A stretch of 64,000 nucleotides of DNA from an uncultured Bacilli bacterium (GTDB taxonomy: Bacteria > Bacillota_I > Bacilli_A > RF39 > UBA660). This document shows, one piece after another, positions 1 to 64,000 of the stretch. The number at the start of each line of letters is the position of its first letter. Within the stretch, counting starts at the first letter, position 1. The notes under the pieces are model-generated. The model was not told the origin of the DNA, made no database searches, and saw only the letters and a list, made by a program, of their open reading frames with translations. The position numbers and the translations under genes were made by a program. Where the stretch lies: positions 12,006 to 76,005 of the forward strand of contig CAKONI010000002.1 in NCBI GenBank assembly GCA_934097105.1. The letters are read 5' to 3'.

Positions 1-93
1 ATATATTAATAATATAACATAAATTGACATAACAGACAAGTTTAAACATTATAATTTCTTGTATATTAAAAAGATAAATGTTTTATTTTTCAT

Positions 94-537
94 TTATCTT
101 GTTTTCTTGTTTTTTATTTCTTCTTCTGTTAAGGAAAGATTAAAAGGCATGTCTTTTTTATACTTGGATCCTAACACTGTAAGTTTTACTATGTCTTCTT
201 TTGTGAATGGTGTTCCGTATGAGAATCCTAGTCTTTCTAGAGGCGTGCTTAGTTCTTCGACAAATCTTTTACTAAAGTTTTTTTCTATTAGTTCTTCTTT
301 AGTATATCTAATTAGTTCAAATAAATGGGGTCTGTTTTTACTTTTTAGGAAACTTTTATAGGTGAAGTTTTCTGATGAGTTTAGTAAATCGTCTGTATCT
401 TTTTTTAGTGTTTCTAGGAATTTTTTTATCTGCGGAGAGGATTTTGGATCTCTGTTTGCTAGTACAAATAATGCTTCACATGGCAGATATAGTTCTAATA
501 CTATTTGGTGAAAACTTTTATCCATTTTTTTCCTCAC
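94..537 (-). CDS. hypothetical protein (147 aa), last gene of a four-gene minus-strand operon
   Basis: Uninterrupted ORF. Its start overlaps the stop of the upstream racemase-like gene by 20 nt (518-537). No motif I can name. Confidence 0.5.
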   Translation of the reverse strand: MRKKMDKSFHQIVLELYLPCEALFVLANRDPKSSPQIKKFLETLKKDTDDLLNSSENFTYKSFLKSKNRPHLFELIRYTKEELIEKNFSKRFVEELSTPLERLGFSYGTPFTKEDIVKLTVLGSKYKKDMPFNLSLTEEEIKNKKTR

Positions 538-1615
538 TTATGAATACTTTTTTTATCTCTTTTGAATTTGTTAAGTATATCATTGGTATATAACGAATAT
601 TTAATTCTATGATGTCTCCTAGTTTTATTTTCTTTTTATAGTCTTCGACGTCTAAGATTGTATGATCGCTTGATGCTCCGATTAGTTCTATTCCTTCATC
701 TTTTGATATTAATCCTTCAAGATAACCATAGTCTGCTTTTCCTATTGCTAGGATGGCTCTTTTTCTTATTCCTTTATCTATATATTTTGGCTTATGTCTA
801 AACGCATCGCATAGAATTTCTCCATCTGGGTAACTTGGTTTATCTTTTATTTCTATTACTTCTGCTTTTAATGTGAATATGTCTTTATTAAGTTCTGTTT
901 TACATCCGTATAGTTCTTCTAATTCTTTTCCTGTTAGGATGGCCTCGCCTATTCTTAAGAGGTTTATTTCTTTTGGAATTGTTTTATCTATTACTCTTGT
1001 TAGGGATGAAGTTGAGCCTCCGGATAGATATTTTAGTTTTCTTCCTAGTGCTTTTTCTACTTTTTTTGCGGTGTCTACTAGTTTTTGTAATGTTTTTTTG
1101 GATGGCGTTACAGAGCCGTAGCATCCTATATTTATTCCAAGGCCTGCTAGAGAAATGTTGTCTAAATTATTTTCAATAAATAGTGCATCATTTATTAGTT
1201 CTTCATCGCTATAATAGCCTTCTCTTAGGTCGCCAACTTCTTTCATTAATATTACTTCGTGTATTTTATTTTGTTTTTTGGCTTCTTTATTTAATTTTTT
1301 TATTACTTCTATTTCACTGTTTAGGCTAATGTTTGAATATTTTATAACATCTTTTACTTCACTTAGCATTGGTAGTCTTGTAAGTAGAAGTGGTGTGTTT
1401 ATCTTATCTTTTATTTTTTTTAATTGTTCTATTCTAGAGGATGCTATAAATGATACGTTTTCTTCATCATACACTTTGGCTATTTCTAAAAGAGAATTTG
1501 CTCCTTTTATTACTCCTGCTACTTGTATATTGCTTGCTTTACATAGCTTTTTTATTTTTCTTATGTTATCTCTTAATTTATCTAGATTTATTTCTAATTG
1601 TGGATATTTACTCAT
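518..1615 (-). CDS. alanine/ornithine racemase family PLP-dependent enzyme (Orr-like)
   Basis: 365 aa. The N-terminal 'LDKLRDNI...VAGVIKG' block carries a candidate PLP-lysine. Blocks 'GDLREGY', 'KGIRKRAILAIG' and 'GASSDH' are colinear with what I recall of the clostridial ornithine racemase family. The start lies 2 nt after the ligase stop. Confidence 0.75.
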   Translation of the reverse strand: MSKYPQLEINLDKLRDNIRKIKKLCKASNIQVAGVIKGANSLLEIAKVYDEENVSFIASSRIEQLKKIKDKINTPLLLTRLPMLSEVKDVIKYSNISLNSEIEVIKKLNKEAKKQNKIHEVILMKEVGDLREGYYSDEELINDALFIENNLDNISLAGLGINIGCYGSVTPSKKTLQKLVDTAKKVEKALGRKLKYLSGGSTSSLTRVIDKTIPKEINLLRIGEAILTGKELEELYGCKTELNKDIFTLKAEVIEIKDKPSYPDGEILCDAFRHKPKYIDKGIRKRAILAIGKADYGYLEGLISKDEGIELIGASSDHTILDVEDYKKKIKLGDIIELNIRYIPMIYLTNSKEIKKVFISEEKNG

Positions 1616-1617
1616 TT

Positions 1618-3441
1618 TTATCTTCCTTTTTTGTTTTTATTTGATTTGGGGTGTTTACTTTTCTTTTCTTTTTTTGGTTTTTCTTTTAATTCTTCTTCTA
1701 TGGTTACTTTTGATTCATCTTCTAGTATTGTGTATGCTATTTTACCTACGAGTGTTTTAGGAAGTTCTTTTCTGAATTCGAATATTTTTGGCATTGCGTA
1801 TTTTGCTATATATTTTTGGCAATATTTTTTTATTTCTTCTTCTACTTCTTCGTTTATTTTTACTTCTTTTTTTAATACTATGTAGGCTTTTACTACTTCT
1901 CCGCGGTATTTATGGGGAATGGGTACTACTGTGCATGATGATACGTATTCGTGCTTATTTATTATTTCTTCTATATATGATGGATAGATGTTGTAACCTG
2001 ATGAGATTATTAATCTTTTTAATCTTGATTTAAAGTAGATGAATCCATCTTTGTCCATTGTTCCGATGTCTCCGGTGTGAAGCCATAGTTTTCCGTCTTT
2101 ATGTATTTTTAAGGTGTTATTTGTTTCTGATTCTTCATCTAGGTAGCATTTCATTACGGTTGGTCCGCTTATACATATTTCTCCGTCTTCTAAGTAGTCT
2201 ACTTCTTTTGTGGTTCCTATTTTTACTATTTTGTAGATTGTATCTGGAAATGGTATTCCTATTGAGTTTTCTTTGTAGTTACTGTTTGGAACGAGACATG
2301 TTGCAGCGGTTGCTTCGGTTAGGCCGTAGCCTACTCTTATTTTGGCATTTGATCCATATTTTTTAAAGAAGTCGTTGTATTTTTTTATTTTTTCTTCTGA
2401 CATGACGTCTCCGCCTGATACTAGTACGTTTATTGATTCGAAGTCGTTTTCTTTTATGTTTTTTGACATGTATAGGGCTTCGAATAAGGTTGGTACTCCG
2501 ACGAAGAAGTTTGGTTTTGTTTTTCTTATTAAATTTAGTAATTTCTTTGCTTTGAATGTTGGTACTAGGATGCATTTCATTCCTATGTAAAGTGGCGTAT
2601 GGATGCATACTCCGAGTCCAAATCCATGGAATATTGGCATGATTGATAGAATTGAGTCTTTGGCTTTGGCTGGATCGCACATTAGGTGAGCGCCTTGAGC
2701 AAGGGCGTTGAAGTTTTTATTTGTTAGGACGATTCCTTTTGGGGTTCCGCTTGTTCCGCCACTGTAAAGGATTACTGCGGGATCGTCTCCGGTTTTATCT
2801 ACGTAGTGCTCTTCGTAGTAGTTTTCGCCTCTTTGAAGGAATTTTTTATATGATAGTACTTCTCTGTTGCGGAATGCTTTTAAGAAGACTTCTCCAATTT
2901 TTTTTACTCCTTTTGTTACGTCTGTATTTCTTCCTAGGTAAAAGAATTTTTTTAGTCCTTTTAGATCATATCCTGCGGATGAGACAATTACTTTTGAGAC
3001 TTTAGTGTTATTTATTATATTTAGTACTTTTTTATAGTTAAAGTCTATTGTAAGTATTACGCTTGAACTACTTTTATTTAGGTAAAGTTCTATTTCTTTT
3101 TCACTTGATAAGGGATGGATCATATTTGATATGGCTCCGATCATGTTTATTGCATAGAACATAACTAGGGCGGTTGGTGTGTTTGGCATGCAGATACTTA
3201 CTACATCGCCTTCTTCTACTCCGATGGCCTTTAAGGATTTTGCACAACTGTCTATTTTTTTCATGAATTCTTTATATGTTATTTTATTGTTATAGTATTC
3301 TAGTGCGTAAGAGTTTGGATATTTTATGGCGGTTTCTCCAAGTAAGGATACCATTGAGCCTTCGAAGTAATCTAGGTTTGCTGGTACATCTTTGTACTGG
3401 TTAAGCCAGGGATATTTTTTATTTAATTTCAAGTTTTTCAC
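1618..3441 (-). CDS. AMP-dependent acyl-CoA synthetase/ligase (long-chain fatty-acid-CoA ligase-like) with Lys/Glu-rich C-terminal tail
   Basis: Adenylate-forming motifs 'YSGGTSGTPKG', 'GYGLTE' and 'TGDIGTMDKDGF'. It also has an extra ~35-aa tail, 'EEELKEKPKKEKKSKHPKSNKNKKGR'. Confidence 0.85.
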   Translation of the reverse strand: MKNLKLNKKYPWLNQYKDVPANLDYFEGSMVSLLGETAIKYPNSYALEYYNNKITYKEFMKKIDSCAKSLKAIGVEEGDVVSICMPNTPTALVMFYAINMIGAISNMIHPLSSEKEIELYLNKSSSSVILTIDFNYKKVLNIINNTKVSKVIVSSAGYDLKGLKKFFYLGRNTDVTKGVKKIGEVFLKAFRNREVLSYKKFLQRGENYYEEHYVDKTGDDPAVILYSGGTSGTPKGIVLTNKNFNALAQGAHLMCDPAKAKDSILSIMPIFHGFGLGVCIHTPLYIGMKCILVPTFKAKKLLNLIRKTKPNFFVGVPTLFEALYMSKNIKENDFESINVLVSGGDVMSEEKIKKYNDFFKKYGSNAKIRVGYGLTEATAATCLVPNSNYKENSIGIPFPDTIYKIVKIGTTKEVDYLEDGEICISGPTVMKCYLDEESETNNTLKIHKDGKLWLHTGDIGTMDKDGFIYFKSRLKRLIISSGYNIYPSYIEEIINKHEYVSSCTVVPIPHKYRGEVVKAYIVLKKEVKINEEVEEEIKKYCQKYIAKYAMPKIFEFRKELPKTLVGKIAYTILEDESKVTIEEELKEKPKKEKKSKHPKSNKNKKGR

Positions 3442-4279
3442 TGCAATCGTCCTCCAAAAGTTTTGGGTTTTTAAATATATTTTCTAGAAGTTCTATTGAT
3501 TTTATCATGTAAAAACCATCTGCTATTCTCTCATCTAGTGTTATTCCAAATTCGCAGAAATCTTTTATTTCTTTTTTTCCGTTTTCATTTATTATTTCTT
3601 CTTTATATATTTTTCCCATTGTAATTATTATTGAGTTTGTTCCAAAGTCTGTTATGTTATGATATATTGCTTCTTTTGAACCTATGCTTCCTATATTTGA
3701 TAAAATTACGGTGCTATAGTAAAGTATTTCTTTTGTCATTGACTCAGGAAGAAGGTCGTGCTTATCTAGAAATTTATAGACTCCGGCGATTATGGCTCTT
3801 AAAGGTTTTGGCATGTTTCCTACTTTTTCTACTAGGTTATCTGTGCCACTTGTAGTACTTTTTCTGGCACTTTTTACTTTTTTTGATAGGTTTTCGCTTA
3901 TTGTAAAGATATTATCGTTTGGTTTTACTTTATAAACTTGCATTACTTCTTGGGAATCGTCATTAAATTCTGTTTTGGCAACGTATGAAATGTATACTCC
4001 ATTTCTTTCATAGAAGTGTCCGTTTACTATAAACCTATTTAAGTAGGGTCTATTATATATTACTTTGGCAATGCCTGCTGAGAAAGCGTGAAAGTATGTT
4101 AAATGATTTTTACTTTCTTGTTTTTGTTTGTCCATATATTTTACTAGATTTGTTACGTCTATTTTTTTATTTATGTAGACTTCGCTATCGCATCTTTTCT
4201 TTTTTAAATGGTACATTATATAATTCATTCCATTTACTTTTATTCTTTTTCCGTCTTTTCTGTCTTTTAATTTTTTCAT
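3419..4279 (-). CDS. 2-oxoacid dehydrogenase E2 catalytic-domain-like (CAT-fold) acyltransferase
   Basis: About 286 aa with no lipoyl domain. The C-terminal 'LDERIADG' occupies the position of the E2/CAT 'DHRxxDG' catalytic block. I place the start at ATG 4279 behind 'GGAAGTAGGGA' rather than at the track start 4321. The gene overlaps the ligase start by 23 nt. Confidence 0.6.
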   Translation of the reverse strand: MKKLKDRKDGKRIKVNGMNYIMYHLKKKRCDSEVYINKKIDVTNLVKYMDKQKQESKNHLTYFHAFSAGIAKVIYNRPYLNRFIVNGHFYERNGVYISYVAKTEFNDDSQEVMQVYKVKPNDNIFTISENLSKKVKSARKSTTSGTDNLVEKVGNMPKPLRAIIAGVYKFLDKHDLLPESMTKEILYYSTVILSNIGSIGSKEAIYHNITDFGTNSIIITMGKIYKEEIINENGKKEIKDFCEFGITLDERIADGFYMIKSIELLENIFKNPKLLEDDCSEKLEIK

Positions 4280-4393
4280 TATTTCCCTACTTCCTTTTGC
4301 ATAGTAAATTTTACATAGCAAATTACTTGTATTTTCATTATAGCACCTTTTTTTTAAAATTTGAATATAATAAATTATAAAGGGAGGAATATA

Positions 4394-5377
4394 ATGAAAA
4401 AAATAATTATCTTTAGTACTTGTCTAGTAATAATTTTGTGTTTAACATTCTTATTTTTATGGGCAAATAATGATGATAATAGCAATCTTGAGAAAGTTAA
4501 GGTTGCAGAAGTTACGCATAGTGTGTTTTATGCACCACAATATGTAGCACTTGAAAAAGGCTATTTTGAGGAAGAAGGACTTGATGTTGAACTTACTTTA
4601 ACTGCTGGTGCTGATAATGTTATGGCTGCAGTTTTATCTGGAGATGCCGATATTGGTCTTTCTGGTAGTGAGGCTACTATATACGTTTATAATAAGGGTG
4701 AAAAGGATTATATTAAGACTTTTGCTCAACTTACTCAAAAAGATGGTTCATTTTTAATTTCGAGAGAAAAGGTTAAAGATTTTAAAATCGATGATTTAAA
4801 AGGTAAATATGTTATTGGAGGAAGACAAGGTGGTATGCCGGAAATGACTCTTGAGTATGTTCTTAAGAGTAATGGAATTGATCCTAAAAAAGATCTTACT
4901 ATTGATACTAGTATTGAATTTGCTTCAATGGCTGGGGCTTTTATTGGAGGTACTGGTGATTATGTTGCGCTATTTGAACCTTTGGCTACAAAATTAGTTA
5001 ATGAAGGATATGGTTATAAAGCAAGTTTACTTGGTACTCTTACTGATAATGTGCCATATACTGCTTATAATGCTAGAATTAGTTATTTAGAAGGAAATTC
5101 TGATACTATTACTAAATTTGATAGAGCTATTCAAAGGGGCCTTGATTTTGTACATGAAAATAGTAGTGATGATATTACTAAGGCTATTATGAATCAATTT
5201 CCAGATACTTCTTATAATGATATTAAAAATGCTGTAGAAAGTTATCTTGAAAATGATACTTGGCCTGTTAATACGACTTTTTCTAAAAAATCTTTTGATC
5301 ATTTACAAGATATTGTAATTGAAGCGGGATTTTTAGATAAAAAAGTAAATTATAGTGATTTAATTTATGAAAGATAA
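4394..5377 (+). CDS. ABC transporter substrate-binding protein (NMT1/THI5-like, NitT/TauT family)
   Basis: N-terminal signal anchor 'MKKIIIFSTCLVIILCL' followed by 'VTHSVFYAPQYVALEKGYFEEEGLDVEL', which is typical of NMT1-type binding proteins. The RBS AGGGAGG precedes ATG 4394. ATPase and permease genes follow. Confidence 0.8.
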   Translation: MKKIIIFSTCLVIILCLTFLFLWANNDDNSNLEKVKVAEVTHSVFYAPQYVALEKGYFEEEGLDVELTLTAGADNVMAAVLSGDADIGLSGSEATIYVYNKGEKDYIKTFAQLTQKDGSFLISREKVKDFKIDDLKGKYVIGGRQGGMPEMTLEYVLKSNGIDPKKDLTIDTSIEFASMAGAFIGGTGDYVALFEPLATKLVNEGYGYKASLLGTLTDNVPYTAYNARISYLEGNSDTITKFDRAIQRGLDFVHENSSDDITKAIMNQFPDTSYNDIKNAVESYLENDTWPVNTTFSKKSFDHLQDIVIEAGFLDKKVNYSDLIYER

Positions 5378-5792
5378 TTTGCTTGAGATAGAGAATTTAA
5401 AGAAAATATATCATACTCCAAAGGGGGAAATACTTGCTCTTGATGATATTTCTTTTACAGTTAAGAATAAGGAGTTTATTTCTTTAGTTGGTCCTTCTGG
5501 ATGTGGAAAGAGTACAATTCTTACTATTTTAGCAGGTATTCTTAGTAAAACCGAAGGTAATATTAATTTTACTATTGAAAATCCTAAGATTGGATATATG
5601 CTTCAGGAAGATTCGCTTTTTCCTTGGAGGACTGTTTTAGATAATGCATGTTTGGGACTTGAGGTTAGAAAAGAACTTAATGATGAATCTTTAGGAAATG
5701 TTGTAAGGCTTTTGAATAAGTATGGACTTGGAGATTTTATAAATAATTATCCTGATAGTTTAAGTGGTGGCTTAAAGCAAAGGGTTGCTTGA
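5367..5792 (+). pseudogene. ABC transporter ATP-binding protein, 5' fragment (interrupted by mobile element)
   Basis: Walker A 'GPSGCGKST' and a Q-loop are present. The ORF ends at 'LSGGLKQRVA' plus TGA, inside the ABC signature motif, with no Walker B. Confidence 0.85.
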
Positions 5793-5810
5793 ATGTGTTG
5801 TAGACACTTT
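5778..5810. other. attL-like junction of the inserted element
   Basis: Core CAAAGGGTTGCTT (5778-5790) is followed 11 nt later by AGACACTTT (5802-5810). That 9-mer is the perfect inverse of AAAGTGTCT at the other end of the element. Confidence 0.65.
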
Positions 5811-5840
5811 AAAAATTAAAATTAAAAAAAGGATATCTTT

Positions 5841-6575
5841 CTATCCTATTTTTATTAAGGTAAGTACTGCGGTTGTGTAGTCATTAAATGTAAGGGTTGT
5901 TTCTGCGTCTGCTCTTACGTTTAGGTTTATGACGTCGTCTTTTGATAGTTCTGCAATTACTGTGTTGCTTACACTATTTAAAGTATTTGGTTCCCATTTT
6001 GCTCTTAGGTTGGTTCCTCCGATTAAAATATCGTTATTTCTTGCAGTTATGGTTAAAGATGCGCTTACGTTTGGAGTTCCACTTAGGTAATATGATATTT
6101 GATAGAACCCCTCTTCTTTTATTTTTACGGAGTTTTCGGTTGTGTAGTCTGTATTATAGTATTTTCCATCTTCATTTAAGGGAACAATTGTATCAGCCAT
6201 TCTTGATAGTTGTAAAGGTACATTTTGATTTGAGTATCGCATGGCGTAGGCGATTGTTTGGGCTGGTTCTCCTTTATCTCCTTTTGGACCTGGTTCTCCT
6301 TTGTCTCCTTTTTCACCTTTGGGTATTTTAAAGTCTAGTACTGCGTCTATATTAGTTCCAGAGTTTAGAACTTCGGCGTTTTGATCTGGTGCTACTGTTT
6401 CTATTTTCCCTATATTAATAGTTGCTGGGCCTTGCTCTCCTCTTTCTCCTTGGTCACCTTTTTCGCCTTTTGGACCTGGTACATAACGATATTTTATATT
6501 TCTATTTGCTTCTTCTATTCTTCTTATGACATCTTTACGATTTCCATTACAAGAGCAATCTTTTTTATTATTCAT
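5841..6575 (-). CDS. collagen-like triple-helix repeat protein with BclA/C1q-like or tail-fibre-like C-terminal domain
   Basis: There are two Gly-X-Y runs, 'GPKGEKGDQGERGEQGP' and 'GEKGDKGEPGPKGDKGEP', split by the linker 'ATINIGKIETVAPDQNAEVLNSGTNIDAVLDFKIPK'. A ~135-aa beta-rich C-terminal domain follows. The hairpin AGGATA-N6-TATCCT plus a T-run overlaps the stop codon. Confidence 0.75.
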   Translation of the reverse strand: MNNKKDCSCNGNRKDVIRRIEEANRNIKYRYVPGPKGEKGDQGERGEQGPATINIGKIETVAPDQNAEVLNSGTNIDAVLDFKIPKGEKGDKGEPGPKGDKGEPAQTIAYAMRYSNQNVPLQLSRMADTIVPLNEDGKYYNTDYTTENSVKIKEEGFYQISYYLSGTPNVSASLTITARNNDILIGGTNLRAKWEPNTLNSVSNTVIAELSKDDVINLNVRADAETTLTFNDYTTAVLTLIKIG

Positions 6576-6683
6576 GCACTTCTCCTTTCATTTAATTTTA
6601 TGTAAAGTATAGTAAAAATAGAAATGTTTATAATGTATTAGTTTTTTTTATTTTTTTTAATATATTTTAATGGAGGGATTTTT

Positions 6684-6791
6684 ATGGGCACTAAATATAA
6701 GGTTTATGATTTTGAGGATTGTTGTGATTTTGATCTTTTTATAAATAAGGGAATTTTAAATATTATTTTTATTATGGAGAATTTTATTTAG
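6684..6791 (+). CDS. possible 35-aa ORF directly upstream of the recombinase gene
   Basis: GGAGGG sits 6 nt before the ATG. The ORF ends 6 nt before the recombinase start. It has no recognisable motif and may not be real. Confidence 0.25.
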   Translation: MGTKYKVYDFEDCCDFDLFINKGILNIIFIMENFI

Positions 6792-6797
6792 TTTTTT

Positions 6798-8390
6798 ATG
6801 GAAAGTGAAAAGTATTTGCGTGTTGGTATTTATTTGAGGCTTTCTAATGAGGATAAAGATAAGGATAAGTGTAATAAGGATATTAGTGAGTCTATTAAAA
6901 ACCAAAGGAATCTTTTACTTGATTATATTGATAAAAACCCTTCTTTTGTTTTGTTTGATGAGTATTGTGATGAGGATTTATCTGGTGCGGGGAGTTTTAG
7001 ACCGGAGTTTGAGAGGTTAATTAGGGACTGTGAGCATGGAATGATTGATGTTGTTCTTTGTAAGAGTCAGTCTAGGTTTTCTAGGGATATGGAAGTTGTT
7101 GAAAGATATATTAATAATAAGTTTAAGGAGTGGAATATAAGGTTTATTGGGGTTAGTGATTCTGCTGATACGGATAATTTTGGTAATAAGAAGTCTAGAC
7201 AAATTAATGGTCTTGTTAATGAGTGGTATTTGGAGGATGTTTCTTTAAATATAAGGAGTGCTTTTAATTCTAAGATGAGACAAGGTGAATTTATCTCGCC
7301 TTTCGCACCTTTTGGATATGAGATTTGTAGTTATGATAATAATAGACTTGTTGTTGATAAGGATGCTAGTTTAGTGGTTAAGGAAATATATAATTTATAT
7401 TTATCTGGGTTTGGATTTTCTGCGATTGCTAGGCATTTGAATGAAAAAGGTACTCCCTCCCCTTCTTTTCATAAATATAAACGCGGGATTAAGCTAAATG
7501 TTGTTAGCAATAGATCTAGGGAGGATATTAAGTGGAATGGTGCTTTTATTAAAGGGATTTTAACTAATGAGGTTTATATTGGAAATTTAGTTCAGGGTAA
7601 AAGGACTACGGTTAGTTATAAGAATCATAAGATTATAAATAAGTCTCGTGATAAATGGATTAGATATGATAATACTCATGAGGCTATTATTGATAAGGAT
7701 GTGTTTTTTAAAGTTCAAGATCTTATAAAAAAAAGAACTAGAGTTTATAAGAAAAGTAATGTTTGTCATGTTTTTTCTGGAAGGGTTTATTGCAAAGTTT
7801 GTAGGGGTAAGATGAGAAAAAAAAATTCTTCTAGGCATGAGTATTTGGTTTGTGTGAATAGTCAGAAAGGGCTTTGTGAAAATAAGCAGTCTATTAGATA
7901 TGATGATCTTAAAGGATTGATTTTGAATGAGATTAATAAAAGAATTGATATAAGTTTTGATAAGGATTTTTTAAAGGATGAGATTTGTAAAATGGTGAGT
8001 AAAAGTAATAAGATTAGTGTTTTGGAAAAGGAAAAAGATGATATTTTAAAAAAGATTAGTACTTTTAAGAATCGTTTTAGATCTCTTTATGATGATAAAG
8101 TAAGTGGTATTATTGATGATGAGTATTTTAAGGAACTTTTTAAATTTTATAAAGATGAGGAGACAGGCTTTTTTCGTAGGTGCTTATCTATTGATGAGGA
8201 AATTAGTTTACTTAAAAATATTTCTTATGATGATATTATTTTTAAGTATAGGAAGTTTAATGCTTTAAATATTACTATAGTAGATGAATTTATTGATAAA
8301 ATTTTTATTGGTTTTTTTGATAGGAAAAATAATACTAGAGATGTTGTTATTAAATGGAATTTTGGAAATTATAAAAAGAAAAGAAGTTAG
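6798..8390 (+). CDS. large serine recombinase (resolvase/invertase catalytic domain + recombinase domain + zinc ribbon + coiled coil)
   Basis: 'VGIYLRLSNEDKD' carries the catalytic Ser and 'KSQSRFSRD' is present. The recombinase-domain block 'FGYE...IARHLNEKG' is followed by a Cys cluster, 'CKVCRGKM...CVNSQKGLC'. At 530 aa the length fits serine integrases. Confidence 0.9.
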   Translation: MESEKYLRVGIYLRLSNEDKDKDKCNKDISESIKNQRNLLLDYIDKNPSFVLFDEYCDEDLSGAGSFRPEFERLIRDCEHGMIDVVLCKSQSRFSRDMEVVERYINNKFKEWNIRFIGVSDSADTDNFGNKKSRQINGLVNEWYLEDVSLNIRSAFNSKMRQGEFISPFAPFGYEICSYDNNRLVVDKDASLVVKEIYNLYLSGFGFSAIARHLNEKGTPSPSFHKYKRGIKLNVVSNRSREDIKWNGAFIKGILTNEVYIGNLVQGKRTTVSYKNHKIINKSRDKWIRYDNTHEAIIDKDVFFKVQDLIKKRTRVYKKSNVCHVFSGRVYCKVCRGKMRKKNSSRHEYLVCVNSQKGLCENKQSIRYDDLKGLILNEINKRIDISFDKDFLKDEICKMVSKSNKISVLEKEKDDILKKISTFKNRFRSLYDDKVSGIIDDEYFKELFKFYKDEETGFFRRCLSIDEEISLLKNISYDDIIFKYRKFNALNITIVDEFIDKIFIGFFDRKNNTRDVVIKWNFGNYKKKRS

Positions 8391-9583
8391 TTTTGTTTGG
8401 CTAATTTCTTTTCTTTCTTTTGTTTTTGTTTTTCATATTGTTTGGCGTCGTCTACTTGTTTTAGTCCTAAATTTATGAAATATATTATTACTAACCATGC
8501 TAGGATTGTCATAGCGATTTGTGTCATGTTATATGGTAAGTTTATTGGCATATCCCATATTCCGTGGAGTACTACTGGTATTAGACATATAAGTATAAAT
8601 CTTTTGTCGTTTAGATGCTTTTTATCTAATTTTTCGAATCCTTTTACATACATAAGGGCAGCGCCTTCGATGGCAGCCCATGCGACGTGGCCACCGGGTG
8701 CTAGGAAGCCTCTTAGTTTTATAACGCTAAGCATTGTTTCTAGACCACCACTTAATCCATATTTTAGGATGTATCCTGCTGTTTCAAAGGCTGCGAAGCC
8801 TGCTCCTACGGCCGCTCCTATTAAGAGTCCATCTAAGATATAATCACTTTTTTTGCTTTTAAATAGAAAGACTGCTACGATGGTTGTTTTGGCTGCTTCT
8901 TCGATTAGTCCTACCATCATTGCGCCGAAATATGTTGTTATGTCTGTGTTAAAGTTTAATGAGAAGAATAGTATTGCGACGATTAATGATAAGGCTCCTC
9001 CTAGGATAAAGTATTTCATTACTTTATAAAATGGTATGTTTCTAAAAAGATTTATTTCGAAGAAGAATATTAAAACTGTTACAGGAATAGCGAAGGCTGC
9101 TAACATTATCATGGCTGGTAAGAAGTTTTCGTTTCCGTAGTTTATGAATCCTATTCTTGTTGGAATATATGCTATTAGGAAAAATATTAGTATTTTAAAG
9201 TAGACCCATGCACTGGCATTTTTTGGATCTATTTCACTTACTTTTGGAGTTGTTTTTTCTCCTCCGCAGATGAATATTTCGTCTAGTTCTTCGTCTGTGT
9301 GTTTTTTGAATGTGTTTTTAAATAGGCTTTTAAATGTTACATAATTTTCTGATTTTGCGCCGGTTATTTTATCTAGGTTTTCTGTAATTATGTTTTTTGA
9401 TTTAACTTCTTTAGTCTCTTTTTCAAGAGGAAATCCGCATTCTGGGCAGTATGTTTCTCCTCCTTTTAAAGTTTTTCCGCATTCTGGACAGGTGTTTTTT
9501 TGAAGGCTTATTCCGCAGTGGGGACATACTTTTGCGCTTGATGATACTTCTTTTTTACATTCTTTACATTTTACGAGTGCCAT
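8387..9583 (-). CDS. double zinc-ribbon / PrsW-family intramembrane protease fusion protein
   Basis: The N-terminus has 'CKECKK..CPHCG' and 'CPECGK..CPECG'. A multi-TM core follows with PrsW-type blocks 'GLIEEAAKT' (EExxK), 'FAAFETAGY' and 'GGHVAWAAIEG'. Confidence 0.7.
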   Translation of the reverse strand: MALVKCKECKKEVSSSAKVCPHCGISLQKNTCPECGKTLKGGETYCPECGFPLEKETKEVKSKNIITENLDKITGAKSENYVTFKSLFKNTFKKHTDEELDEIFICGGEKTTPKVSEIDPKNASAWVYFKILIFFLIAYIPTRIGFINYGNENFLPAMIMLAAFAIPVTVLIFFFEINLFRNIPFYKVMKYFILGGALSLIVAILFFSLNFNTDITTYFGAMMVGLIEEAAKTTIVAVFLFKSKKSDYILDGLLIGAAVGAGFAAFETAGYILKYGLSGGLETMLSVIKLRGFLAPGGHVAWAAIEGAALMYVKGFEKLDKKHLNDKRFILICLIPVVLHGIWDMPINLPYNMTQIAMTILAWLVIIYFINLGLKQVDDAKQYEKQKQKKEKKLAKQN

Positions 9584-9584
9584 A

Positions 9585-10331
9585 TTAATTTCCTCCTGCT
9601 GATAGGGTTTTTATTACTGTTTCTGCTAAAGTATTTACTACTTCACTATTTGTATTTTCTTCTTTGGTTCCTATCATATATACTACATTATTTATAACAA
9701 CTGCATATCTATTGTCTACGATTAGGTGTCCGTTTGATGTGTAATTGTATGCAAGGCCATATACGTATTTATCTCCGATATTTCCGCCTACTAAGTCGAT
9801 TGTTATTTTAAGATCGGGATATTCTTTTCTCATGTAGTCAGTGAAACTGTTTAAAAATTGTACTCCGTTGTTGAATTTTTCATATTTTCCTACGATTACG
9901 TATGGTATTGTGGCATTGTTTTCTTTTAAATTTTGAGTTACATAAATAAATCCATCTTTGTCGGTTGCTACTTGGTAACCACTTGGGTATTCAAATGATA
10001 ATCCTAGATTGCTATCTTTATAAGTTGTGTAGCCATTATTTTGTGATGGTTCGGTTGTTCCTGGGTTTGACGTAGGATTATCTTGATTGTTGTTGTTATT
10101 GTTACTAGTTCTATTTTGAGTAAATAGCAAAAATAATATGAATAGTACTGCAAATATGAATAGATATCTATACATATCGTTTTTATCTTTCTTTTTTGTT
10201 TTTGGTTTAGTTTCTACCCTTTTTGTTTCTTTTTTGCTTTCATTATTGTTTAGTTCATATCCACATTTTGGACAGGTTTCTGCTTTATCGCTTATTTTAT
10301 TATTACATTCTGGACATTTTATAAGTGCCAT
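9585..10331 (-). CDS. zinc-ribbon, single-pass membrane protein with extracytoplasmic domain
   Basis: The N-terminus 'MALIKCPECNNKISDKAETCPKCG' is paralogous to that of the next gene ('MALVKCKECKK...CPHCG'). It has one TM helix, a poly-Asn linker and a ~150-aa C-terminal domain. Its stop is 1 nt from the PrsW-fusion start. Confidence 0.6.
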   Translation of the reverse strand: MALIKCPECNNKISDKAETCPKCGYELNNNESKKETKRVETKPKTKKKDKNDMYRYLFIFAVLFILFLLFTQNRTSNNNNNNQDNPTSNPGTTEPSQNNGYTTYKDSNLGLSFEYPSGYQVATDKDGFIYVTQNLKENNATIPYVIVGKYEKFNNGVQFLNSFTDYMRKEYPDLKITIDLVGGNIGDKYVYGLAYNYTSNGHLIVDNRYAVVINNVVYMIGTKEENTNSEVVNTLAETVIKTLSAGGN

Positions 10332-10705
10332 GTGAACTCCTCCTTTTCTTTAAACTAATTATAGATTAAAATGTTTTGTTTAACAATTGACTTGCCAAAG
10401 TATGCATTGTTTTTGCTGGTAAATATATCAATATTAGTATTTTTATTTGTATTATTTTTATACATTTATTTTTATTTTATATATGTAAGGAACCTAATAC
10501 TTGATATAAAGAGGAGAATAAGTTTTTTGTGATGAATAATTAATATATCTACATTCATAGGAGGTTGATAGTATTTTGAAAATAAGATTTTAGGAAAAAG
10601 TTAATGGATGGAAGCATTAGTTACAAGTTAGGTAGAATTATAGAGTATATATTTATTTTTTTATTCTAACTTAAATCTATTATACTAAGTAAAGGAGAAA
10701 AAATT

Positions 10706-11656
10706 ATGAAAAATGAAATTGTATTATTTGAAAATCAAGATGTAAAACTTGAGGTTAATATGAAAGATGAGACTGTATGGTTATCATTAGAGCAAATGGC
10801 TAGATTATTTGGTAGAGATAATTCTGTTATTTCTAGACATATTAAAAATGCATTAAGAGAATAGTTATATGATTCAACTGTTGCAAATTTTGCAAAAGTT
10901 CAAAATGAGGGCAACAGAAATGTAACACGTAATATTGATTATTATAACTTAGATATGATTATTAGTGTTGGTTATCGTGTTAAAAGTCAAAATGGTGTTA
11001 TTTTTAGAAAATGGGCAAATAAAATATTAAAAGACTTTTTGCTAAAAGGATATACTGTTAATCAAAAGAGATTAGAATATCTTGAAAAAACTATAAAATT
11101 AATTGATATTGCTGGAAGAATAGATACTGAGTTAAAGGGTGATGAAGCAAAAGAAATAATTAAAGTAATAAATACTTATTCAAATGCTTTAAATTTGCTT
11201 GATGATTATGATCATAAAAGAATTGTTAAACCGAATGGAACTAAAAATAATAAACAAGTTACTTATGAGGATTGTATGAATGTTGTTAATAAACTTAAAT
11301 TTAATAGTGATAGTGATTTATTTGCACTTGAGCGAAATAAAGGTTTAGAAGCAATAATAGGTACAATATATTAATCTTTTGATGGTAGTGATTTATACCC
11401 TACTGTGCAAGAAAAAGATCCTAATTTTCTTTATTTAATTGCTAAAAATCATACTTTTATTGATGGTAATAAAAGAATCGCTGCTACGCTATTTATTTAC
11501 TTTTTGGAATTTTATAATATTTTATATAATGAAAATGGACAAGTTATTGATAATAATACTCTTGTTGCGATTACGCTTCTTATTGCACAATCTAATCCTA
11601 AAGAAAAGGAAATACTAATTGATTTAGTAATGAACTTTTTAAAAAATGATGATTGA
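10706..11656 (+). pseudogene. RhuM-family / Fic-DOC domain protein gene with two in-frame stop codons
   Basis: All of 10706-11656 stays in one reading frame. The RhuM-like N-terminus has 'YYNLDMIISVGYRVKS' and the Fic-type motif is 'HTFIDGNKRIAA'. The frame is broken only by TAG (10862-10864) and TAA (11372-11374). Confidence 0.75.
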
Positions 11657-11676
11657 TTAAAAAAAATTAGAAATAA

Positions 11677-11708
11677 AAAGTGTCTTTATTATGCTCAAAG
11701 AGTTGCTT
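11677..11708. other. attR-like junction of the inserted element
   Basis: AAAGTGTCT (11677-11685) is followed 10 nt later by the core CAAAGAGTTGCTT (11696-11708). The host ATPase frame resumes here. Confidence 0.65.
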
Positions 11709-12040
11709 TAATTAGGACACTTGCTCTTAATCCTGATATACTTTTGTTGGATGAACCTTTTTCTGCTCTTGATTATCAAACTAGACTTTCTTTGTCTGAT
11801 GATTTGAAGAAGATAATTAATGATGAGGGGAAAACTGCTATTATGGTTACTCATGATATTGCGGAGGCTATTAGTATGTCTGATAAAGTTATTGTTATTA
11901 CGAATAGACCTGGTAAAATTAAAGAAATTATTGATATAAATTTAGAGAGTGTTAAGACTCCTACTGAGAATAGAAAAGATAAATATTTTACTAAATATTA
12001 TGAAAAGATATGGAAAGAGTTAGATAATCATGTACAGTGA
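11696..12040 (+). pseudogene. ABC transporter ATP-binding protein, 3' fragment
   Basis: From 11696 the frame reads 'QRVALIRTLALNPDILLLDEPFSALD...MVTHD' (end of signature, Walker B, H-loop). It overlaps the permease start as in an intact operon. Confidence 0.85.
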
Positions 12041-12812
12041 TGAGCATAAAATATATTTAAAAAAGGAAAAAAGAAATAAAAGGACTATACTTTTTTTTAA
12101 AATATTTATATTAATTTTCTTTTTAGGACTTTGGGAGGTTACTGCAAGATATGAGATAATTAATCCGTTTTTAACTTCTTATCCATCTAAAGTTGTTGTT
12201 ACTGTTTTAAATTTGTTTAAGGAAAATAATTTAATTTCTCATATATGGGTTACTGTTTATGAAACTTTGATTAGTTTTTCTCTGGCTAGTTTAATTGGGG
12301 TTTTAATTGCGAGTATTTTGCAAAGCAGTAAGACTATATCTAAAATACTTGATCCTTATTTAACTGTACTTAATTCTCTTCCTAAGATATCTCTTGGTCC
12401 ACTTATTATAATTTGGATTGGGGCGAATGTTAATTCTATTATATTTATGGCTTTACTTATTTCAGTTTTTACTACCATTATAAATATGTATAATGCTTTT
12501 CAATCTACTGATAACTCCAAAATAGTGCTTATGAAATCTTTTGGGGCTAGTAGAATGCAGATTTTTACTAAACTTATTTTGAGGGGTAATGTTCCTAGTT
12601 TAGTAAATGCTCTTAAGATTAATATAAGTTTATCTTTAATAGGTGTGATTATGGGAGAACTTCTTGTATCTAAACAGGGTCTTGGATATTTAATTACTTA
12701 TGGTTCTCAAATATTTAATTTAAATCTTGTTATTACTTCGATTTTTATTCTAGGAATAATTTCTTATCTTTTATATATTGCTATCGATTTTTTGGAAAGA
12801 AAAATAAAATAA
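12030..12812 (+). CDS. ABC transporter permease (NitT/TauT family)
   Basis: Six-TM profile with a BPD-transporter-type loop, 'SKILDPYLTVLNSLPKISLGPLIIIWIG'. Its start overlaps the ATPase 3' fragment. Confidence 0.85.
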   Translation: MYSDEHKIYLKKEKRNKRTILFFKIFILIFFLGLWEVTARYEIINPFLTSYPSKVVVTVLNLFKENNLISHIWVTVYETLISFSLASLIGVLIASILQSSKTISKILDPYLTVLNSLPKISLGPLIIIWIGANVNSIIFMALLISVFTTIINMYNAFQSTDNSKIVLMKSFGASRMQIFTKLILRGNVPSLVNALKINISLSLIGVIMGELLVSKQGLGYLITYGSQIFNLNLVITSIFILGIISYLLYIAIDFLERKIK

Positions 12813-12815
12813 TTA

Positions 12816-12845
12816 AAATACTAGTGGTTTCTAGTATTTTTTTTT
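12816..12845 (+). terminator. rho-independent terminator of the ABC importer operon
   Basis: Stem AAATACTAG / CTAGTATTT, loop TGGTTT, followed by a T-run. Confidence 0.7.
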
Positions 12846-12871
12846 GATAAATAATGTATTTATATAAAGTA

Positions 12872-12910
12872 AAAGTACTAAGTTTTATAAAATTATATTA
12901 CTTAGTACTT
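12872..12910. repeat. conserved palindromic terminator element, copy A
   Basis: AAAGTACTAAGT-N16-ACTTAGTACTT, with a 10-bp stem, 9 nt 3' of the minus-strand stop at 12920. On the minus strand TTTT follows it. Confidence 0.7.
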
Positions 12911-12919
12911 GTTTTTTAG

Positions 12920-13612
12920 TTATTGTATATTAAAGAAATTATCTATACCTACTGCTCCGTCATAGTAATAGTTTATAATTTCAGCACATAGTTTTAGATT
13001 TTCTTTATTTATTTTATTATTTTGTTTGTATTCTGTTAGTATTCGATTGAATAAAATATCATAATAGAATATTATTGAACCATATTTTGAATTTATTAGT
13101 ACATTTACTAGTGAATCTATTTTTGCTTTTATATCATCTTCTAAATTTGATAGTAAGTAATCATTGATATTTACTGTTTCTCCACTTATTTTAGCGGTAT
13201 CTCCTAGTATTTCTGATAGTTTTTTTTGTAGTGGTAGTTTTTCATTTTTTATATCGTCCATTAGGTAGTTTTTATATTGTAATGTTTTTTCTACAGTATA
13301 TTGGGAAATTTCTTTTTCTTTGTTTTCAATATTTTTTGGAATTGTGTCTCCCACTACGAAGTCTTTGTCTTCTGTTTTGTTAAATTCTAATATTTCTTCA
13401 TTTTTAATATCAATTAGAGCCCAATATTCAGGTTTTATGCTTTCTTCTTTGCTCCATATATTATCTGTGTCTTTTGTTAGTGCTACTCCAATATATAATT
13501 TTTCTTGTTCTACTCTTAACATTGGATATAATGGAATGTAGTTTTCCAATCCTTTTTTTTCTTTTTCTTTGTTTACAATGCTTAAATATTTGTCTAAGTT
13601 TAAATCATTCAT
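12920..13612 (-). CDS. hypothetical cytoplasmic protein translationally coupled to the sigma factor gene
   Basis: 230 aa with no TM segment. Its start overlaps the sigma gene stop by 8 nt. Confidence 0.55.
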   Translation of the reverse strand: MNDLNLDKYLSIVNKEKEKKGLENYIPLYPMLRVEQEKLYIGVALTKDTDNIWSKEESIKPEYWALIDIKNEEILEFNKTEDKDFVVGDTIPKNIENKEKEISQYTVEKTLQYKNYLMDDIKNEKLPLQKKLSEILGDTAKISGETVNINDYLLSNLEDDIKAKIDSLVNVLINSKYGSIIFYYDILFNRILTEYKQNNKINKENLKLCAEIINYYYDGAVGIDNFFNIQ

Positions 13613-14078
13613 AATATCTCTCCTTTATTTTTTTTCTTGCATTATATAAATAATATTTTATATTTGCTTCTTTAGTATTTAGTTTTATACTAATTTCTTT
13701 TATTGAAAGGTCGTTTATGTAATATAATTTAAATGATTCTTGTTCTTTGGATGTTAAGCCAATGTCATTTAGATTGTTTATAATTTCTTTATATATAATT
13801 TTATCGATCATTTCTACTTCATAACTTGATTGAAATTGCTCTTCAAATCTTATATTATTTTTTTCTTTAATATAGTTTTTTGCTTTGGTGCACCATAAAT
13901 TATAAGCAATTTTCCATATTAAATTTTCTAATTTTTCTACTTTTATATCTTTGTTTAAATATTCAAATATTGATAAAAATACATTATTAGTTAGATCTTC
14001 AGCATCTTCTTTATTGTTTGTTTTTTTTAATGACCAATTATATATTTTGTAATAATATTCATCATAAATTTTATCCAT
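13605..14078 (-). CDS. RNA polymerase sigma-70 family factor (ECF-like, regions 2 and 4 only)
   Basis: Region-2-like 'EDAEDLTNNVFLSIFEY' and region-4 HTH 'LSIKEISIKLNTKEANIKYYLYNARKKIKE'. 157 aa. Confidence 0.8.
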   Translation of the reverse strand: MDKIYDEYYYKIYNWSLKKTNNKEDAEDLTNNVFLSIFEYLNKDIKVEKLENLIWKIAYNLWCTKAKNYIKEKNNIRFEEQFQSSYEVEMIDKIIYKEIINNLNDIGLTSKEQESFKLYYINDLSIKEISIKLNTKEANIKYYLYNARKKIKERYYE

Positions 14079-14139
14079 AAATACCGCCTTTCACTTATAT
14101 AGTAATTTTTTTTAGAAAATGGTTAGTTATTATTTTATA

Positions 14140-14176
14140 AAAGTACTAAGTATTGAAATTATATTACTTAGTACTT
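14140..14176. repeat. conserved palindromic terminator element, copy B
   Basis: AAAGTACTAAGT-N14-ACTTAGTACTT, 11 nt 3' of the stop at 14188. It shares ATTATATTACTTAGTACT with copies A and C. Confidence 0.7.
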
Positions 14177-14187
14177 TATATTTTATT

Positions 14188-16791
14188 TTATGAAAGGGTA
14201 AATTTCTTGGCGAAAGAAGGGTTGGATTCATAAATGGTTTCTGAGGCTCCGTAAAGTCTTTCACCCGTATTAGAAAGTGTGCCTGTTTTTTTAGGTATGC
14301 TTATAGTCCATGATAATGCTTCTGTATTTTCTCCGGCACCTTTGAACATATTATACATATTTGTTACACTTGAAGTATCCCAGCGTGATAAATCTAAATT
14401 AAATGTTTCGGCTTCATAGGAACCTGCATAGGCAAACATTTGAACCATACTTGTTACTTTTGAGGTGTCCCAACCATCTAAAATTAAGTTAAAGTCGGTG
14501 GAGTAAGCACCAGCAAAAGCGAACATACCACCCATGTTTGTTACATTTGATGTATCCCAGCGTGACAAATCTAAGTTAAAAGTTGTTATATTTTTACCCA
14601 CGTAACTAAACATTCCAGACATATCTGTTACCTTTGATGTATTCCAGTTTGATATATTTCCTAAAGTCCAAGTTTTGGAATTTTGTCCTATGCTATCAAA
14701 CATATGCATCATATTTGTTACATTTGAGGTATCCCATGAAGATAAATCACCAACATTCCAAGTGCTTGCATTTGCTCCTGCATTGTAGAACATATTACTT
14801 ATGTCTGTTACTTTTGATGTATTTAAATTAGACAAGTTTAATTTAAATGATAAAACATTTTTTCCTGCATTGTAGAACATGTAACTCATGTCTGTTACAT
14901 TTGATGTATCTAAGTTAGTGAAATCACCTTTTTCCATATTAGTGAAGCCATCGAACCAATATGCTGTAGAAGTAGGTTTTATTGTTCTTCCTATTTCTAC
15001 GCTTTTTACATTTATGCGTTCATTTTTCCATATTACTGGACTACTATTAAATGTATATGGATTATCATTATCCATTGCAACATATTTATTAGTGACTGCT
15101 CCGTGTTTTGATATGTTGGCACTTCTATCTTTTAGTTGTTCATTTATTATTAATGTTCCATCATTATATAGTGTTGTCATTTCATTTACTAATTTTACTG
15201 TACATGTTGTATTACTTGTTACATTGTTTAATGTTAAAATTTTGTTATTATAAGTTCCTGTTTGATTGTTTGTACAATTAACATAAGCACTTGTGTAGTC
15301 TTCTCCGATTGGTGTTATATTGAAAGCTGTGTTTGTATTATAATCAATTGTCTTAGAAGCAGTTTCAACTGTACCATTTTGTACTACTACACTTACTGTA
15401 ACTGTTTCTTTTACAGTTATTTGTTGTGTTATTTCTATATTGCCTGTACATGTTATTTTTACACTTGTTACATCTTTTGTTAGTGGTGTATTTGGTGAGA
15501 ATGTACATGTACCATTTTCTATTTCTTCTTTTATATTTAATGTATTTTTACTGTTATCATTATATGTTGCTTCTACTTCCATACCAGTTGGATCAAATGT
15601 TTCTCCTTCTTGGTATATTGTTTTTGTCGCTGGTGTTTTTGCTGTTATTCCTGTTATGTATTTATTTACTACAGTTATGTTTTGATCTACACTTTTTCCG
15701 CTACAAGTAATTGTTACTTTTGTATCATTCTTTGAAAGTTCTCCATTTGGATTAATTGTACATTTATTATTACTTACTTCTTCACTTACGTTTTTATCTA
15801 CTGTAGTTCCATCACTATATTTATAAGTGATAACCATTCCATCACTATTAAACCTTTCTCCTTCGATGTATTCTTTCTTTGTTGCCTCAGTTTTTATACT
15901 TATATTTTCTAGCGTTACTTCTTTTGCATTTACTGTAACACTAACACTAGTTTGATCATTTCCACATTTAACTATTACTTTATCAGTTCCTACTGTTAAT
16001 TGATCTGGAACAAATTTACAAATATCTTTAGTGACGTCTAATTCTTCTGTTAGTTCATTATTGTATTTTACTTTTATCTTCATTCCTGTTGGATCGAAGT
16101 ATTCTCCGTCTTCATATATACCTTTATTAGGTTTGCTTGTTATTTCTGTTATTTCTTCGATTGTTTTTTCGCTTACTTTAATAGATTGGGTAGCAAATAC
16201 ACCTTCACAGGTAATTCTTATTTGTGTTGTATCTTTTTCTATTTTGCTTGGTGAGAATGTACAACCTTTTCCATCTTGGATTTCTGCTGAATCTCCTGTA
16301 TTATATGTTACTTTTAACTTCATTCCTGTTGGGTCAAAAGTTTCTCCTTCGATGTATTCTGTTTTTGTTGGCATTGTGGTTATATCTAGATTTGTTGGTA
16401 TTTTGTTTGTTGGTGCTTCTGCTTTGATAGGAGCAGCCCATGACCATGAACTGTTATGGTAACCACCATTTTCATCGAACCAATAAAGTGCTACGGCAAA
16501 CTTGTATGTTTCTCCTCTATTTAAGCCGTCATAAACTTTATATCCTGCTCCTCCTTTAGGTCTTAGAATCATTGCTTGGTTGTCTTTATAAGCCCAATTT
16601 GCATTTAAGACTATAATACCACATTTTTCGTATTTACAACTGGCTAAATCATATTCTACTTTTATTTGTGTACTTAGCATGTTTGTTGCTTTTGTTATTT
16701 TTGGTAATTCATCTTCTGCATGGACATTTAGCATGAAACCAAATCCTAAAAACATTATAAATAATGCTAAAATCAAATTTTTCTTTTTCAT
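14188..16791 (-). CDS. secreted modular surface protein: N-terminal beta domain, 4 bacterial Ig-like (Big_3-type) repeats, conserved connector, 7 DUF285/BspA-type repeats
   Basis: Signal peptide 'MKKKNLILALFIMFLGFGFMLNVHA'. Four repeats of the type 'TKTEYIEGETFDPTGMKLKVTY'. The C-terminal units carry 'WDTSNVTNM..MF'. Confidence 0.8.
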   Translation of the reverse strand: MKKKNLILALFIMFLGFGFMLNVHAEDELPKITKATNMLSTQIKVEYDLASCKYEKCGIIVLNANWAYKDNQAMILRPKGGAGYKVYDGLNRGETYKFAVALYWFDENGGYHNSSWSWAAPIKAEAPTNKIPTNLDITTMPTKTEYIEGETFDPTGMKLKVTYNTGDSAEIQDGKGCTFSPSKIEKDTTQIRITCEGVFATQSIKVSEKTIEEITEITSKPNKGIYEDGEYFDPTGMKIKVKYNNELTEELDVTKDICKFVPDQLTVGTDKVIVKCGNDQTSVSVTVNAKEVTLENISIKTEATKKEYIEGERFNSDGMVITYKYSDGTTVDKNVSEEVSNNKCTINPNGELSKNDTKVTITCSGKSVDQNITVVNKYITGITAKTPATKTIYQEGETFDPTGMEVEATYNDNSKNTLNIKEEIENGTCTFSPNTPLTKDVTSVKITCTGNIEITQQITVKETVTVSVVVQNGTVETASKTIDYNTNTAFNITPIGEDYTSAYVNCTNNQTGTYNNKILTLNNVTSNTTCTVKLVNEMTTLYNDGTLIINEQLKDRSANISKHGAVTNKYVAMDNDNPYTFNSSPVIWKNERINVKSVEIGRTIKPTSTAYWFDGFTNMEKGDFTNLDTSNVTDMSYMFYNAGKNVLSFKLNLSNLNTSKVTDISNMFYNAGANASTWNVGDLSSWDTSNVTNMMHMFDSIGQNSKTWTLGNISNWNTSKVTDMSGMFSYVGKNITTFNLDLSRWDTSNVTNMGGMFAFAGAYSTDFNLILDGWDTSKVTSMVQMFAYAGSYEAETFNLDLSRWDTSSVTNMYNMFKGAGENTEALSWTISIPKKTGTLSNTGERLYGASETIYESNPSFAKKFTLS

Positions 16792-16896
16792 TTTTTCCTC
16801 TCCTTTTCATCTATCCTTATTTACGACAATTTTAACATATTTTTGACTTTTTTTGAATGTTTTTTCTGTTTTTATTTTTCATTTTACATTTTGTTT

Positions 16897-16925
16897 ACAT
16901 AAAGTTTTTTTTGTTTACCATACTA
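16897..16925 (+). promoter_or_regulatory. candidate forespore (sigma-G/F-type) promoter of the germinant receptor operon
   Basis: ACATA (16897-16901), a 17-nt spacer, then CATACTA (16919-16925). This compares with the GNATA-N17/18-CATNNTA pattern. It lies 20 nt upstream of the gerA-type start. Confidence 0.4.
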
Positions 16926-16944
16926 ATTATAAAGGTGTGATTAT

Positions 16945-18375
16945 ATGCTAGATAAACAAATTAAAATGATTAAGGATCATTATAAAAATTCTCCGGATAT
17001 TGTTTTTAGAAAAATTGATATTAAAAGTAAGAAAATTGTATTTGTTTTTAATGATACTTTATGTAAAGGTGATAATATAAATGATTTTATTCTTAAGCCT
17101 CTTACTAATTTTGATAAGAAAATTACTAGAGACAATATTTTGAATCATTTGGAAAGTCAAATACCTGAGAGTAATATTGTTAGTATAAAAGATAAAGATG
17201 ATCTTTTAATAAAAATTGGTTCTGGATTTACTGTTATTTTGTTTGAAAAGGAAAAGCCTTTTGCTGTTGAGACTAGAGATGTTTTGTCTAGAAATATTTC
17301 TGAGCCTTTGACTGAGCAGACTATAAGTGGTCCAAAAGATGCTTTTACTGAGAATTATAAAACTAATATTGGACTTATTAGGAAAAGAATTAAAACTAGT
17401 AATTTGGTTTTAGAAGAGTTTGATGTTGGTAAGGAGACTGTTACTAAAGTTGGGATTTTCTACATGGATAATATTATTGAAAAGGATCTTTTGGAGGAAA
17501 TTAAAAGCAGAATTAAGAGTATTAATATTGATGGTATTTTTGATAGTACTTATATTAGAGAAATTATTGAGGATAATCATAGTGTTTTTCCGACTATTGA
17601 AACTAGTGAGAGGCCTGATACTACGGCGATGGCTCTTCTTGATGGAAAGGTTTGTATTTCTGTAGATGGTTCGCCTTATTTTCTTATTATTCCTACTTTT
17701 TTTACTGATTTGTTTCATGCTAGTGAGGATAATTATCAGAATTATAAGAATGTTACTTTTACTAGATGTATTAGATTTCTTGCTTTTTTAATTGCGATTG
17801 TTCTTCCGGCTTTTTACATTGCTATTATTACATATAATCATGAAACTATTCCTGCTACTTTGCTTATTAATTTTGCTGCTCAGCGGGAGGGAGTTCCTTT
17901 TCCACCTATTATTGAGGCTCTTGGTCTTACTTTAGTTTTTGAAATTCTTCGTGAAAGTGATATTAGGATGCCTCATCTATCGGGTACTGCTATTTCTATA
18001 CTTGGTGCAATTGTTCTTGGTGATGCAGCGGTTTCAGCGGGTATTGCTTCTCCGATTATGGTTATTGTTATTGCTCTTTCTGCTATTTCTTCTCTTATGT
18101 TTTCTCATATTGGGATGGTAAATGCGATAAGAGTTTGGAGAATTATATTTATGCTTTTTGCCACTTTAGCGGGCATTATTGGTGTTTTTTTAGCAGGATT
18201 TCTTCTTACTATTAATTTATCTTCTTTAAGTTCTATTAAAAAGCCTTATTTGTACCCTCTTATACCGCTTAATAAGAAGTTTTTGTTTAGTAGTTTAGGA
18301 AAGGATTCAATAAAAAAAGATAATAAGCGTATGCCTATTCTTACTGATAAAAATTATACAAGGAGCAAATTATGA
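16945..18375 (+). CDS. spore germination protein, GerA/GerKA (A subunit) family
   Basis: 476 aa. The soluble N-terminal domain has 'ISGPKDAFTENYKTNIGLIRKRI'. The C-terminal TM bundle has 'REGVPFPPIIEAL' and 'RESDIRMP'. Confidence 0.9.
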   Translation: MLDKQIKMIKDHYKNSPDIVFRKIDIKSKKIVFVFNDTLCKGDNINDFILKPLTNFDKKITRDNILNHLESQIPESNIVSIKDKDDLLIKIGSGFTVILFEKEKPFAVETRDVLSRNISEPLTEQTISGPKDAFTENYKTNIGLIRKRIKTSNLVLEEFDVGKETVTKVGIFYMDNIIEKDLLEEIKSRIKSINIDGIFDSTYIREIIEDNHSVFPTIETSERPDTTAMALLDGKVCISVDGSPYFLIIPTFFTDLFHASEDNYQNYKNVTFTRCIRFLAFLIAIVLPAFYIAIITYNHETIPATLLINFAAQREGVPFPPIIEALGLTLVFEILRESDIRMPHLSGTAISILGAIVLGDAAVSAGIASPIMVIVIALSAISSLMFSHIGMVNAIRVWRIIFMLFATLAGIIGVFLAGFLLTINLSSLSSIKKPYLYPLIPLNKKFLFSSLGKDSIKKDNKRMPILTDKNYTRSKL

Positions 18376-19493
18376 AAAAATTATTTTTATTTATTTTGTT
18401 AATACCTTTTATGACTGGATGTAGTTATATGGAACTTGAGGATCTTGCTATTGCTTCGGCGATTGGAATTGATTATGAGGATAATAGTTTTGTTCTTACT
18501 GCGCAAATTATGAATGTTACGACTGGTGAAACGGGCACGATGGAAGAAAATGCTCTTATTTATGAGGGAAGTGGTAAGACAGTTTCTGAGGCTGTTAGGG
18601 ATTTTTCTGTTAAGTATCCTAAGAATATTTATTTTGGGCATTTGGAAGTTCTTGTTCTTAGTAAGGATATTATGGAAAATCATTTGGATGAAATTCTTGA
18701 TTACTTTTTTAAGTCTCCGGAAACTAGGACTTCTGGATATATTTTAGTAAATGATAAGGATTCTGCTAGAAATACTTTAAATCCTAAGAATGAAAAAAAG
18801 GATTCTTTTCCGGCAGAAGATATTAAAAGTATTTTGATGGATTCTACTAAGAGGACTGGTACTGTTAAGGATATTACTTTGGAGGAGTTTGCTGTTGATT
18901 ATTTGAAGAAAGGTTACTCCCCTATTTTTCCTATTATAAATATTAGAGATAAAAAAGGTATGACTACTAGCAAGATTGAACTTTATAATATGGCTGTTTT
19001 AAATGATGATAGAAAACTTGTAAGTCTTGATAAGAAAAGTTCTATTGCTTATAATACTTTGAAAGAAAATTATACTGATATATCTATAATATCTACATAT
19101 AAAGGGCATTCTTTGGGTCCTATTATTTATCATCCTAAGTCTAAAGTGAAACTTAAACTTTCTAATAACGAAATTAATGTTAATATTAAAATAAGGGCTG
19201 AGTCTATTATTTCTAATGCTAATGGTATTGATCAAACTAAGGATAAGATGCATAGGATTCTTGAGGAAAATATTGAGAAATCTCTTGGTTCTTACGTGGA
19301 TTCTTTAATTAATTTTTGTAAGGAAAATAATGCTGATGTTTTGGGGCTTAGGAATATGATTTATAAAAATTATAATAGTGATTATAAGAATTATAAAGAT
19401 AAGAATATATATGAAATGGCTAATTTTAAGAAGGATATTAAGATAAGAATATATAGGTATGGAAATACTAATCAAGGAGGTAAAAGTAAATGA
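18372..19493 (+). CDS. Ger(x)C family spore germination lipoprotein
   Basis: Lipobox 'FMTGC' followed by 'LEDLAIASAIGIDYE'. ATGA overlap with the A-subunit stop. Confidence 0.85.
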   Translation: MKKLFLFILLIPFMTGCSYMELEDLAIASAIGIDYEDNSFVLTAQIMNVTTGETGTMEENALIYEGSGKTVSEAVRDFSVKYPKNIYFGHLEVLVLSKDIMENHLDEILDYFFKSPETRTSGYILVNDKDSARNTLNPKNEKKDSFPAEDIKSILMDSTKRTGTVKDITLEEFAVDYLKKGYSPIFPIINIRDKKGMTTSKIELYNMAVLNDDRKLVSLDKKSSIAYNTLKENYTDISIISTYKGHSLGPIIYHPKSKVKLKLSNNEINVNIKIRAESIISNANGIDQTKDKMHRILEENIEKSLGSYVDSLINFCKENNADVLGLRNMIYKNYNSDYKNYKDKNIYEMANFKKDIKIRIYRYGNTNQGGKSK

Positions 19494-20581
19494 ATGGGAA
19501 GATAAGTTCTGGGGAAATGATGGTTTTATCTATTTGTTTTATTACCGCTTTGTTTCCTGGTATTACTAATAATTTGATTTTATCTATTTCTAAGAATTCT
19601 TCTTTATTATCTATTGGGTTAGCAATTCTTGTAGGATTAATTCCTATTTTTATGATAGTTTTTATTAGTAAAAGATTGGATACTAGTTTATTTGATTTTT
19701 TGAGGGAAAAGTTTGGTTTTTTTGGTAATTTTCTTAATGTATTTTTGATAGTTATGGCCTTTATTACTTTGTCAATTAGTTCTTGGCTTTTTGTAGATTT
19801 TTTGATTAGTCAATTTTTAACTAGAAATTCATATTATTCTGTGTCTATATTTATTTCTTTAATTGTTAGTTATTGTGTTTGTAAGGATTTTGAGACTTTA
19901 TCTAGGACTGCTTTTGTTTTATTTTTAATTTCTGTCATTACTATTCTTATTTCTTGGATATGTCTTTCGGGCTATGTTGAACTTGATAATTTTAAACCTT
20001 TTATAGATGTTCCTTATAAAAATATTATGAATAGTGGTTTTATTATTTTAACTTTTTTAAGTGCTCCGCTTATATATATGATTGATTTAAGGAATAAGGT
20101 TCAAAACAAAAAAGGTTTTGAGAGGAAACTTGTACTTAGTTCTTTGATATCGGCATTTTTACTTTTTGGATTTATATTTTTAATAATCGGAATATACGGA
20201 ATTGACTTATCATCAATGTTTATATATCCAATATACTCTCTATTTAAAAAAATCGAAATATTAGGGTTTATTGAAAGAATTGAGAATATTTCTACTTTAG
20301 TACTTATAATACCATTTTTTAATATGTTTTGTTATTTGATTTATTATATGAAAGAAAATATTTTGAAGTTTTTTGAAAATAAAGAGAAAAAGATAAATAA
20401 AAAGAAAGAAAGGTTTTTGATATGCTTTCTTTCAGTAGTGATTCCTGTTAATGCAATATATTTTTTTACTAACTATAATTTGAATACTTTAATAGATATA
20501 TGTCCTTATATTTTTAGTACTTTATTTATAGTTATTATAATAATTTTTATACGGTGCTTGTTTATTAAAAAGAGTAAGTAG
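19490..20581 (+). CDS. spore germination protein, GerAB/permease-like (B subunit) family
   Basis: 363 aa, about 10 TM segments. ATGA overlap with the C subunit. Third gene of the receptor operon. Confidence 0.8.
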   Translation: MNGKISSGEMMVLSICFITALFPGITNNLILSISKNSSLLSIGLAILVGLIPIFMIVFISKRLDTSLFDFLREKFGFFGNFLNVFLIVMAFITLSISSWLFVDFLISQFLTRNSYYSVSIFISLIVSYCVCKDFETLSRTAFVLFLISVITILISWICLSGYVELDNFKPFIDVPYKNIMNSGFIILTFLSAPLIYMIDLRNKVQNKKGFERKLVLSSLISAFLLFGFIFLIIGIYGIDLSSMFIYPIYSLFKKIEILGFIERIENISTLVLIIPFFNMFCYLIYYMKENILKFFENKEKKINKKKERFLICFLSVVIPVNAIYFFTNYNLNTLIDICPYIFSTLFIVIIIIFIRCLFIKKSK

Positions 20582-20884
20582 TTATTTAAGAGGAATTTGA
20601 TTTATTTCTTTTATGATGTCTTCGGCTATGTTGGAACAGTTGAAACTTTTTAGGAAGTTGTAGAGTTCTAAAACGTCTTCTTTTTCGTCCATACTAATAT
20701 AACCATTTCTTCTTGCGGACATATATCTTTCTATAATATGTAATTTTAGATTTAGGCATGCTTGTTTTTCTAGTGTGTCTATTTTTTTTAGATATTTTCT
20801 AAAGTTCCTATAAAGATGAGTTATTACGGTCACTAATAGGGAAAATAGTATTTCTATCCAGTATGTAATTATAAAATTTAACAT
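20582..20884 (-). CDS. hypothetical N-terminally anchored small protein
   Basis: 100 aa with one N-terminal TM helix. Its stop abuts the convergent gerB-type stop with zero spacing. Confidence 0.4.
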   Translation of the reverse strand: MLNFIITYWIEILFSLLVTVITHLYRNFRKYLKKIDTLEKQACLNLKLHIIERYMSARRNGYISMDEKEDVLELYNFLKSFNCSNIAEDIIKEINQIPLK

Positions 20885-20950
20885 ATTATCACCTGATATA
20901 TATTATTAGAGTAAATGTTTTTTGTATATAATAGGTATCTATTTTTTAAG

Positions 20951-20980
20951 AAAAAATAAAAAAGATAGAATACTCTATCT
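20951..20980 (-). terminator. rho-independent terminator after the 698-aa surface protein gene
   Basis: Stem AGATAG / CTATCT followed on the minus strand by TTTTTTATTTTTT. Confidence 0.6.
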
Positions 20981-21037
20981 AATTTACAATATATGAATAA
21001 CTTATTATTATAGTAATTATCATATAAATTAATTATT

Positions 21038-23134
21038 TTAACTTGATGGACATGTTTTTGTATATGGGGTACCAGTATTAGTCTCATTTGTTGCAACGTC
21101 TTTTCTAGTTACTTTCCATTCATAAGACTCTCCTGCTGTACAAGTTGCCTCAGCAGTGGCATCTTTCGCAAATTTTTTTGCTCCAGTTGCTGTTTCTGGA
21201 TCAATAAATGGTTTTCCAGAGCCGTCTTTTCCTGCTGTTTTCCATGTTGAACTACCTTTTTTCCTATATTCTATCCTAAATTCTTTTAATCCTGAATCAT
21301 CATCTGTTAAATCAGTTGTAACAGTCCAGACAAGTTTTCCTTTAGTACTGCTTTTTGAACTCACTTCACCACCTGATGGAGCTGTTTGATCTATTTTAAT
21401 TGTACAAACTGGTGTTGTAGATTCATTTCCAATATGATCCACTGCATAGAAATAACTAGTTAATTGCCCTGTCCCACTTATCCTTTTTGAAAGAGTGTTT
21501 GACGTATACGAACTTGTTTTTGCTGATAAACCTTCTACTGTATAACGATCTTCTTCTTTAGTCGAATTTGAATTTTTAATTCTTTGTTTTATTGTTTTTA
21601 CACCCGTATAGTTATCTGTACAAGTAAATTTCGCATAAACATCATATTTTGTCCATCTGCCACAAGTGTAAGTTTCATTTCCATTTTTTGTTTTTTGGTA
21701 AGTTATTGTGCACTTTGGACCAGCAGTATCTACTCCTATTCTAATACTATCAGGCACTACACTGCATCTGCCATTATAACACGCTCTTAAATAAATTGTT
21801 GTACCTGCTGGTTTTTCATCTTTATAAGACATACCAGATACTGGTGATGAGAATGTTGCTGAAGTATCCCATTCATAAATAGTTCCTGATAAACCACAGT
21901 TACTTCCACCACGAGCATACAAACCATCTGCCCAAGTATCACTTGAACTTGTTGATTTTGATATTGTTGGTGTATCAGGAGTACAAACTCCTACCGTAAC
22001 ACTTACATCCTTAGTTACATTACCACATTTAACAGTAACTTTAGTTGTACTACTTGTAAGTGTACTTGGTGTAAATGTACATTGATTTGCTGAAACATCT
22101 ATTGTTCCTTTTGTTCCGTCTTTGTAGGTAACATCCATTTTCATTCCATTTGGAATGAATGTTTCTCCTTCAGAGTAAGTTGTTTTTGATGGATTACCTG
22201 AAACGTTGGTTACTTCTTGTATTTCTTTTGTTGGTTCAGTAGTACCACTTACTGTGATTTTTTGCTTGTATGGTGCATTACCACATGTAATTGTTACTTC
22301 TGTATCATTTTTTGTAAGTGCTCCATCTGGGGTTATCTTACAAATATTATTACTAACTGCATCTTTGACATTTATATCTCCAGTTGTTCCATCTTCATAG
22401 TCTGCTTCTAGGACAAGTCCTGTTGGATCGAATTTTTCTCCTACTTTGTATGTTGTTTTTGATGGATCACTCTTTTTCTTTAGTGTAGTTATTTTACTGT
22501 CTGTTCCTATGCTTCCATTTACTGTTATTTTTTGGTATACCGTGTCATAATCACAACTAACTCTTACTGCTGTAGTGCTACTTTCAATTTGTTCTGGTGT
22601 AAATGTACAACCTTTTCCATCTATGATTTCTCCAGTATCTCCTGTAGTATAGTTTACTTTTATTTTCATTCCTGTTGGATCGAATTTTTCTCCTGCTTTG
22701 TATGTTGTTTTTGTTGGTTCTTTTGTTATTTCTATACTTCCTGCGACTTTGTCTTTTGGTGCTTCTGCTTTTATAGTGACAGGTTCGCTATAAGCGCTAT
22801 TATGATAACCACCATTTTCATCAAACCAATAAAGAGCTACTCTAAAAGAATAGGTTTCGCCTCTATTTAAGTTTTCGTAAATTTTATAGCCTTCACCGCT
22901 TGCTCTTAATGACATTGCTCCATCATATTTATAAACCCAGTTATCAATTACAACTATGATGCCACATTTTTCATAATCACAACTGCTTAGTTTATAATTT
23001 ACTTTTATTTGAGTGCTTAACATGTTTATTACTTTTGTTATTTCTGGTTTTGCACTTTCTGCATGCACATTAAGTGCAAAACTAAAGCCAAATAATAATG
23101 TAAACAAGGTAATTATTAAGGTTTTATTTTTCAT
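21038..23134 (-). CDS. secreted modular surface protein (paralogous N-terminus to 14188..16791, 3 Ig-like repeats, Cys-rich C-terminal Ig-like region)
   Basis: It has a signal peptide. 'PEITKVINMLSTQIKVNYKLSSCDYEKCGIIV' is paralogous to 'PKITKATNMLSTQIKVEYDLASCKYEKCGIIV'. Three repeats contain 'GEKFDPTG'. The distal part contains 'IDQTAP'. Confidence 0.8.
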   Translation of the reverse strand: MKNKTLIITLFTLLFGFSFALNVHAESAKPEITKVINMLSTQIKVNYKLSSCDYEKCGIIVVIDNWVYKYDGAMSLRASGEGYKIYENLNRGETYSFRVALYWFDENGGYHNSAYSEPVTIKAEAPKDKVAGSIEITKEPTKTTYKAGEKFDPTGMKIKVNYTTGDTGEIIDGKGCTFTPEQIESSTTAVRVSCDYDTVYQKITVNGSIGTDSKITTLKKKSDPSKTTYKVGEKFDPTGLVLEADYEDGTTGDINVKDAVSNNICKITPDGALTKNDTEVTITCGNAPYKQKITVSGTTEPTKEIQEVTNVSGNPSKTTYSEGETFIPNGMKMDVTYKDGTKGTIDVSANQCTFTPSTLTSSTTKVTVKCGNVTKDVSVTVGVCTPDTPTISKSTSSSDTWADGLYARGGSNCGLSGTIYEWDTSATFSSPVSGMSYKDEKPAGTTIYLRACYNGRCSVVPDSIRIGVDTAGPKCTITYQKTKNGNETYTCGRWTKYDVYAKFTCTDNYTGVKTIKQRIKNSNSTKEEDRYTVEGLSAKTSSYTSNTLSKRISGTGQLTSYFYAVDHIGNESTTPVCTIKIDQTAPSGGEVSSKSSTKGKLVWTVTTDLTDDDSGLKEFRIEYRKKGSSTWKTAGKDGSGKPFIDPETATGAKKFAKDATAEATCTAGESYEWKVTRKDVATNETNTGTPYTKTCPSS

Positions 23135-23145
23135 GTTTTACCTCC

Positions 23146-23796
23146 TTAACCAAATATTCTTTTTTTTCTTAATACTATAGCAATTCCGCCACCTAATATA
23201 GCAGGTAATGATAAGAATGGTGAAATTCCTGTGTTAGGATTGTTTGTTGTTTGTTGTGTTCCTCCGTTAGTTGTATATTCTTTTGTTTTTTTTGTAGTTT
23301 TACTACCATTACTTGAATTATCAGTGTCATCATCTGGATCACTTATTGGATCATCATCACTTGGTTCATCGCCTGGGTCTTCTTCACTTAGTGCATAAGA
23401 AGTTTTTACTACTTTTAGTGTATCAGCACAATCATATGCTGGTACTTTTCCCCAATCCTCAGGATAGGGTATTGTCCAGTTGTTAAATGATAGGAAATAA
23501 CCATATAATGTTCTTCCATCTTCTGATGGTGCAAAAAATTGTTGTTGTTTTCCACTTGTTGTTTTTACAAAATCTTGGTATGACTTCCCTGATACAGAAA
23601 ACTTTCCTGTTGAAGAATCAAAACTGAAATCAGTTCTTGCATTTTCAAGTTCTGAAGTGAAGTTTCCACATATGTCTTCTATATCTTCGCCTTCAATGCT
23701 CCAATCTGGATCTGCTTTATAATTTGCTGCATCTACGTTTCCAACCATTAAAACCATCCCTAAAATCATAAACATAAAATAAGTTATTTTTTTCAT
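23146..23796 (-). CDS. secreted protein with acidic linker and C-terminal cell-wall sorting-like signal (NPNTG)
   Basis: ATG 23796 lies behind GGAGGAG. The signal peptide ends 'VGNVDA'. The C-terminus is 'NPNTGISPFLSLPAILGGGIAIVLRKKRIFG'. The N-domain is paralogous to that of the 23959..25215 product. Confidence 0.65.
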   Translation of the reverse strand: MKKITYFMFMILGMVLMVGNVDAANYKADPDWSIEGEDIEDICGNFTSELENARTDFSFDSSTGKFSVSGKSYQDFVKTTSGKQQQFFAPSEDGRTLYGYFLSFNNWTIPYPEDWGKVPAYDCADTLKVVKTSYALSEEDPGDEPSDDDPISDPDDDTDNSSNGSKTTKKTKEYTTNGGTQQTTNNPNTGISPFLSLPAILGGGIAIVLRKKRIFG

Positions 23797-23817
23797 ATAT
23801 TTTCTCCTCCTAGTATA

Positions 23818-23846
23818 ACTATACATGATAGGAAAATTAATGTCAA
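23818..23846 (-). promoter_or_regulatory. candidate sigma-A promoter
   Basis: On the minus strand: TTGACA, a 17-nt spacer, then TATAGT. The predicted TSS falls almost on the SD, so the leader would be very short. Confidence 0.4.
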
Positions 23847-23936
23847 CAAAATAATCAAATTTGTGTAAACTTATTTTTCCTTTACGTAAAGTAGAAATTT
23901 TTGTACACTTCTTGTTTTTTTATTGGACAAAATTAA

Positions 23937-23955
23937 AAGGAACCATTGGTTCCTT
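23937..23955 (-). terminator. hairpin terminator after the 418-aa gene
   Basis: Stem AAGGAACC / GGTTCCTT with a 3-nt loop, 3 nt past the stop, followed by a T-rich tract. Confidence 0.55.
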
Positions 23956-23958
23956 ATT

Positions 23959-25215
23959 TTAAACATATGCTGATTTTACTTTAGAGTAGTTACTATATAC
24001 TTTTTTATTATTAACTATTTTATAGGCACGTACTTTGTAATAGTATTTTTTACCTTTTCTTAAATTTTTATTTAGCATATATAGTGATTTTGTATTTTTT
24101 ATATAAACGTATTTTTTTGTTTTGGCATTATATCTATATACAGCGTAGCCTGATGCTCCATTTACTTTGTACCATGCTACTCTTGCTACACCTTTTTTAT
24201 ATTTTGTAACTTTTAATGTTGGAGTGCTTGGTATTGGTTTTACTCCTGTTTGTGATGAGTAATCACTGTACACTTTCTTACCGTTTATTGTTCTATAGGC
24301 TTTTACTTTATAATACGAAGTTTGTCCTGTTACATTTTTATATGTTGTATTTACATATAGATTTTTTGTATTTGTTATTACTGTTGAATAACTTTTTGTT
24401 TTTTTATTATATTTATATACTGTGTATCCTGTTGCTCCGGTTACTTTTGACCATGTAACTTTTATTTTGTTATAATTTACTGATGATGATTTTACTTTTG
24501 TTGGTTTGTTTAGTTTTGGTGTAATACTAATATAGTATTCTTCTCCAGTACGTTTTTCTCCTTTGTAAATTACATATGGTACGATTTTATAATATGCTTT
24601 GGTTCCTGTTGTTAAACTATTTGTTGTTGTGTAACTTTCTTTTGTTGTGTCTGTTAGTTTTTTTGTATATGTTTTTCCATTATCGTTTGATTTGTAAATT
24701 ATATACGCTGCTTTTGATACATCTTCTTTTACTGTTTGGTAAGCCATCTTGTATGTTAATTTTATTGTGTTATAGTTTACTGAACTTGCTAAAGCGTATG
24801 AAATGTATGGTTTTGTTACTCCATTTACATTAATTGGGTAAGACTTATCTTCTGTTTTGTATACTTTAGCACAGTTGAATGCTGGAAGGTTTAGTGCTTT
24901 TACTTCTTCTACTTTAGCATTTTTGTTGTAGTTTAGAACGTAGATGTATAGTGCTCTATTACTTTTTCCAACATTATAGAATATTATGTTTGTATTTTTT
25001 GCTTCTTTATAGGTTTCGCCTGTTAGGGAAAATTTACCAGTTGATTCATCAAAATTATAACTTGTTCTTGCATTTTCTAGTTCACTTGTGAATGTACCAC
25101 AAGCAGTTCCTATTGCGCTTGGTCCTCCTTGTTTATAGACGTCTGCTTTTACTCCAGTTGATATTGTAAGTAATGCTATGGTTATTAGCATAAATAAATA
25201 TTTTCTTTTTTTCAT
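23959..25215 (-). CDS. secreted protein with shared N-domain and 3-4 fibronectin-type-III-like repeats
   Basis: It has a signal peptide. 'CGTFTSELENARTSYNFDESTGKFSLTG' is paralogous to 'CGNFTSELENARTDFSFDSSTGKFSVSG'. The repeats are of the type 'KVTWSKVTGATGYTVYKYN...YYKVKAYRTINGKKVYSDYS'. Confidence 0.7.
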   Translation of the reverse strand: MKKRKYLFMLITIALLTISTGVKADVYKQGGPSAIGTACGTFTSELENARTSYNFDESTGKFSLTGETYKEAKNTNIIFYNVGKSNRALYIYVLNYNKNAKVEEVKALNLPAFNCAKVYKTEDKSYPINVNGVTKPYISYALASSVNYNTIKLTYKMAYQTVKEDVSKAAYIIYKSNDNGKTYTKKLTDTTKESYTTTNSLTTGTKAYYKIVPYVIYKGEKRTGEEYYISITPKLNKPTKVKSSSVNYNKIKVTWSKVTGATGYTVYKYNKKTKSYSTVITNTKNLYVNTTYKNVTGQTSYYKVKAYRTINGKKVYSDYSSQTGVKPIPSTPTLKVTKYKKGVARVAWYKVNGASGYAVYRYNAKTKKYVYIKNTKSLYMLNKNLRKGKKYYYKVRAYKIVNNKKVYSNYSKVKSAYV

Positions 25216-25269
25216 ATATCCTCCTTAATATAATAAGTATACCACATTTTTTTACTTTTTTTACTTTTT

Positions 25270-28200
25270 TTATTTTATTTTAGTTTTTTTTGCAAACATG
25301 AAGTAACTTCCTGTTATTATTAGTATTGCTCCGATTATTATTACTAAAGTACTTATATTATTGTTTGTGTTTGGAATTGGTACTGCTTTTAGTACTTTTT
25401 CTATTGCTGTAAATGTTATGTTTTCTTTTATAACTGCTTGTTTTAGTTCTTCGTTTGTTATTTCATTTCCTTTTTCTATTATGTTTCCATTTTTTAAAGT
25501 TATGTCTTTGTTTGCTATCCATACTAAGGCTTTTTCATTTGTTGTTATTTTCACTTTGGTTCCTGTTGGGTTTTCGTTATAGGATACTTTTTCTTTTGTT
25601 TTTCCTGTTATTTTTGCATTTTCTGTAGATATGTATTTTACTATATACGTTATTTTTTGTGTTATTATTTTTATGTTTGTGTTTTCTTTTATTGTTATTT
25701 TAGTTAGATTATTTTTGTTTATAATTGTTCCTTTTTTTATAATTTTATTGTTTAGCAATACGTCTTTGTTTGCTTTTAGACCAATTATTTTATATCCTTG
25801 TTTTGCCTTGTAGGTTGTTCCTTTTAGTTTTTTTGTTATATTTGTTTGTTCTTTGGTGATTCCTGTTATTATACTGTTTTCATCGGTTATATAGTTTACG
25901 TAGTATTGTTCTAATTTAGTTTGTCCTGTTATTGTTAGGTTTTCTTTTATTATTATTTGGTTTATTTGTTCTTTGGTTAGTGATTCACCTTTTTTTATTA
26001 TGGTTCCATCTTTTAGGGTTACGTCTTTATCTATTGTCCAATTTTTGAATTTGTATCCTTGTTTTGGTTTTAGGGTGGTTCCTAGTGGTGATGCGCCGCT
26101 TGGTACTTCTTCTTCTAGTATTCCTGTTATTGTGCCGTTTTCATCACTTGTATATATGATGTTATATTTATTTATGTAGTGATATATTGTAAATGTTATG
26201 TCGTCGTCTACTAGAACATTTTTTATTTGTTCTTCGGTTAGTGGTGCACCTTTTTTTATTGTGGTTCCATCTTTTAGGGTTACGTCTTTGTCTGCGGCCC
26301 ATTTTAGTATTTTGTATTCGTCAAAGGTTTCATGGGTTGTTCCGCTTGGGTTTTCTTTATATTTTTTTGTTTCTTTAGTGGTTCCGGTTATTTTACCATA
26401 GTTATCACTTGCGTAGTTTATTTGATATGATTTTATTTGGTAGTTTGCTTTATAGAATTTATCTTCTGTTTCATTTTTTATTGTTATGGTTTTGGTTGGT
26501 GTTTTTATGGAGTCATTTGTCCAACCGATAAATTCATATCCTTTTTTTGATGGCTGTGGTAAGGTGATTGTATCTTCGATTGTATATGATGTTATGCCAT
26601 TATTTAAAGTTCCTCCATCTAAATCGTAGGTTATTTTGTAATTTATTGTATTGTATTTTACTGTACAAGTAGTGTCTTCTGTTAGATTTTTTAGATTTAA
26701 AATGTTATTTTCTATGGTTGCGGTTTGATTATTGGTGCAGGTTACTTCGGGGTTATTATATCCTAGATTATTTTTTAGGGTTATGCTAGCGGTTTCGTTT
26801 TTCTTTAGGGTTAGTGATGTTTTTTCTGCACTTCCGTTTATGACGTTTATTTTTATGTCCATTATTTCTTTATTCCATATGGCATATAGGTTTATTTCTT
26901 CACCATCTTTGTCTGTTAAGTTTAATATACTTAGGTCTCCGTCATATCCTTCGAACATTGATGTTTTGGCATTTTCATCTTTGTTCCATCCAATGAATGT
27001 ATAGCCTTCTCTTGTGAATAGGTTATTTTTTAGGTTTTGTTCTTTATCGTAGGTGAATTCTTCTTTTATTTTGGTTCCTATTCCTTTATTGGGATTATAT
27101 ATTATATAGTATTTTATTGGACTAAATACTGCTTTATATGTTTTGTTTCCTGTTGTTCCTTTTTTGATTGTGAGTGTTTTTAGTGATTCGTTTTCGTTTT
27201 CCCATGATATGAAGTTGTATCCTTTTTTTTCGGGATTTTCTATGGTGAATTCGCTTTCTATATTATAGTCTTTTGTTATAATGTTGTCTTCGATTCGACA
27301 TGTTATTGTGTAGTTTATTGGTTGCCATTTGGCGTATATGGTTATGTCGTCTTCTGGGAATTCTTCTTTTGTAAATTCGTTTTCTAAAGTTTTGTCATAC
27401 CAGCCTAGGAATTTATAACCTTCTTTTTCTGGCGTTGGGATTTTTGGTATTTTTTCTAGATATTTTCCTGTTATTTTGTCTATTGATGTTTCATTTTCTT
27501 TTTCTATGGTTATTGTTATATCTTTTATTTCCCATTTGGCATATAGATTTAGGTTTGTATTTTGATTTGATGTATCTTTTATTTCGTTTATGAAGTTTTC
27601 TTCTGTGTACCAGCCTAGGAATTTATAACCTTTTTTGGTTGGACTATAAAGTGTTTTTATTTCTTCTTTGTTGTATGTTGTAGGGTTATTTTCGTTATTT
27701 TGTCCATCGTTTAGGTTGTAGTTTATTGTGTAGTCTTCTAGGGTCCATTTAGCGTATAGGGTTATATCGCTTTCTGGGAATTTTTCAAAGGTGTATAGTT
27801 TGGTTAGTTTTTTATCTTGATACCAACCGGCGAATTTATAACCATCTTTTTTAGGATCTTCTGGTTTTGTTAGAGGGCTTGCTATTTCTCCTTCTAGTGG
27901 ATTTATAGTGCTTCCTCCATTTGTATCAAAGGTTATGGTTACTTTTTTCTTTTGATAGTTTGCATATAAGGTTGTATCTTCATTTAAGGTATAAGTGCTT
28001 CCTTTGTTTCCAATCTTTTGAGTTAGGTTTTTGTCGCTGTAGTAGCCTTCTAGGGTGTAGCCTTCTTTTTCTATATCTGGTAGTGTTACCGAAGCGCCTA
28101 AGTAATTTGCGTAAAGATTTTGGGTTTTGTTTTCTATTTGAGTGGTATTATTTACTCTAGTTTGGAATGTTTTTTCTTTATACCAACCTAGGAAGTAGTT

Positions 28201-30480
28201 TGTAAAGGTGTCTTTTTTTAGGATTTCTTCATTATCTTTATAAATTATGGTGCTTGTTTTAGTTGGTGTTTTTAAGTTTTTATATGTGTTATAAGCGATA
28301 TATGAGTCGTTTTTTTGACCATTGTTGTAGTTATAGATAACTGTTTGTCCCATTAGTCTAGTTGGTCTTAGGACTAAGAAGAGATCTTTTCTACTATTTA
28401 GTGATGAGAAGGCATTGTGAATTAGGTTGTGGGCTGATTCATTTGTATATTTGGTGAAACCATTTTTTCCAAATATTAGGAATGAGCCTTGTTCGTCGCT
28501 TGTTGATGTTTGTTCTTCTCCGGTTTGTCCTAAGAAGATGTATGTGTTCATTAGGGATGAGTTTGATGAGTAAGTTACTAAAATATCTCCGTATTCTAGA
28601 TCTTGAGTTCTTATATATTTTAGTCTGTCTCCGTTTTCGTTTCCTCTTAAACTTAGTCCTCCGTATAGACCTGGTACGAGCATTTTTTTAATTTGTTCTG
28701 TTGATTCTGAAAGGCCTTTTTGGACTATGTAATCGTCGCCACTGTTTCTAAATAGTGCTTCTTTTATGTTTTGGTTTGTAAGCATTGTTAAATCTATTCC
28801 TAATTCATTGTAGTATAACATTTTAATGAATCCTGAACTTGTTAGTGACATGTTGGTGATGTTATCTATATCTATATTTACGTTGTCTGTGCTATTTGAA
28901 ACGTATGTTATTTTTCCACTGTTATAAAGGTTTTTTATTTTATCGATGCTATTTGTAAAACTGTTAATGTTTTCTTTGGTTAGTGTTGGGTTTACATAAA
29001 CATCTAGATTTGAATAGGTAAGACTGTTGTTGTTTGTGGTTGTTATTTTTATTCCCTCGTTTGTTATTTTTTCTTTATCTGTTTCTACTTTTACTGTGTA
29101 TGATAGCACTTGTTTTTGAGGGTTATTTATATCTTTTTTAGGTACTTTATCGAAACTATCCCAGATTATTTTGTTTCCTTGGACTCTACAACTTATACAT
29201 TTTACGAATGTTGTTCCGCTTGGAATGGTTCCTTCAATGGTAAGACCAATATAATTTTCTTTGTTTGAAACTGAGTTATATTTTTCTTTTCCAATGTATT
29301 CGATTAATTGGCCATTATCTTTTCGCCATGTTCCTCCGCTTTGGGTGCAACTGTTTTCGTCGTGATAGGCTCCGGATGATTTTAGTCCGGTACAGATATA
29401 TGTATTTGACATGTTTTCTAGTTCGAAGTTATATGTTATTTCGTCTCCGTTGTTTACTGAGTTGTATTTTCCTATATATTTGTTTATGTCGCTGGTTGTT
29501 TGATATTCTTTTTTGGTTGTTGTGTAGGCTTCGCTACGTAGTTTTTTTAAGTCGTTTCTGGCTAGTGAGTCTTCTTTTTCTGCGGCTGTAAGTGTACAAC
29601 TATCTGAGATACAATATCTATTTATTGGTCTTAGGACCATGACTGATAATAAGTCGTTTGTTAGGTCGAATACTTTTTCTAGGTTTGAGATTGAGCCATT
29701 TTTTACTGAGTTATATACTTCTTTAAAGTCTCCACCGTTTGAGTGGATGATTGATTCTCTTGTTCCTTGACCATCTAGGGCGTCACCAACGTACATAAGA
29801 GCGTGGCCTCCGCCTGTGTGTCTATAAACTATTATGTCTCCGTTTCTTAGAATGTTTTTTATATTATTTATGATGCTTGTTTTTTTTGCAGTATCTTCGG
29901 TTGTTGTGGTTTCGTAGTAATATACAATTGGAGAGGTGTTATTTGTGTTTTTATTTATGTATTCTTCTCCAGCATTTTTGTTTGCTTGTCTTTTTGATAG
30001 GTTATTAAAGAATGCGGTGTTTATTCCTACGGCGCTTGTTTGATAGGCTGCTTTATAGTTTTGGGGACTTGTATATGAGTAGGAAATGTTAAATGAACTT
30101 GCTAGGTATTTGCTATTTGAGAAAGAATAGTAGTCTGAGAAGTCATATCCTAGGGCGTGTATATATACGGATGAGGCAAAACTTGAGCAATCTATGAAAT
30201 ATTGATTTCCTCTACTTATTGATTCTGGGGTTAGGTTAAAATTCCTATATCTAATAGAGTTTCTATAGGTTCCGGTGGCATTGTCCATGGCTTTTTGTGA
30301 GTAGTCGGAATATTTGCCGTTATAGTAGTAACTTAATGCGGTTGATGTTACCATGTCTTCTAATTCTTTTCTTGTAAATTCTGTTTTGGCATATGATACT
30401 TTCATTATACTGCCAAGTAGTACTAAGCTGATTCCTAATAGTAATACGATATATTTGTATTTATTTATTTTTTTTCTCAT
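25270..30480 (-). CDS. giant (1736 aa) cell-surface protein: NlpC/P60-like Cys-His domain, multiple Listeria-Bacteroides (Flg_new-type) repeats, four ~86-aa C-terminal repeats, C-terminal anchor
   Basis: Signal peptide, then 'FIDCSSFASSVY' ... 'GGGHALMYVGD' ... 'IIHSNG'. Repeats of the type 'EGYKFLGWY....ITLYAKW'. The C-terminus is 'IPNTNNNISTLVIIIGAILIITGSYFMFAKKTKIK'. Confidence 0.85.
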   Translation of the reverse strand: MRKKINKYKYIVLLLGISLVLLGSIMKVSYAKTEFTRKELEDMVTSTALSYYYNGKYSDYSQKAMDNATGTYRNSIRYRNFNLTPESISRGNQYFIDCSSFASSVYIHALGYDFSDYYSFSNSKYLASSFNISYSYTSPQNYKAAYQTSAVGINTAFFNNLSKRQANKNAGEEYINKNTNNTSPIVYYYETTTTEDTAKKTSIINNIKNILRNGDIIVYRHTGGGHALMYVGDALDGQGTRESIIHSNGGDFKEVYNSVKNGSISNLEKVFDLTNDLLSVMVLRPINRYCISDSCTLTAAEKEDSLARNDLKKLRSEAYTTTKKEYQTTSDINKYIGKYNSVNNGDEITYNFELENMSNTYICTGLKSSGAYHDENSCTQSGGTWRKDNGQLIEYIGKEKYNSVSNKENYIGLTIEGTIPSGTTFVKCISCRVQGNKIIWDSFDKVPKKDINNPQKQVLSYTVKVETDKEKITNEGIKITTTNNNSLTYSNLDVYVNPTLTKENINSFTNSIDKIKNLYNSGKITYVSNSTDNVNIDIDNITNMSLTSSGFIKMLYYNELGIDLTMLTNQNIKEALFRNSGDDYIVQKGLSESTEQIKKMLVPGLYGGLSLRGNENGDRLKYIRTQDLEYGDILVTYSSNSSLMNTYIFLGQTGEEQTSTSDEQGSFLIFGKNGFTKYTNESAHNLIHNAFSSLNSRKDLFLVLRPTRLMGQTVIYNYNNGQKNDSYIAYNTYKNLKTPTKTSTIIYKDNEEILKKDTFTNYFLGWYKEKTFQTRVNNTTQIENKTQNLYANYLGASVTLPDIEKEGYTLEGYYSDKNLTQKIGNKGSTYTLNEDTTLYANYQKKKVTITFDTNGGSTINPLEGEIASPLTKPEDPKKDGYKFAGWYQDKKLTKLYTFEKFPESDITLYAKWTLEDYTINYNLNDGQNNENNPTTYNKEEIKTLYSPTKKGYKFLGWYTEENFINEIKDTSNQNTNLNLYAKWEIKDITITIEKENETSIDKITGKYLEKIPKIPTPEKEGYKFLGWYDKTLENEFTKEEFPEDDITIYAKWQPINYTITCRIEDNIITKDYNIESEFTIENPEKKGYNFISWENENESLKTLTIKKGTTGNKTYKAVFSPIKYYIIYNPNKGIGTKIKEEFTYDKEQNLKNNLFTREGYTFIGWNKDENAKTSMFEGYDGDLSILNLTDKDGEEINLYAIWNKEIMDIKINVINGSAEKTSLTLKKNETASITLKNNLGYNNPEVTCTNNQTATIENNILNLKNLTEDTTCTVKYNTINYKITYDLDGGTLNNGITSYTIEDTITLPQPSKKGYEFIGWTNDSIKTPTKTITIKNETEDKFYKANYQIKSYQINYASDNYGKITGTTKETKKYKENPSGTTHETFDEYKILKWAADKDVTLKDGTTIKKGAPLTEEQIKNVLVDDDITFTIYHYINKYNIIYTSDENGTITGILEEEVPSGASPLGTTLKPKQGYKFKNWTIDKDVTLKDGTIIKKGESLTKEQINQIIIKENLTITGQTKLEQYYVNYITDENSIITGITKEQTNITKKLKGTTYKAKQGYKIIGLKANKDVLLNNKIIKKGTIINKNNLTKITIKENTNIKIITQKITYIVKYISTENAKITGKTKEKVSYNENPTGTKVKITTNEKALVWIANKDITLKNGNIIEKGNEITNEELKQAVIKENITFTAIEKVLKAVPIPNTNNNISTLVIIIGAILIITGSYFMFAKKTKIK

Positions 30481-30570
30481 ACTTCTTACTCCCTTATATT
30501 ATATATAAAGAATATCATAAATTGATTTTTGTGTAAAGAAAAGTTAAGGTTATTTTTATGGTTTTTGCAT

Positions 30571-30612
30571 AATGAAAACTGTAAATTTTTGTTTTTATTT
30601 ACAGTTTTCATT
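30571..30612 (-). terminator. 16-bp perfect inverted repeat (terminator-like hairpin) after the MBL-fold gene
   Basis: AATGAAAACTGTAAAT-N10-ATTTACAGTTTTCATT, 4 nt past the stop at 30617. No clean U-run follows on the minus strand. Confidence 0.5.
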
Positions 30613-30616
30613 ATTG

Positions 30617-31147
30617 TTATTTGAAATATTCATTATATTTTTTTTCATGCCCCAAAGTTGTTTGTTTGCCATGGCCTGGATATAGAATAATATCATCGTC
30701 ATATTTTTTGATTTTTTCTATTGATTGTATCATATCTTGATAGGATCCTCCGGGTAAGTCTACTCTTCCTATGTTTTCGTAAAAGATAAAGTCTCCGACG
30801 AACATGATGTTATATTCTTCGAAATAGAAGCAGATACTGCTAGGGGAATGTCCTTTGGTGTAAATTGTTTTGAACTGGAAGGGGCTGATTACTTTGGTTC
30901 CCTCAAAAAGATTTTTATGATCGAAAATGGATATTTTGTAAAAGTCTGAGAGTGATAGTGCACATCCTGTATGATCGAAGTGGTTGTGGGTTAATAATAT
31001 GGCTACTGGAGTTAGTTTCATTTTTTCTATTTGTTTTATGATGTTGTTTTCTTCTGCTCCTGGGTCAATTATTAGACATTTACCGTTTTCGTAAAGGATA
31101 TAGCAATTTGTTTCTAGTTCTCCGACTATTAGTTTAAGCATTTTCAT
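30617..31147 (-). CDS. MBL-fold metallo-hydrolase
   Basis: 'LLTHNHFDHTG' is the HxHxDH motif. 176 aa. It overlaps the murC stop by 4 nt. Confidence 0.85.
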   Translation of the reverse strand: MKMLKLIVGELETNCYILYENGKCLIIDPGAEENNIIKQIEKMKLTPVAILLTHNHFDHTGCALSLSDFYKISIFDHKNLFEGTKVISPFQFKTIYTKGHSPSSICFYFEEYNIMFVGDFIFYENIGRVDLPGGSYQDMIQSIEKIKKYDDDIILYPGHGKQTTLGHEKKYNEYFK

Positions 31148-32445
31148 CTTTTTCGTCCTTTTTTATAAGCATCTATTAGCCAAGTTGGATCTTTACAGCC
31201 CATGAAAGGTATTACTGCGTTTTTATATTCATAAAGTTTAGAAATTGTTTCACTACTTATGTGTTCTGCGTTTGGTATTTCGTCGATGATTAGTTCTGAT
31301 GAGACTCCTGGGTAGTCTTTAAAACTTTCTCTTGCAGGTTCGATGTCAGTGACAAAGACTTTATCGGCATCTTTTAGTACGTTTGCAAAGTCTTTGTAGA
31401 AGGCTTGAGTACGAGAAATTGTATAGGGTATTAAAACTGCTACGAGGGTTTTGTCAGGGTATTTTTGTCTTGCAGTTTTAAGTACTGTTGCTACTTCGTT
31501 TGGATGGTGGGCGTAGTCGTCTACTAGGACTACGTTTCCTATTACTTCTTCACTAAATCTTCTTTTGGCTCCACTGAAGTCGTTAAGATATTTTGTCATA
31601 TCATTTATTGATACTTTTTCGTAGTAGGCAACTGCTATGCAAGCAAGGGCATCTAAAATCATATGTTTTCCGAAGATATTAAGATTAAAGTGACCGAATG
31701 GTTTACCATCTATGTAGACGTCGAAACTACTTCCATCGCTTCTTAGATCTGTGATGACTGCTCTTATGTCGTTGTTTTCATTAAATCCATAATAGACTAT
31801 ATTATTTCCATGTAGTTTTCTAACGTTTTCATTGTCTCCGCATGCTATTACTTTTTCTTCGGTTTTATCTACGAATTTTTGAAAGGTATCAATTATTTCT
31901 TCAATGTTTTTATAGCAATCAACGTGATCATAAAAAATATTAGTAATTACTGTGTATTTGGGATGATAAGCGAGAAAGTGTTTGTCAAATTCGCAAGATT
32001 CTACGACGAAATTGTTGGATTTTTTATCAACATAACCTGTACCATCTCCGATTAGGTAGTTAGTTCCAATAGTGTTTTTTAGGATATTTGATAGCATCGC
32101 AGTGGTGGTAGTTTTTCCGTGGGTACCACTGATACAGATGGAATCATATTTTTTAGTGAGTTCTCCGATCATTTCATAATAACCGTACATTTTGCATCCT
32201 AGTTCTTTGGCTTTTTTATAGGAATAATGATCTTCATGGATTGCAGCGGTATAGACATATATCATATCACTGGTAAGTTGTGATGCGTCTTTATATACTT
32301 TTATATTTCTTCTGTCTAGTTCTTCTAGGGTAAATGAATAGACTTTGGCATCGTCGCATCCGATTACTTCATTTCCCATGTCATGTAACATAGATGCAAG
32401 GGCTGCCATTCCTGAGCCTTCTATTCCTGCGAAAAAATATTTCAT
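31144..32445 (-). CDS. murC: UDP-N-acetylmuramate--L-alanine ligase
   Basis: 'YFFAGIEGSGMAALASML' is the N-terminal nucleotide-binding fold and 'GTHGKTTTTAM' is the Mur-ligase P-loop. The start is set at ATG 32445 behind GGAGG. Confidence 0.85.
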   Translation of the reverse strand: MKYFFAGIEGSGMAALASMLHDMGNEVIGCDDAKVYSFTLEELDRRNIKVYKDASQLTSDMIYVYTAAIHEDHYSYKKAKELGCKMYGYYEMIGELTKKYDSICISGTHGKTTTTAMLSNILKNTIGTNYLIGDGTGYVDKKSNNFVVESCEFDKHFLAYHPKYTVITNIFYDHVDCYKNIEEIIDTFQKFVDKTEEKVIACGDNENVRKLHGNNIVYYGFNENNDIRAVITDLRSDGSSFDVYIDGKPFGHFNLNIFGKHMILDALACIAVAYYEKVSINDMTKYLNDFSGAKRRFSEEVIGNVVLVDDYAHHPNEVATVLKTARQKYPDKTLVAVLIPYTISRTQAFYKDFANVLKDADKVFVTDIEPARESFKDYPGVSSELIIDEIPNAEHISSETISKLYEYKNAVIPFMGCKDPTWLIDAYKKGRKR

Positions 32446-32652
32446 TTTTATTCCTCCATTCATATATTATAATTATATAGTTTTTTAGAGAAAATTACAA
32501 GAAAACTTGTGTTTTTTTAATGAGTTGTAATATTATTGGTACTTATATAAAATGAGTAAGTAGATAAATTTACTAACTCGCTTTAATCTTTTGTTTATAA
32601 TATTTTTTTAATATGACAAGTAGGAACTATTTATCATTATTTTTATTATAAA

Positions 32653-32745
32653 TTATTTTGCGTAATAGATATAAACTCCAAGTCCTAGTATTAAAACTGA
32701 TATTACAATTATAGCAATTAATAATCCTGTACCTTTCTTTTCCAT
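32653..32745 (-). CDS. possible 30-aa single-TM peptide
   Basis: Absent from the ORF track because it is short. AAAGGAGAAAAAT precedes the ATG. It encodes 'MEKKGTGLLIAIIVISVLILGLGVYIYYAK'. Confidence 0.35.
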   Translation of the reverse strand: MEKKGTGLLIAIIVISVLILGLGVYIYYAK

Positions 32746-32816
32746 ATTTTTCTCCTTTTATTTATAATTTAAGTATATATGTATATGTCTATATTAGTCA
32801 AGATTTTTTCAAAAGA

Positions 32817-32855
32817 AAAGTACTAAGTATTATAGATATTATATTACTTAGTACT
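32817..32855. repeat. conserved palindromic terminator element, copy C
   Basis: AAAGTACTAAGT-N17-ACTTAGTACT, 18 nt 3' of the stop at 32874. Confidence 0.7.
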
Positions 32856-32873
32856 AATTATATTATTTGTTAT

Positions 32874-35543
32874 TTATGAAAGAGTGAAACTCTTACCTGA
32901 ACATGGTTCTGCATAGACACTTTCAGAAGATCCGTACCATTTACTAGTAGTATTAGTAAGACTTCCTGTAGTACTTGGTATTTTTACAGTCCATGTTGTA
33001 GCATTAGAACCTGCAGCATTAAACATACTACCCATTTTTGTTACTTGTGATGTATTCCAGTTTGATAAATCTAAATTAAAGGTTGTGGCACTATAGCCTG
33101 CATTACTAAACATTCTTTTCATATCTGTTACTTTTGATGTATTCCAATTTGATAAATCGAAATTAAAAGTTGTAGCATTAGAGCCTGCTCCATAAAACAT
33201 AGAACTCATATCTGTTACATTAGAGGTATTCCATGAAGACAAATTTCCTATACTCCAGGTTGTGTCTTTATAGCCTGCTCCAGAAAACATATTCGACATA
33301 TTTGTTACATTTGAGGTATCCCATGATGATAAATCTCCTATACTCCATGTTGTCGCATAATAGCCTGCTTGTTGAAACATTCCCCTCATATCTGTTACAT
33401 TAGAGGTATTCCATGAAGACAAATTTCCTATACTCCAAGTTGTGGCTTTAGAGCCTGCTGTAGAAAACATATACGACATATTTGTTACATTTGAGGTATC
33501 CCATGATGATAAATCTCCTATACTCCATGTTGTAGCAGAAGAACCTGCTCCCTGAAACATTCCCCTCATATCTGTTACATTTGATGTATTCCAATTTGAT
33601 AAATCTAAATTAAAAGTTGTGGCTTTAGAGCCTGCTCCATAAAACATAGTACTTATATCTGTTACATTAGAGGTATTCCATGAAGACAAATTTCCTATAC
33701 TCCATGTTGTGGCATTTCTGCCTGCAATATAAAACATAGCCCTCATATTTGTTACATTAGAGGTATTCCACGAAGATAAATCTCCTATACTCCATGTTGT
33801 CGCATTTCTGCCTGCAATATAAAACATATCCCTCATATTTGTTACATTAGAGGTATTCCATTTATCTATCCCAATCAAACTAAAGGTTGTGGCATCATCG
33901 CCTGCAGAATCAAACATAAAACTCATATCTGTTGTGCTTGATGTATCTAAATTAGTAAAATCTCCTTTTTCCATTGCAATAAACTTAGCAAACCAAGATG
34001 CAGTAGAAGTAGGTTGTATTGTTTCTCCTATTTCTACGCTTTTTACTTTCTCACTATTACTATCCCATGGACGAGCAGCTGTTCCTATTACAGGTCTAAT
34101 AAATACATATGAGTTTTCACTATCCATAGCGTTATATTCCTTTATTACTTTTCCATGATTTGCTATATTAGAATTTCTATTAGTATTTTGTTCATTTATT
34201 ATAAATGTTCCATCTTCATATAATGATGTTACTTCACTTGTTACTTTTACTGTACATGTTGTATTATTTGTTACATTTTTTATTGTTACCTGATTATCTT
34301 TAAATGCTCCATTTTGGCTGTTTGTACAGGTTACTACTCCAAGTGCATTTTCTATATTTGGTGTTATATTAAATATTCCATCTTCATTATAATTAATAGT
34401 TTTTGTGGATTCATCATTTATTGTTCCATTTTGTACTACTACGTTTATTTCATATTTATTTAGTTCCCATACTGCATATAAGTCTACTATTTTATCTTTT
34501 TCTGTTGTTAAATTTATTATTTCTTCTTCATCACTATATTTTACTTCTCCATTTGGAGTTGTGCTCCATCCTTTGAAGGTATTACCTGTTTTTGTAAATA
34601 CATTCTTTGATAATTTACCTGTTGTTCCTGTAGTAAAATTAGAATTTGTCATTGTTCCAGTTCCACCATTTGCATTGTATCTTACTTGATATGGCATATT
34701 GTTTTCTACCCATACTGCATATAAATTAACTACTCCATTATATACATTTGTTAGATTAGATACTTCTTCTTCATCTTTATATATTATATCTTTACTATTA
34801 TTTGATGTAGACCATCCTGCAAAAACATAGCCTTCTTTTGTAAATGTATTTTTTGATAGTTTTTTTGATTCTCCTTGTTTAAATGTAGTACTTGGCATAT
34901 TACCTGTTCCAGTATTTGAATTATATTTTACTGTATATGTTTCTTCTGTGTCTACATTTCCTACATTTGTTTTTACATCTATTCTAAATTTATATTCTAA
35001 TTTTGTGTCTTTGTTCCAATTACTTATATCTACATCTTTATCTAACCATATTCTTAGTTTATATTTATCTTTTATTTCTTTTGATGTATTAGTGTGACTA
35101 TTTGTTTTTGTATATATTACATAATCTTTACTTATTTTACTTATATTATTTTGTACTAAAGGATTATTATTATAATCTGTTAAGTAAAAATTTATATCTT
35201 TATCTTCTAATTGTGTATATCCTGAAGTTGGTTCTAGTTTTTCTAATACTAAACTATAACTTATATCTAATGTTTTACTTGTTTTTGTGTTTACTACGAA
35301 GTCAAAGGTATTGGTTTGTCCTTTTCCTTCGGTTTCTGTCATTGGCATAGCATTTTCTAAACTTATTACATTTGTATTACTTTCTAAAAATTCTATACTT
35401 GTACTTTCAGTTGTTATTTTATTATCATCAGTACTTACATATGTATATCTATATACTGCATATGATCCTCCGATTGTTAGGATTAATCCTAGCACTAGTA
35501 AGAATATACTAAATTTTTTTAGTTCTTTTACTCTTTCATTCAT
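32874..35543 (-). CDS. N-terminally anchored surface protein: 2 Listeria-Bacteroides repeats, conserved connector, 11 DUF285/BspA-type repeats
   Basis: TM anchor 'FSIFLLVLGLILTIGGSYAV'. Repeats 'EGYVFAGWS...VNLYAVW'. The connector is shared with 14188..16791. The C-terminus 'KSFTLS' compares with 'KKFTLS' in that protein. Confidence 0.85.
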   Translation of the reverse strand: MNERVKELKKFSIFLLVLGLILTIGGSYAVYRYTYVSTDDNKITTESTSIEFLESNTNVISLENAMPMTETEGKGQTNTFDFVVNTKTSKTLDISYSLVLEKLEPTSGYTQLEDKDINFYLTDYNNNPLVQNNISKISKDYVIYTKTNSHTNTSKEIKDKYKLRIWLDKDVDISNWNKDTKLEYKFRIDVKTNVGNVDTEETYTVKYNSNTGTGNMPSTTFKQGESKKLSKNTFTKEGYVFAGWSTSNNSKDIIYKDEEEVSNLTNVYNGVVNLYAVWVENNMPYQVRYNANGGTGTMTNSNFTTGTTGKLSKNVFTKTGNTFKGWSTTPNGEVKYSDEEEIINLTTEKDKIVDLYAVWELNKYEINVVVQNGTINDESTKTINYNEDGIFNITPNIENALGVVTCTNSQNGAFKDNQVTIKNVTNNTTCTVKVTSEVTSLYEDGTFIINEQNTNRNSNIANHGKVIKEYNAMDSENSYVFIRPVIGTAARPWDSNSEKVKSVEIGETIQPTSTASWFAKFIAMEKGDFTNLDTSSTTDMSFMFDSAGDDATTFSLIGIDKWNTSNVTNMRDMFYIAGRNATTWSIGDLSSWNTSNVTNMRAMFYIAGRNATTWSIGNLSSWNTSNVTDISTMFYGAGSKATTFNLDLSNWNTSNVTDMRGMFQGAGSSATTWSIGDLSSWDTSNVTNMSYMFSTAGSKATTWSIGNLSSWNTSNVTDMRGMFQQAGYYATTWSIGDLSSWDTSNVTNMSNMFSGAGYKDTTWSIGNLSSWNTSNVTDMSSMFYGAGSNATTFNFDLSNWNTSKVTDMKRMFSNAGYSATTFNLDLSNWNTSQVTKMGSMFNAAGSNATTWTVKIPSTTGSLTNTTSKWYGSSESVYAEPCSGKSFTLS
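32982..33965 (-). repeat. tandem 90-nt (30-aa) coding repeats, about 11 units
   Basis: 'gttacattagaggtattcca' recurs at 33661, 33751 and 33841, exactly 90 nt apart. Adjacent units such as 'DLSSWNTSNVTNMR[D/A]MFYIAGRNATTWSIG' are nearly identical. Confidence 0.85.
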
Positions 35544-35570
35544 AATAAATGCACCTCTATCCTATAAATA

Positions 35571-35599
35571 ATAATATCAAAAAAAATTCTATATTTCAA
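35571..35599 (-). promoter_or_regulatory. candidate sigma-A promoter of the 889-aa surface protein gene
   Basis: On the minus strand: TTGAAA (35594-35599), a 17-nt spacer, then TATTAT (35571-35576). The -35 lies in the loop of the duplicated terminator element. Confidence 0.5.
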
Positions 35600-35608
35600 G
35601 AACTTTTT
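35579..35608. repeat. A-run/hairpin/T-run element, copy 1 (direct repeat of 36198..36228)
   Basis: AAAAAAAATTCT-ATATTTCA-AGAACTTTTT. It matches copy 2 except for one base missing on each stem arm. Confidence 0.65.
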
Positions 35609-35622
35609 CTGATTAATTATAG

Positions 35623-35897
35623 TTACAAATTCTTAATATCTTTTAAAGATAATCTAGTATATTTAGAAATAGTATTAATATCAAGTTTTTTCTTTAACAT
35701 GTTCTTTGCTATTTCTAAGTTTCTTTCATCAATACCCATTTTTTACCAGTTTCAATTCCGGTTTTAATACCTTTTTCTTTTGCTTCATCAATCATATTAT
35801 TTTGAATCATCATATCATGTAGTTCTTTATCATATTCAAGTGCTGCCCACTCTCCATCACTACTTGCCTCTTTTGCATCTTTAATATACTCTTTCAT
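35623..35897 (-). pseudogene. remnant resembling the C-terminal end of an Rpn/PD-(D/E)XK 'putative transposase' family protein, frameshifted
   Basis: 'EAKEKGIKTGIETGKK' continues after a -1 slip in the A6 run (35739-35744) as 'MGIDERNLEIAKNMLKKKLDINTISKYTRLSLKDIKNL'. That pattern matches family C-termini as I recall them. No nuclease domain is present. Confidence 0.4.
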
Positions 35898-36197
35898 AAT
35901 ATTATCATCCTCATAACTTTTCTTTATTATAATACTTTCCCTTAATTAATGGAAGATGATCTAATAAGATCATGGTTTTACCTCCTCGAAAACACTATAA
36001 CCCAAAAAGATATATAACACAAATGGGTTATTTTTAAAATTAAGAGAAATAACCATATCAAAATAAAATATTGATTATCAAAAGATATTTCAAACTTAAA
36101 ATTGAACCATTTTTTATACACTTTTATGAATGAAATATTAAATTTAATAGAAATTAAATAATATTTTCGACAAATTTTGCACACATAAAAAAAACAT

Positions 36198-36228
36198 AAA
36201 AAAATTCCTATATTTCAAGGAACTTTTT
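36198..36228 (-). terminator. terminator of the ylbL-like gene; copy 2 of the duplicated element
   Basis: AAAAAAATTCCT-ATATTTCA-AGGAACTTTTT, directly 3' of the stop at 36231. Confidence 0.65.
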
Positions 36229-36230
36229 AC

Positions 36231-37256
36231 TTATTTAAGGTTATCTAAGTAATTTATTGCATCATCAAATGTTGATACACTAATTAGTTTAAATTTATAG
36301 TTTTTTTTGTCTGTTATTTCTTTTGCTTCTTTATAGTTATCTTTTGGTACGAAGACAATATCTGCTTTTTTTCTATTTGCTGCCATTAGTTTATGTTTTA
36401 TTCCTCCGATTTCTCCGACGTTACCGTTTATATCTATTGTTCCTGTTCCGACGACTTTTTTACCGTGGGTTATATCTTCTTTTGTTAATTTATTGTATAT
36501 GGAAAGTGCAATCATTAATCCTCCAGAGGGACCTGCTTCTCTTTCTCCAAATGAGAAGTTTACTTCTGGGGATGTTGAGTATTTTATTTCGTTTGATATT
36601 ATTACTCCAAGTCTTTTCTTTTTTTCAAAATTTGTTAAATAACTTTCTGTTGTTATTTCTTTGTCTTCTCTTTTTACTAAAATTGATATTTTTTCATTTT
36701 CGTTAAAGGTACTTAATATTTTTGACATTTCATCATATGAGGTTATTTTTTTATTGTCTATTTTTAGTATTTCGTCTCCTACTTTTAGGTTTGTTTTGGC
36801 ACTTTTATCTATATAAATAACTAAGAATTTTGAAGATGAAACCCATATTTTTTTATTTGCTTTTTCAAATGCTACTTTTGTGGCTGAATCTACTGAGTTT
36901 GTGAAGTATAGTCTTTCTCTATAATCGTATTCATCTTTATCTTCATCTTTGTAGGTTACTTCACTTATTTTTTCTTTTTCATATGATGGTATTATATAGG
37001 ATAATAAATAAGTTAGTACTACTCCTTTTGATTCTCTTACATAAAGGGCTTGTAATGATCCTGTTGATTTGTTACTATTTTTGATGTTTATTTTTTCATC
37101 TATTTTTATAGTGCCTCCGCCCATTTTTATATAAAATGGTACGGGTATTAGTAGTGATAGCGTAATAATTATTGGTAAAAAGAATGATATTATTTCTTTG
37201 GGGCTTTTAAAAAAATTTTTAAGTTTTTCTATAAAATTATTTTTCTTGTTCTTCAT
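36231..37256 (-). CDS. YlbL/SepM-family membrane-anchored PDZ + Lon-like (S16) serine protease
   Basis: It has an N-terminal TM segment and a PDZ-like 'LKVGDEILKIDNKKI'. The Lon-protease block 'GPSGGLMIALSIYNKL' is followed by 'GGIKHKLMAA'. Confidence 0.8.
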   Translation of the reverse strand: MKNKKNNFIEKLKNFFKSPKEIISFFLPIIITLSLLIPVPFYIKMGGGTIKIDEKINIKNSNKSTGSLQALYVRESKGVVLTYLLSYIIPSYEKEKISEVTYKDEDKDEYDYRERLYFTNSVDSATKVAFEKANKKIWVSSSKFLVIYIDKSAKTNLKVGDEILKIDNKKITSYDEMSKILSTFNENEKISILVKREDKEITTESYLTNFEKKKRLGVIISNEIKYSTSPEVNFSFGEREAGPSGGLMIALSIYNKLTKEDITHGKKVVGTGTIDINGNVGEIGGIKHKLMAANRKKADIVFVPKDNYKEAKEITDKKNYKFKLISVSTFDDAINYLDNLK

Positions 37257-37299
37257 ATTAATCTCTCCAATATAATTATAACAGGAAATTAGGTGATTT

Positions 37300-38253
37300 A
37301 TGAAGAAAAAATTATATTCTTTTACAATTCTTTTTATATTAGCATTATTTATACTAAGTATTTTTACAAGTTCAGGTCATCTTACTAATACGATTAATTT
37401 TAGTACGGAGTTATTTATTAAAAATATATTTCCTTCGCTTTTTCCTATGTTTATTATATCTTCTTTGCTTGTTGAGATTGATCTTCCTAAGGTAATGGGA
37501 AGTGTTTTTAAAAGACCTATGAAAATGTTATTTAATACTAAGGGTGAGGGTGCTTTTATATTTTTTCTTAGTATGATAACGGGTTTTCCTAGTTCTGCTA
37601 AATACTTGGATGATTTAATGGAAAAGGGTCAGATTAATAAAAGGGATTGTGAGAAGATACTTATGTTTACTTTCTTTTCTAATCCTTTGTTTATAGTAAA
37701 TACTATTGGTAATACTTTTTTAGGGGATATAAGATATGGATATTTTTTACTTTCGGCTCATATTATGGGGAATATTTTTGTTGGTATTACTTTTAGGGGT
37801 TTTAATAAGAATATTACTAATGATAATATGAAAACTTATAATCTTTCTTATTTAAATAATAAAATTAATGAATGTAATCTTTTTAAAGTATTACTTAATA
37901 GTATAAAGAGTTCGATTGATATTTTACTTAATATATTTGGAATTGTTACTTTTTCACTTATTGTTATTAGTTTAGTTTTTAATGATCCTAGTAGTTTTTA
38001 TCAAAATGTTTTGGTGGGTTTAATTGAAATGACTACGGGGCTTAAATATTTATCTTTAGGTGGTGCAGATATTACTGTAAAACTTATGTTATCGGCTTTT
38101 TTTATATCTTTTGGTGGATTTTCTATTCATTTTCAAATAATGAGTATATTAACTAAAAGAAAGGTAAAATATTTACCTTTCTTAATATCTAGAGTGTTTC
38201 ATGCTTTATATAGTATGATTTTTATAGTTATACTTATGATTTTGTTTAAGTAG
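37300..38253 (+). CDS. ylbJ: sporulation integral membrane protein YlbJ-like (nucleoside-recognition/gate domain)
   Basis: Polytopic, 317 aa. 'FIKNIFPSLFPMFIISSLL' and 'GFPSSAKYL' are typical of YlbJ. It sits next to a ylbL-like gene, as in Bacillus. Confidence 0.7.
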   Translation: MKKKLYSFTILFILALFILSIFTSSGHLTNTINFSTELFIKNIFPSLFPMFIISSLLVEIDLPKVMGSVFKRPMKMLFNTKGEGAFIFFLSMITGFPSSAKYLDDLMEKGQINKRDCEKILMFTFFSNPLFIVNTIGNTFLGDIRYGYFLLSAHIMGNIFVGITFRGFNKNITNDNMKTYNLSYLNNKINECNLFKVLLNSIKSSIDILLNIFGIVTFSLIVISLVFNDPSSFYQNVLVGLIEMTTGLKYLSLGGADITVKLMLSAFFISFGGFSIHFQIMSILTKRKVKYLPFLISRVFHALYSMIFIVILMILFK

Positions 38254-38755
38254 TTTCTTTTTGGGTTTCGTATGGATAAACTATTTTGAATCCATAGTTT
38301 TCTGGATCATCATTTTGTACGTAGTAAATAGGAAAGTTTATTATTAAATAATTCATATCTTTATCTTTTTCTATTTTTACTTCTGGTTGGTTTTCATCTC
38401 TTCCGATTTCTACGAATTTACTGTTTGGTAAAACTTCTGTTACTCCGCCATATGTAATTCCTATTTCGTCATTATCGTTTCCTGTATTTAGTTTTATTGT
38501 GTATTTTTTGCTTTTTGAATCAGTAATAGTAACAGAGTTATCATTTACGTCTACTTTGGTAGGTTTTGTTTTTAGTAATTTATACTGAATTTCACTACTT
38601 ATGGTTGCAGAAAATTCTGTGTAACTTTTGGTTACGTCTTTTTCTTCATAGTTAAATTTAACATCTAAGATTAATTGATATAGTCCTATTACTATTACTA
38701 TTAAAAGGGAAAATGTTACGATTAGTTCTACTAGTGTCATACCTTTATTGTTCAT
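38246..38755 (-). CDS. prepilin-type N-terminal cleavage/methylation domain protein (pseudopilin-like)
   Basis: 'MNNKGMTLVELIVTFSLLIVIVIGLY': class III signal with the conserved Glu at +5 after Gly. Confidence 0.7.
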   Translation of the reverse strand: MNNKGMTLVELIVTFSLLIVIVIGLYQLILDVKFNYEEKDVTKSYTEFSATISSEIQYKLLKTKPTKVDVNDNSVTITDSKSKKYTIKLNTGNDNDEIGITYGGVTEVLPNSKFVEIGRDENQPEVKIEKDKDMNYLIINFPIYYVQNDDPENYGFKIVYPYETQKETT

Positions 38756-38921
38756 AATGTCACTCCTTATTTTACTAATTATAAACTTTTGGGATTGGTA
38801 CCTTTTTTTATTTATAATTTTTGCTTGTTTATTTTACAGATTTATTATATAATATTTTTAGAATAATTTCTAGGGTTTTGTGAAAATAAAAGAATTTAGT
38901 AAAAAGGGGAAATTTTATATT

Positions 38922-40916
38922 ATGATGCGAGAGTTTAACTTTGTGTCAACACCAATAGTTGATATAGTAAATGATATAATTATAGATTCTGTTATTAAAA
39001 ATGCGAGTGATATTCATCTTGATCCTGCAGAAAAGTATTTGAAAATTAGGATAAGAATAGATGGGGATTTAAGAGATTATGCAATGGTGGATAATAAGTA
39101 TAAGAGAAATCTTACTACGAGAATAAAACTACTTGCGGGTATGAATATAACGGAATCTAGATTGCCTCAAGATGGTGCGATTAAAAGTGTTATACAAGGT
39201 AAGGATTTGGATCTTCGTGTTTCTGCCCTACCTACATCTTTTGGTGAAAAAATAGTTATAAGAATTTTGGATTATTCAATGAGTTTACAAGGATTAGAAA
39301 CTCTTGGTTTTACTGATGAAAATTATAATATAATACAAGAAATGGTTAGTAGTCCAAATGGAATTATTCTAATTACGGGTGCTACTGGTTCTGGTAAGAG
39401 TACTACTGTTTATTCTATGCTTCAAAAACTTAATAGAGAGGAAATTAATATAATTACGGTTGAAGATCCAGTAGAAATGAGTATTGAGGGTTTAAACCAA
39501 GTACAAGTAAATTCGGAAATAGGACTTGATTTTGCTGCGGTACTTCGTTCTATTTTGAGGCAAGATCCGAACGTAATTCTAATTGGGGAAATTCGTGATA
39601 GTGAAACTGCTAAGATTGCTGTTAGAGCATCAATTACTGGGCATTTAGTATTGTCAACACTACATACGAATAGTTCTCTTACTACTATTGAAAGACTTAT
39701 TGATATGAATGTTGAAAGATATTTGCTTTCTTCTTCATTAAAGGGTATTGTTTCTCAAACGCTTGCTAAGAAGTTATGTCCATCTTGTAGAGTTCAAAGG
39801 AAAGCGAATGATACTGAAAAAGCAATATTTAAGAAAGTACTTGGGCAAGATGTTGAGTATATATATGAGGCTGGAAGATGTGATAATTGTCATAATGGTT
39901 ATACTGGTCGTATTGCTCTTCAAGAAGTACTTTTGATAAATGACGCTATTAGGGAGGCAATAAATCAAAATATTGATCGTGAGGAATTAAGAAGATTGAT
40001 TTATTCAAAGGGTGTAAAAACACTTCTTCAAGATGGATTAATTAAGGTTCTTGCGGGTATAACTGATTTAAAGGAAGTATTTAGATTGGTTGATTATGAT
40101 GAAAGTGATATATTGTTTAGTAACAATAGAGATGTTGATTATGCTAAGGTTAATGATGGCAGTATGCATGTTCAAGATAAAGATGCTAGTGATGTAAGTG
40201 ACTCCATTAATACTGTTTCTAGTGGTGGTAATAATAATCTTAATAATTATGTTAATTCTAATAATGTGATTAGTAATGATGTTAATAATAATGCTTATGC
40301 TAGTAATGTAGTTACTACTAATAATGATTCAGTAATTAAGAATGTAGATGCTAATAATGAGACTCCTAATAATAGTTATTCTGATACTAATAATAATGTA
40401 ATTGCTACTAATAATGATTCAGCAATTAATAACGTAGATTCTAATGGTGGTGCTTCTAATACTATTGTTAATAGTAATAGTTATGCTAATGCTAGTGATA
40501 ATATAGTTACTCCTAATAATGATGTTAATGCTAATATGAATAATAATGTTAATAGTGTTATTGATATAAATCCTGTTAATAATATGAGTAGTGCTAATGT
40601 TAATGATAATGTTAGTCAAAGTAATGGTACTATTAATATTCCAAATACTAGTACTAATGCTAATGTGGGTTCTACTAATTTAGAGAATAATATTAGTCCT
40701 AGTCAAGTTAATAGTAATGCTGGAACTTCTGAACAAGATAATAATATATTTAATGCAAAAGGTAACTTATTTGATGATAATGTATTTAATAATTTGAGAA
40801 TTGATAATAGTCAGGCTAATAATCAAGGTACTACTGTAAATACAAGTAATTTCTATAGTAGTGATTATACTAATGATTTGCTTAATAGAATTAATAATGG
40901 AATGAAAGATGCTTAA
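38922..40916 (+). CDS. GspE/PilB/ComGA-family secretion ATPase with ~270-aa Asn-rich low-complexity C-terminal extension
   Basis: Walker A 'GATGSGKSTT', Asp box and Walker B 'ILIGEIRD', His box 'TGHLVLSTLHTN', tetracysteine 'CPSC...CDNC'. From about 40107 the sequence is N/S/V/D-rich. I place the start at ATG 38922. Confidence 0.85.
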   Translation: MMREFNFVSTPIVDIVNDIIIDSVIKNASDIHLDPAEKYLKIRIRIDGDLRDYAMVDNKYKRNLTTRIKLLAGMNITESRLPQDGAIKSVIQGKDLDLRVSALPTSFGEKIVIRILDYSMSLQGLETLGFTDENYNIIQEMVSSPNGIILITGATGSGKSTTVYSMLQKLNREEINIITVEDPVEMSIEGLNQVQVNSEIGLDFAAVLRSILRQDPNVILIGEIRDSETAKIAVRASITGHLVLSTLHTNSSLTTIERLIDMNVERYLLSSSLKGIVSQTLAKKLCPSCRVQRKANDTEKAIFKKVLGQDVEYIYEAGRCDNCHNGYTGRIALQEVLLINDAIREAINQNIDREELRRLIYSKGVKTLLQDGLIKVLAGITDLKEVFRLVDYDESDILFSNNRDVDYAKVNDGSMHVQDKDASDVSDSINTVSSGGNNNLNNYVNSNNVISNDVNNNAYASNVVTTNNDSVIKNVDANNETPNNSYSDTNNNVIATNNDSAINNVDSNGGASNTIVNSNSYANASDNIVTPNNDVNANMNNNVNSVIDINPVNNMSSANVNDNVSQSNGTINIPNTSTNANVGSTNLENNISPSQVNSNAGTSEQDNNIFNAKGNLFDDNVFNNLRIDNSQANNQGTTVNTSNFYSSDYTNDLLNRINNGMKDA

Positions 40917-40955
40917 ATTAGTGTCTTTTTTTGTGTTTTCTGGGATAGCATAATA

Positions 40956-40980
40956 AAAAGTTCTTGAATTAAGAACTTTT
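40956..40980. terminator. bidirectional terminator between convergent genes
   Basis: Stem AAAAGTTCTT / AAGAACTTTT (10 bp), 5-nt loop. Confidence 0.7.
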
Positions 40981-40991
40981 GCTTTATAAAA

Positions 40992-42425
40992 TTAATTAAT
41001 ATTATTTTTTCTGATAAATATACTCATACTAACTAAACTAATAAATGAGATAATACTAGTTAAAATATATAGCCCTATTCCATCATAAGTTTGCGGATTT
41101 TTAATGGTTTCAGTTTTTGCTTCTTTTTTCTTTTCTTTTTCTTTTTCTTTAGTAGTGATTGGTACTTTTTCAGTAGTTATTTTAATAATAATATCACTGG
41201 AAATATTATTAATCATTAAATTATTATTAATAAGTGGTAAAGCGTTTTGGTCATTAACTAGTACTGATTTTAATTTATATCCGTCTTTTGCATTAATGCT
41301 TATTTTCTTACTTTCTCCTTCTAATAGTGTAATTTCATCTTCAATGTCAACTAAACTATTATTATCTTTTACAATTTTTATAGTGTATTTAGAAAGAGTT
41401 TTTATATAGTTATAACTAGAAAGATTAAATCCATTTCCTTCATCTACTATAGTTCTGGCATCTGATCCACTTATTTCCTGACCTCCTAGTATTGCTTTGT
41501 TGTCCATTCCTATAAGTGTAGGTTCTTTTGTGAAAGATACATTGTTGACTTTAATTTCAAGTGCACTATCATCAACAATGATTGTTCCCTCTCTACTTGT
41601 TCCTATGCCATAATTGCCACTTCCTACATAAACTTTGGAATTTTTAATTTCTACGGCGGTGTCTGAATAAATGCCTCCTGCAATACTTTCTAAATTGAAT
41701 TTAGATGAAGTAAGCCTCATTTTTCCATAACTATAAATGCTAGCGTATCCACTTTTTGCTTTAACACTTGAATTACTGATAGTAAGTGAGCCATCTCCAT
41801 TTGTAGGTTCTACGTAAATTGCGTTTGATGTGTCTCTTGTGGCTTCTAAATCAAGTTTACTATCACTTATTTCCATTTTTGCGTAAGAAGAAATGGCAGA
41901 TCCACTACCTTTTGCCTTTACTTTAGAACCATTTTTAATAATTAAGCCTTTGTCACTTTCAAGTGCAGTGACAGTTTCTCTAGTTGAAGTTAGATCTAAA
42001 TTAGCGCCATCAATTATAACTTTTTTACCACTAATAGATGGCCAATCAGATACTATATTTAGTTTGCCGGAACCTGTAAATATAACTTCATTACTTGATG
42101 AAATTCCGAAGTTATCTCCGGTTGCTGTTATAGTGTTTGTTCCTTTTAAAATTACTTTAATAGTGTCAGTGGTGCTAGTTAAATTAATGCCATAATTACT
42201 ACTTGCATTTAAACTAATATTTTCTAGTACTAATTCTTTAGAATTATGATTATACGTAATTGTTCCACTTCCAGCGGAAACTTTATTTTTTACGTCGGTA
42301 AGTCTTTCTCCATTAACATAAACATCATAATTGGTATCTGCATTTACATTATGTATTCCTGACATAAAAATACAAATGAATATAAATGCAAATAAACTAA
42401 AATACTTTAATTTACTTTTTTTCAT
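40992..42425 (-). CDS. surface protein with beta-helix-like repeats, Ig-like domain and C-terminal sorting-like signal (NPQTY)
   Basis: ATG 42425 lies behind GGAGGAG. The signal peptide is 'FAFIFICIFMSGIHNVNA'. Degenerate repeats resemble 'SGSAISSYAKMEISDSKLDLEA'. The C-terminus is 'KNPQTYDGIGLYILTSIISFISLVSMSIFIRKNNIN'. Confidence 0.7.
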   Translation of the reverse strand: MKKSKLKYFSLFAFIFICIFMSGIHNVNADTNYDVYVNGERLTDVKNKVSAGSGTITYNHNSKELVLENISLNASSNYGINLTSTTDTIKVILKGTNTITATGDNFGISSSNEVIFTGSGKLNIVSDWPSISGKKVIIDGANLDLTSTRETVTALESDKGLIIKNGSKVKAKGSGSAISSYAKMEISDSKLDLEATRDTSNAIYVEPTNGDGSLTISNSSVKAKSGYASIYSYGKMRLTSSKFNLESIAGGIYSDTAVEIKNSKVYVGSGNYGIGTSREGTIIVDDSALEIKVNNVSFTKEPTLIGMDNKAILGGQEISGSDARTIVDEGNGFNLSSYNYIKTLSKYTIKIVKDNNSLVDIEDEITLLEGESKKISINAKDGYKLKSVLVNDQNALPLINNNLMINNISSDIIIKITTEKVPITTKEKEKEKKKEAKTETIKNPQTYDGIGLYILTSIISFISLVSMSIFIRKNNIN

Positions 42426-42498
42426 TATATCTCCTCCACTTACATGATAACATAAATATTTTTTATTTAATATATGAAAAAAGACATGTGAAAACCAT

Positions 42499-42528
42499 AA
42501 AAAAGCATGACTTAAGTCATGCTTTTTT
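42499..42528. terminator. palindromic terminator after the ABC exporter operon
   Basis: AAAAAAGCATGACT-TA-AGTCATGCTTTTTT, a perfect palindrome with A- and T-runs. Confidence 0.75.
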
Positions 42529-42546
42529 GATATTTTTAATTTATAT

Positions 42547-44334
42547 TTATTCCATTTTTTCAAATTGAGAATTGTATAGTTCAGCATAGAATCCTTTTTT
42601 CTTTAGTAGTTCTTCATGATTTCCTTGTTCTATGATACTTCCCTCTTTCATTACTAGGATGATATCCGCATTTTTTATTGTTGATAATCTATGAGCGATG
42701 ATAAATGATGTTTTCCCATGGGTTAATTTATCCATTGCATTTTGTACTAGTTCTTCTGTTCTAGTATCTACGCTGCTTGTTGCTTCATCTAGTATCAAGA
42801 ATGGTTTATCTTCTAACATGGCTCTTGCTATGGTAAGAAGTTGTTTTTGTCCACCTGAGAGGGATTCTACTTCATTAAGAACTGTGTCATATCCTTTTGA
42901 TAGAGATTTTATATAATGATCTAGCCCTACTACTTTGCATACTTCTTTTACTTTTTCATCTTTTATATTTTTATTATTGTATTTGATGTTTTCTGTTATT
43001 GTTCCGTTAAATACCCATGTATCTTGAAGTACCATTGTAAATAAATCATGGACATTTTTTCTGGTTAGATCATGGATGGAAATGCCATCTATTAATATAT
43101 CTCCTTTTTTTATGTCATAAAATTTCATAAGTAAATTTACCATGGTAGTTTTACCGGCACCGGTGGGTCCTACTATAGCGATTTTGTTACCTGCTTTTGC
43201 TTTTAGGGAGAAGTTTTTGATGATTGTTTTATCTTCATCGTACCCAAATTCTATATTCTTAAATTCTATATTCCCTTTGGCATCTTCTTTTTTTAGTACT
43301 TTCATGTCTTTTTCTTCGCTCATTTCCTCTTCTTCTAGAAATGTGAATACTCTATAAGATGCTGCGCTGGTTGATTGAAGTGATGTCATGGCTTGGGCTA
43401 TTTGAGTAAGTGGATTTGTAAATAATCTAATATAAATCATAAATGCTACGATTACTCCGAAAGATATTTTGTTATCTATTACTAGGAGTGCTCCGACAAC
43501 ACAGACTGCAACGTAACCGAAGTTTCCTATAAATGACATGATCGGTGGCATAAGGCCTGAAAGGAACTGACTTTTTCTATTACTTTTGTATAGTTTTTCG
43601 TTTATTTCATCGAATTTTTTTTCTTCTAAATCCATGGCGTTATATACTTTTACGATGTTGTGTCCTCCATATACTTCTTCTATATGACCGTTTAGTTCTC
43701 CTAGTTGTTTTTGTTGCTCATTAAAGTATTTTTGGGAATTTTTAAGTATTATTCCCATGATGATAAAGCCTATGATGCTTGCTCCAATTGCGGTAAATGC
43801 CATGGTTACGTCTGTTACGAACATCATGATTAAGGCTCCTAGGAAAAGGGTTATTGAACTAACTAGATTTCCTAGACTTTGATTAAGTGTTTGAGCGATG
43901 GTATCTACGTCGTTTGTAACTCTAGATAGGACATCACCGTAACTGTTTTTATCAAAATATTTAAGGGGCAATTTATTTATTTTTTCTGATATTTCGTTTC
44001 TAAGGCTATTAGCACATCTATTAGTAACAATAGCCATGATGAAGCCTTGAATATAACTGAAGATGGCTCCAAGGCCGTAGATGATTGCTAAAAATATTCC
44101 GATGTCTTTGATTTTATCAAGGTCTATTCCTGTTGTTAGGCCTTTTGTTATTGTGTCTGTGATGTCACTTAGTTTATCTGGTCCGATTATTGAAAATATT
44201 GATGAGATAACTGCTAAAATAAGTGCTGGAATAATTAGAGGTAAATATTTTTTTATGTAGTTAAATAGTTTGCCAAGTGAAACTTTCAAACTTGTTTTGT
44301 TTTCATTATCTTTACTTGTTTTCTTCTTAGACAT
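42547..44334 (-). CDS. ABC transporter ATP-binding/permease fusion (type I exporter half-transporter)
   Basis: Six-TM domain plus NBD with 'GPTGAGKTT', 'LSGGQKQ' and 'ILDEATSSVD'. Confidence 0.9.
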   Translation of the reverse strand: MSKKKTSKDNENKTSLKVSLGKLFNYIKKYLPLIIPALILAVISSIFSIIGPDKLSDITDTITKGLTTGIDLDKIKDIGIFLAIIYGLGAIFSYIQGFIMAIVTNRCANSLRNEISEKINKLPLKYFDKNSYGDVLSRVTNDVDTIAQTLNQSLGNLVSSITLFLGALIMMFVTDVTMAFTAIGASIIGFIIMGIILKNSQKYFNEQQKQLGELNGHIEEVYGGHNIVKVYNAMDLEEKKFDEINEKLYKSNRKSQFLSGLMPPIMSFIGNFGYVAVCVVGALLVIDNKISFGVIVAFMIYIRLFTNPLTQIAQAMTSLQSTSAASYRVFTFLEEEEMSEEKDMKVLKKEDAKGNIEFKNIEFGYDEDKTIIKNFSLKAKAGNKIAIVGPTGAGKTTMVNLLMKFYDIKKGDILIDGISIHDLTRKNVHDLFTMVLQDTWVFNGTITENIKYNNKNIKDEKVKEVCKVVGLDHYIKSLSKGYDTVLNEVESLSGGQKQLLTIARAMLEDKPFLILDEATSSVDTRTEELVQNAMDKLTHGKTSFIIAHRLSTIKNADIILVMKEGSIIEQGNHEELLKKKGFYAELYNSQFEKME

Positions 44335-46081
44335 TTTCTATTTCCTCCTCTCCGAGCTGAGAAAGTGCTATTTCTTTATAACCTGGACATGTTTTTATAA
44401 GGGTTTTATGGGTGCCACTTCCTACTATTTTTCCATCTTCTATTAAGAAGATTTGATCTGCATCTTTTATGGTTCCTATTCTTTGGGCTACTATTAAGAC
44501 TGTTGCATCTTTAACATAGTTTTTGAGTTGTTTTCTTAATGTGAAATCAGTCTTATAGTCAAGTGCACTGAAAGAATCATCAAATATATATATTTCAGGA
44601 TTTCTTGCAATGGCACGGGCTATGGAAAGTCTTTGTTTTTGCCCTCCGCTTAGGTTGGTACCGCCTTCTGCTAGTTTGAAGTTATATCCTTCAGAAATTT
44701 TAGAGATAAATTCTTCGGCTTGAGCAACGCTTATTGCTTTGGAAATATTTTCTTTTGGTATTTTTTTATTATTTTTTTTACCGAAGGAAATGTTTTCTGA
44801 AATAGTGCCTCTAAACATGATGGCTTTTTGGGATACATACCCTATTTTATCGTATAGGTTTTCTTCTTTATATTCTTTTACGTTTATGCCGTCTACTAAG
44901 ACTTCTCCGGATGTTGCATCGTAGAATCTTGGTATTAAATTGATTATGGTACTTTTACCGCTTCCTGTTCTTCCGATGAATGCTATTGTTTGTCCTTTTT
45001 TTACTTTGAATGAGATATTTTCAAGCATGTATTCTTCGGCATCTGGGTATTTAAATGAAACATTTTTAAATTCTATTGTTCCTGTTTCTTTTGATGATGT
45101 TAGGTTGCCACTTTTGATGCTACTTTCAGTATCTAAAATTTCAAGTATTCTTTTTCCTGCGACGCTTGCTCTAGGATATAGAATAAATATCATAGTAAGC
45201 ATCATGAAAGCAATAACTACTTGCATTGCGTAGGCTGAGAATACTACCATGTCACTGAAAAGTCCTATTTTATCCATCATACTTGCTCTTTCTATTAGGT
45301 AGGCTCCGATAAAATATATTGAAAGTGATAATCCTGACATTATAAGTGTCATGACTGGGCTCATTAAAGCCATTAGTTTGGCTGTGAAACTGTATGTGCT
45401 GGTAAGTTCATCATTAGCGTTGTCGAATTTATTTTGTTGATAGTTTTCTGCATTGAAAGCACGTACTACTCTTATACCGGTAAGATTTTCTCTGGTGATT
45501 CTATTAAGGTTGTCGGTAAGCCATTGGATTTTTTTAAATTTAGGTAAGGCAATGAGAACAAGGACTAGTATTAGAATAAGTAGGACTACAATAGCACAAC
45601 CGGTTGCTAGTGTCCACTCGAAACTTTTTCCAAGTATTTTAGTTATTGCCCAAATGGCCATGATTGGGGCTTTAATCATTACTTGAAGTCCCATGGATAT
45701 AAGCATTCCAACTTGGGTAACGTCGTTTGTTGTTCTTGTTATTAAACTACTAGTAGAAAAATTCTTAATTTCTTCCATTCCAAAAGATCCTATTTTTGAG
45801 AATATATCTTTACGTAAGTTTTTGGAAAATGATGCAGCGATATATGAGGCAAAATAGCCTACTATTACTGAAGAAAGCAAACTTCCAAAGGCACATAGGA
45901 CCATGTAACTGCCTGGTTTTAAAACATCTTTTATTGTACCGCCAGATTGAACATATTTAGTAATTTCGTTCATGTAGTCAGGTATTTTTAAATCTAAATA
46001 GACTTGAAATGCTACAAAGGCAATACTTATAAATACAAGAAGTACTTGTTTTTTAGTAAGTTTTTTTATTAATTTTAACAT
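44327..46081 (-). CDS. ABC transporter ATP-binding/permease fusion (partner half-transporter)
   Basis: TM domain plus NBD with 'GRTGSGKST', 'LSGGQKQR' and 'IFDDSFSALD'. It overlaps both neighbouring genes. Confidence 0.9.
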   Translation of the reverse strand: MLKLIKKLTKKQVLLVFISIAFVAFQVYLDLKIPDYMNEITKYVQSGGTIKDVLKPGSYMVLCAFGSLLSSVIVGYFASYIAASFSKNLRKDIFSKIGSFGMEEIKNFSTSSLITRTTNDVTQVGMLISMGLQVMIKAPIMAIWAITKILGKSFEWTLATGCAIVVLLILILVLVLIALPKFKKIQWLTDNLNRITRENLTGIRVVRAFNAENYQQNKFDNANDELTSTYSFTAKLMALMSPVMTLIMSGLSLSIYFIGAYLIERASMMDKIGLFSDMVVFSAYAMQVVIAFMMLTMIFILYPRASVAGKRILEILDTESSIKSGNLTSSKETGTIEFKNVSFKYPDAEEYMLENISFKVKKGQTIAFIGRTGSGKSTIINLIPRFYDATSGEVLVDGINVKEYKEENLYDKIGYVSQKAIMFRGTISENISFGKKNNKKIPKENISKAISVAQAEEFISKISEGYNFKLAEGGTNLSGGQKQRLSIARAIARNPEIYIFDDSFSALDYKTDFTLRKQLKNYVKDATVLIVAQRIGTIKDADQIFLIEDGKIVGSGTHKTLIKTCPGYKEIALSQLGEEEIENV

Positions 46082-46497
46082 AAATCATCCTCCATATTAT
46101 TTTCGATTTTTTTAAGAACATTAAAGAAAACTTTTCTTTCGTCTGGTGTAATGCCACTGAAAAGATGTTTTTCTACTTTACTAATTATTCCTTTAAATTT
46201 TTCTAATGATAATAATCCTTGTGGTGAAATAGTAATTTTTCTCTTTCGTTTATCATCACATGAAGAAAATCTTTCGATTAGAGAGTTTTTTTCCATAACT
46301 TTTAAAATTTCTGTTGTAGTTGATCTTCTGATGTGTAATAGTTTTTCGATATCTTTTTGATAAACATCTTCTGGGTTGTTATTAATGTACTCTAAAATAT
46401 AAATTTGAATACTGGTCAAATTTCCTAGTCTTTTATCAACATGTCTTTTTATTAGATTACATGTGTTTCTAAATGATACTATTAATTGGTTCTCCAT
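46075..46497 (-). CDS. MarR family transcriptional regulator
   Basis: Winged-helix segment 'LTSIQIYILEYI...QKDIEKLLHIRRSTTTEILKVMEKNSLIER..DDKRKRKI'. ATG 46497 lies 9 nt after AAGGAG. Confidence 0.85.
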   Translation of the reverse strand: MENQLIVSFRNTCNLIKRHVDKRLGNLTSIQIYILEYINNNPEDVYQKDIEKLLHIRRSTTTEILKVMEKNSLIERFSSCDDKRKRKITISPQGLLSLEKFKGIISKVEKHLFSGITPDERKVFFNVLKKIENNMEDDLC

Positions 46498-46512
46498 AAA
46501 AAACACTCCTTT

Positions 46513-46555
46513 GTTAGTGCACTAACATTATATGTTTTTAAAAAAGTAAAGTCAA
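46513..46555 (-). promoter_or_regulatory. consensus sigma-A promoter plus 14-bp perfect palindrome (probable MarR operator)
   Basis: On the minus strand: TTGACT (46550-46555), a 17-nt spacer, TATAAT (46527-46532), then immediately GTTAGTGCACTAAC (46513-46526). Confidence 0.65.
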
Positions 46556-46580
46556 CAAATTTCACGAAAATTTCATAATA

Positions 46581-46609
46581 AAAACTGTAATCATTATGGC
46601 TACAGTTTT
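46581..46609 (-). terminator. rho-independent terminator
   Basis: Stem AAAACTGTA / TACAGTTTT (9 bp), 11-nt loop, T-rich tail on the minus strand. Confidence 0.65.
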
Positions 46610-46621
46610 TTTAAATAATAA

Positions 46622-47170
46622 TTATTTTGGTCTTTTTCTGGTTTTTTTATACTTATTAAAATCAATGACTTCGGTTTCGTATAAATCAAATTCTTCATTG
46701 AACAGAATTTTTAATTCATAGACATAGTTGTGAATAGTGAAAATAATTTTTCTTAGGGCATATACTTCGTCTCTTTTTATGGTTTCTTTATCTAATTTTT
46801 TCTTAAGTAGGTTGGCGTATCCTTTGAAGTCTACGTCAATAATGTCTTTATATTTATTAGAAATTCTATCAAATTCTTCTAAAAGTGTACTTATTTTTAT
46901 GAAGTCTTCTAGGTGAGCCGTTTGATCATCACAATCTAGATATACATTTTTATCATCTAATACTTGGGCTATATTATCTGTTTCAATGTCATAGAATGAT
47001 TCATAGATATTGTCTTCTAATTCTATGAAATTTCCAGTTTTTTCATAAATTTTAGGAATTTCCAATTTATTGTATATATAATCATCTTCATCATATAATT
47101 CTACTACGCACATACAAACATAAAGATTATCAGTTTTTACTTTTTTATTATTCATATTAATTCTATCCAT
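46622..47170 (-). CDS. hypothetical acidic protein (182 aa)
   Basis: I place the start at ATG 47170 behind GGGGGAA rather than at the track start 47239. No motif recognised. Confidence 0.5.
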   Translation of the reverse strand: MDRINMNNKKVKTDNLYVCMCVVELYDEDDYIYNKLEIPKIYEKTGNFIELEDNIYESFYDIETDNIAQVLDDKNVYLDCDDQTAHLEDFIKISTLLEEFDRISNKYKDIIDVDFKGYANLLKKKLDKETIKRDEVYALRKIIFTIHNYVYELKILFNEEFDLYETEVIDFNKYKKTRKRPK

Positions 47171-47252
47171 ATTAATTCCCCCAGACATAGGAAATATTTT
47201 AACACAAATTGCTATTAAAAGCAAAAGAAAAATAGCCATACGACTATTTATC

Positions 47253-47384
47253 TTAATAACCTCTAAAAGAGCCTAAAATTATTACTAACAATATGTAAAG
47301 TACAACGGCGATTAGAAGTCCTGATGATCTATTTGGACATGTTGTAACAGTACTTATTGTTTCTTCTTTACAAGTATTATTCAT
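47253..47384 (-). CDS. possible 43-aa small membrane protein
   Basis: GGAGGTG precedes the ATG. It encodes 'MNNTCKEETISTVTTCPNRSSGLLIAVVLYILLVIILGSFRGY'. Too short for the ORF track. Confidence 0.4.
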   Translation of the reverse strand: MNNTCKEETISTVTTCPNRSSGLLIAVVLYILLVIILGSFRGY

Positions 47385-47400
47385 TCTTTTTGCACCTCCT

Positions 47401-47478
47401 TTAAATCCAAGCACCTAGTATAATTATTAGTAAGATAAATAATACTAAAACAATTGCAGATGATGAAACACAATTCAT
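47401..47478 (-). CDS. tiny TM peptide resembling YjcZ-family sporulation proteins
   Basis: GGAGGAA precedes the ATG. 'MNCVSSSAIVLVLFILLIIILGAWI' resembles the 'FALIVVLFILLIIVG' core of the tiny-TM family. Confidence 0.45.
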   Translation of the reverse strand: MNCVSSSAIVLVLFILLIIILGAWI

Positions 47479-47556
47479 ATATATTCCTCCTTTTTTCTTA
47501 TTCTAGATTATTTTATGGCAAATAGGTAATTTTTGTGAATATATATGCCCTACTTC

Positions 47557-47585
47557 TTGTAAATAACTTTATTTTTTGTTATGAT
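47557..47585 (+). promoter_or_regulatory. candidate sigma-A promoter of prsA
   Basis: TTGTAA, a 17-nt spacer, then TATGAT with TG upstream (extended -10). The RBS GAAGGAGG follows. Confidence 0.5.
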
Positions 47586-47615
47586 ATATATGTAGTTTTT
47601 TAGAAGGAGGATAAA

Positions 47616-48614
47616 ATGAAAAAAACAAAAAAATTATTAATGCTTGCTGTTTTATTGATTTTGGTTACAGGTTGTGCTGTTCCAACGTTAAAAAATGGTG
47701 AACAAAAAGTAGCATCTCTAGATAAAGGAGGAATATCTGCTGATGCGCTATATAGTGCTTTAAAGACTAAATATGGTGCTGAGGCTTTTGTAGATTTACT
47801 TGATAAGAAAATTCTAAATAATAAATATAAAGAAACTGATGATGAAAAGGAATATATTAGTTCTCAAATAAAGGAATTAAAGGAATCTGCAGAACAAAAT
47901 AAAATTTCATATGATCAACTGTTATCATACTATGGTTTTAAAAAGGAAAGTGACTTAAAAGAATATTTAAGACTTAATTATCGTAGAGACTTAGCAGTTA
48001 ATGAGGAAGTAGAAAAAACGTTAAAGAAGAAAGAGATTGAAAAGTATTATGAAGATGAAATTTATGGTGATATAAAACTTAAACATATTTTGATTTCTCT
48101 AAATACTTCTGATGATATGTCTACTGAAGAGAAGGAAAAGGCTGAGGCTGACGCTAAGAAAAAGGCTGAAGATATTATTAAGAAACTTAATAAGGGTGAA
48201 GATTTTTCAAAACTTGCTAAAAAATATTCTGATGACTCATCAAATGCTAAAAAAGGTGGAGATTTAGGTTGGGTTTCTACTGGTGATATGGTTGATGAAT
48301 TTGATGCTGCAGCATTTAAGTTAAAGAAAGGTAAATATACGACTAGTCCAGTAAAGACGACATATGGTTATCATATAATATATAAGATTGATGAAAAGGC
48401 TAAACCTAAACTTGAAAAAGTAAGAGATGAAATTGTTGATGCTTTAGTAAGCAATAAATTAAAGGAAGATGCTACTCTTTACTATAATTCTCTTGAGGCA
48501 ATAAGGGAAGATGCTGGTTTAAAATTTGAAGATAAAGAACTTAAAAAACTATATAATACATATGTATCAAATCAAAAGAGCCAAGCAAAATCAAATGCAA
48601 GTAGTTCAAACTAA
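47616..48614 (+). CDS. prsA: foldase lipoprotein / peptidylprolyl isomerase (parvulin type)
   Basis: Lipobox 'LVTGC'. PpiC rotamase block 'GGDLGWVSTGDMVDEFDAAAFKLKKGKYTTSPVKTTYGYHIIYK'. Confidence 0.85.
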   Translation: MKKTKKLLMLAVLLILVTGCAVPTLKNGEQKVASLDKGGISADALYSALKTKYGAEAFVDLLDKKILNNKYKETDDEKEYISSQIKELKESAEQNKISYDQLLSYYGFKKESDLKEYLRLNYRRDLAVNEEVEKTLKKKEIEKYYEDEIYGDIKLKHILISLNTSDDMSTEEKEKAEADAKKKAEDIIKKLNKGEDFSKLAKKYSDDSSNAKKGGDLGWVSTGDMVDEFDAAAFKLKKGKYTTSPVKTTYGYHIIYKIDEKAKPKLEKVRDEIVDALVSNKLKEDATLYYNSLEAIREDAGLKFEDKELKKLYNTYVSNQKSQAKSNASSSN

Positions 48615-48639
48615 AAAGTACGAAAATCGTACTTTTTTT
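48613..48639. terminator. bidirectional terminator shared by prsA and recX
   Basis: AAAAAGTACGA-AAA-TCGTACTTTTT. It overlaps both stop codons. Confidence 0.7.
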
Positions 48640-49378
48640 AGTCTTTAATTTTGAAACCTTTTTGATATAGTTTAGATTTTATTACAAAGTCAAGTCTATT
48701 TTCATCATATTTATTTTTGTATTTATCATATAATTTTTTATATTCACTTTGGTATATTTTTTCATCGTCAATAGAAATGTTATCTAAACAATCTTTGATT
48801 ATGCTACTATGATATCCTTTTTGTATAAGATTGTTATATATTTTTTGTTTTAAAAAATAGTTTGATTTGTTTTTGTTCAAGTTAATTTCTTTGTTTATAA
48901 TTTTAATTATTTTTTCTGTTTCTAAATCATTTGTAAATATAGTAATATTTTTATTTATTATATTTTCATCAATTCCTAAGGATAAAAGATCTTTTTTTAT
49001 TTTTAGGGGTCCGGTTGTTTTTAAGTTAATTTGATCATTAATGTAGCATTTGGCATATATTTCATCATTTAAATAACCTTCATCTCGCAACTTTTTAATT
49101 ACTTTATCTATTATATCTTTAGAGTATGAACTTTTTTTCATTTGCATTCGGAGTTCTTTTTCGCATCTAAGTTTGATTTTTATATATTTTATGGCGTTAT
49201 AGTAGCAGTCATAATAATTATTATTTTCTAGGTAAATATTAAGTTCATCCTCATTTATGTTTTCTTTAGATAATATATTGTATTTTAGTATAACATCTTC
49301 ATAAATAATATATTCTTTGTCATCAAAATAAACTTTATATCTTCCGTTTGATAAATATTTGTATTTTTTTATTTTCAT
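48638..49378 (-). CDS. recX: RecX family regulatory protein
   Basis: Three-repeat helical pattern with 'SYSKDIIDKVIKKLRDEGYLNDEIYAKCYINDQ' and 'GPLKIKKDLLSLGIDENII'. Confidence 0.75.
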   Translation of the reverse strand: MKIKKYKYLSNGRYKVYFDDKEYIIYEDVILKYNILSKENINEDELNIYLENNNYYDCYYNAIKYIKIKLRCEKELRMQMKKSSYSKDIIDKVIKKLRDEGYLNDEIYAKCYINDQINLKTTGPLKIKKDLLSLGIDENIINKNITIFTNDLETEKIIKIINKEINLNKNKSNYFLKQKIYNNLIQKGYHSSIIKDCLDNISIDDEKIYQSEYKKLYDKYKNKYDENRLDFVIKSKLYQKGFKIKD

Positions 49379-49497
49379 AATGCCTCCTTTGGTTATTTAT
49401 TTTTTTACTTTATTTTGTAAATTTATTATATTCTAAGTATATTTCTCTGTCAATAGATTTTAGTACATTTGTTTGTTTTTTGTTGTTTAAAAAAGAC

Positions 49498-49707
49498 TTA
49501 ATTTTTTTTGATTATGATTAAGTCTTTTTCTACCTCTTCAAGAGCCCTTCCGATATTTTTATAAGATATATACTCTTCTTCAGGCATTTGTAAATGATTA
49601 GTCTCTTTAATTTCATTACTTCTTTGTGCTACAATATGCACTAGACGATATTTTGAATCGACGTGAAGTAATAGTTTGTCAATTGATGGATATATCACTT
49701 GTATCAC
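49498..49707 (-). CDS. rpoZ: DNA-directed RNA polymerase subunit omega
   Basis: 'YPSIDKLLLHVDSKYRLVHIVAQRSNEI' matches the RpoZ N-terminal signature. 69 aa. Confidence 0.8.
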   Translation of the reverse strand: MIQVIYPSIDKLLLHVDSKYRLVHIVAQRSNEIKETNHLQMPEEEYISYKNIGRALEEVEKDLIIIKKN

Positions 49708-49780
49708 ACTCCCATATTAAGAATATAATATATTTTAAAATAGTACAAGTAAACTTTCAAAATTAGACATTACTTGACAA

Positions 49781-51055
49781 CTAATTTTTAATTTTTTTTA
49801 GTATTTGGTTAGAAATATCATTATTTACTATGATTTGTTCTTTAACAGATATAGCAATCAAATAAAGAGCAGCCATGAAGTCTTTGGGAAAAATTAAAGA
49901 AATATTAAATAATTTTTTTATGGCTTCTTTATTTTCGTTTTCGTTTATGTATTTGTTATAAATGTGTCCTATGAGCATTTTGCCTTTTAGTTTTTTATCT
50001 AAGGTTATATAATCTAGACTTTTTGCTTCTTGAATTAGTTTTCTATTGAAGATATTGATGTTGTATATTTTATCTTCGTCAAATTCAAAAATATCAGCAA
50101 GGTATTCTAGGGCGTTGTTCATTTCAGTAGTAAGATCTTTTCCTTGTTTTATTTTAAGGAATATATCTTGATATCTTTTATTTCTTAAAAGGTCTGAAAT
50201 AGCGAAATTTTTCTTATCGGAAAGTAGGATCAGTTTGATAAGATTGATGTAATTTTCACTATATTTTTGATAGTTTTTTTCTAAATCTTTTCTATTAAAA
50301 GTATATGTTTTTCCATCTAACATATTAAAATGTTTCATGGTATCATTAAATCCTAGTTTCATACTGCGTTTTGAGTTTGATGGGCTGAAATTTAGAGAAA
50401 ATCTTCTTTTGTTGTTGCTTTTTATATAATCAATTTTAATGCTTTTACTTTTTACTTTTTGTTTGATGCCTAGGGCGGAAAGGTCTACGGCGATTACTTC
50501 GTCTGCGCCCATGTCGATGGCGAGGTTAATGGGAAGGTTGTCGTAGTATCCTCCATCTATGTAGTATTCTCCATCAATTTCTTTTTTTTCTACTGCGGGA
50601 AAGCAGGCTGCGGATGCGCTGATGTAGGAAATTAATTTGCCATTAGGGATTTGATCTTTTGAAAGCATTTTTGGAACTTTTGTTTTTAAATTCACGGTAA
50701 CAAGTCCATAATCTATTTTTGATTTTCTCACTTTAGATTCTTTGATTATTTTGCTAATATATTCTTCGGCTTTGTCGAATTTAAGTCCTTTATTTTTAAT
50801 ATATTCTTTGGCAATATCTGCATATTCTTTTGGATTGGAAATATCATGATGAAGTACATTTGATGTTTTAGTACTAATCCATAATTTTTTTGCTTTTCTA
50901 TAGTCACCGGATACTAATAAGGCACCGTTTATTGCACCGATTGAAGTTCCTGTAATAATATCTATTTTTATACCAAGCCTTTTTAGGGCTTTATAAACAC
51001 CTAGTTGATAGGCTCCTTTTGCTCCCCCACCTGATAAAACTAATGCTCTTTTCAT
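49781..51055 (-). CDS. patatin-like phospholipase family protein
   Basis: Oxyanion 'LSGGGAKGAY', nucleophile elbow 'GTSIGA', catalytic Asp 'DGGYYDNLP'. Confidence 0.85.
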   Translation of the reverse strand: MKRALVLSGGGAKGAYQLGVYKALKRLGIKIDIITGTSIGAINGALLVSGDYRKAKKLWISTKTSNVLHHDISNPKEYADIAKEYIKNKGLKFDKAEEYISKIIKESKVRKSKIDYGLVTVNLKTKVPKMLSKDQIPNGKLISYISASAACFPAVEKKEIDGEYYIDGGYYDNLPINLAIDMGADEVIAVDLSALGIKQKVKSKSIKIDYIKSNNKRRFSLNFSPSNSKRSMKLGFNDTMKHFNMLDGKTYTFNRKDLEKNYQKYSENYINLIKLILLSDKKNFAISDLLRNKRYQDIFLKIKQGKDLTTEMNNALEYLADIFEFDEDKIYNINIFNRKLIQEAKSLDYITLDKKLKGKMLIGHIYNKYINENENKEAIKKLFNISLIFPKDFMAALYLIAISVKEQIIVNNDISNQILKKIKN

Positions 51056-51087
51056 GGAAACACCTCTATAACATTATACTACAAATT

Positions 51088-51582
51088 TTAAATTATAGTA
51101 AACCAAGATGCATTTTTTAATATGTTTTTGGTTGCTTTTCGACATAGATTGTTACTGAGGACTTTTATATTTGCAAAATCTTCACAGGATATTTTGTTTA
51201 TATTCCAATAAATTGAGATGAAATAGATATTTATTCCTAAAAATTGATCGTGATCCATGTGAAATATATAGTCAAATCCCTCGAAAGTGTAGCCTTCAAA
51301 GTTGTTTGTTAAAATGATGCTTCTCTTTTTTAGGGAATCTAGATTTATTTCTAGGGCATAGGCACAGCAATCATCGATACTGTCATATTTGTAGTTTGTA
51401 AAGGATAAGTATTCTTTGTGGAAGGACCAGAAATTGTTTTTTAAGATGTCATATTTTATATAATAAGTGTTGTTTTTAAGGGTATATAGGTCTAGATTAA
51501 AATTATTATTTAAAAAGTTTACTTGCTTTTTGTTACTGGGGTTGAATATTATTTTGGTGACTATTCCTGTTTTAATGTACAT
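51088..51582 (-). CDS. hypothetical protein coupled to the XRE regulator
   Basis: 164 aa, no motif recognised. It overlaps the upstream HTH gene by 11 nt. Confidence 0.45.
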   Translation of the reverse strand: MYIKTGIVTKIIFNPSNKKQVNFLNNNFNLDLYTLKNNTYYIKYDILKNNFWSFHKEYLSFTNYKYDSIDDCCAYALEINLDSLKKRSIILTNNFEGYTFEGFDYIFHMDHDQFLGINIYFISIYWNINKISCEDFANIKVLSNNLCRKATKNILKNASWFTII

Positions 51583-51817
51583 CTTTTGTTTCCTCGATTG
51601 GCACTATTTTTAGAGTGTAGCCAAGTGGAGTTAAAATTTTAATTAGGGAGTTTATTTGGGGAGAGTTTAGTCTATTTTCTATTTTTGTAATTTTTTCTCT
51701 TACAACACCGGACATATTTGCAAGTTCTTTTTGTGAGAGGTTTTTATCTTTGCGAAGTTTTATAAAGTCACAAATGAGATTGTATTCTAGTTCTAAAAGT
51801 TCTTTTTCATTTTTCAT
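51572..51817 (-). CDS. XRE-family helix-turn-helix transcriptional regulator
   Basis: 'LRKDKNLSQKELANMSGVVREKITKIENRLNSPQINSLIKI'. Confidence 0.8.
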   Translation of the reverse strand: MKNEKELLELEYNLICDFIKLRKDKNLSQKELANMSGVVREKITKIENRLNSPQINSLIKILTPLGYTLKIVPIEETKDVH

Positions 51818-51903
51818 AATATCACCATAATAATGGTACCATATTTTGTCCCAATTGCAATGGTAATACTTAAATTACCAAAAATTAACAAAAAAGAGAA
51901 AAA

Positions 51904-53304
51904 TTAAATTTCCTCTATTTTCATAAAATTAGTAATTCTTTTATTAGTATTTGTTGAAAGTCCTCCGGTAATTAGGATTTTGTCACTTGTTTTTAAATTG
52001 AAAACTTTTGTTGCTTCTTCTCTTGCGATATCGATTATTTTATCAGTACTGTCTACGAAAGGTACAACTGTTGTTTCTATTCCGTAGTTAAGGGCAAGTC
52101 CCCTAGCGACATTTGGACTGGTGCAGGTTGCTAGAATAGAAGCGTCTGGTTTTAGGTTGCTTATTCTTCTTGCACTGTAGCCACTTACTGTTGAGGCAAC
52201 GATTACTTTGATGTCGTAAACTTTTGAACTTTCTAAAGCACTTGATACGATGGCTTCGGTTATTCCTGGTTTCATTTTGTTTCTAAAGTGATTGTCGTAA
52301 TATTTTTCTGCTTCATAGCAAATGTCGGCCATGTATTTTACGACGTGAGGTGGATTTGTTCCGGTTGTTGTTTCTCCACTTAGCATTACGGCGTCGGTTC
52401 CATCAAGAACTGCGTTTGCTACATCGCTTACTTCGGCACGGGTTGGTCTTAAGTTGTTCTTCATAGATTCGAGCATTTCTGTCGCTACGATGGCTACTTT
52501 TCCTTTTTCTCTACATCTTGCAATTATTTCTTTTTGATAAATAGGAAGTCTGGTCATAGGAACTTCTACTCCTAGATCGCCACGGGCAACCATTATTCCA
52601 TAAGATTCATCGATAATTTCATCTAGATTATCTATTCCTGTCATGCTTTCGATTTTAGCGATGATTTTTAAATCTTCACGGTGTTCTTGTTTTAGGATTT
52701 CTTTTACTTTTAGGATGTCTTCGCGTGATGAGACGAATGATAGTGCAAGGAAATCGCCGTGGTTTCTGCAGGCGTATACGATGTCGTTATAGTCATCTTC
52801 GTCAATGAATGGAATGTTTAATTTTACATTTGGAACGTTTAGGCTTTTTTTGTTGCCTAGTACTCCTCCGCTTATTACTTTACAATCTAGGTATTTTTCA
52901 CAGTTTTGTTCTACTTCTATTTTCATAAGTCCATTTTCTAAGAGAATGATGTTTCCTGTTTCTAGATCATTTAGTACTCCTTTGTGATTAACAGAAAATC
53001 CTAGAAGATCTTTTGGGGATTCTTTGTATACTTTTATATTTTCTCCATCTTTTAGAATAACGTCTTCACCTAGATAGTTTTCATTTCTAAATTCTGGTCC
53101 TTTTGTATCGTATAAAATTGCAATGTTTTTGTTTAGGTCTTCTCTAACAGTTAGTACTGTGGATATTACCTTTTCTCTTTCTTCCATTGTGGCATGAGAG
53201 AAATTAATACGTGCGACGTTTGCACCGTTTAAAACCATTTCTTTAAATACTTCTACACTATTACTAGCGGGTCCAATACTTGTTATAATCTTAGTTTTTT
53301 TCAT
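51904..53304 (-). CDS. pyk: pyruvate kinase
   Basis: 'KTKIITSIGPAS', 'GANVARINFSH', 'IAKIES' and 'MVARGDLGVE'. 466 aa with no PEP-utilizer extension. Confidence 0.9.
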   Translation of the reverse strand: MKKTKIITSIGPASNSVEVFKEMVLNGANVARINFSHATMEEREKVISTVLTVREDLNKNIAILYDTKGPEFRNENYLGEDVILKDGENIKVYKESPKDLLGFSVNHKGVLNDLETGNIILLENGLMKIEVEQNCEKYLDCKVISGGVLGNKKSLNVPNVKLNIPFIDEDDYNDIVYACRNHGDFLALSFVSSREDILKVKEILKQEHREDLKIIAKIESMTGIDNLDEIIDESYGIMVARGDLGVEVPMTRLPIYQKEIIARCREKGKVAIVATEMLESMKNNLRPTRAEVSDVANAVLDGTDAVMLSGETTTGTNPPHVVKYMADICYEAEKYYDNHFRNKMKPGITEAIVSSALESSKVYDIKVIVASTVSGYSARRISNLKPDASILATCTSPNVARGLALNYGIETTVVPFVDSTDKIIDIAREEATKVFNLKTSDKILITGGLSTNTNKRITNFMKIEEI

Positions 53305-53484
53305 TATATCTCCTCTTTCCTTATAAATATAAAAACGACTGAAATAGTCGTTAAAATTCCTTAGTACTTTTGAAATGCAAAAACTAGGGAAAAATTCATT
53401 AGTAATATGATAACATATTTATTAAAAAAAATACATACTTTTGTGTTAATTTTCAAAAAATTATTGCAAAAATAATTAAAAAGG

Positions 53485-53512
53485 TTGATTTATTAATTAA
53501 ATCTGTTAGAAT
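53485..53512 (+). promoter_or_regulatory. candidate sigma-A promoter (extended -10)
   Basis: TTGATT, a 16-nt spacer, then TGT-TAGAAT. Confidence 0.5.
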
Positions 53513-53558
53513 ATATTTTAGTTTTTTGTAGGAGGTATATATAGAAAAAGATAAATTG

Positions 53559-54087
53559 ATGGAAATTAAGAAAAGACTATTAGCATTAGGATTAGCAGGT
53601 GTAATGATGGGAACAGTTGACTGCTCCGGTAGTAAGGGGGAAAGATAAAGTTCCTAAACATCCTTCTGTTCCTTCTAAATATTCCCATGTGGATGATTAT
53701 TATAAATATGCAATACAAAATGGCGAGGCGGTAAAATTGTATAATAGTGAAAATGTGTATTTGCTTTTTGACAAGGAAACATATGAAGTAACTGAATGTA
53801 TTTATCATGGAAAGGCTTTTTTAGGTCTTGCTACTTACGTCGAATTGTATGATTTGGCAAATGAAGATCTACTTGTTTATTCTAATGGTGTAAATAGAAC
53901 ATATAACGATAAATATTATTACTATTTGTTAGAAAATAATTATCAAGTTTGTCTTGCTGATACAAGTGATTATGTGGAAGGTCATGCTAATAAAGAGTTT
54001 TACTCACTTGATGAAATAAGGGAATTAGAGCCTCAAATTGCTCAAAGTTTAAAGGCAATTGATTCTATTAAAGTTAAGAAGAAATAG
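53559..54087 (+). pseudogene. putative secreted/lipoprotein gene with apparent frameshift at a G5 tract
   Basis: The signal-peptide-like 'MEIKKRLLALGLAGVMMGTVDCSGSKG' stops at 53646. The 156-aa body continues in the +1 frame from the G-run 53636-53640. Confidence 0.45.
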
Positions 54088-54373
54088 TTTAGTATTATGT
54101 AAAATTAATTTATATCATAGATGCTATATAAATAATTAAAAAATATTTATAAATTAATTTTAATTTTTATTGTAATTTGGTTACTCAATAACTAAAGGTT
54201 ATATAAGTGTTGAACGGAACTATTTATTGGTTACGTTCTTTTTTATGCTTACCTATATTTTATTGTCTAGGATAATTAATTAAATAAAAAAACTAATTCA
54301 TTTCTGAATCAGTCGCATGCAAATTAAAAACTATAAAGTTGTGTCTGCTGATGTGTTTTAAAATATTAAGGCT

Positions 54374-54399
54374 TAATAAAACCCTTGTTTTACAAGGGT
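54374..54399 (-). terminator. terminator after tRNA-Met
   Basis: On the minus strand: ACCCTTG-TAAAA-CAAGGGT, then TTTTATT. Confidence 0.7.
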
Positions 54400-54411
54400 A
54401 ATAAACTATAT

Positions 54412-54488
54412 TGGTAGCGACGGAGGGGATCGAACCCCCGACCTTCCGGGTATGAACCGGACGCTCTAGCCAGCTGAGCTACATCGCC
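54412..54488 (-). tRNA. tRNA-Met (anticodon CAT), elongator-like, CCA encoded
   Basis: The reverse complement is GGCGATGTAGCTCAGCTGGCTAGAGCGTCCGGTTCATACCCGGAAGGTCGGGGGTTCGATCCCCTCCGTCGCTACCA. It folds into a cloverleaf with a 7-bp acceptor stem, the anticodon loop TTCATAC and the T-loop GGTTCGATCC. It closely resembles my recollection of the Bacillus elongator tRNA-Met. Confidence 0.9.
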
Positions 54489-54508
54489 AGAAAAATATAG
54501 GCAATGTA

Positions 54509-54537
54509 ATCATAACATATCTAAATGAAACTTGCAA
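54509..54537 (-). promoter_or_regulatory. candidate sigma-A promoter of tRNA-Met
   Basis: On the minus strand: TTGCAA, a 17-nt spacer, then TATGAT. This predicts a ~14-nt leader. Confidence 0.55.
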
Positions 54538-54616
54538 GTTTTTTAGAGATTTTTTGTGATTATTTTCATATTTTTTTGGATTTATTATATTATTACCCAT
54601 TTTTTCTAATAATAAA

Positions 54617-55357
54617 CTACTTATCTTGTTTTTTCTTAATTTCTAAACTATAAAGTTGTTTTACTTCTTTTGGTGTTAGTGTTCTATATTCTCCGGATGG
54701 TAATGATGAAATGTCTAGGAAAGCGAAGTTTTCTCTTTTTAATTTTAGAACTTCGGAACCAATTTTTTCGAACATTTTTTTTACTTGGTGATTTCTTCCT
54801 TCGGTTATGATTACTTCTACTATGCTGGTATCTGTTTTTTTATCATATCTTTTTACTTTGGCTTTACATTTTTTTAGTTTAATATTATCAATGACTAGGC
54901 CTTCTTTTAGACATTTAATTTGGTATGGTGTGATTAGACCTTTTACTTTGGCAATGTATCTTTTGTTTACTTCGTTGGCACTACTTGTAAGAATGTTTGA
55001 AAGAGTTCCATCGTTAGTAAGGATGATGGCTCCGGTTGTGTCATAGTCTAGTCTACCTACTGGGAATATTCTAACGTCTGTTTCTATAAGTGATGTGATT
55101 GTTTTTCTATTTTTATCATCTGATGTGGTACAGACAACGCCTCTTGGTTTGTTTAGTAAATAATAGACTTTTCCGGAGTTTACTAGGAGAACATCATCGA
55201 TGTAGATTTTATCATTATTTTTTACTTTTACGCCGAGTTCTGTTACAACTGAATCATTTACTCTTACCCTACCTTGAGTAATTAATTCTTCTGCTTTTCT
55301 TCTAGATGTATAACCTAAACTTGCTATTTTCTTTTGTAATCTTTCCACTTGTATCAC
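54617..55357 (-). CDS. rRNA pseudouridine synthase (RsuA/RluB family)
   Basis: S4 domain 'RLQKKIASLGYTSRRKAEELITQGRVRVN'. Catalytic block 'VGRLDYDTTGAIILTNDG'. Confidence 0.85.
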   Translation of the reverse strand: MIQVERLQKKIASLGYTSRRKAEELITQGRVRVNDSVVTELGVKVKNNDKIYIDDVLLVNSGKVYYLLNKPRGVVCTTSDDKNRKTITSLIETDVRIFPVGRLDYDTTGAIILTNDGTLSNILTSSANEVNKRYIAKVKGLITPYQIKCLKEGLVIDNIKLKKCKAKVKRYDKKTDTSIVEVIITEGRNHQVKKMFEKIGSEVLKLKRENFAFLDISSLPSGEYRTLTPKEVKQLYSLEIKKKQDK

Positions 55358-55409
55358 CTCAAACTCCTAAAGTATATCATATTTTTATGGACAAATCAAT
55401 CTTTGAGGT

Positions 55410-55877
55410 TTATCTTTTTCTTACTCTATTTAATTTATTTATGGCAGTTTTTACGTGTTTTTTAGTTAGACCACCGTTTTCGAAGTCTGTTTTTATTTGA
55501 TGCTTACTATTAAGTGGTTCGTCGTCTAAGATAATATAGTTTTCTATTTCTTTGTTATTTTTTAGGTATTCTAGGATTTCTTCTATTCTTTTGCCTTTGG
55601 GAGAGCCAGTTATATCATATATTGTTATATCATATTTTTTCAATAGTTTTAGAAATTCTTTGTGGAAGTTTGTGGTTCCTGAAATTGTTTTTTTTTCTTT
55701 TTTTAGGCCGTTTCTCCATGATGAAGATAGAATTATTTTACTATTTGTTTTTGTTATTATTTCTTTCAGGAGCAATAATTTTTCTTTTGATATTTCTATT
55801 TGGTTTTCTTCTTGTTTTTCTAATAGGATGTTTTCATCGTTTAATACTCCGTCTATATCTAAAAATATTGCTTTCAT
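55410..55877 (-). CDS. HAD-superfamily phosphatase-like protein
   Basis: Motif I is 'IFLDIDGVLN', 'ILSSSWR' is present, and the distal acidic motif is 'IILDDE'. The start is ATG 55877 behind AAAGGAAAA. Confidence 0.65.
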   Translation of the reverse strand: MKAIFLDIDGVLNDENILLEKQEENQIEISKEKLLLLKEIITKTNSKIILSSSWRNGLKKEKKTISGTTNFHKEFLKLLKKYDITIYDITGSPKGKRIEEILEYLKNNKEIENYIILDDEPLNSKHQIKTDFENGGLTKKHVKTAINKLNRVRKR

Positions 55878-55978
55878 CTTTTTTCCTTTCTTTATATTCA
55901 TTAATACTTTAGTGTATTATAGGTTATTTTTGGGGAGAAATCAAGAAAATTTAATATAAATTGCATTTAATTATTTCA

Positions 55979-57028
55979 TTAACTAAGTCCTAGAAATCTA
56001 GTAATTTTTTTGAATAAACTTATTTTATTTTCTTTTAAGTAAATATTTTCTTTGTAGATTTCTTTATTATCTAAGTAAACGTGGAGGGTGCCTACTAGGC
56101 CTTTTTTGTTTCCATTAAAGATTACTTTTTTATCTATTTTGTTAATTTCATCTTTGCTTAGTGGATAAGAGAAGTTGTTTTTTATGTAGAGTTTTCCTTT
56201 TAAGTTTGTGCTTGTATTAAAGTTTTTTTTATCAATTATTAAGTAGTTTTTGTAGTTTGAAAAGACTTTTTCATATAAATTGGTATGTTCATTGTAACCG
56301 TAACCGTTTCCTACTGATGCGGTAACTAAATCGAGATCATTATTTGTGGCACTTGAGACTAGGAGGCGTCCTGCTTTTGGAGTGTAGCCTGTTTTTCCTC
56401 CGGTTGCTTTGTCGTACATATTCAAAAGTTTTGTTCTATTTTTGAAGTAGTAACTTTTTTTGTCACTTGTGGTTTTGTATTCTAAAGTGCCTATTATGTT
56501 TTTGAATGTTTGGTTTTTGTAGGCGTAGGAGTATATTTTTGATAAATCGCTTAGGGTTGTATAGTTTTTTTCGTTATCGTCTAGTCCGGTGGGGTTATTG
56601 AATATAGTATTTTTTAGACCTAGATTTTTGACTTTTTCGTTCATGAGTTTGACGAAGTTTGGTACGCTTCCGGAGACGTGTTTGGCAATGGCCATTGCGG
56701 CGTCATTTCCGCTTCTCATTAGAAGTCCGTGTAAGAGATCGATCATTAAAATACTTTCACCTGGTTCTATATAGATGTTGCTGCCATCTACAGTTAGTAT
56801 TTCACTGCCTACTAGGACAACGTCTGTTGGATTGCTGTTTTCAATGGCTACGATTGCGGTCATTATTTTGGTAGTGCTTGCTGGAAGAATGCGTTTGTTT
56901 GAGGTTTTTTCATAGAAAACTCTGCCACTATTTATATCTGATATGACATAGCCAGATAAGGTATCTGCGAGTGCAGTGGGATTTAATAGTAATAAATAAA
57001 GTATAAATAAAAAAAATATCTTTTTCAA
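55979..57028 (-). CDS. D-alanyl-D-alanine carboxypeptidase (low-MW PBP, S11)
   Basis: It has a signal peptide. SxxK is 'ASTTKIMT', SxN is 'RSGNDAA' and KTG is 'GKTGYT'. Confidence 0.85.
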   Translation of the reverse strand: MKKIFFLFILYLLLLNPTALADTLSGYVISDINSGRVFYEKTSNKRILPASTTKIMTAIVAIENSNPTDVVLVGSEILTVDGSNIYIEPGESILMIDLLHGLLMRSGNDAAMAIAKHVSGSVPNFVKLMNEKVKNLGLKNTIFNNPTGLDDNEKNYTTLSDLSKIYSYAYKNQTFKNIIGTLEYKTTSDKKSYYFKNRTKLLNMYDKATGGKTGYTPKAGRLLVSSATNNDLDLVTASVGNGYGYNEHTNLYEKVFSNYKNYLIIDKKNFNTSTNLKGKLYIKNNFSYPLSKDEINKIDKKVIFNGNKKGLVGTLHVYLDNKEIYKENIYLKENKISLFKKITRFLGLS

Positions 57029-57135
57029 AAAACATCACCTAATAATTTATATGTAAAAGAAAAGATAATATTAGTTATTGTGTTTAAGATGAATGGTGTT
57101 TTTTCTTTTGCTTTTTTTATTTTTTTGTGTTAAAA

Positions 57136-57164
57136 AACTACACCCTTTTATTACTGGTGTAGTT
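57136..57164 (-). terminator. rho-independent terminator
   Basis: Stem AACTACACC / GGTGTAGTT (9 bp), followed by TTTTT on the minus strand. Confidence 0.7.
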
Positions 57165-57179
57165 ATTTGAACTTTTTTA

Positions 57180-58253
57180 TTAATTGTTTCCCCTTTTAAT
57201 CCATTTGGGATAATCGTTGTATACTAAGCGCATGAGTCTATAGGTTTCTTTTTTTTCGTGTTCTTCCATTTCAAAGAATTCGTCTATGCTACTAAAAAAT
57301 TGTTCTTTGGCGAGTTTTTCATCGCTTTGAGCATTTACTAAGTAATCATCAATAAGGAATAGTTTACAAATTTCAAAAGGGGTTTCTTCTTTTAAATTAT
57401 AATTTTCATCTAGGTGAGTAAAAAGTTTTTTATATGAAGGAAGCATTTCTAAATATTCATTATTTTTTAAGGCGATTAGTTCTTCATATGAAAATTTTTT
57501 ATATTTGCCTTTTTGTTTTTTATAAAAAAAATAAGCATCTTTTTCGAGGAAAAATTCTATTGAGCAGATGTATAGTTTTCCTTTGTAAACATTAAGATTG
57601 ATTATATCATCTGTTAGGGCTTTTATTTTTAAAGCGTCTAGAATTTCTTCTTTAGAAATATCAAAAAATTCACTTAACATTTTATACATGTCTTTAAAGG
57701 GAATGACTGCGTAGGCTTCGAGCATTCCTATTATTGCATCAATAATTTCATTAAATTTTTTATTATTTTCTAGATTTTTTTTGTCTTTTAGGACATTTTT
57801 TAAGGCATTTGCATATTCTTTGGGGATATAAATAGTAATTTTTTCGTCTTTTTCATTAAAATGAACCTTGGAGAAGGCAAATTCTTTCATGAACATTACG
57901 AATTTTAGTGATGCTTTTGGATTTGATATTGTAAATGTTACAGTGCCTTTTTCTGCGATTTCTTTGATGAATTCTACTTCTTCTGTTTCAAGAATGGTAA
58001 CGTAAAGTTTTAAAATATCTTGAAAGTTTTTGGTTATGTATTCTATTAATTGTTTTTTGGAATTTGTCATTTCTTCTAAGGAAATGATAAAATTATTGTC
58101 TTTTTCTTTGATGATATATGGTGTGATGAAATTTGATAGTTTTTGGTTATCGAAACTATTTAGAAATTCATCTAGTCCTTCTTTAGTTTTAATAATGGCA
58201 TTATCTTCAAGTAATATGCTTTGAAGTAATACATTATTTAGTTTTTCTAACAT
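57180..58253 (-). CDS. hypothetical protein (357 aa)
   Basis: Long clean ORF behind the RBS AAAGGAGGAAG. No motif recognised. Confidence 0.5.
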   Translation of the reverse strand: MLEKLNNVLLQSILLEDNAIIKTKEGLDEFLNSFDNQKLSNFITPYIIKEKDNNFIISLEEMTNSKKQLIEYITKNFQDILKLYVTILETEEVEFIKEIAEKGTVTFTISNPKASLKFVMFMKEFAFSKVHFNEKDEKITIYIPKEYANALKNVLKDKKNLENNKKFNEIIDAIIGMLEAYAVIPFKDMYKMLSEFFDISKEEILDALKIKALTDDIINLNVYKGKLYICSIEFFLEKDAYFFYKKQKGKYKKFSYEELIALKNNEYLEMLPSYKKLFTHLDENYNLKEETPFEICKLFLIDDYLVNAQSDEKLAKEQFFSSIDEFFEMEEHEKKETYRLMRLVYNDYPKWIKRGNN

Positions 58254-58374
58254 ACTTCCTCCTTTAGTATTTAAAGTATACTATGAATGTAAGAAAAACA
58301 CAACAACAATGGCATTTTTTTGGGAAGAAAAAGTAAATAATTTTTTTTATTGCTTAATACGTTTCTTTTTATAG

Positions 58375-58399
58375 AAAAAAAGAGCCCTTTTTGGGCTTT
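58375..58399 (-). terminator. terminator after topA
   Basis: On the minus strand: AGCCC-AAAAA-GGGCT, then CTTTTTTT. Confidence 0.6.
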
Positions 58400-58404
58400 A
58401 TAGG

Positions 58405-60450
58405 TTATTCATTTTCTTTGATATAGTCACATTTGGAACATTTTAGACCATTTTTTGTTTCGAGAAGAATGTTGCTACATTCTGGGCAGGTTTGGGTTGT
58501 TGGTTTGTCCCAGTAGGCAGTTTTGCATTTAGGGAATCTGTTGCAACCGTAGAAGATTTTTCCTCTTTTTGTTTTTCTTTCTATGATCATTCCTTCGCAG
58601 TTTGGACATTTACATACTTCTATTTGTTTTTGTTCTTCTTTTTTTACATATTTACATTCTGGATAGTTTGAGCAAGCAACGAATTCTCCGTATTTACCTT
58701 TTCTAATAACTAGTGGTTTGCCACATTCTGGACAAGATTCTCCAGTTTCTTTTGGGGCTTCTTTATCCATGCCTTTAAAGGCTTCTTCTACTAGTTTTTC
58801 GAATCCTTCGTAGAATTCTCCTAGTACTTTATTCCATACTCTTTCGCCATCGGCGATTTTATCAAGATCTTCTTCCATATTTCTTGTGTATTCAACGTTT
58901 ATTATGTTGGAGAAGAATTCTTGGAGTTTATCTGTTGTAATGGTTCCTATTTCTGTTGGGTAGAACTTTTTATCTTCTAGTTTGATATATCCTCTTTCTT
59001 TTAGGGTATCAATTATTTTAACGTATGTACTAGGTCTACCGATTCCTAACTCTTCTAGTTCTTTTATAAGTTTTGCTTCGGTATATCTAGGTTTTGGCTT
59101 TGTGAAATGTTGTTCGTCAAGGATTTCATTACAAGTAATTATTTCATTAATTTTGTCTTCTAAATTTGGTAAAATTTTGTCTTCACTGCTTTCGTAAGAA
59201 CCATATGTTTTTAAGTATCCATCGAATGTGATTACACTTCCTGTTATTTTAAATCTGTAATCGTTGTTGTCTAGGATGATGGTAGTTTGCATTGTGTTTG
59301 CATCTTTCATTAGTGATGATAAAGCGCGGTAGTAGATTAGTTTATATAATTTGTATTCATCTTCGCTTAAGAATTTTTTCATTTTTTCTGGGGTGTTGTT
59401 AATATTTGTTGGTCTAATACCTTCGTGGGCATCTTGTACGTTTGTGTTTTCTTTACTGGTTTTTACGTATCCTACATATTCTTTACCGTATGTTTTTTCT
59501 ATGTAAGCATAGCAACTTTTTACAAATTCATCACTAAGTCTTATAGAGTCTGTTCTCATGTACGTGATAAGCCCTGTTCTTTCTTCGTCTGTGTCAATAC
59601 CTTCATATAGTTTTTGAGCAAGTGTCATGGTTTTTTTACCTGAGAAGTTAAGTCTTGTGGATGCTGTTTGTTGTAAGGTTGAGGTTGTAAAAGGTGGTTT
59701 TGCTTTTTTATTTTTTTTCTTTTTTTCTATGTTATAGATGGTAAAATCTTTTGATAGTTTAGACATGATTTCGTTTTTTAGTGATGCTGATTTTATCTCA
59801 ATGTTGTCATCTTTGTAGGCGAATAGTTCTGCGTCAAAGTCATCAAAAATACCTGTTATAGTATAGTATTCTTCTGGTATGAAAGAAAGTATTTCTCTTT
59901 CGCGGTCTACGATTAGTTTTAAGGCTACTGATTGTACTCTTCCGGCACTTTTTCCTCCGGTTTTTGATTGCATTAGTTTTGATAATCTAAAGCCTATAAT
60001 TCTATCTAAAATTCTTCTAGTTTCTTGTGATTTTACTAAATTATCGTCTATTTTTCTAGGGGTTTTAAAGGCATCGAGTATTTTGTTTTTGGTAATTTCA
60101 TTAAAAACTATTCTATCATAATTATTGTCATTTAAGCCTAGAGCATCTTTTAAGTGCCATGCGATTGCTTCTCCTTCGCGATCTGGATCGGATGCAAGAT
60201 AGACTTTATCTGATTCTTTGGCCATTTTTTTTAATTCAGTAATTGTGCTTTTTTTCCCTTTTATTGGAGCGTAGTTTGGTTTGAAACCATCGTCTACGTC
60301 TACACCAAAACCGAATTTTCCTGTTGTTGTAAGGTCTCTAATGTGTCCTTTTGAAGATACAACTTTATAGTCACTGCCTAAGTATTTTTCAATTGTTTTA
60401 CTCTTACTTGGAGATTCCACGATTACTAAATTTTTACTCACTAATATCAC
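58405..60450 (-). CDS. topA: DNA topoisomerase I
   Basis: Toprim 'LVIVESPSKSKTIEKYLG' and 'ASDPDREGEAIAWH'. The active-site region is 'GLITYMRTDS'. There are three C-terminal CxxC zinc ribbons. The true start may be GTG 60441. Confidence 0.9.
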   Translation of the reverse strand: MILVSKNLVIVESPSKSKTIEKYLGSDYKVVSSKGHIRDLTTTGKFGFGVDVDDGFKPNYAPIKGKKSTITELKKMAKESDKVYLASDPDREGEAIAWHLKDALGLNDNNYDRIVFNEITKNKILDAFKTPRKIDDNLVKSQETRRILDRIIGFRLSKLMQSKTGGKSAGRVQSVALKLIVDREREILSFIPEEYYTITGIFDDFDAELFAYKDDNIEIKSASLKNEIMSKLSKDFTIYNIEKKKKNKKAKPPFTTSTLQQTASTRLNFSGKKTMTLAQKLYEGIDTDEERTGLITYMRTDSIRLSDEFVKSCYAYIEKTYGKEYVGYVKTSKENTNVQDAHEGIRPTNINNTPEKMKKFLSEDEYKLYKLIYYRALSSLMKDANTMQTTIILDNNDYRFKITGSVITFDGYLKTYGSYESSEDKILPNLEDKINEIITCNEILDEQHFTKPKPRYTEAKLIKELEELGIGRPSTYVKIIDTLKERGYIKLEDKKFYPTEIGTITTDKLQEFFSNIINVEYTRNMEEDLDKIADGERVWNKVLGEFYEGFEKLVEEAFKGMDKEAPKETGESCPECGKPLVIRKGKYGEFVACSNYPECKYVKKEEQKQIEVCKCPNCEGMIIERKTKRGKIFYGCNRFPKCKTAYWDKPTTQTCPECSNILLETKNGLKCSKCDYIKENE

Positions 60451-60767
60451 GTCCCTTGTTTAAATTTATAACTTATATTTAACATTATGTCAAGTTTTTT
60501 GTTTTAGTTTGCGATTTTTGTTTGTATTGGATGTTTTTTTATTATTAATATATATATTTTTATATATAATTTAGATTTTTATTTTAGCAAAATAAAGAAT
60601 TAGAGTCTTTCTAATTCATTTTTTATCCTTGTTTATAGAGCAGGTTTCACTTGCTTTTTTAGTTACCATTTTGGCTGGTTTTGACTTGCATTTTATGTAA
60701 TATAATTATTTATTGCACTAATTTATAACACAAAATAAATAAAAGTCTAGTTTTTTGTTTTTTTAGT

Positions 60768-62048
60768 TTAATTTAATTTTATTTTTTCTTTACCGCCCAT
60801 ATAAGGTCTTAAAACTTCTGGAATTTTTATGTAACCATCTTCGGTTAAATTGTTTTCTAAAAATGCTATTAAGGCTCTGGTGCTTGCTAGGACTGTGTTG
60901 TTTAATGTGTGAGGGTAATATTTATCTTTACCTTTTACTCTTATTCCAAGTCTTCTTGCTTGAGCGTCTCCAAGGGTTGAGCATGAACCTACTTCAAAGT
61001 ATTTTTGTTGTCTTGGGCTCCAAGCTTCGACGTCACATGATTTTACTTTTAGGTCTGCTAAATCTCCAGAGCAGCATTCAAGGGTTCTTACAGGAATATT
61101 TAAATTTCTAAAGATTTCTACTGTGTACTTCCACATTTTATTGTACCAATCCATACTGTCTTTTGGATTGCAGATTACGATCATTTCTTGTTTTTCGAAT
61201 TGGTGAACTCTGTAAATGCCTCTTTCTTCGATGCCATGGGCGCCGACTTCTTTTCTGAAACATGGTGAGTATGATGTCATGGTGATTGGAAGTGATTCTT
61301 CTTTTATTATTTGATTTTTAAATTTTCCTATCATTGAGTGTTCGCTTGTTCCGATTAGGTAAAGATTTTCTCCTTCAATTTTGTACATCATTGCATCCAT
61401 TTCTTCGAATGACATGACTCCAGTTACTACGTCGCTTTTTATCATGAATGGTGGGATTGCATAGATGAAACCTTTTTCTATCATATAGTCTCTAGCGTAG
61501 TTTAACATTGCTGTAGAAAGTCTTGCTCCGTCTCCAAGGAGGTAGTAAAAACCGTTGCCACTGGTTCTGCCGCTGGATTCTTTATCTAGTCCATTCATTC
61601 TTTCTAGAATATCGGCATGATATGGTATTTCATAATCTGGAACTTTATTTTCTCCAAATTTTTCTATTTCTACGTTGTAATTGTCATTTTCTCCGATTGG
61701 TACGCTTGGATCTATAATATTAGGTATTTTCATCATGATTTCTTTAATTTTAATATTTAGTTTTTCTTCTTCTTTTTCTAATGTTTCAAGTTTATTATTA
61801 ATTTCACTTACTTCTTTTTTTATTTGTTCTACTTCTTCTAGTTGTTTTTCTTTTATTAGTTTTCCTATTTTGTTACTTTTTTCGTTTCTTTCTTTTCTTA
61901 GATTGTCTCCTTCTAGTTTTAGTTTTCTTACGTTTTCATCAAGGGTAAATACTTCGTCTACTAAGGGAAGTTTTTCGTCTTGGAATTTTTTTTTGATGTT
62001 TTCTTTTACTAGTTCTTTGCTTTCTCTAATTAATTTAATGTCTATCAT
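60768..62048 (-). CDS. serS: serine--tRNA ligase
   Basis: 'MIDIKLIRE', an N-terminal coiled-coil arm, and class II motifs 'FRKEVGAHG..RGIYRVHQF' and 'GSCS'. Confidence 0.9.
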   Translation of the reverse strand: MIDIKLIRESKELVKENIKKKFQDEKLPLVDEVFTLDENVRKLKLEGDNLRKERNEKSNKIGKLIKEKQLEEVEQIKKEVSEINNKLETLEKEEEKLNIKIKEIMMKIPNIIDPSVPIGENDNYNVEIEKFGENKVPDYEIPYHADILERMNGLDKESSGRTSGNGFYYLLGDGARLSTAMLNYARDYMIEKGFIYAIPPFMIKSDVVTGVMSFEEMDAMMYKIEGENLYLIGTSEHSMIGKFKNQIIKEESLPITMTSYSPCFRKEVGAHGIEERGIYRVHQFEKQEMIVICNPKDSMDWYNKMWKYTVEIFRNLNIPVRTLECCSGDLADLKVKSCDVEAWSPRQQKYFEVGSCSTLGDAQARRLGIRVKGKDKYYPHTLNNTVLASTRALIAFLENNLTEDGYIKIPEVLRPYMGGKEKIKLN

Positions 62049-62051
62049 ATA

Positions 62052-62255
62052 ATTTCTCCTTTTCTATATAAAAAGGATGGTAAGGAGTCTTAGAGACGGT
62101 ACCACCCTTTGTTTTACTTGTTTTATAACGGTTTTATCCGGAAATGATTAATTTCTCTCTAGAGTAGATTCGTAAAATATTTATTATTAGTTTCCATCGA
62201 CCACTAACTTTCTATGAATAAATTATTTTATTACTAGTCTCTTTCAACGAGTTAC
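62052..62255 (-). promoter_or_regulatory. T-box riboswitch leader of serS (probable UCU specifier)
   Basis: The minus strand contains the T-box sequence AAAGGGTGGTACCGTC (plus 62096-62110). A terminator follows: GGGTGGTA...TACCATCC plus TTTTT. The stem I start has AGAGA and AGTA. 'GAA-TCT-A' lies in specifier position (62166-62168). Confidence 0.8.
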
Positions 62256-62261
62256 ATATTA

Positions 62262-62290
62262 ATAGTATCATAAAATGCTTGAAATGTAAA
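62262..62290 (-). promoter_or_regulatory. candidate sigma-A promoter of the serS leader
   Basis: On the minus strand: TTTACA, a 17-nt spacer, then TACTAT with TG upstream. Confidence 0.5.
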
Positions 62291-62448
62291 TTAAATTATT
62301 ATATTGTTACTTAAAATATATAAAATGATACTGATATTATATGTACTTATTGTTATTTATTTGGTAAACTCAGAGTGTGTTTTATTGATTAATGTCTTGT
62401 TTTATGGTATCATTATTTTGTAATTAAATTAAAGAAAGAATTGGTTGT

Positions 62449-63114
62449 ATGAATTTTGAATATATTTTTTTATTAATTTTTTTATATAGTTTCTTAGGAT
62501 ATATTGTGGAAATGATTTTTTGCTTTATTGTTGACAAGGAACTTACTAATCGTGGATATTTAATTGGTCCGCTTTGTCCGATTTATGGAGTTGGTGCGAC
62601 TTTAATATTTTTGCTTTTAAATAGTTTGAATGGTCATCCTGTTATGATATTTTTTCTTTCTATGTGTATTTGTTTTGTTGTTGAGTATTTAACTAGTTAC
62701 ATATTGGAAAAGGTATTTTATAAGAATAAGTGGTGGGATTATTCTGGTATGAAGTTTAATGTTAGTGGAAGAGTTTATCTTCCGTATTGTATTGCTTTTG
62801 GTGTATTTGGGGTACTTGTTGTTTCTTTTATTAATCCTTTGTTTACTAAATTAATTGATTATTTTGGAGATTATTTACATATTATTAGTGCAGTTATACT
62901 TATTTTGTTTATAGTGGATTTTAGTTATTCGACTTATATTAATTTAAATCTTAAGAAGTATTTGGCTAATAAGAGGATCCCAAAAGATTTAAAGAATTAT
63001 TTAAAGAATCATGAGGTTACTACTAAACTTTATACGAGAATAATTAAGAGTTTTTCTAATCTTAAAAGTAGTTATAAGAGTATATTAAAAGTTTTTACAT
63101 CAATTAGGAAGTGA
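62449..63114 (+). CDS. polytopic membrane protein (CmpB/DUF1113-like 'putative ABC transporter permease' family)
   Basis: 'FLGYIVEMIFCFIVDKELTNRGYLIGPLCPIYGVGA' matches the family N-terminus as I recall it. Confidence 0.55.
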   Translation: MNFEYIFLLIFLYSFLGYIVEMIFCFIVDKELTNRGYLIGPLCPIYGVGATLIFLLLNSLNGHPVMIFFLSMCICFVVEYLTSYILEKVFYKNKWWDYSGMKFNVSGRVYLPYCIAFGVFGVLVVSFINPLFTKLIDYFGDYLHIISAVILILFIVDFSYSTYINLNLKKYLANKRIPKDLKNYLKNHEVTTKLYTRIIKSFSNLKSSYKSILKVFTSIRK

Positions 63115-63121
63115 GGTTTAT

Positions 63122-63616
63122 ATGAATAAGTATGATAAAGAGTTTATTGAAATTATTAGTCCTATTGTGAATGCGGATGAATATATAAAGAGAAAGAGCA
63201 TGCTTCATCATGAAGATCAGAGTGTTTATGATCATTCTTTGAAAGTGGCTTATAGGGCGTATAAAATTTCTAAGTTTTTTAATGTTAATATAAATAATTG
63301 TGTTATTGCTGCTCTTCTTCATGATTTTTATAAGAAGTCTTGGATTGATGATCCTGTTAAAAAGTCTTTTTTTCAGAAACATGGTTTTGTTCATGCTAGA
63401 GAGGCTTTGGATAATTCTAGGGTTCATTTTAAGGACTATCTTAATGATAGAATAGAAAATGCTATACTTAGGCATATGTTTCCTCTTAATATAGTGCCTC
63501 CGAAGTATAAAGAGGGATGGATACTTACTTTGTCTGATAAGATGGTTTCTATTGGTGAAATTAAAAGACTTAGTTTTGTTTTGCTCCTTTTGGGATTTAA
63601 TAAGAAGGATAATTGA
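63122..63616 (+). CDS. HD-domain phosphohydrolase
   Basis: 'HHEDQSVYDHSLKVA' and 'AALLHDFYK' give the H...HD...D pattern. Confidence 0.75.
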   Translation: MNKYDKEFIEIISPIVNADEYIKRKSMLHHEDQSVYDHSLKVAYRAYKISKFFNVNINNCVIAALLHDFYKKSWIDDPVKKSFFQKHGFVHAREALDNSRVHFKDYLNDRIENAILRHMFPLNIVPPKYKEGWILTLSDKMVSIGEIKRLSFVLLLLGFNKKDN

Positions 63617-63618
63617 TT

Positions 63619-64000
63619 ATGAAGAATATTAAATTGAAAAGTGCTTTGGTTTTTATAATTACTGTATTAATATTGCTTTTTCTTTTGAAAGATAATTTTT
63701 CATTAATTGTTAAGGAGATTTGTGATATTAATATTTTGTTTTTTATTATATGTCTTGTTTTGTATGCGTTATACTTTTTTGTGGATAGTTTGGTTCTTTT
63801 TATTTTGACTAGGACTTATAAAAAAGATATTAAGATTAAAAAAATACTTAAGATGGGAATTGAGACTAAGTTTTTTAATGGTATTACTCCTTTGGCTAGT
63901 GGAGGACAGCCTTGGCAGGTGTATAAACTTGGTAAGGAGAATATAAAATATGTTGATGGTGCGAGTATTGTTTCTCAGAATTATTTACTTTTTCAGATTG
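63619..64000 (+). CDS. flippase-like/LPG-synthase TM-domain (UPF0104) membrane protein, 5' partial at window edge
   Basis: ATG 63619, TM-rich, contains 'GITPLASGGQPWQVY'. The ORF runs off the window. Confidence 0.6.
   Translation, partial: MKNIKLKSALVFIITVLILLFLLKDNFSLIVKEICDINILFFIICLVLYALYFFVDSLVLFILTRTYKKDIKIKKILKMGIETKFFNGITPLASGGQPWQVYKLGKENIKYVDGASIVSQNYLLFQI

Follow-up and report, generated by a model that had tools for sequence, protein, structure and literature searches.

An E2-like protein, which has the catalytic (CAT) fold of 2-oxoacid dehydrogenase E2 subunits but stands alone, and an ANL-superfamily ligase of the acyl-CoA type are encoded side by side in the window (the whole 64,000-nucleotide stretch of DNA analyzed) and make up an unstudied pair of activating enzyme and acyltransferase-fold protein that is found across many bacteria. 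Translational coupling of the two genes in the window, and their adjacency in many genera and across distant phyla, bear out the earlier idea that they form a functional pair. We give about an even chance to the interpretation that the functional unit is a membrane-proximal, two-gene activate-and-transfer module for scavenged acids, rather than a four-gene pathway. The four-gene co-conservation implied by the initial annotation did not hold: the synteny check retains only the E2-like and ligase genes, and the racemase gene and 147-aa ORF that follow them are not co-conserved.

All four abutting minus-strand genes described initially are present: the E2-like gene (3419..4279; 286 aa), the ligase gene (1618..3441; 607 aa), a gene for an Orr-family PLP enzyme of the alanine/ornithine racemase family (518..1615; 365 aa), and, at the 3′ end of the operon, a Lys/Glu-rich 147-aa ORF (94..537). 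The E2-like gene starts at the ATG at 4279, with GGAAGTAGGGA just before it, and a TTG at 4321 is unlikely as an alternative start. It overlaps the ligase gene by 23 nt, as it does in congeners; 2 nt separate the ligase and racemase genes, and the racemase gene overlaps the 147-aa ORF by 20 nt, which shrinks to 8 nt with the ATG at 525 as start. The earlier remark on ITLDERIADGFY likewise agrees with the sequence. The best sigma-70-like promoter match upstream of the E2-like gene (TTCAAA-17-TG-TATAAT; 4337..4365, minus strand; a match to consensus only) sits inside a 115-bp divergent intergenic region. The divergent neighbor, assigned by Pfam, encodes an NMT1/THI5-type ABC substrate-binding protein (4394..5377, plus strand), and a mobile element has cut short the ATPase gene downstream of it (5367-5792). 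As first described, the usual partners are missing: the ~12 kb to each side contain no E1/E3, ornithine-fermentation, or Dlt genes.

Conservation of the pair was surveyed in one genome per genus across 61 genera of the host's bacterial family. The E2-like gene was found in 17 genera and the ligase in 39, and the orthologous ligase abuts the E2-like gene in 10 of the 17; in one further genus the ligase lies 584 nt away, and in another the match is at a contig break. Four of seven E2-like members sampled from distant taxa abut a ligase 40-47% identical to the window's, and the E2-like proteins of those taxa are only 31-35% identical to the window's. About 40% of the sampled E2-like contexts have no adjoining ligase, and the E2-like protein may therefore use other acyl donors or act otherwise. 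The substrate-binding protein occurs in 46 of the 61 genera and adjoins the pair only in the window's genus and one other; the divergent ABC importer belongs to the general gene stock of the family and is not a specific partner of the pair. Recurrent neighbors act on the envelope (DedA, DUF368/VCA0040, PAP2, LtaS+GDPD, PBP5, and ABC exporters), and such membrane and envelope hints are circumstantial, each with small n.

The ligase contains AMP-binding (1.7e-78) and AMP-binding_C domains and all of the motifs PIFHGFG, GYGLTE, LHTGDIG, and PKTLVGK, and FadD/4CL enzymes are its best relatives in the PDB (FadD-1, 4CL) and in NCBIfam. Judged by PIFHGFG and a FACS-like signature, it is of the acyl/aryl-CoA-ligase type and not an amino-acid adenylation enzyme, a motif set that the initially proposed acyl activation fits. 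Family resemblance makes a fatty acid its most likely substrate. It falls far below every NCBIfam equivalog cutoff (30-47% of the cutoff scores), so that bile, aromatic, or short acids are also possible. Orthologues are 39-70% identical with the motifs conserved, and by sequence they form a distinct clade that travels with the E2-like gene. The unusual Lys-rich tail seen at first is real, spanning roughly the last 30 aa, and is species-specific rather than conserved among orthologues.

PF00198 covers only the C-terminal ~90 aa of the E2-like protein (2.7e-11). An AlphaFold (AF2) model had a pLDDT of 93.9, and its top Foldseek hits in the PDB were all E2 catalytic cores (E 4e-15; target-normalized TM-score up to 0.84). 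The protein has neither a lipoyl nor a subunit-binding domain and carries DERIADG where E2 enzymes have DHRxxDG, both as first described. Its family comprises 678 clusters (50% identity) at E<1e-10; among 356 full-length members the catalytic-His position is occupied by Glu in 315 and Asp in 28, and neither the catalytic His nor DHRxxDG is found in any. No member of the family alignment, down to 25% identity, departs from R29, P157, H207, D249, G255, and P272, and R251, N195, and S198 are near-invariant. His207 is in a loop near the catalytic position (YHN here, YHH in most members), and a helical insert of ~45 aa occupies residues ~140-185. Conservation this strong among polar residues surrounding the former active site typifies a site that still works but has been re-tooled, and from alignment and model the protein looks like an enzyme, although it could be non-catalytic given the absent canonical His. 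Fusions to polytopic membrane domains (5-6 TM) occur in two family members, one with a GtrA-like domain, and poly-Lys tails are present on several E2-like proteins as well as on the window's ligase. A literature search found no paper on the family and no biochemical datum for any member.

In the two-gene module that we propose, the FACS/4CL-type ligase would, to judge from its motifs and family, adenylate an environmental carboxylic acid, giving acyl-CoA or enzyme-bound acyl-AMP. The most likely acid is a fatty acid, given that the host's bacterial family is without fatty-acid synthesis, FakB, and, mostly, ACP: FabF/B (FASII) was found in none of the 61 genera, and six-frame searches of MAGs detected FakB (DegV) in two and ACP (PP-binding) in six (the window's own genome is 56% complete). 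The E2-fold protein, from its fold and conservation probably a trimeric CAT-fold acyltransferase, would then use an active site with Glu in place of the usual catalytic His and the invariant His in the adjacent loop, and would hand the acyl group over to a nucleophile on the cytoplasmic side of the membrane. That acceptor might be a lipid, a lipid-linked precursor of the envelope, or a small alcohol or amine. The racemase, which a single acquisition from a Clostridia-like source put behind the ligase, would be an optional accessory that may provide or recycle a D-amino acid for use with the module, and the 147-aa ORF and neighboring ABC importer would not be specific components.

The racemase matches Ala_racemase_N (3e-19) and the NCBIfam model racem_Orr (384 bits, under the curated cutoff of 480). 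Its PLP lysine is present: alignment with solved alanine racemases places the Lys in GVIKG at their PLP lysine, and the residue is kept in all racemase homologues checked. The nearest homologues are annotated merely as "alanine/ornithine racemase family." It is not the housekeeping alanine racemase, a canonical alr being present elsewhere. The gene is present in one of the 61 genera and, within that genus, in 9 of 17 genomes; after a single gain it was lost at least four times, cleanly and without trace, while the pair stayed, and the retained copies have diverged to 52-58% identity. The pair therefore functions without the racemase, which is a dispensable, genus-specific accessory gene of the operon. 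In all eight resolvable cases it lies directly downstream of the ligase, and a lineage-specific link to the pair is accordingly possible.

We put only just short of an even chance on the racemase and 147-aa ORF owing their place to historical accident, with the pair's 3′ flank a hot-spot for rearrangement and insertion and the racemase meeting an unrelated need such as provision of a wall D-amino acid or use of gut D-amino acids. This concerns the role of the racemase only and is compatible with the two-gene module. The genes downstream of the ligase vary among congeners (rpsO-pnp, polA-like, nusA-infB, M23/SpoIID protein), and the polymorphic presence and clean losses of the racemase fit such a flank. 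Its closest homologues outside the genus (54% identity, Anaerovoracaceae) are housekeeping-like, lying beside greA-lysS without a ligase or E2-like gene, and in several congeners 50-150 nt separate the ligase match from the start of the racemase match, as measured from HSP ends and not from stop codons. Against accident stand the constant position in all eight resolvable species across deep divergence, translational coupling to the ligase in the window's genome and one relative, and the expectation that a ~1-Mb genome would seldom retain useless linkage. The 147-aa ORF, initially called an unknown, indeed has no family in Pfam/NCBIfam searches; weak positional homologues of 178-188 aa were found in three congeners (E 2e-8 to 3e-6, small database), and it evolves fast and is probably outside the pathway.

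We consider it unlikely that all three larger genes form one pathway in the window's genus, with a fatty acid activated by the ligase, a D- (or L-) amino acid (for example Orn, Lys, or Ala) produced by the Orr-like enzyme, and the two joined by the E2-fold enzyme into an N-acyl or lipo-amino acid. Within the lineage the racemase is found only inside this operon, has been kept there since its single gain despite its divergence, and is distinct from the housekeeping enzyme; Glu as a general base would suit amine deprotonation, and in another genus the third cluster gene encodes a 604-aa amidase-signature enzyme, also suggestive of amide chemistry. That amidase adjoins the pair in only one of the seven lineages having it, however, and the pair does without any racemase in 60 of 61 genera, 7 of 16 congeners, and all distant taxa; the repeated traceless loss of the racemase and the housekeeping context of its outside homologues also count against the pathway. 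The N-acyl amino acid synthases known to us all have folds other than that of the E2-like protein, and an N-acyl-D-amino-acid product is possible but unsupported.

It is also improbable that the pair directs scavenged fatty acids into membrane lipids in place of the missing Fak/ACP route, with the ligase making acyl-CoA, the E2-fold protein acting as an acyl-CoA-dependent acyltransferase or thiol transacylase on glycerol-3-phosphate, lysolipids, glycolipids, or another thiol carrier, and the racemase functionally unrelated. E2 enzymes natively exchange thioesters with CoA, and the membrane fusions, basic tails, and LtaS/GDPD neighbors point to the membrane. One to five FACS-like ligase paralogues are kept per ~1-Mb genome despite the absence of FabF/B and the rarity of FakB and ACP, and loss of FASII is documented for reduced gut Bacilli (PMC6784871). 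Yet the E2-like gene is confined to 17 genera as against 39 for the ligase, so it cannot be an essential lipid step or the lineage's general lipid-acquisition route; the pair also occurs in larger genomes, probably with normal lipid synthesis, and the scarcity of ACP removes the most obvious thiol acceptor. Very unlikely is a pseudo-enzyme serving the ligase as oligomeric scaffold, membrane tether, or regulator: although E2 cores naturally form oligomeric scaffolds, the family has lost DHRxxDG throughout, and the helical insert and membrane fusions would fit tethering, the invariant H207 and D249, near-invariant R251, N195, and S198, and the Glu or Asp that 343 of 356 members have in place of the His argue for catalysis, and the protein often has no ligase neighbor at all.

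Among characterized systems, Orr of Acetoanaerobium sticklandii (NF040742) and related lysine/ornithine racemases share the PLP lysine with the window's racemase, which aligns over its full length with the Orr model (its residues 4-357 to model positions 1-350 of 351) but scores under its cutoff and has no ornithine-fermentation genes nearby. The ligase shares with long-chain fatty-acid-CoA ligases (FadD/LcfA; PDB 3g7s, FadD-1) both AMP-binding domains, all core ANL motifs, and the FACS-like signature around LHTGDIG, and differs in its low equivalog scores, its own clade accompanying the E2-like gene, and its species-specific Lys-rich tail. The E2-like protein has the same fold as the E2 core of dihydrolipoamide acyltransferases (PDB 3mae, 1b5s, 8xll); the profile aligns over the (S/T)N(L/I)GS...D-x-R-x-x-D-G region, and the Ser/Thr 52 residues before the catalytic site is mostly retained in the family. 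Unlike E2 subunits, it has no lipoyl or peripheral-subunit-binding domain, has Glu or Asp for the catalytic His, a new invariant His in the loop aligning with E2 "FTPVIN," and the helical insert, and is partnered by an ANL ligase, with E1/E3 genes not nearby. In pairs of the FadD28/PapA5 type (mycobacterial lipid synthesis) and the VibE/VibH type (an aryl-AMP ligase with a stand-alone NRPS condensation enzyme), activation of an acid by an adenylate-forming enzyme is followed by its transfer, through a CAT-superfamily enzyme, to a hydroxyl or amine. The window's pair would follow the same logic. Those systems rely on carrier proteins or PKS modules, neither of which is present here (PP-binding in 6 of 61 genera), and their transferases PapA5 and VibH keep HHxxxDG and belong to the condensation/PapA branch, whereas the E2-like protein belongs to the E2 branch.

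The four minus-strand ORFs of the initial annotation are present in the window (contig C2:12006-76005 of a 636-kb MAG that is 56% complete; genomes of relatives are ~1 Mb), and their domain calls were upheld by Pfam and NCBIfam. Along the operon, they encode a 286-aa E2-like protein (3419-4279; PF00198, over the last ~90 aa only), a 607-aa ligase (1618-3441; AMP-binding and AMP-binding_C), a 365-aa racemase-like protein (518-1615; Ala_racemase_N and racem_Orr), and a 147-aa unknown (94-537) belonging to no Pfam or NCBIfam family. From the E2-like gene to the 147-aa ORF, neighbouring genes overlap by 23 nt, are 2 nt apart, and overlap by 20 nt, so that the four are packed into a single tight unit. 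The E2-like gene starts with the ATG at 4279, preceded by a GGAAG/AGGGA ribosome-binding site, and the best match to a promoter-like consensus, TTCAAA-17-TGnTATAAT, lies on the minus strand at 4365-4337. As had been noted from the sequence, no E1/E3, ornithine-fermentation, or Dlt genes accompany the operon; the flanks (~12 kb) contain an M23/SpoIID/C39 protein on one side and a divergent NMT1-type ABC importer on the other. The former is an 839-aa protein encoded just downstream of the operon and upstream of the window start (9462-11981 of L001, the extracted window locus), and it joins Peptidase_M23, SpoIID, and C39-like peptidase domains in one chain, an unusual combination of wall-remodelling modules.

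We surveyed 61 genera of the host's bacterial family, with one genome per genus. Ligase orthologues were detected in 39 of the 61 genera, with up to five copies per ~1-Mb genome, and the E2-like protein in 17. Coordinates were compared for the 17 E2-like genes: 10 lie immediately next to an orthologous ligase, one of them with ligases on both sides; in one the ligase is found 584 nt upstream, and in another it is 2.5 kb off and convergent; one match lies at a contig break, and in four cases the ligase is on another contig. Seven distant E2-like proteins, 28-35% identical to that of the window, were sampled from metagenomic contigs of quite different gene content, including one actinobacterial MAG. 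Four of the seven genes have a ligase of 569-581 aa directly before or after them, and these partner ligases show 40-47% identity to the window ligase, with long invariant stretches. Judged from these alignments and gene orders, one orthologous ligase clade travels with the E2-like gene. E2-like members standing alone, in varied contexts, were found at 27-32% identity (other families of the class), together with two closer ones (55% and 42%). Within this genus, the E2-like gene is present in 15 of the 16 other genomes sampled, and 14 of those 15 congeners show the pair divergent from the SBP gene of the importer; the upstream SBP is missing from G003, and in G010 the place of the ligase after the E2-like gene is taken by an ABC-ATPase-like ORF. 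In one genus (L032, G088:C5:88000-102000), paralogous ligases, each 55-56% identical to that of the window, lie on both sides of the E2-like gene, with a PBP5-type carboxypeptidase upstream and a two-component system downstream. A literature search on the E2-like/ligase pair returned no relevant record, experimental or other. We read the pair, with about even confidence, as a putative two-gene activate-and-transfer module that would work near the membrane on a scavenged acid.

Co-conservation of all four genes, to which the initial annotation had looked, fails: the racemase was found in one of the 61 genera, this genus only, and the 147-aa ORF has only weak homologues. The racemase-like protein aligns over its full length with the Orr model NF040742 at 383.9 bits, under the curated cutoff of 480. 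In its GVIKG motif, the lysine falls on the PLP lysine of the alanine racemases 4y2w and 4luy, the residue that had been named as a check on the racemase call, and this lysine is kept in 14 of 14 homologues. The gene occurs in 9 of 17 genomes of the genus, directly after the ligase in all eight resolvable cases, and neither the gene nor a remnant of it was detected in seven species, including one represented by a 96%-complete, three-contig genome. Racemase-plus and racemase-minus species are interleaved in a tree of concatenated E2-like and ligase proteins, and the genus racemases are monophyletic with respect to their closest outside homologues (~54% identity), which come from the Anaerovoracaceae (Clostridia). 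In the Anaerovoracaceae, the homologue is flanked by a nucleoside phosphorylase gene on one side and by greA-lysS on the other, and ornithine-fermentation genes are absent there. On the simplest history, the gene was gained once, in the ancestor of the genus, and has since been lost at least four times. The window racemase has a branch of 0.54 substitutions per site, far longer than those of its congeners, and retains the PLP lysine; the long branch could reflect relaxed or altered selection.

A canonical alr is encoded elsewhere in the window's own genome and in many congeners, which rules out the Orr-like gene as the organism's alanine racemase and therefore makes the predicted Orr-like enzyme an extra racemase. 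Ornithine fermentation is ruled out by the absence of ora/ort genes from the window locus and from beside the closest outside homologues, and no publication linking Orr-family or lysine racemases to wall synthesis turned up in a literature search. The racemase is an operon accessory: the pair can do without it, yet it is found nowhere else in these genomes. The initial annotation had proposed that ligase, racemase, and E2-like protein together produce an N-acyl amino acid or lipoamino acid. As a genus-specific elaboration of the pair such a pathway is conceivable, and we consider it unlikely, as co-conservation does not support it and the racemase is dispensable for the pair.

Other neighbours were also considered. 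Weak homologues of the 147-aa ORF, 178-188 aa long, are encoded right after the cluster in three congeners, one of them without the racemase. These small proteins (147-188 aa, 24-29% identity) are found at the same place, between the cluster and rpsO, in four species (window 94-537 and, in the extracted loci, L031 9501-10067, L049 5854-6408, and L050 1128-1664), and we regard the ORF as a fast-evolving neighbour. The ABC importer was ruled out as a component of the system, since an NMT1-type importer is present in 46 of the 61 genera irrespective of the E2-like gene. Its SBP, present in 46 of 61 genera, adjoins the pair in no more than two of them, this genus and one other, and is thus a general gene of the host's bacterial family. 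In five other genera (G042, G085, G056, G043, and G041), the match to the NMT1-type SBP gene is split into two separated fragments, and in the window the ATPase gene of the importer (5367-5792) is cut short by a serine-recombinase element; the importer locus seems to be a repeated target of insertions across the family. A 604-aa amidase is encoded next after the pair in one other genus; it was rejected as a recurrent third partner, its orthologues in seven genera being adjacent in one lineage and unlinked in six.

The ligase matches AMP-binding (1.7e-78) and AMP-binding_C (6.8e-18), and the core motifs SGGTSGTPKG, GYGLTE, TGD, and PKTxxGK are invariant in the orthologue alignment. Its motifs are those of acyl/aryl-CoA ligases (PIFHGFG, GYGLTE, PKTLVGK, and a FACS-like signature around LHTGDIG), and its best-matching relatives, by structure and by family, are FadD, 4CL, and luciferase enzymes rather than amino-acid-adenylating enzymes. 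Among the 25 NCBIfam models listed it falls below every curated cutoff, the best FadD/LcfA equivalog, PRK05605, scoring 363.6 bits against a cutoff of 766. The Lys-rich tail described in the initial annotation is indeed present, but it is species-specific and missing from orthologues, which rules it out as a conserved feature.

FabF/B-type ketoacyl synthase was detected in none of the 61 genera, FakB/DegV in two, and PP-binding/ACP in six, with control genomes behaving as expected in this survey of FabF/B, DegV, and PP-binding; PP-binding gave no match in the window's own genome, at its 56% completeness. FACS-like ligases are nevertheless retained in the family, at one to five per ~1-Mb genome. 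FASII is reported to have been lost in reduced gut Bacilli (PMC6784871). These cells must obtain acids by scavenging, and the obvious enzymes to activate them are the ANL ligases. Direct incorporation of acids into lipids by the pair is an alternative that we place among the rather unlikely ones. A role for the E2-like protein as an acyl-CoA:ACP transacylase is weakened by the presence of PP-binding in only six genera.

The AlphaFold model of the E2-like protein, built from a 36-sequence alignment, has a pLDDT of 93.9 and a pTM of 0.91, and its top Foldseek matches in the PDB are all E2 catalytic cores (E 4e-15; TM ≤0.84 relative to target). PF00198 matches the C-terminal ~90 aa at 2.7e-11, and a helical insert of ~45 aa (residues ~140-185) distinguishes the protein from the ~230-aa E2 cores. 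Neither Biotin_lipoyl nor E3_binding domains match the 286-aa protein, in which the catalytic fold begins from about residue 10, so that domain search and model agree with the earlier reading that lipoyl and E3-binding parts are missing. Also borne out is the replacement of DHRxxDG by DERIADG: a profile-to-PDB alignment places the family DERIADG on the E2 D-H-R-x-x-D-G, DHRxxDG occurs in none of 356 full-length family members, and the catalytic-His position holds Glu in 315 of them and Asp in 28. In the same profile-to-PDB alignment the invariant His207 falls on the Thr of 'FTPVIN' in the Geobacillus stearothermophilus E2p core. R29, P157, H207, D249, G255, and P272 are invariant down to 25% identity, and the position of the E2 catalytic Ser/Thr, directly before N-(L/I)-G, is S, T, or A in the family. 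This pattern of conservation suggests a re-tooled rather than a decayed active site, and we think it very unlikely that the E2-fold protein is a pseudo-enzyme or scaffold. An exhaustive HMMER search of 50%-identity representatives sized the family of ~290-aa proteins at 1343 representatives at E≤1e-3 and 678 at E≤1e-10, ranging over reduced gut Bacilli, Clostridia-type MAGs, and at least one actinobacterial MAG. Its members are everywhere annotated as '2-oxo acid dehydrogenase subunit E2'.

Several independent hints, each alone weak, point to a membrane or envelope location for the E2-like family. Two members, P0160 and P0212, are naturally fused to N-terminal polytopic membrane domains (5-6 TM), long poly-Lys tails occur on several E2-like proteins, as on the window ligase, and recurrent neighbours include DedA, DUF368/VCA0040-type, PAP2, LtaS plus GDPD, PBP5, and ABC exporters. 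Of the two fused domains, one, with 6 TM, bears a weak resemblance to GtrA/DPMS, and the second, with 5 TM, matches no family. At the locus of a distant relative (L047 5001-7606 and flanks), an LtaS-type sulfatase-family gene and a GDPD gene precede the pair in the same orientation, and a block of PBP5, S41 protease, and M23/PcsB genes faces it, making up a cell-envelope neighbourhood.

In the activate-and-transfer module that we favour, the ANL ligase would activate a scavenged acid and the E2-fold protein would transfer the acyl group to an acceptor. A more specific and improbable version is that the E2-fold Glu-for-His proteins constitute a new membrane-associated acyltransferase class with a relocated base (a Glu250/His207 dyad), which with a dedicated ANL ligase would provide a carrier-protein-independent route attaching scavenged fatty acids to an envelope lipid or polyprenyl-phosphate-linked precursor, extended in this genus via the racemase to a D-amino-acid-containing lipid. 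If true, fatty-acid-auxotrophic gut Bacilli without Fak and ACP would gain a new way to build or decorate membranes. The pair could explain part of the handling of host and dietary acids in uncultured ~1-Mb gut Bacilli. A defined function for the E2-like family would correct thousands of annotations and reveal how a CAT/E2 active site functions when Glu replaces the catalytic His, and the racemase-plus and racemase-minus species, as a natural experiment, could reveal whether D-amino-acid lipids or conjugates arise in the gut.

The window protein shares its catalytic-domain fold (CAT-like, PF00198) with the E2 component of 2-oxoacid dehydrogenases but has neither the lipoyl/peripheral subunit-binding domains nor the catalytic His, and E1/E3 partner genes were found neither in the ~12-kb flanks of the operon nor in ~25 related loci; as three of the four defining features fail, it is not an E2 subunit. 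Compared with Dlt D-alanylation, there are no DltC-type carrier or DltB MBOAT ORFs near the window ligase, whose motifs are of the acyl-CoA-ligase type and not those of amino-acid adenylation. None of the four window proteins matches the N-acyl amino acid synthase/OlsB-type family (PF13444, GNAT-like) in Pfam. The logic of an ANL ligase combined with a CAT-superfamily transferase is known from other systems, whereas here the transferase would be an E2-branch enzyme with an altered catalytic motif.

Follow-up and report, generated by a model that had tools for sequence, protein, structure and literature searches.

How did the ATPase gene of a nutrient importer come to be cut in two in an uncultured Bacilli bacterium, and what is the segment that lies between its halves? 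The original prediction, made on a 64,000-nucleotide stretch of DNA (hereafter the window), held that a serine-recombinase element interrupts the gene and that it could be an unrecognised reversible switch or simply a stable insertion. Neither option describes the comparative data. We put the probability at roughly 85% that the region is an integrated, site-specific mobile element driven by its own large serine recombinase (LSR). It would be a member, without a relaxase, of a family of small and in many cases mobilizable integrative elements from uncultured gut Bacilli; the window would hold one copy of this large, variable-cargo family, which nearly always targets this very codon. The features of the locus are listed below, with dN/dS given against L056, a near-conspecific copy that carries the same insertion and differs from the window by ~3-4% in sequence.

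4361-5377, plus strand: SBP gene of the interrupted ABC importer (NMT1/THI5-like, SsuA family); Pfam NMT1 2.6e-25, NCBIfam SsuA_fam below cutoff; dN/dS 0.01
5367-5792, plus strand: ABC ATPase N-terminal fragment, 141 aa, with Walker A, Q-loop and LSGG signature, ending QRVA then TGA
5767-5807, plus strand: attL; B arm GTGGC (5767-5771) + 12 nt, crossover GT (5784-5785), P' arm 17 nt + GACAC (5803-5807)
5784-11701, no strand: integrated element; 5,918 bp between the two crossovers, GC 29.4% as in the flanks
5841-6575, minus strand: cargo, collagen-like protein with BclA C-terminal (C1q-like) domain; Pfam BclA_C 40.7 bits (cutoff 38) plus collagen repeats
6684-6791, plus strand: small ORF of 35 aa immediately preceding the recombinase gene; found family-wide as a 35-41-aa ORF
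6798-8390, plus strand: LSR, 530 aa; Pfam Resolvase 2.4e-16, Recombinase 6.2e-24, Zn_ribbon_recom 3.4e-9
8387-9583, minus strand: cargo, PrsW-family intramembrane protease with N-terminal double zinc ribbon; Pfam PrsW-protease 1.3e-28
9585-10331, minus strand: cargo, zinc-ribbon membrane protein with a weak PsbP_2-like domain (Pfam)
10706-11656, plus strand: degraded RhuM-Fic/Doc cargo gene (PADLOC candidate defence family PDC-S23; Pfam), in three ORFs, ~320 aa when intact
11680-11720, plus strand: attR; P arm GTGTC (11680-11684) + 17 nt, crossover GT (11702-11703), B' arm 12 nt + GACAC (11716-11720)
11696-12040, plus strand: ABC ATPase C-terminal fragment with Walker B, D-loop and H-loop; dN/dS 0.09
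12030-12812, plus strand: importer permease gene, intact in the window; Pfam BPD_transp_1, dN/dS 0.09

The split of the gene was as described in the original prediction: the ATPase frame stops at LSGGLKQRVA followed by TGA (5367-5792) and, beyond the ~5.9-kb element, picks up at 11696 as QRVALIRTLALNPDILLLDEPFSALD and extends to 12040. The final codons and the stop of the N-terminal fragment are supplied by the element side, and Pfam ABC_tran matched this fragment over profile positions 1-118 of 137. Because the N-terminal fragment is without Walker B and the C-terminal fragment has no in-frame start codon before its LLLDEPF motif, the importer has probably been inactivated by the integration. 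Joining the flanks in silico gave the intact ATPase that had been expected, a 251-aa ORF reading K-Q-R-V-A-L-I-R, which aligned colinearly, at 100% coverage, to more than 100 intact proteins of 250 aa; uninterrupted loci, also anticipated, were present in related genomes. The gene encodes a NitT/TauT-type ATPase in an SBP-ATPase-permease operon, confirming that the target is a nutrient importer and not a sporulation gene. The same ATPase/element junctions were found in independent assemblies (L001, 100% identical; L056, ~96% identical) and the half-site motifs recur in other genomes (23 distinct attL sequences, 25 distinct attR), so the junctions are neither chance nor an assembly artefact. 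As a separate observation, this three-gene importer operon has been struck by two different families of serine-recombinase elements.

The repeats at the junctions were also found as predicted: the direct repeats CAAAGGGTTGCTT (5778-5790) and CAAAGAGTTGCTT (11696-11708) match at 12 of 13 positions, and perfect 9-bp inverted repeats, AGACACTTT (5802-5810) and AAAGTGTCT (11677-11685), lie 11 and 10 nt inside them. The crossover had been placed in GTTGCTT on the strength of the single G/A mismatch. That location holds, at the first two bases, but the mismatch by itself is insufficient since a crossover to its left is also possible; GT is what the identity blocks of the window, L047 and L050/L053 have in common, and only these comparisons settle the crossover. 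With this core, attP reads GTGTC-N17-GT-N17-GACAC and attB reads GTGGC-N12-GT-N12-GACAC, both imperfect palindromes of which attL and attR are hybrids. The proposed attP of ~52 bp is thus symmetric as claimed but its functional core is 46 bp, and the palindrome TTAAAGCAA-AGGG-TTGCTTTAA proposed for attB is present but has its centre 2 bp to the left of the true symmetry centre, GT. Across the attL and attR sets from other genomes the conserved P and P' arms mirror each other around GT, and the half-sites of attB are shorter by 5 bp. Both att sites of the window match the family consensus and are identical in L056. Judged by sequence, the att architecture is of the classic LSR type.

The predicted 530-aa recombinase lies inside the element at 6798-8390 and carries the Resolvase, Recombinase and Zn_ribbon_recom domains. 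Its predicted catalytic residue is Ser16, which together with R14 is invariant across 37 homologues; it keeps every family-invariant residue and has a dN/dS of 0.17 against L056. Over 94-97% of its length it shares ~30% identity with TndX, and it corresponds to the PHROG 95 integrase. DUF4368 scored 21.3 bits in this protein, a weak match under the Pfam cutoff of 25, and most LSR homologues have a precomputed PF14287 hit that is marked weak in genomic-context tables. Searching phage records with this LSR gave nothing above 33% identity, and annotated phage and plasmid collections held no close relative (≤37% identity). In the PHROG search of the whole element the integrase was the sole genuine match, and genes for phage structure, packaging or lysis were absent. 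The BclA-like protein drew 'tail fibre' hits, which lie mostly in its collagen-repeat region (residues ~30-110), two of them reaching further. The element was therefore rejected as a prophage or prophage remnant, given the absence of phage genes and the ≤33% identity of its LSR to phage records. In Listeria, the comK prophage (A118 / phi10403S) is likewise integrated by an LSR, inside a coding gene, and its reversible excision restores gene function in what is called active lysogeny. There the inserted DNA is a complete prophage whose regulated excision has been demonstrated; the window element carries no phage genes, and no excision product was found for it.

Relatives of the LSR were numerous, with more than 3,600 homologues at E ≤ 1e-20 in a first search and 476 relatives in one metagenome scan, all in uncultured gut Bacilli. 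We compared ~130 related loci. The family LSRs are 55-63% identical to that of the window, and family elements measure 4.0 to 11.9 kb. Among the 33 informative metagenome loci (complete LSR plus at least 4 kb downstream), 28 have the insertion in this ATPase gene and at the codon cut in the window; the ATPase C-terminal fragment lies downstream of the LSR in 26 of the 33, and L059 and L060 add both attL and attR. The ATPase orthologues in L016, L018, L044, L047 and L050 are truncated at the identical codon. Equally, all three LSR homologues whose context was looked up sit between the same N- and C-terminal fragments in the same SBP-ATPase-permease operon, and a search from the ATPase side added three further MAGs (50-61% amino acid identity) cut at this codon. 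A cupin gene provided the one secondary integration site observed. Literature searches turned up no account of this LSR element family, which is apparently undescribed.

Empty sites showed how the elements integrate. For the sibling L050 the empty site was recovered at L053, with flanks 99.3-99.5% identical and an overlap of AGAGT only. The exact rejoined ATPases predicted for three siblings (hosts of L050, L062 and L081) exist in conspecific empty-site genomes, so integration in these siblings is both precise and polymorphic. It is precise, with no duplication beyond the core, and the gene is cut after QRV. For the window's own species, precision is supported by the in-frame, colinear rejoining of the flanks. 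No empty site, attP circle or excision product of this species was found in the collection, nor was the exact rejoined window ATPase, the best intact relative being 80% identical; as the species has been seen only a few times, the missing empty site is weak evidence. Circular attP junctions of canonical members were found neither among 135 loci nor in IMG/VR.

Sibling cargo varies and includes a MobV relaxase and an AAA_25 protein, toxin-antitoxin genes, surface proteins and, in at least one element, a complete vanG-type glycopeptide-resistance operon. Of 80 family loci, 25 have a MobV relaxase adjoining the LSR and 18 have an AAA_25 protein. Neither a Mob_Pre nor an AAA_25 homologue is encoded in the window element, which also lacks a replication gene; since relaxases neighbour the LSR so often elsewhere, gene content points to an IME-like family of which the window copy would be a non-mobilizable derivative. 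Fragments of its RhuM-Fic/Doc gene fit consecutive segments of the PADLOC profile (82-233, then 229-312). Relaxase-less and with one cargo gene reduced to a pseudogene, this copy may no longer move between cells.

These losses raise the alternative of a fixed, immobile insertion, in which the lineage has lost the importer permanently and the element is a decaying remnant. Such a reading would also fit the sharing of the insertion with a strain ~3-4% different, with matching divergence of element and flanks, and the lack of an empty site found for the window species. We regard it as highly improbable, because the LSR ORF is intact with its invariant residues and low dN/dS, both att sites fit the consensus and are unchanged in L056, and dN/dS is ≤0.15 in both halves of the ATPase as well as in the SBP and permease genes, unexpected for a dead operon. 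Compared with L056, dS was 0.06-0.12 for element genes and 0.06-0.13 for the flanks, a co-divergence that suggests long residence. The locus has not diverged uniformly, with 99-100% identity in the RhuM region. The collagen-like gene has a dS of 0.43 and a repeat length that is off by 172 nt. The split ATPase itself (dN/dS ~0.1) has accumulated 13 synonymous and 6 non-synonymous changes, giving a binomial P = 1e-5, or P = 0.0025 if synonymous changes are assumed to be twice as likely per site, in a test of 19 substitutions between two sequences only. The ATPase fragments and the two partner genes thus appear to be under purifying selection, a signal for which recombination with empty-site strains could also account.

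The combination of purifying selection on the split gene and its partners with co-divergence of element and chromosome would be explained by a reversible switch exploited by the host. The importer would be OFF most of the time, with precise excision in part of the population or in the mother cell during sporulation, the 35-41-aa ORF would act as directionality factor, and the family would be a site-specific offshoot of the multi-targeting DUF4368/TndX-like recombinases. We consider this whole scenario unlikely.

A stricter form, along the lines of the analogy with skin and SPbeta drawn in the original prediction, is a developmental element of the skin/SPbeta/gin type that is excised in the mother cell during sporulation to rebuild the ATPase and is kept in the germ line. 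The host is likely a spore former, judging from GerA (2.6e-151), GerAC and Spore_permease at 16945-20581 and a SpoIID-domain protein upstream, and because of this operon the analogy keeps some probability. The BclA-like collagen protein among the cargo and the purifying selection on the split gene, with the element present in both sampled genomes, would also agree with it, as would the existence of small non-phage intervening elements with an LSR and a small RDF, such as gin in gerE (PMC5595907). Skin (SpoIVCA, sigK), SPbeta (SprA/SprB, spsM) and gin (GirC/GirX, gerE) are likewise LSR elements that split a coding sequence and rebuild it by precise excision, and gin is small and non-phage like the window element (sporulation intervening elements: PMC5595907, PMC4191935, PMC5025042). 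Those elements, however, have mother-cell sporulation targets and excision under sigma-factor control, whereas here the target is a nutrient importer and the siblings are typical mobile elements (relaxase, AAA_25 protein, toxin-antitoxin, vanG operon), present or absent among conspecific strains. Nor did an alignment of the regions upstream of the LSR module bring out a clear conserved motif or a conserved sporulation-type promoter, a scan with low power at 29% GC. The analogy has no positive support, and developmental excision is very unlikely.

Among known mobile elements, clostridial Tn4451/Tn4453 (TnpX) and Tn5397 (TndX) resemble the family in their small size (~4-12 kb), 2-bp core exchange and a shared Resolvase, Recombinase, Zn-ribbon and DUF4368 architecture (DUF4368 being weak in the window LSR). 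TnpZ of Tn4451 parallels the MobV (Mob_Pre) relaxase beside the family's LSR, which the window copy lacks. TnpX and TndX discriminate little between targets and use a GA core, in contrast to high specificity for one ATPase codon and a GT core, and a Tn4451/Tn5397-type transposon was rejected on its target, with 28 of 33 loci in one site and GT in place of GA. Streptococcal IMEs with site-specific serine recombinases (rumA, SNF2, Maff2, traG) share the disruption of a conserved gene at a specific site within it, very short direct repeats and variable cargo, and by description they differ in target, host lineage and recombinase family; such IMEs insert within genes and disrupt them (PMC5704250, PMC5357655).

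In the mobile-element reading, the family LSRs would exchange the 2-bp GT between the element attP and an attB. This attB lies in the DNA for the signature region (LSGG-x-x-QRV-ALIRT) of one particular NitT/TauT-type ABC importer ATPase, and the insertion splits the gene after QRV. As recombinase and both att sites are intact, excision should remain possible, and the window element should still leave as a circle and restore the 251-aa ATPase. Excision might proceed without a separate directionality factor, as in elements of the Tn4451/Tn5397 type (TnpX excises Tn4451 to a circle without a separate RDF; PMC5704250), or via the small ORF that the family conserves ahead of the recombinase gene, which might encode an accessory or directionality factor and for which Pfam and PHROG searches gave no match. 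The window element is best seen as a resident that is probably still excisable, neither a dead scar nor a proven host-controlled switch.

A single such insertion is ordinary, since gene-disrupting site-specific serine-recombinase elements are already documented; more is to be gained from the family, a site-specific lineage with a DUF4368 architecture (weak matches) that is usually tied to multi-targeting recombinases. DUF4368 has been reported in 63% of the multi-targeting LSR clade versus 0.73% of site-specific LSRs (PMC10083194), which makes the family atypical. From it come natural attP/attB pairs by the dozen, in which the GT core is defined and the half-sites are cleanly offset by 5 bp; studies of LSR specificity and the development of tools could both draw on them. 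The vanG-type operon of a sibling has relevance for the gut resistome. Purifying selection on a gene that is split, in copies whose element and flanks have diverged together, hints that excision, or exchange with empty-site strains, still matters.

The ATPase gene of a NitT/TauT-type ABC importer is split in the window by a 5,918-bp element (5784-11701), and reading the window sequence bore out the original prediction of how the gene is broken. The N-terminal ORF (5367-5792, 141 aa) ends in ...LSGGLKQRVA followed by TGA, and the protein resumes in the same frame from 11696 as QRVALIRTLALNPDILLLDEPFSALD... and continues to 12040. The predicted junction repeats, CAAAGGGTTGCTT at 5778-5790 and CAAAGAGTTGCTT at 11696-11708, are present, as are the 9-bp inverted repeats AGACACTTT (5802-5810) and AAAGTGTCT (11677-11685), and joining the flanks in silico restores a 251-aa ORF. 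By Pfam assignment, the genes around the insertion form a single importer operon, encoding a substrate-binding protein (SBP), the ATPase and a permease. The features of the locus are as follows.

4361-5377, SBP, NMT1-type (Pfam)
5367-5792 and 11696-12040, ATPase fragments, ABC_tran (Pfam)
5841-6575, collagen-like protein with BclA_C (Pfam)
6684-6791, small ORF upstream of the recombinase gene
6798-8390, + strand, large serine recombinase (LSR), 530 aa: Resolvase, Recombinase, Zn_ribbon_recom and a weak DUF4368 match (Pfam)
within the element, PrsW-family protease with zinc ribbons (Pfam)
within the element, zinc-ribbon protein (Pfam)
10706-11656, broken RhuM-Fic/Doc gene in three consecutive ORF fragments, PDC-S23-like (Pfam, PADLOC)
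12030-12812, permease, BPD_transp_1 (Pfam)

The rejoined ATPase is nearest to SaoA, nitrate, taurine and sulfonate-type ATPases, with every NCBIfam match under cutoff. It aligned with more than 100 intact proteins of ~250 aa over ~100% of the length at 69-80% identity. Uninterrupted loci were also found in relatives, namely uncultured Bacilli MAGs (for example L003 at 77% and L004 at 69%), some of which carry the label 'Tenericutes'; the DNA at the intact site reads ...GGNGGNATGAARCAAAGAGTTGCNTTAAT....

The same structure was seen in an ENA contig (L001; 100% identity to the window across 13.6 kb) and in an independent contig carrying a near-conspecific copy (L056; 94-97.5% nucleotide identity). 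Independent assemblies thus share the same junctions, which rules out an assembly artefact. Samples that harbour this strain are ENA ERZ28613602 (run ERR7746411) and the source of OIYV01000754.1. Genetic code 4 was rejected as well: under table 11 the long reading frames are uninterrupted, among them those of the 530-aa LSR and of proteins of 607, 867 and 1,736 aa. ENA gene calls on L001 read through TGA as in code 4, giving a 150-aa N-fragment (8570-9022, corresponding to window 5367-5819) and a 214-aa Fic-ATPase 'fusion' (14608-15252, window 11405-12049); because the long ORFs stay intact under table 11, both calls are artefacts. We also rejected the idea that the split ATPase works as two polypeptides: the C-half lacks an in-frame start ahead of LLLDEPF, and the N-half stops within the helix after the signature motif.

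To define the att sites, we aligned 23 attL and 25 attR sequences, all distinct, and derived a consensus for each arm. The arms read GTGTCTt.A.ta.atTCaaaGA|GT (P), GT|tg..tGaAt.t..t.tAgACAC (P'), GtGG.ATga.acAaaGa|GT (B) and GT|tGCttTaATtAG.ACac (B'). Hence attP, the joined element ends, is GTGTC-N17-GT-N17-GACAC, symmetric about GT, and attB, the empty site, is GTGGC-N12-GT-N12-GACAC. In attB, the glycine codons of LSGG fall at GTGGC and the arginine and threonine codons of LIRT at GACAC. Relative to attP, attB has its outer motif 5 bp further in. In serine integrases the position of the zinc-ribbon-domain motif tells attP from attB, and the 5-bp offset here is that arrangement.

In the occupied sibling locus L050, attL and attR have only the stretch AGAGT in common, and the join is confirmed by a real empty site (L053), whose flanks are 99.3-99.5% identical to those of L050 and meet with only that stretch shared. 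A G/C mismatch in a further sibling, L047, rules out the AG to the left as the crossover, and the G/A mismatch of the window (5783 and 11701) rules out GG and GA. GT (5784-5785 and 11702-11703) is therefore the crossover, as the only dinucleotide common to the window, L047 and L050; it is the geometric centre of attP too. The palindrome proposed for attB does exist, as 9+4+9 bp (TTAAAGCAA-AGGG-TTGCTTTAA), but it is centred 2 bp left of GT and was rejected as the crossover centre, the window and L047 mismatches lying inside its central dinucleotide. Excision is predicted to leave the attB junction ...GGTGGCTTAAAGCAAAGG-GT-TGCTTTAATTAGGACAC... and, on the circle, the attP junction ...GTGTCTTTATTATGCTCAAAGA-GT-TGCTTGAATGTGTTGTAGACAC.... 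No further attB-like site was found in the window, where other ABC ATPase signature regions differ in DNA. Four of ten intact attB sites (L008, L009, L011 and L014) encode QRI (Ile codon) instead of QRV, giving an AT core, not GT; these may be host alleles that resist integration.

The element belongs to a family targeting exactly this ATPase codon. Searching from the ATPase side recovered three MAG contigs (50-61% amino-acid identity) cut at the same residue, the fragment ending ...LSGGMKQRVG then stop in L016, ending ...LSGGMRQRVV then stop in L018 and beginning at residue 138 in L017. At E ≤ 1e-20 the window LSR has >3,600 homologues, of which the top 119 (identical ones aside) are 58-64% identical, 510-553 aa long and share its domains, and where contexts were fetched, the homologue lay between the same ATPase N- and C-fragments in all three cases. 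A metagenome scan by LSR alignment found 476 relatives, and 80 loci were kept. In 33 loci the LSR was complete and followed by 4 kb or more of sequence; the ATPase C-fragment came after it in 26 of these, usually then the permease, and two more (L059, L060) have both attL and attR. A 10.1-kb relaxase-bearing member (L073) sits within a cupin-domain gene (2502 and 12585-12608; ...HWHGAKKS|SWFSHI...); off-target integration therefore happens, and the family can occasionally use pseudo-attB sites.

A second, shorter serine recombinase (422-435 aa; Resolvase and Zn_ribbon_recom, without a Recombinase domain hit) was observed directly after the permease gene of the same importer, which is truncated at about residue 205-210. 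It is present at L044 (13104-14411) and L050 (13694-14962), and also in L069, L081, L092, L093 and L119; homology of L050 to the empty locus L053 ends within the permease (L050:13668 = L053:7358). One three-gene operon is therefore the target of two different families of serine-recombinase elements.

Seven sibling host species (those of L047, L050, L056, L062, L081, L098 and L116) were tested for rejoined alleles. For the L050 host, the in-silico rejoined ATPase (247 aa) matches exactly in the protein collection (100 contigs), and loci with that exact allele (L053-L055) have the SBP-ATPase-permease operon intact. The hosts of L062 (170 contigs, MBD9105569.1) and L081 likewise have exact matches to their rejoined alleles, for L081 in a cluster of intact 248-aa proteins and many truncated 139-aa ones; three of the seven species therefore have both occupied and empty alleles. 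For the window and L056, exact look-ups of the rejoined proteins in the protein collection were negative, and exact look-ups likewise placed no empty allele on record for L047, L098 or L116. A homology search with the rejoined ATPase, aimed at a same-species empty site, gave no match above 80% identity.

In the search for an excised circle, a degenerate attP pattern gave 0 hits against IMG/VR, and an attP regex across all 135 loci returned only three non-canonical cases (L113, L129 and L134). On the LSR strand these carry AC at the centre of an unrecombined, otherwise canonical-looking attP (at 11730-11775 of the 62.9-kb contig L129), in the order recombinase gene, attP, then sequence typical of the element's left end. 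Their recombinases, from JGI contigs Ga0131853, Ga0123352 and Ga0123353, are 55-58% identical to the window LSR. Free or plasmid-borne forms would be one reading of these three loci, tandem or nested arrangements another.

Family elements measure 4.0-11.9 kb and vary in cargo, with the canonical layout attL - cargo - (AAA_25 - Mob) - small ORF - LSR - (0 to a few kb) - attR. A MobV (Mob_Pre) relaxase adjoins the LSR in 25 of the 80 loci, and 18 encode an AAA_25 protein. Siblings of the L050 type also bear a relaxase. Sibling cargo includes SocA/Panacea and XRE genes and, in L047, a Flg_new surface protein. The window element has the BclA-like gene on its left and 3.3 kb of cargo from the LSR to attR, and no relaxase was found in it. 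It has no phage genes, and we rejected a prophage remnant; an active defence island was likewise rejected, the sole PADLOC match being the broken PDC-S23-like gene of a candidate defence family. The RhuM-Fic/Doc breaks are common to the window and L056. An ORF of 35-41 aa immediately upstream of the recombinase gene is kept family-wide (24 metagenome loci; for example L044 9804-9929 and L047 9819-9944), with the consensus MxYNIIDIVDxxLTDTKLKEIINKKLYKIIELMEFN, from which the window version diverges. It had no database match and could be a directionality factor (RDF) or a regulator.

To assess the state of the window's copy, we compared it with L056. Synonymous divergence of the element genes (dS 0.107 for the LSR, 0.057 for PrsW and 0.122 for the zinc-ribbon protein) is on a par with the flanking values (SBP 0.118, ATPase-N 0.058, ATPase-C 0.129, permease 0.055); most simply, the insertion would be older than the split of the two strains. 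The LSR has a dN/dS of 0.17 and keeps all family-invariant residues, and attL and attR are each identical between the two copies. The combined ATPase fragments differ by 13 synonymous and 6 non-synonymous changes, where ~79% non-synonymous changes are expected under neutrality (binomial P = 1e-5, or 0.0025 when synonymous sites are given double the chance of change, in a test of two sequences with few substitutions). The dN/dS is 0.01 for the SBP and 0.09 for the permease. A dead operon would not show this pattern of selection, which fits either occasional precise excision or continuing recombination with empty-site strains. Divergence is uneven along the locus, which points to recombination: the RhuM stretch is 99-100% identical where the remaining locus is 94-98%, and dS of the BclA-like gene, at 0.43, is far above that of neighbouring genes. 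The latter, a fast-evolving surface protein gene, also differs in repeat length by 172 nt (window 5841-6575, L056 5633-6535), and chromosomal BclA_C genes lie near the importer operon in sibling hosts (L053 10536-11633). We put at roughly 85% the probability of the best explanation, in which the window element is an integrated, probably still excisable, relaxase-less member of a family of site-specific LSR elements.

The window also encodes a GerA/GerAC/spore-permease germinant-receptor operon (16945-20581), a Mur ligase, a D-Ala-D-Ala carboxypeptidase and DUF285 surface proteins, which make the host a walled Bacilli bacterium that probably forms spores, although several MAGs of relatives bear the label 'Tenericutes' or 'Mycoplasma'. 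One surface protein (32874-35543) combines DUF285 ('Mycoplasma') with Flg_new repeats (Pfam), and a large one at 14188-16791 resembles it by eye only. The germinant-receptor operon marks a probable endospore former, a host compatible with sporulation-linked, developmental excision of the element. No positive evidence speaks for such excision, however: the interrupted target is a non-sporulation gene, the family behaves as horizontally mobile elements, and BclA-like genes occur in sibling-host chromosomes too (L053). Upstream alignment, a weak test, revealed no conservation of a sporulation promoter; it and a promoter/terminator scan were both uninformative. The sporulation elements skin, SPbeta and gin are functional analogies only (PMC4191935, PMC5025042, PMC5595907).

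The annotated recombinase nearest to the window LSR is TndX of Tn5397 (~30% identity over 94-97% of the length); unannotated human-faecal 'phage' contigs reach ≤33% identity, and similarity to XisF and CcrB is below the NCBIfam threshold. High-specificity serine-recombinase IMEs insert within genes and disrupt them, and Tn4451 combines a 2-bp exchange and a MobV relaxase with a recombinase that works without an RDF (PMC5704250); this kind of element is therefore already known. Three features are different here: the gene that is hit, the lineage of the hosts and the pairing of high site specificity with an LSR of the DUF4368 type. DUF4368 was found in 63% of LSRs from the multi-targeting clade but in just 0.73% of those that are site-specific (Durrant et al., PMC10083194).

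The structural interpretation of an LSR-split ATPase in the original prediction is thus supported and the observation confirmed, and its value lies mainly in what the element family offers, less in the single insertion of the window. Three members (L044-L046) carry a complete vanG-type operon (L044 718-8161) encoding VanR, VanS, VanW, VanG ligase, VanXY and the VanT membrane and catalytic subunits, of which VanG ligase, VanT-G, VanW and VanR passed NCBIfam cutoffs. Here a glycopeptide-resistance operon is carried by a small recombinase-driven element of gut commensals.

Follow-up and report, generated by a model that had tools for sequence, protein, structure and literature searches.

A zinc-ribbon PrsW-family protease and its single-pass membrane partner, a conserved gene pair of gut Bacillota that here lies within a serine-recombinase element

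The gene pair and its products

The window analysed here, a stretch of 64,000 nucleotides from an uncultured Bacilli bacterium, carries two tandem genes, one for a single-pass membrane protein (here called the partner) and one for a zinc-ribbon/PrsW fusion protein, within a segment bounded by recombination sites (Table 1). The gap between the two genes is exactly 1 nt (position 9584), and the Shine-Dalgarno sequence of the PrsW gene is embedded in the final codons of the partner gene (encoding A-G-G-N), 7 nt before the PrsW ATG. As read from the sequence, the two form a translationally coupled two-gene operon, and most of 62 related loci have the 1-nt gap as well. Both ORFs are real genes and not chance occurrences; homologues number more than 1,500 for the protease and 242 for the partner.

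Table 1. Features of the locus, in window coordinates
Feature	Nucleotides	Strand	Size or residues	Basis or remark
N-terminal half of split ABC ATPase gene	5367-5792			
attL core CAAAGGGTTGCTT	5778-5790	+		End of truncated N-terminal half of ABC ATPase gene
attL element-side arm ...GTAGACACTTTAAAAA				
BclA-like collagen-repeat gene	5841-6575	-		Inside element; Pfam BclA_C (40.7 bits) and Collagen
Large serine recombinase gene	6798-8390	+	530 aa	Convergent with PrsW gene, 4-nt overlap
Zinc-ribbon/PrsW fusion gene	8387-9583	-	398 aa	
Multi-pass PrsW core (predicted)	8486-9025	-	aa 187-366	EExxK, FxxxE, H299, HxxxD
Juxtamembrane segment of PrsW fusion	9209-9391	-	aa ~65-125	Strongly conserved
Double zinc ribbon of PrsW fusion	9425-9583	-	aa 1-53	Pfam PF12773
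Partner gene	9585-10331	-	248 aa	
Extracytoplasmic PsbP/DcrB-like domain of partner (predicted)	9588-10064	-	aa ~90-248	AF2, Foldseek
Shine-Dalgarno AGGAGGA of PrsW gene	9591-9597	-		Sequence read
TM helix of partner	10104-10181	-	aa 51-76	Hydropathy, single hydrophobic segment
Cytoplasmic zinc ribbon of partner	10251-10331	-	aa 1-27	Pfam Zn_Ribbon_1
RhuM/Fic-type gene	10706-11656	+		Inside element; two in-frame stop codons
attR element-side arm AAAAAGTGTCTTTATTATGCT				Precedes attR core; inverted repeat of attL arm
attR core CAAAGAGTTGCTT	11696-11708	+		
ECF-like sigma gene	13605-14078			Outside element

The zinc ribbon of the partner matched PF13240 (residues 5-27, 31 bits) and is connected by a Lys-rich linker to the TM helix, from which a NNNNNN run, a low-complexity poly-Asn tether, leads to the ectodomain. 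The latter was modelled by AF2 with pLDDT >90, and a Foldseek search against the PDB returned 33 matches with E <=1e-3, headed by CyanoP (2xb3; E 1.6e-6, TMt 0.64) and including plant PsbP, DcrB (6e8a) and LpqN (6e5d); the Foldseek hits also comprised Eag/SciW chaperones and Tsi3, an immunity protein. The matches had a probability of 1.0 and target-normalised TM-scores up to 0.64-0.67, with sequence identities of just 9-17%. In addition, residues 63-230 scored 25.6 bits against PF18933 (PsbP_2), just under the cut-off of 27, and one homologue (P0134) carries a precomputed match to this family. On the strength of the model, the ectodomain is assigned a PsbP/Mog1/DcrB-like fold, and the partner is predicted to be a type-II single-pass membrane protein with its binding domain outside the cell. 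Alignment of 41 partner homologues showed an invariant ribbon, the motifs DNRYA and EEN.N, and a tether of variable length between the TM helix and the ectodomain.

The PrsW fusion protein matched PF12773 at residues 6-50 (E 1.2e-9) and PF13367 (PrsW-protease; 100.3 bits, threshold 23.5, E 1.3e-28) over profile positions 5-192 of 196. The motifs described for PrsW are EExxK, a conserved His in the preceding TM helix and HxxxD (PMC4602095); here we found E228-E229-x-x-K232, F263xxxE267 (in FETAGY), H299 (in HVAWAAIEG) and H340xxxD344. They are invariant or nearly so in 34 close relatives and in a 42-sequence alignment reaching relatives down to 33% identity (alignments A2 and A3), and this holds even for relatives of 35-43% identity. 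The multi-pass core of PrsW comprises about eight TM helices (PMC3482391), and the fusion protein has at least seven hydrophobic segments between residues 122 and 377 by hydropathy and seven to eight long helices in the AF2 model, albeit at low confidence (pLDDT 59). Its score against the PrsW equivalog NF033739, 58.2 bits, was below the threshold of 225. From these sequence features, the protein is predicted to be a catalytically competent glutamic-type, CPBP-related intramembrane protease, and is a member of the PrsW family but not an orthologue or equivalog of Bacillus subtilis PrsW.

The first-pass annotation of this DNA is largely borne out by these data: the tandem genes 1 nt apart do begin with related zinc ribbons (14 of 28 residues identical), the partner has the claimed single TM helix, poly-Asn linker and external domain of about 150 aa according to hydropathy and AF2, the PrsW-type core belongs to a genuine family member fused to zinc ribbons, and the convergent recombinase gene overlaps its 3' end by 4 nt. 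The two N-terminal sequences it quoted are real but were assigned the wrong way round, MALIKCPECNN being that of the single-TM partner and MALVKCKECKK that of the PrsW fusion.

Occurrence of the pair in relatives

We compared 59 species-level loci, for 57 of which upstream DNA was present. The partner gene lies directly upstream of the protease gene in 55 of these 57, mostly with the 1-nt gap, so that the pair, whose co-occurrence in other genomes had been proposed as a check, looks like one functional module; in locus L024 the partner is truncated, and in L034 the protease has no adjacent partner. In most related species, the pair occupies ordinary chromosomal neighbourhoods, for example near ArgS, rimM/trmD or uvrC/ftsK, with no recombinase, and the spacing and the embedded Shine-Dalgarno sequence are kept across about 55 species while the flanking genes are reshuffled. 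A divergent HTH-like gene of 576 aa is found with the pair in roughly half the species but is missing from this window. Across species, identity is 64-81% for the protease, 29-67% for the partner, 46-73% for the adjacent ABC transporter proteins and 58% for the recombinase. Conservation of the protease above that of its ABC neighbours marks it as a lineage-core and not an accessory gene. The pair is a conserved chromosomal feature of a low-GC, spore-forming Bacillota lineage of the human gut, represented by MAGs that carry the labels Bacilli, Clostridia or Tenericutes, Clostridium sp. CAG:508 among them.

A comparable arrangement was found in Bacteroidales, in which a zinc-ribbon, one-TM protein with a BACON domain is encoded directly downstream of a zinc-ribbon PrsW gene at 25 of 71 metagenome loci, among them every one of the 10 loci closest to L070. 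At another locus, L086, two tandem zinc-ribbon PrsW genes come after a gene for a zinc-ribbon one-TM protein. The Bacteroidales pairing, with another ectodomain and gene order, arose independently, and it suggests a recurrent receptor-plus-protease module. Within each lineage the ribbon type of the partner matches that of the protease, being MALIKCPEC...CPxCG in Bacillota versus CxNCG...FCxxCG in Bacteroidales. A zinc-ribbon partner was absent in 14 of 21 distant relatives sampled, and none was seen in a Bacteroidales group of 48% identity.

Proposed role and comparison with known systems

Bacillus subtilis PrsW (YpdC) is the site-1 protease of the anti-sigma-W factor RsiW, a link that the first-pass annotation had evoked for this locus. 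The two proteases have in common the PF13367 domain, the EExxK, His and HxxxD motifs and, as predicted for the protein studied here, a multi-pass membrane core, and RsiW resembles the partner, its presumed counterpart as substrate, in topology, each with a zinc-binding module in a cytoplasmic N-terminus, one TM helix and a C-terminal ectodomain. However, the protease described here has an additional cytoplasmic N-terminus of about 125 aa (the double zinc ribbon plus the conserved juxtamembrane segment), and the partner, with its CxxC...CxxC ribbon and PsbP-like ectodomain, lacks a ZAS (zf-HC2) anti-sigma domain; its Pfam matches included neither zf-HC2 nor any anti-sigma family. Nor is a sigma or anti-sigma gene conserved beside the pair, so the sigma-factor link finds no support here: the precomputed Pfam assignments of neighbours in the related loci shown include no sigma gene, and among the recurrent neighbour clusters, most of which have no annotation, none of c0-c15 is a sigma factor. 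The window does contain an ECF-like sigma gene, and the 230-aa protein encoded downstream of it had no Pfam or NCBIfam match.

The best reading of these data, which we hold with moderate confidence, is a sigma-independent regulated membrane proteolysis of the partner, or one gated by it. The receptor-like partner may be held on the protease through the matching ribbons and the conserved juxtamembrane segment; whether the protease cuts the partner, or the partner licenses the protease, would then depend on the state of the ectodomain, set by a bound ligand or by perturbation of the envelope. Such proteolysis would be analogous to that of RsiW by PrsW, but its output would not be an ECF sigma factor.

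An unlikely alternative is that the partner is an accessory subunit (sensor, inhibitor or adaptor) controlling a PrsW-type protease whose true substrates are other membrane proteins, such as an anti-sigma factor or an envelope protein, with genes elsewhere in the genome. Tight coupling and co-occurrence would suit subunits of a stoichiometric complex no less than an enzyme and its substrate, PsbP/DUF1795-fold proteins are often binding or chaperone modules, as in the Eag/SciW and Tsi3 matches, sequence conservation is far higher in the protease than in the partner, and L034 retains the protease without an adjacent partner. Against this, no candidate outside substrate is conserved near the pair in the neighbourhoods of the related loci, and the flexible tether of variable length that joins the TM helix to the ectodomain is what would be expected of a protease-accessible substrate.

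It is quite improbable that the two proteins act independently, with a common operon and ribbon type and an adjacency that reflects co-regulation of envelope proteins and not a complex. Ribbons of the PF13240/PF13248 type are indeed very common N-terminal modules of membrane proteins in gut Bacillota and Bacteroidota, TcaA and several PHROGs without known function are among the weak ribbon matches, and many of the distant zinc-ribbon PrsW genes lack a neighbour of this kind; but the retention of spacing and Shine-Dalgarno sequence amid reshuffled flanks, the separate origin of the pairing in Bacteroidales and the co-variation of ribbon type between partner and protease all argue against independence.

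The regulated-proteolysis reading can be set beside several other systems. Staphylococcus TcaA-type proteins have the same overall architecture as the partner (zinc ribbon, TM helix, extracellular domain), and the N-terminal 70 residues of the partner matched the TcaA model weakly (E 6.6e-8, 32 bits against a cut-off of 550 bits), but the ectodomains are unrelated, and we know of no pairing of TcaA with PrsW. The fold of the partner ectodomain is common to the PsbP, Mog1, DcrB, LpqN and DUF1795 proteins, whose bacterial members are envelope-located binding modules; to our knowledge, no solved PsbP-fold member has a protease as its partner or is anchored through an N-terminal zinc ribbon and TM helix. 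The CPBP, type II CAAX prenyl protease (Rce1) and Abi proteins have a four-helix catalytic core with EExxxR and HxxxN/D motifs (PMC4602095, PMC3482391). As glutamate-dependent proteases, they share this core and related motifs with the protease studied here, which nevertheless matches PrsW and not CPBP/Abi profiles. Among the known CPBP roles (prenyl-protein processing, bacteriocin immunity and kinase scaffolding), we are aware of none with a demonstrated link to a zinc-ribbon partner. In the PrsW-toxin fusions of polymorphic toxin systems, PrsW is N-terminal to a C-terminal toxin in one polypeptide (Zhang et al. 2012, PMC3482391). These fusions likewise combine a PrsW domain with an extra module and are proposed to process a linked protein; here, however, what is added to PrsW is an N-terminal zinc ribbon, the linked protein has a gene of its own, and there is no toxin or immunity gene.

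The recombinase element around the pair

The element is a 5,918-bp insertion that splits an ABC ATPase gene, whose C-terminal half resumes in frame at the attR core and ends at 12040. Its recombinase has the Pfam domains Resolvase (PF00239), Recombinase (PF07508) and Zn_ribbon_recom (PF13408), with DUF4368 weakly, and matched the PHROG 95 integrase (E 1e-92) and, weakly, the NCBIfam models of XisF and CcrB. The two att sites share a 13-bp core, CAAAGrGTTGCTT, identical but for one base (G/A), flanked by the inverted-repeat arms AGACACTTT and AAAGTGTCT. Joining the cores in silico removed 5,918 bp and gave an ATPase of 251 aa with 63% end-to-end identity to the product of the intact gene in L056. 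An intact attB is present in L033, L042, L047, L056 and L066, in which genes for an SBP, the intact ATPase and a permease are convergent with the PrsW pair just outside the ABC operon. The att sites of L009, L049 and L052 are the same as in the window, and three contigs with an identical protease (L088-L090) all have the integrated form. Judged by its sequence, the att-bounded large-serine-recombinase element is real, its excision being an in silico prediction.

What the element contains varies strongly from species to species. The pair is inside the att-bounded segment in the window, L009 and L049; in L052 the element holds just the BclA and recombinase genes, with the PrsW pair outside it. 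Recombinase homologues lie within 10 kb in 5 of the 59 species loci, and the same element is present in only 3 of those 5. The RhuM/Fic gene, with fragments that hit two candidate families of PADLOC (PDC-S23 and PDC-S05), is interrupted in the window by TAG (10862-10864) and TAA (11372-11374) and is intact in L009 as a 294-aa ORF; the window copy is an inactivated pseudogene.

The pair does lie on a mobile element here, as first noted, but, given its housekeeping contexts in relatives, it is not characteristic cargo. It is a long-standing neighbour of the ABC operon that was enclosed by the att-bounded segment in some species; its place in the 5.9-kb element is a positional accident and does not speak for an element-related or defence role. 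An element-linked role in the window, L009 and L049 is improbable. Neither the earlier suggestion of a defence or exclusion module nor the proposed survey for a prophage link found support, with no PADLOC-DB 2.0 family at E <=0.01 for either protein, a single relative (34% identity) among 2.9 million IMG/VR viral contigs, and only six matches in phage records, which are unannotated and probably host DNA. That the pair is mobile-element cargo acting in phage defence, superinfection exclusion or abortive infection is very improbable: its position in three loci, the RhuM/Fic gene alongside it and the occurrence of CPBP/Abi-type membrane proteases in some immunity and abortive-infection systems speak for it, but, besides these database results, the pair is near-universal and highly conserved in the lineage with housekeeping neighbours, most species have it without the element, and the RhuM/Fic gene is a pseudogene in the window.

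The element itself resembles gene-interrupting elements such as skin (SpoIVCA), the fdxN element (XisF), SCCmec (Ccr) and Tn5397-type elements in its large serine recombinase, short att cores, inverted-repeat arms, insertion in a coding sequence and precise excision restoring the target, here in silico. It differs from elements of the skin and fdxN type in that its target is an ABC transporter ATPase gene instead of a sporulation or nitrogen-fixation gene, and from all of them in its very small size and strongly species-variable content.

Coupled genes for a zinc-ribbon PrsW protease and a single-pass partner

Two genes on the minus strand, next to that of a large serine recombinase, encode a single-pass membrane protein, here called the partner, and a zinc-ribbon/PrsW fusion. 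The first-pass annotation had described both correctly (open reading frames, zinc ribbons, transmembrane helix, asparagine run and PrsW core) apart from the N-termini, which it had interchanged: MALIKCPECNN...CPKCG belongs to the partner and MALVKCKECKK...CPHCG to the PrsW fusion. We found in the sequence both the 1-nt gap that it had claimed between the partner stop codon and the PrsW ATG, and the 4-nt overlap of the recombinase gene with the PrsW stop codon. In addition, a Shine-Dalgarno sequence, AGGAGGA, is located 7 nt 5' of the PrsW ATG, within the last A-G-G-N codons of the partner gene. Because this site is embedded in the final codons and the gap is 1 nt, the arrangement is, as read from the sequence, one of classical translational coupling.

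Features of the window and of related loci (L-handles denote other genomic loci with related PrsW genes; their coordinates are those of the respective locus)
Feature	Position	Strand	Remarks
ABC ATPase gene, first part	5367-5792		Broken after ...LSGGLKQRVA
att core, left	5778-5790		CAAAGrGTTGCTT
BclA-like collagen-repeat gene	5841-6575	-	BclA_C domain, exosporium-type; attL end of element
Large serine recombinase gene	6798-8390	+	Convergent with PrsW gene
Zinc-ribbon/PrsW gene	8387-9583	-	398 aa; downstream ORF of pair
Partner gene	9585-10331	-	248 aa; upstream ORF of pair
RhuM/Fic-type gene	10706-11656	+	In-frame stops TAG 10862-10864 and TAA 11372-11374; no frameshift
att core, right	11696-11708		CAAAGrGTTGCTT
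ABC ATPase gene, C-terminal part	within 11690-12040		Frame resumes at about 11709
ECF-type sigma factor gene	13605-14078	-	157 aa; just outside element, within 12920-14078
DUF285/Big_3 surface protein gene	14188-16791	-	867 aa
GerA, GerAC, spore-permease operon	16945-20581	+	Germinant receptor; marks host as spore-forming Bacillota
Very long ORF	25270-30480	-	1,736 aa
L003, 576-aa protein gene	5375-7105	-	Divergent from partner gene
L009, 576-aa protein gene	6248-7987	-	Divergent from partner gene
L069, BACON-partner gene	1858-2787		Bacteroidales
L070, BACON-partner gene	11116-12021		Bacteroidales
L071, BACON-partner gene	11118-12038		Bacteroidales
L073, BACON-partner gene	10957-11898		Bacteroidales
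L084, BACON-partner gene	11158-12135		Bacteroidales
L086, three zinc-ribbon genes	7641-11335		Uncultured Clostridia MAG
L089, gene for 214-aa product	1572-2216	-	Contig with identical element

The second protein proved to be a PrsW family member, as had been proposed: a profile search matched nearly the full PF13367 profile with a score of 100 bits (E 1.3e-28; cut-off 23.5), downstream of a double zinc ribbon at residues 6-50 (PF12773). PrsW proteins have four conserved motifs and about eight transmembrane helices (Zhang et al. 2012, PMC3482391), and their active site is recognised by three elements: EExxK, a histidine on the preceding helix, and HxxxD (Ovchinnikov et al. 2015, PMC4602095). 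The corresponding motifs in the window, E228-E229-x-x-K232, F263xxxE267, H299 and H340xxxD344, were invariant in an alignment of 34 close homologues; when relatives at 33-39% identity were added, E228, E229, K232, F263, E267, H299 and H340 remained invariant and D344 nearly so. Since the active-site residues are retained to this degree, the enzyme is very probably active. The NCBIfam equivalog model for PrsW gave 58 bits (cut-off 225), and by this score the protein is a member of the PrsW family, not an orthologue of Bacillus subtilis PrsW. Apart from the ribbons and this sub-threshold match, PADLOC, PHROG and NCBIfam scans of the pair returned nothing functional, and a PDB sequence search with profiles of both proteins returned zinc-ribbon noise only (ribosomal L32/L37 and ArnA). 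The segment between the ribbon and the first transmembrane helix (residues ~65-125, NLDKITG...FKDLFKNTF.KHT.EELDE.F.CG...TTP) is strongly conserved and is kept also in relatives at 35-41% identity. An AlphaFold2 model of the fusion, built from the 34 close homologues, reached a pLDDT of only 59 and was left out of fold searches.

The partner begins with a zinc ribbon (PF13240, 31 bits), followed by a Lys-rich stretch, a single hydrophobic segment at residues 51-76, an asparagine run and, at the C-terminus, a domain of about 155 aa. Among 41 aligned homologues, the ribbon was almost invariant (MALIKCPEC.N.ISD.A..CPKCGYE) and the ectodomain was conserved, with invariant DNRYA and EEN.N motifs; the cytoplasmic and extracytoplasmic linkers were variable, the outer one being of low complexity and between about 10 and about 60 residues long. 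AlphaFold2 modelled the ectodomain with a pLDDT above 90, and its best Foldseek match was cyanobacterial PsbP (2xb3, E 1.6e-6, TM-score 0.64), with plant PsbP, DcrB, LpqN, Tsi3 and the Eag/SciW chaperones as the next matches. The model thus places the ectodomain in the PsbP/Mog1 fold group (PsbP/DcrB fold), in agreement with a match to PF18933 just below threshold. The partner as a whole belongs to no characterised family.

An att-bounded element around an older chromosomal pair

That the pair lies inside a mobile element in the window, as had been suggested, is borne out by the junctions. An ABC ATPase gene, following a gene for an NMT1-type binding protein, is broken, and its reading frame is picked up with LIRTLALNPDILLLDEPF on the far side of the element. 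The same core is present at both junctions, and the element-side flanks of the two cores are inverted repeats, AGACACTTT and AAAGTGTCT, which is what the arms of a serine-integrase attP should show. Joining the cores in silico removed 5,918 bp and gave a 251-aa ATPase that was 63% identical, end to end, to the product of the uninterrupted gene in L056; uninterrupted attB (GGTATGAGACAAAGAGTTGCTTTAATTAGAACACTTGC) was found there and in L033, L042, L047 and L066. The element is therefore a real att-bounded large-serine-recombinase element, with the gene order BclA-like collagen gene, recombinase, PrsW pair and RhuM/Fic gene. The recombinase has Resolvase, Recombinase and Zn_ribbon_recom domains and matches PHROG 95 (E 1e-92); in L052, too, it is accompanied by a BclA-like gene. 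The RhuM/Fic gene, interrupted in the window, is an intact ORF of 294 aa in L009. We found the arrangement of the window identically in three other metagenome contigs, in one of which (L089) the called 214-aa product has a Fic match extending beyond the 83-aa Fic fragment of the window and possibly continues towards the C-terminal half of the ABC ATPase gene, or even into it.

At least three further species (L009, L049 and L052) have an element at this att site of the ATPase gene, with recombinases only 58% identical and elements carrying different cargo. Like skin/SpoIVCA, fdxN/XisF and SCCmec Ccr, the element is of the gene-interrupting, large-serine-recombinase class, and it may have been kept by vertical descent as a skin-like intervening element, as opposed to having moved recently. 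The host is a spore former, because GerA-type germination genes and SpoIID are present. The element, which interrupts the ATPase gene of several spore formers and is possibly skin-like, may itself merit examination.

Location inside an att-bounded element need not make the pair functional cargo, and here the comparative context speaks against it. The close protease family (64-81% identity) comprised 59 species-representative genomes, all of them MAGs from the human gut with Bacilli, Clostridia or Tenericutes labels and including Clostridium sp. CAG:508 and CAG:762. The co-occurrence of the two genes could be confirmed: a partner homologue lies directly upstream of the protease, mostly with a 1-nt gap, in 55 of the 57 loci with upstream DNA, the exceptions being one truncated (L024) and one absent (L034). 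The proposal that the pair is cargo of a mobile element found no support. Where precomputed Pfam assignments were available, its neighbours were ordinary (tRNA synthetases, rimM/trmD, uvrC and ftsK), and only 5 of the 59 loci had a recombinase homologue at a distance of 10 kb or less. Specifically, in the five loci with uninterrupted attB the pair is immediately downstream of an intact ABC operon and convergent with it; in L052 the att site holds an element of ~3 kb consisting of BclA and recombinase only, with the pair outside, beyond the permease gene; and the att-bounded segment of L009 and of L049 includes the pair, beside attL and with different companion genes. These placements indicate that the pair is an old chromosomal neighbour of the ABC operon, enclosed by a recombinase-bounded segment in some species, including that of the window. 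Among loci sharing the ABC operon, the protease is 69-79% identical, above the ATPase halves (46-73%), permease (49-57%), binding protein (46-66%) and recombinase (58%), as expected for a lineage-core gene. In the L009 element, the order is PrsW, partner, two recurrent neighbour clusters (c4 and c0), recombinase and RhuM/Fic; neither one excision-reintegration nor one circular permutation was found to link it to the window order. We could not derive a simple recombination path from the convergent arrangement (L033-like, L052) to a pair inside the att segment (window, L009 and L049), between which the internal gene orders differ.

Fragments of the RhuM/Fic gene match two candidate defence families in PADLOC, PDC-S23 and PDC-S05. 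That the pair itself serves the element in defence or exclusion, also raised by the first-pass annotation, is unlikely: neither protein of the pair matched a PADLOC model, IMG/VR contained a single relative (34% identity), and the only phage-database matches were six unannotated Listeria and Staphylococcus records (35-41% identity) that are probably host DNA. The module is interesting and experimentally approachable, and the framing as mobile-element cargo or defence, which lay behind its exotic look, is not supported.

Zinc-ribbon PrsW proteins in other lineages

When 1.84 billion cluster representatives were searched exhaustively with the protease as query, all its close homologues fell into one 50% cluster, and there were 451 more clusters at E <= 1e-30, many of which align from query residues 6-32 onward and so have an N-terminal ribbon as well. 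All 20 distant genomic relatives with a readable start begin with a zinc ribbon (no ORF was readable in L080). As ribbon-bearing members are this numerous, the zinc-ribbon PrsW fusion is a large family, already annotated (one source labels a member "PrsW family glutamic-type intramembrane protease") and uncharacterised. In the literature on PrsW and glutamic-type intramembrane proteases, where the matches for PrsW were work on RsiW, PrsW-toxin fusions and myxosortases, we found no description of the zinc-ribbon PrsW architecture or of its pairing with a zinc-ribbon single-pass protein. To our knowledge, PrsW is understood essentially in one setting, as the site-1 protease for RsiW of Bacillus and in related ECF pathways, and we know of no function or substrate for zinc-ribbon PrsW fusions, despite the hundreds of clusters (50% identity) that they form in gut Bacillota and Bacteroidota.

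In Bacteroidales (Muribaculaceae, Prevotellaceae and others), we found a zinc-ribbon PrsW gene with a gene for a protein of ~300 aa directly downstream, containing a zinc ribbon, one transmembrane helix and a BACON domain; compared with the window, the pair has another ectodomain and the opposite gene order. This neighbour was present in 25 of 71 metagenome loci with enough downstream DNA (L095-L174; contigs not dereplicated) and in all 10 loci at >= 57% identity to the Muribaculaceae query, and was lacking in a group at 48% identity. In a Clostridia MAG (L086), a 345-aa zinc-ribbon protein with one transmembrane helix is followed by two paralogous zinc-ribbon PrsW proteins in tandem, 420 and 453 aa long, and all three products start with MALI(N/Q)(C/Y)PEC. 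Within each lineage, the partner ribbon resembles that of its own protease: in the window 14 of 28 residues are identical, including the MAL(I/V)KC start, and in Bacteroidales both ribbons are of the CxNCG...FCxxCG type. Because these patterns recur, the constant protease, matching cytoplasmic ribbon and exchangeable ectodomain are, at the level of sequence comparison, hallmarks of a receptor-plus-processing-enzyme module.

Possible action and output of the pair

The comparisons establish a catalytically intact protease of the PrsW family, a co-translated single-pass protein with a flexibly tethered ectodomain of binding type, and the conserved pairing of the two. Like RsiW-type substrates, the partner has a cytoplasmic zinc module, one transmembrane helix and a C-terminal domain outside the cell, and its overall layout is TcaA-like; unlike RsiW, it has no anti-sigma zf-HC2 domain detectable with Pfam. 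We suggest that the ribbons, perhaps with the juxtamembrane segment, would keep both proteins together at the cytoplasmic face, and that the state of the ectodomain would govern cutting of the partner, as PrsW does to RsiW, or alternatively access of the protease to other substrates. In one rival explanation the partner would be an accessory subunit and not a substrate; in another, the two proteins would merely be co-expressed.

More broadly, and tentatively, the pair may stand for a class of two-protein transmembrane signalling modules that spans phyla and is undescribed so far, in which a single-pass receptor docks via matched zinc ribbons on a zinc-ribbon PrsW with a non-ECF output. The receptor ectodomain would then be exchangeable, PsbP-like in gut Bacillota and BACON in Bacteroidales, and the output might be a released ribbon peptide or action on a divergently encoded HTH-like protein of 576 aa. 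A coupled, substrate-like partner kept in about 55 species is a concrete candidate substrate or regulator for the zinc-ribbon PrsW family; the Bacteroidales mirror with another ectodomain adds to this candidate, and the family thereby becomes experimentally tractable.

The output would be other than an ECF sigma factor. For the pair, a connection to RsiW and sigma activation was not upheld, as no sigma gene adjoins the pair in related loci with annotated neighbours and the partner lacks zf-HC2, and we found no evidence placing the window protease in a sigma-activation pathway. The ECF-like sigma gene of the window was rejected as output: it lies outside the element, and the 230-aa product of the downstream gene, with which it shares 8 nt, matches neither a Pfam nor an NCBIfam family, anti-sigma families included. 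This 230-aa protein might be a soluble anti-sigma factor. In 28 of the roughly 57 species, the gene for the 576-aa protein, in which Pfam matched only a weak N-terminal HTH of the Cro/C1 type, adjoins the pair and is directly upstream of the partner gene, sometimes with a gene between them for a 367-aa protein with an N-terminal transmembrane helix. No homologue was found in the 64-kb window; in the species that have it, the 576-aa protein may be a regulator or target of the pair and is a candidate downstream component.
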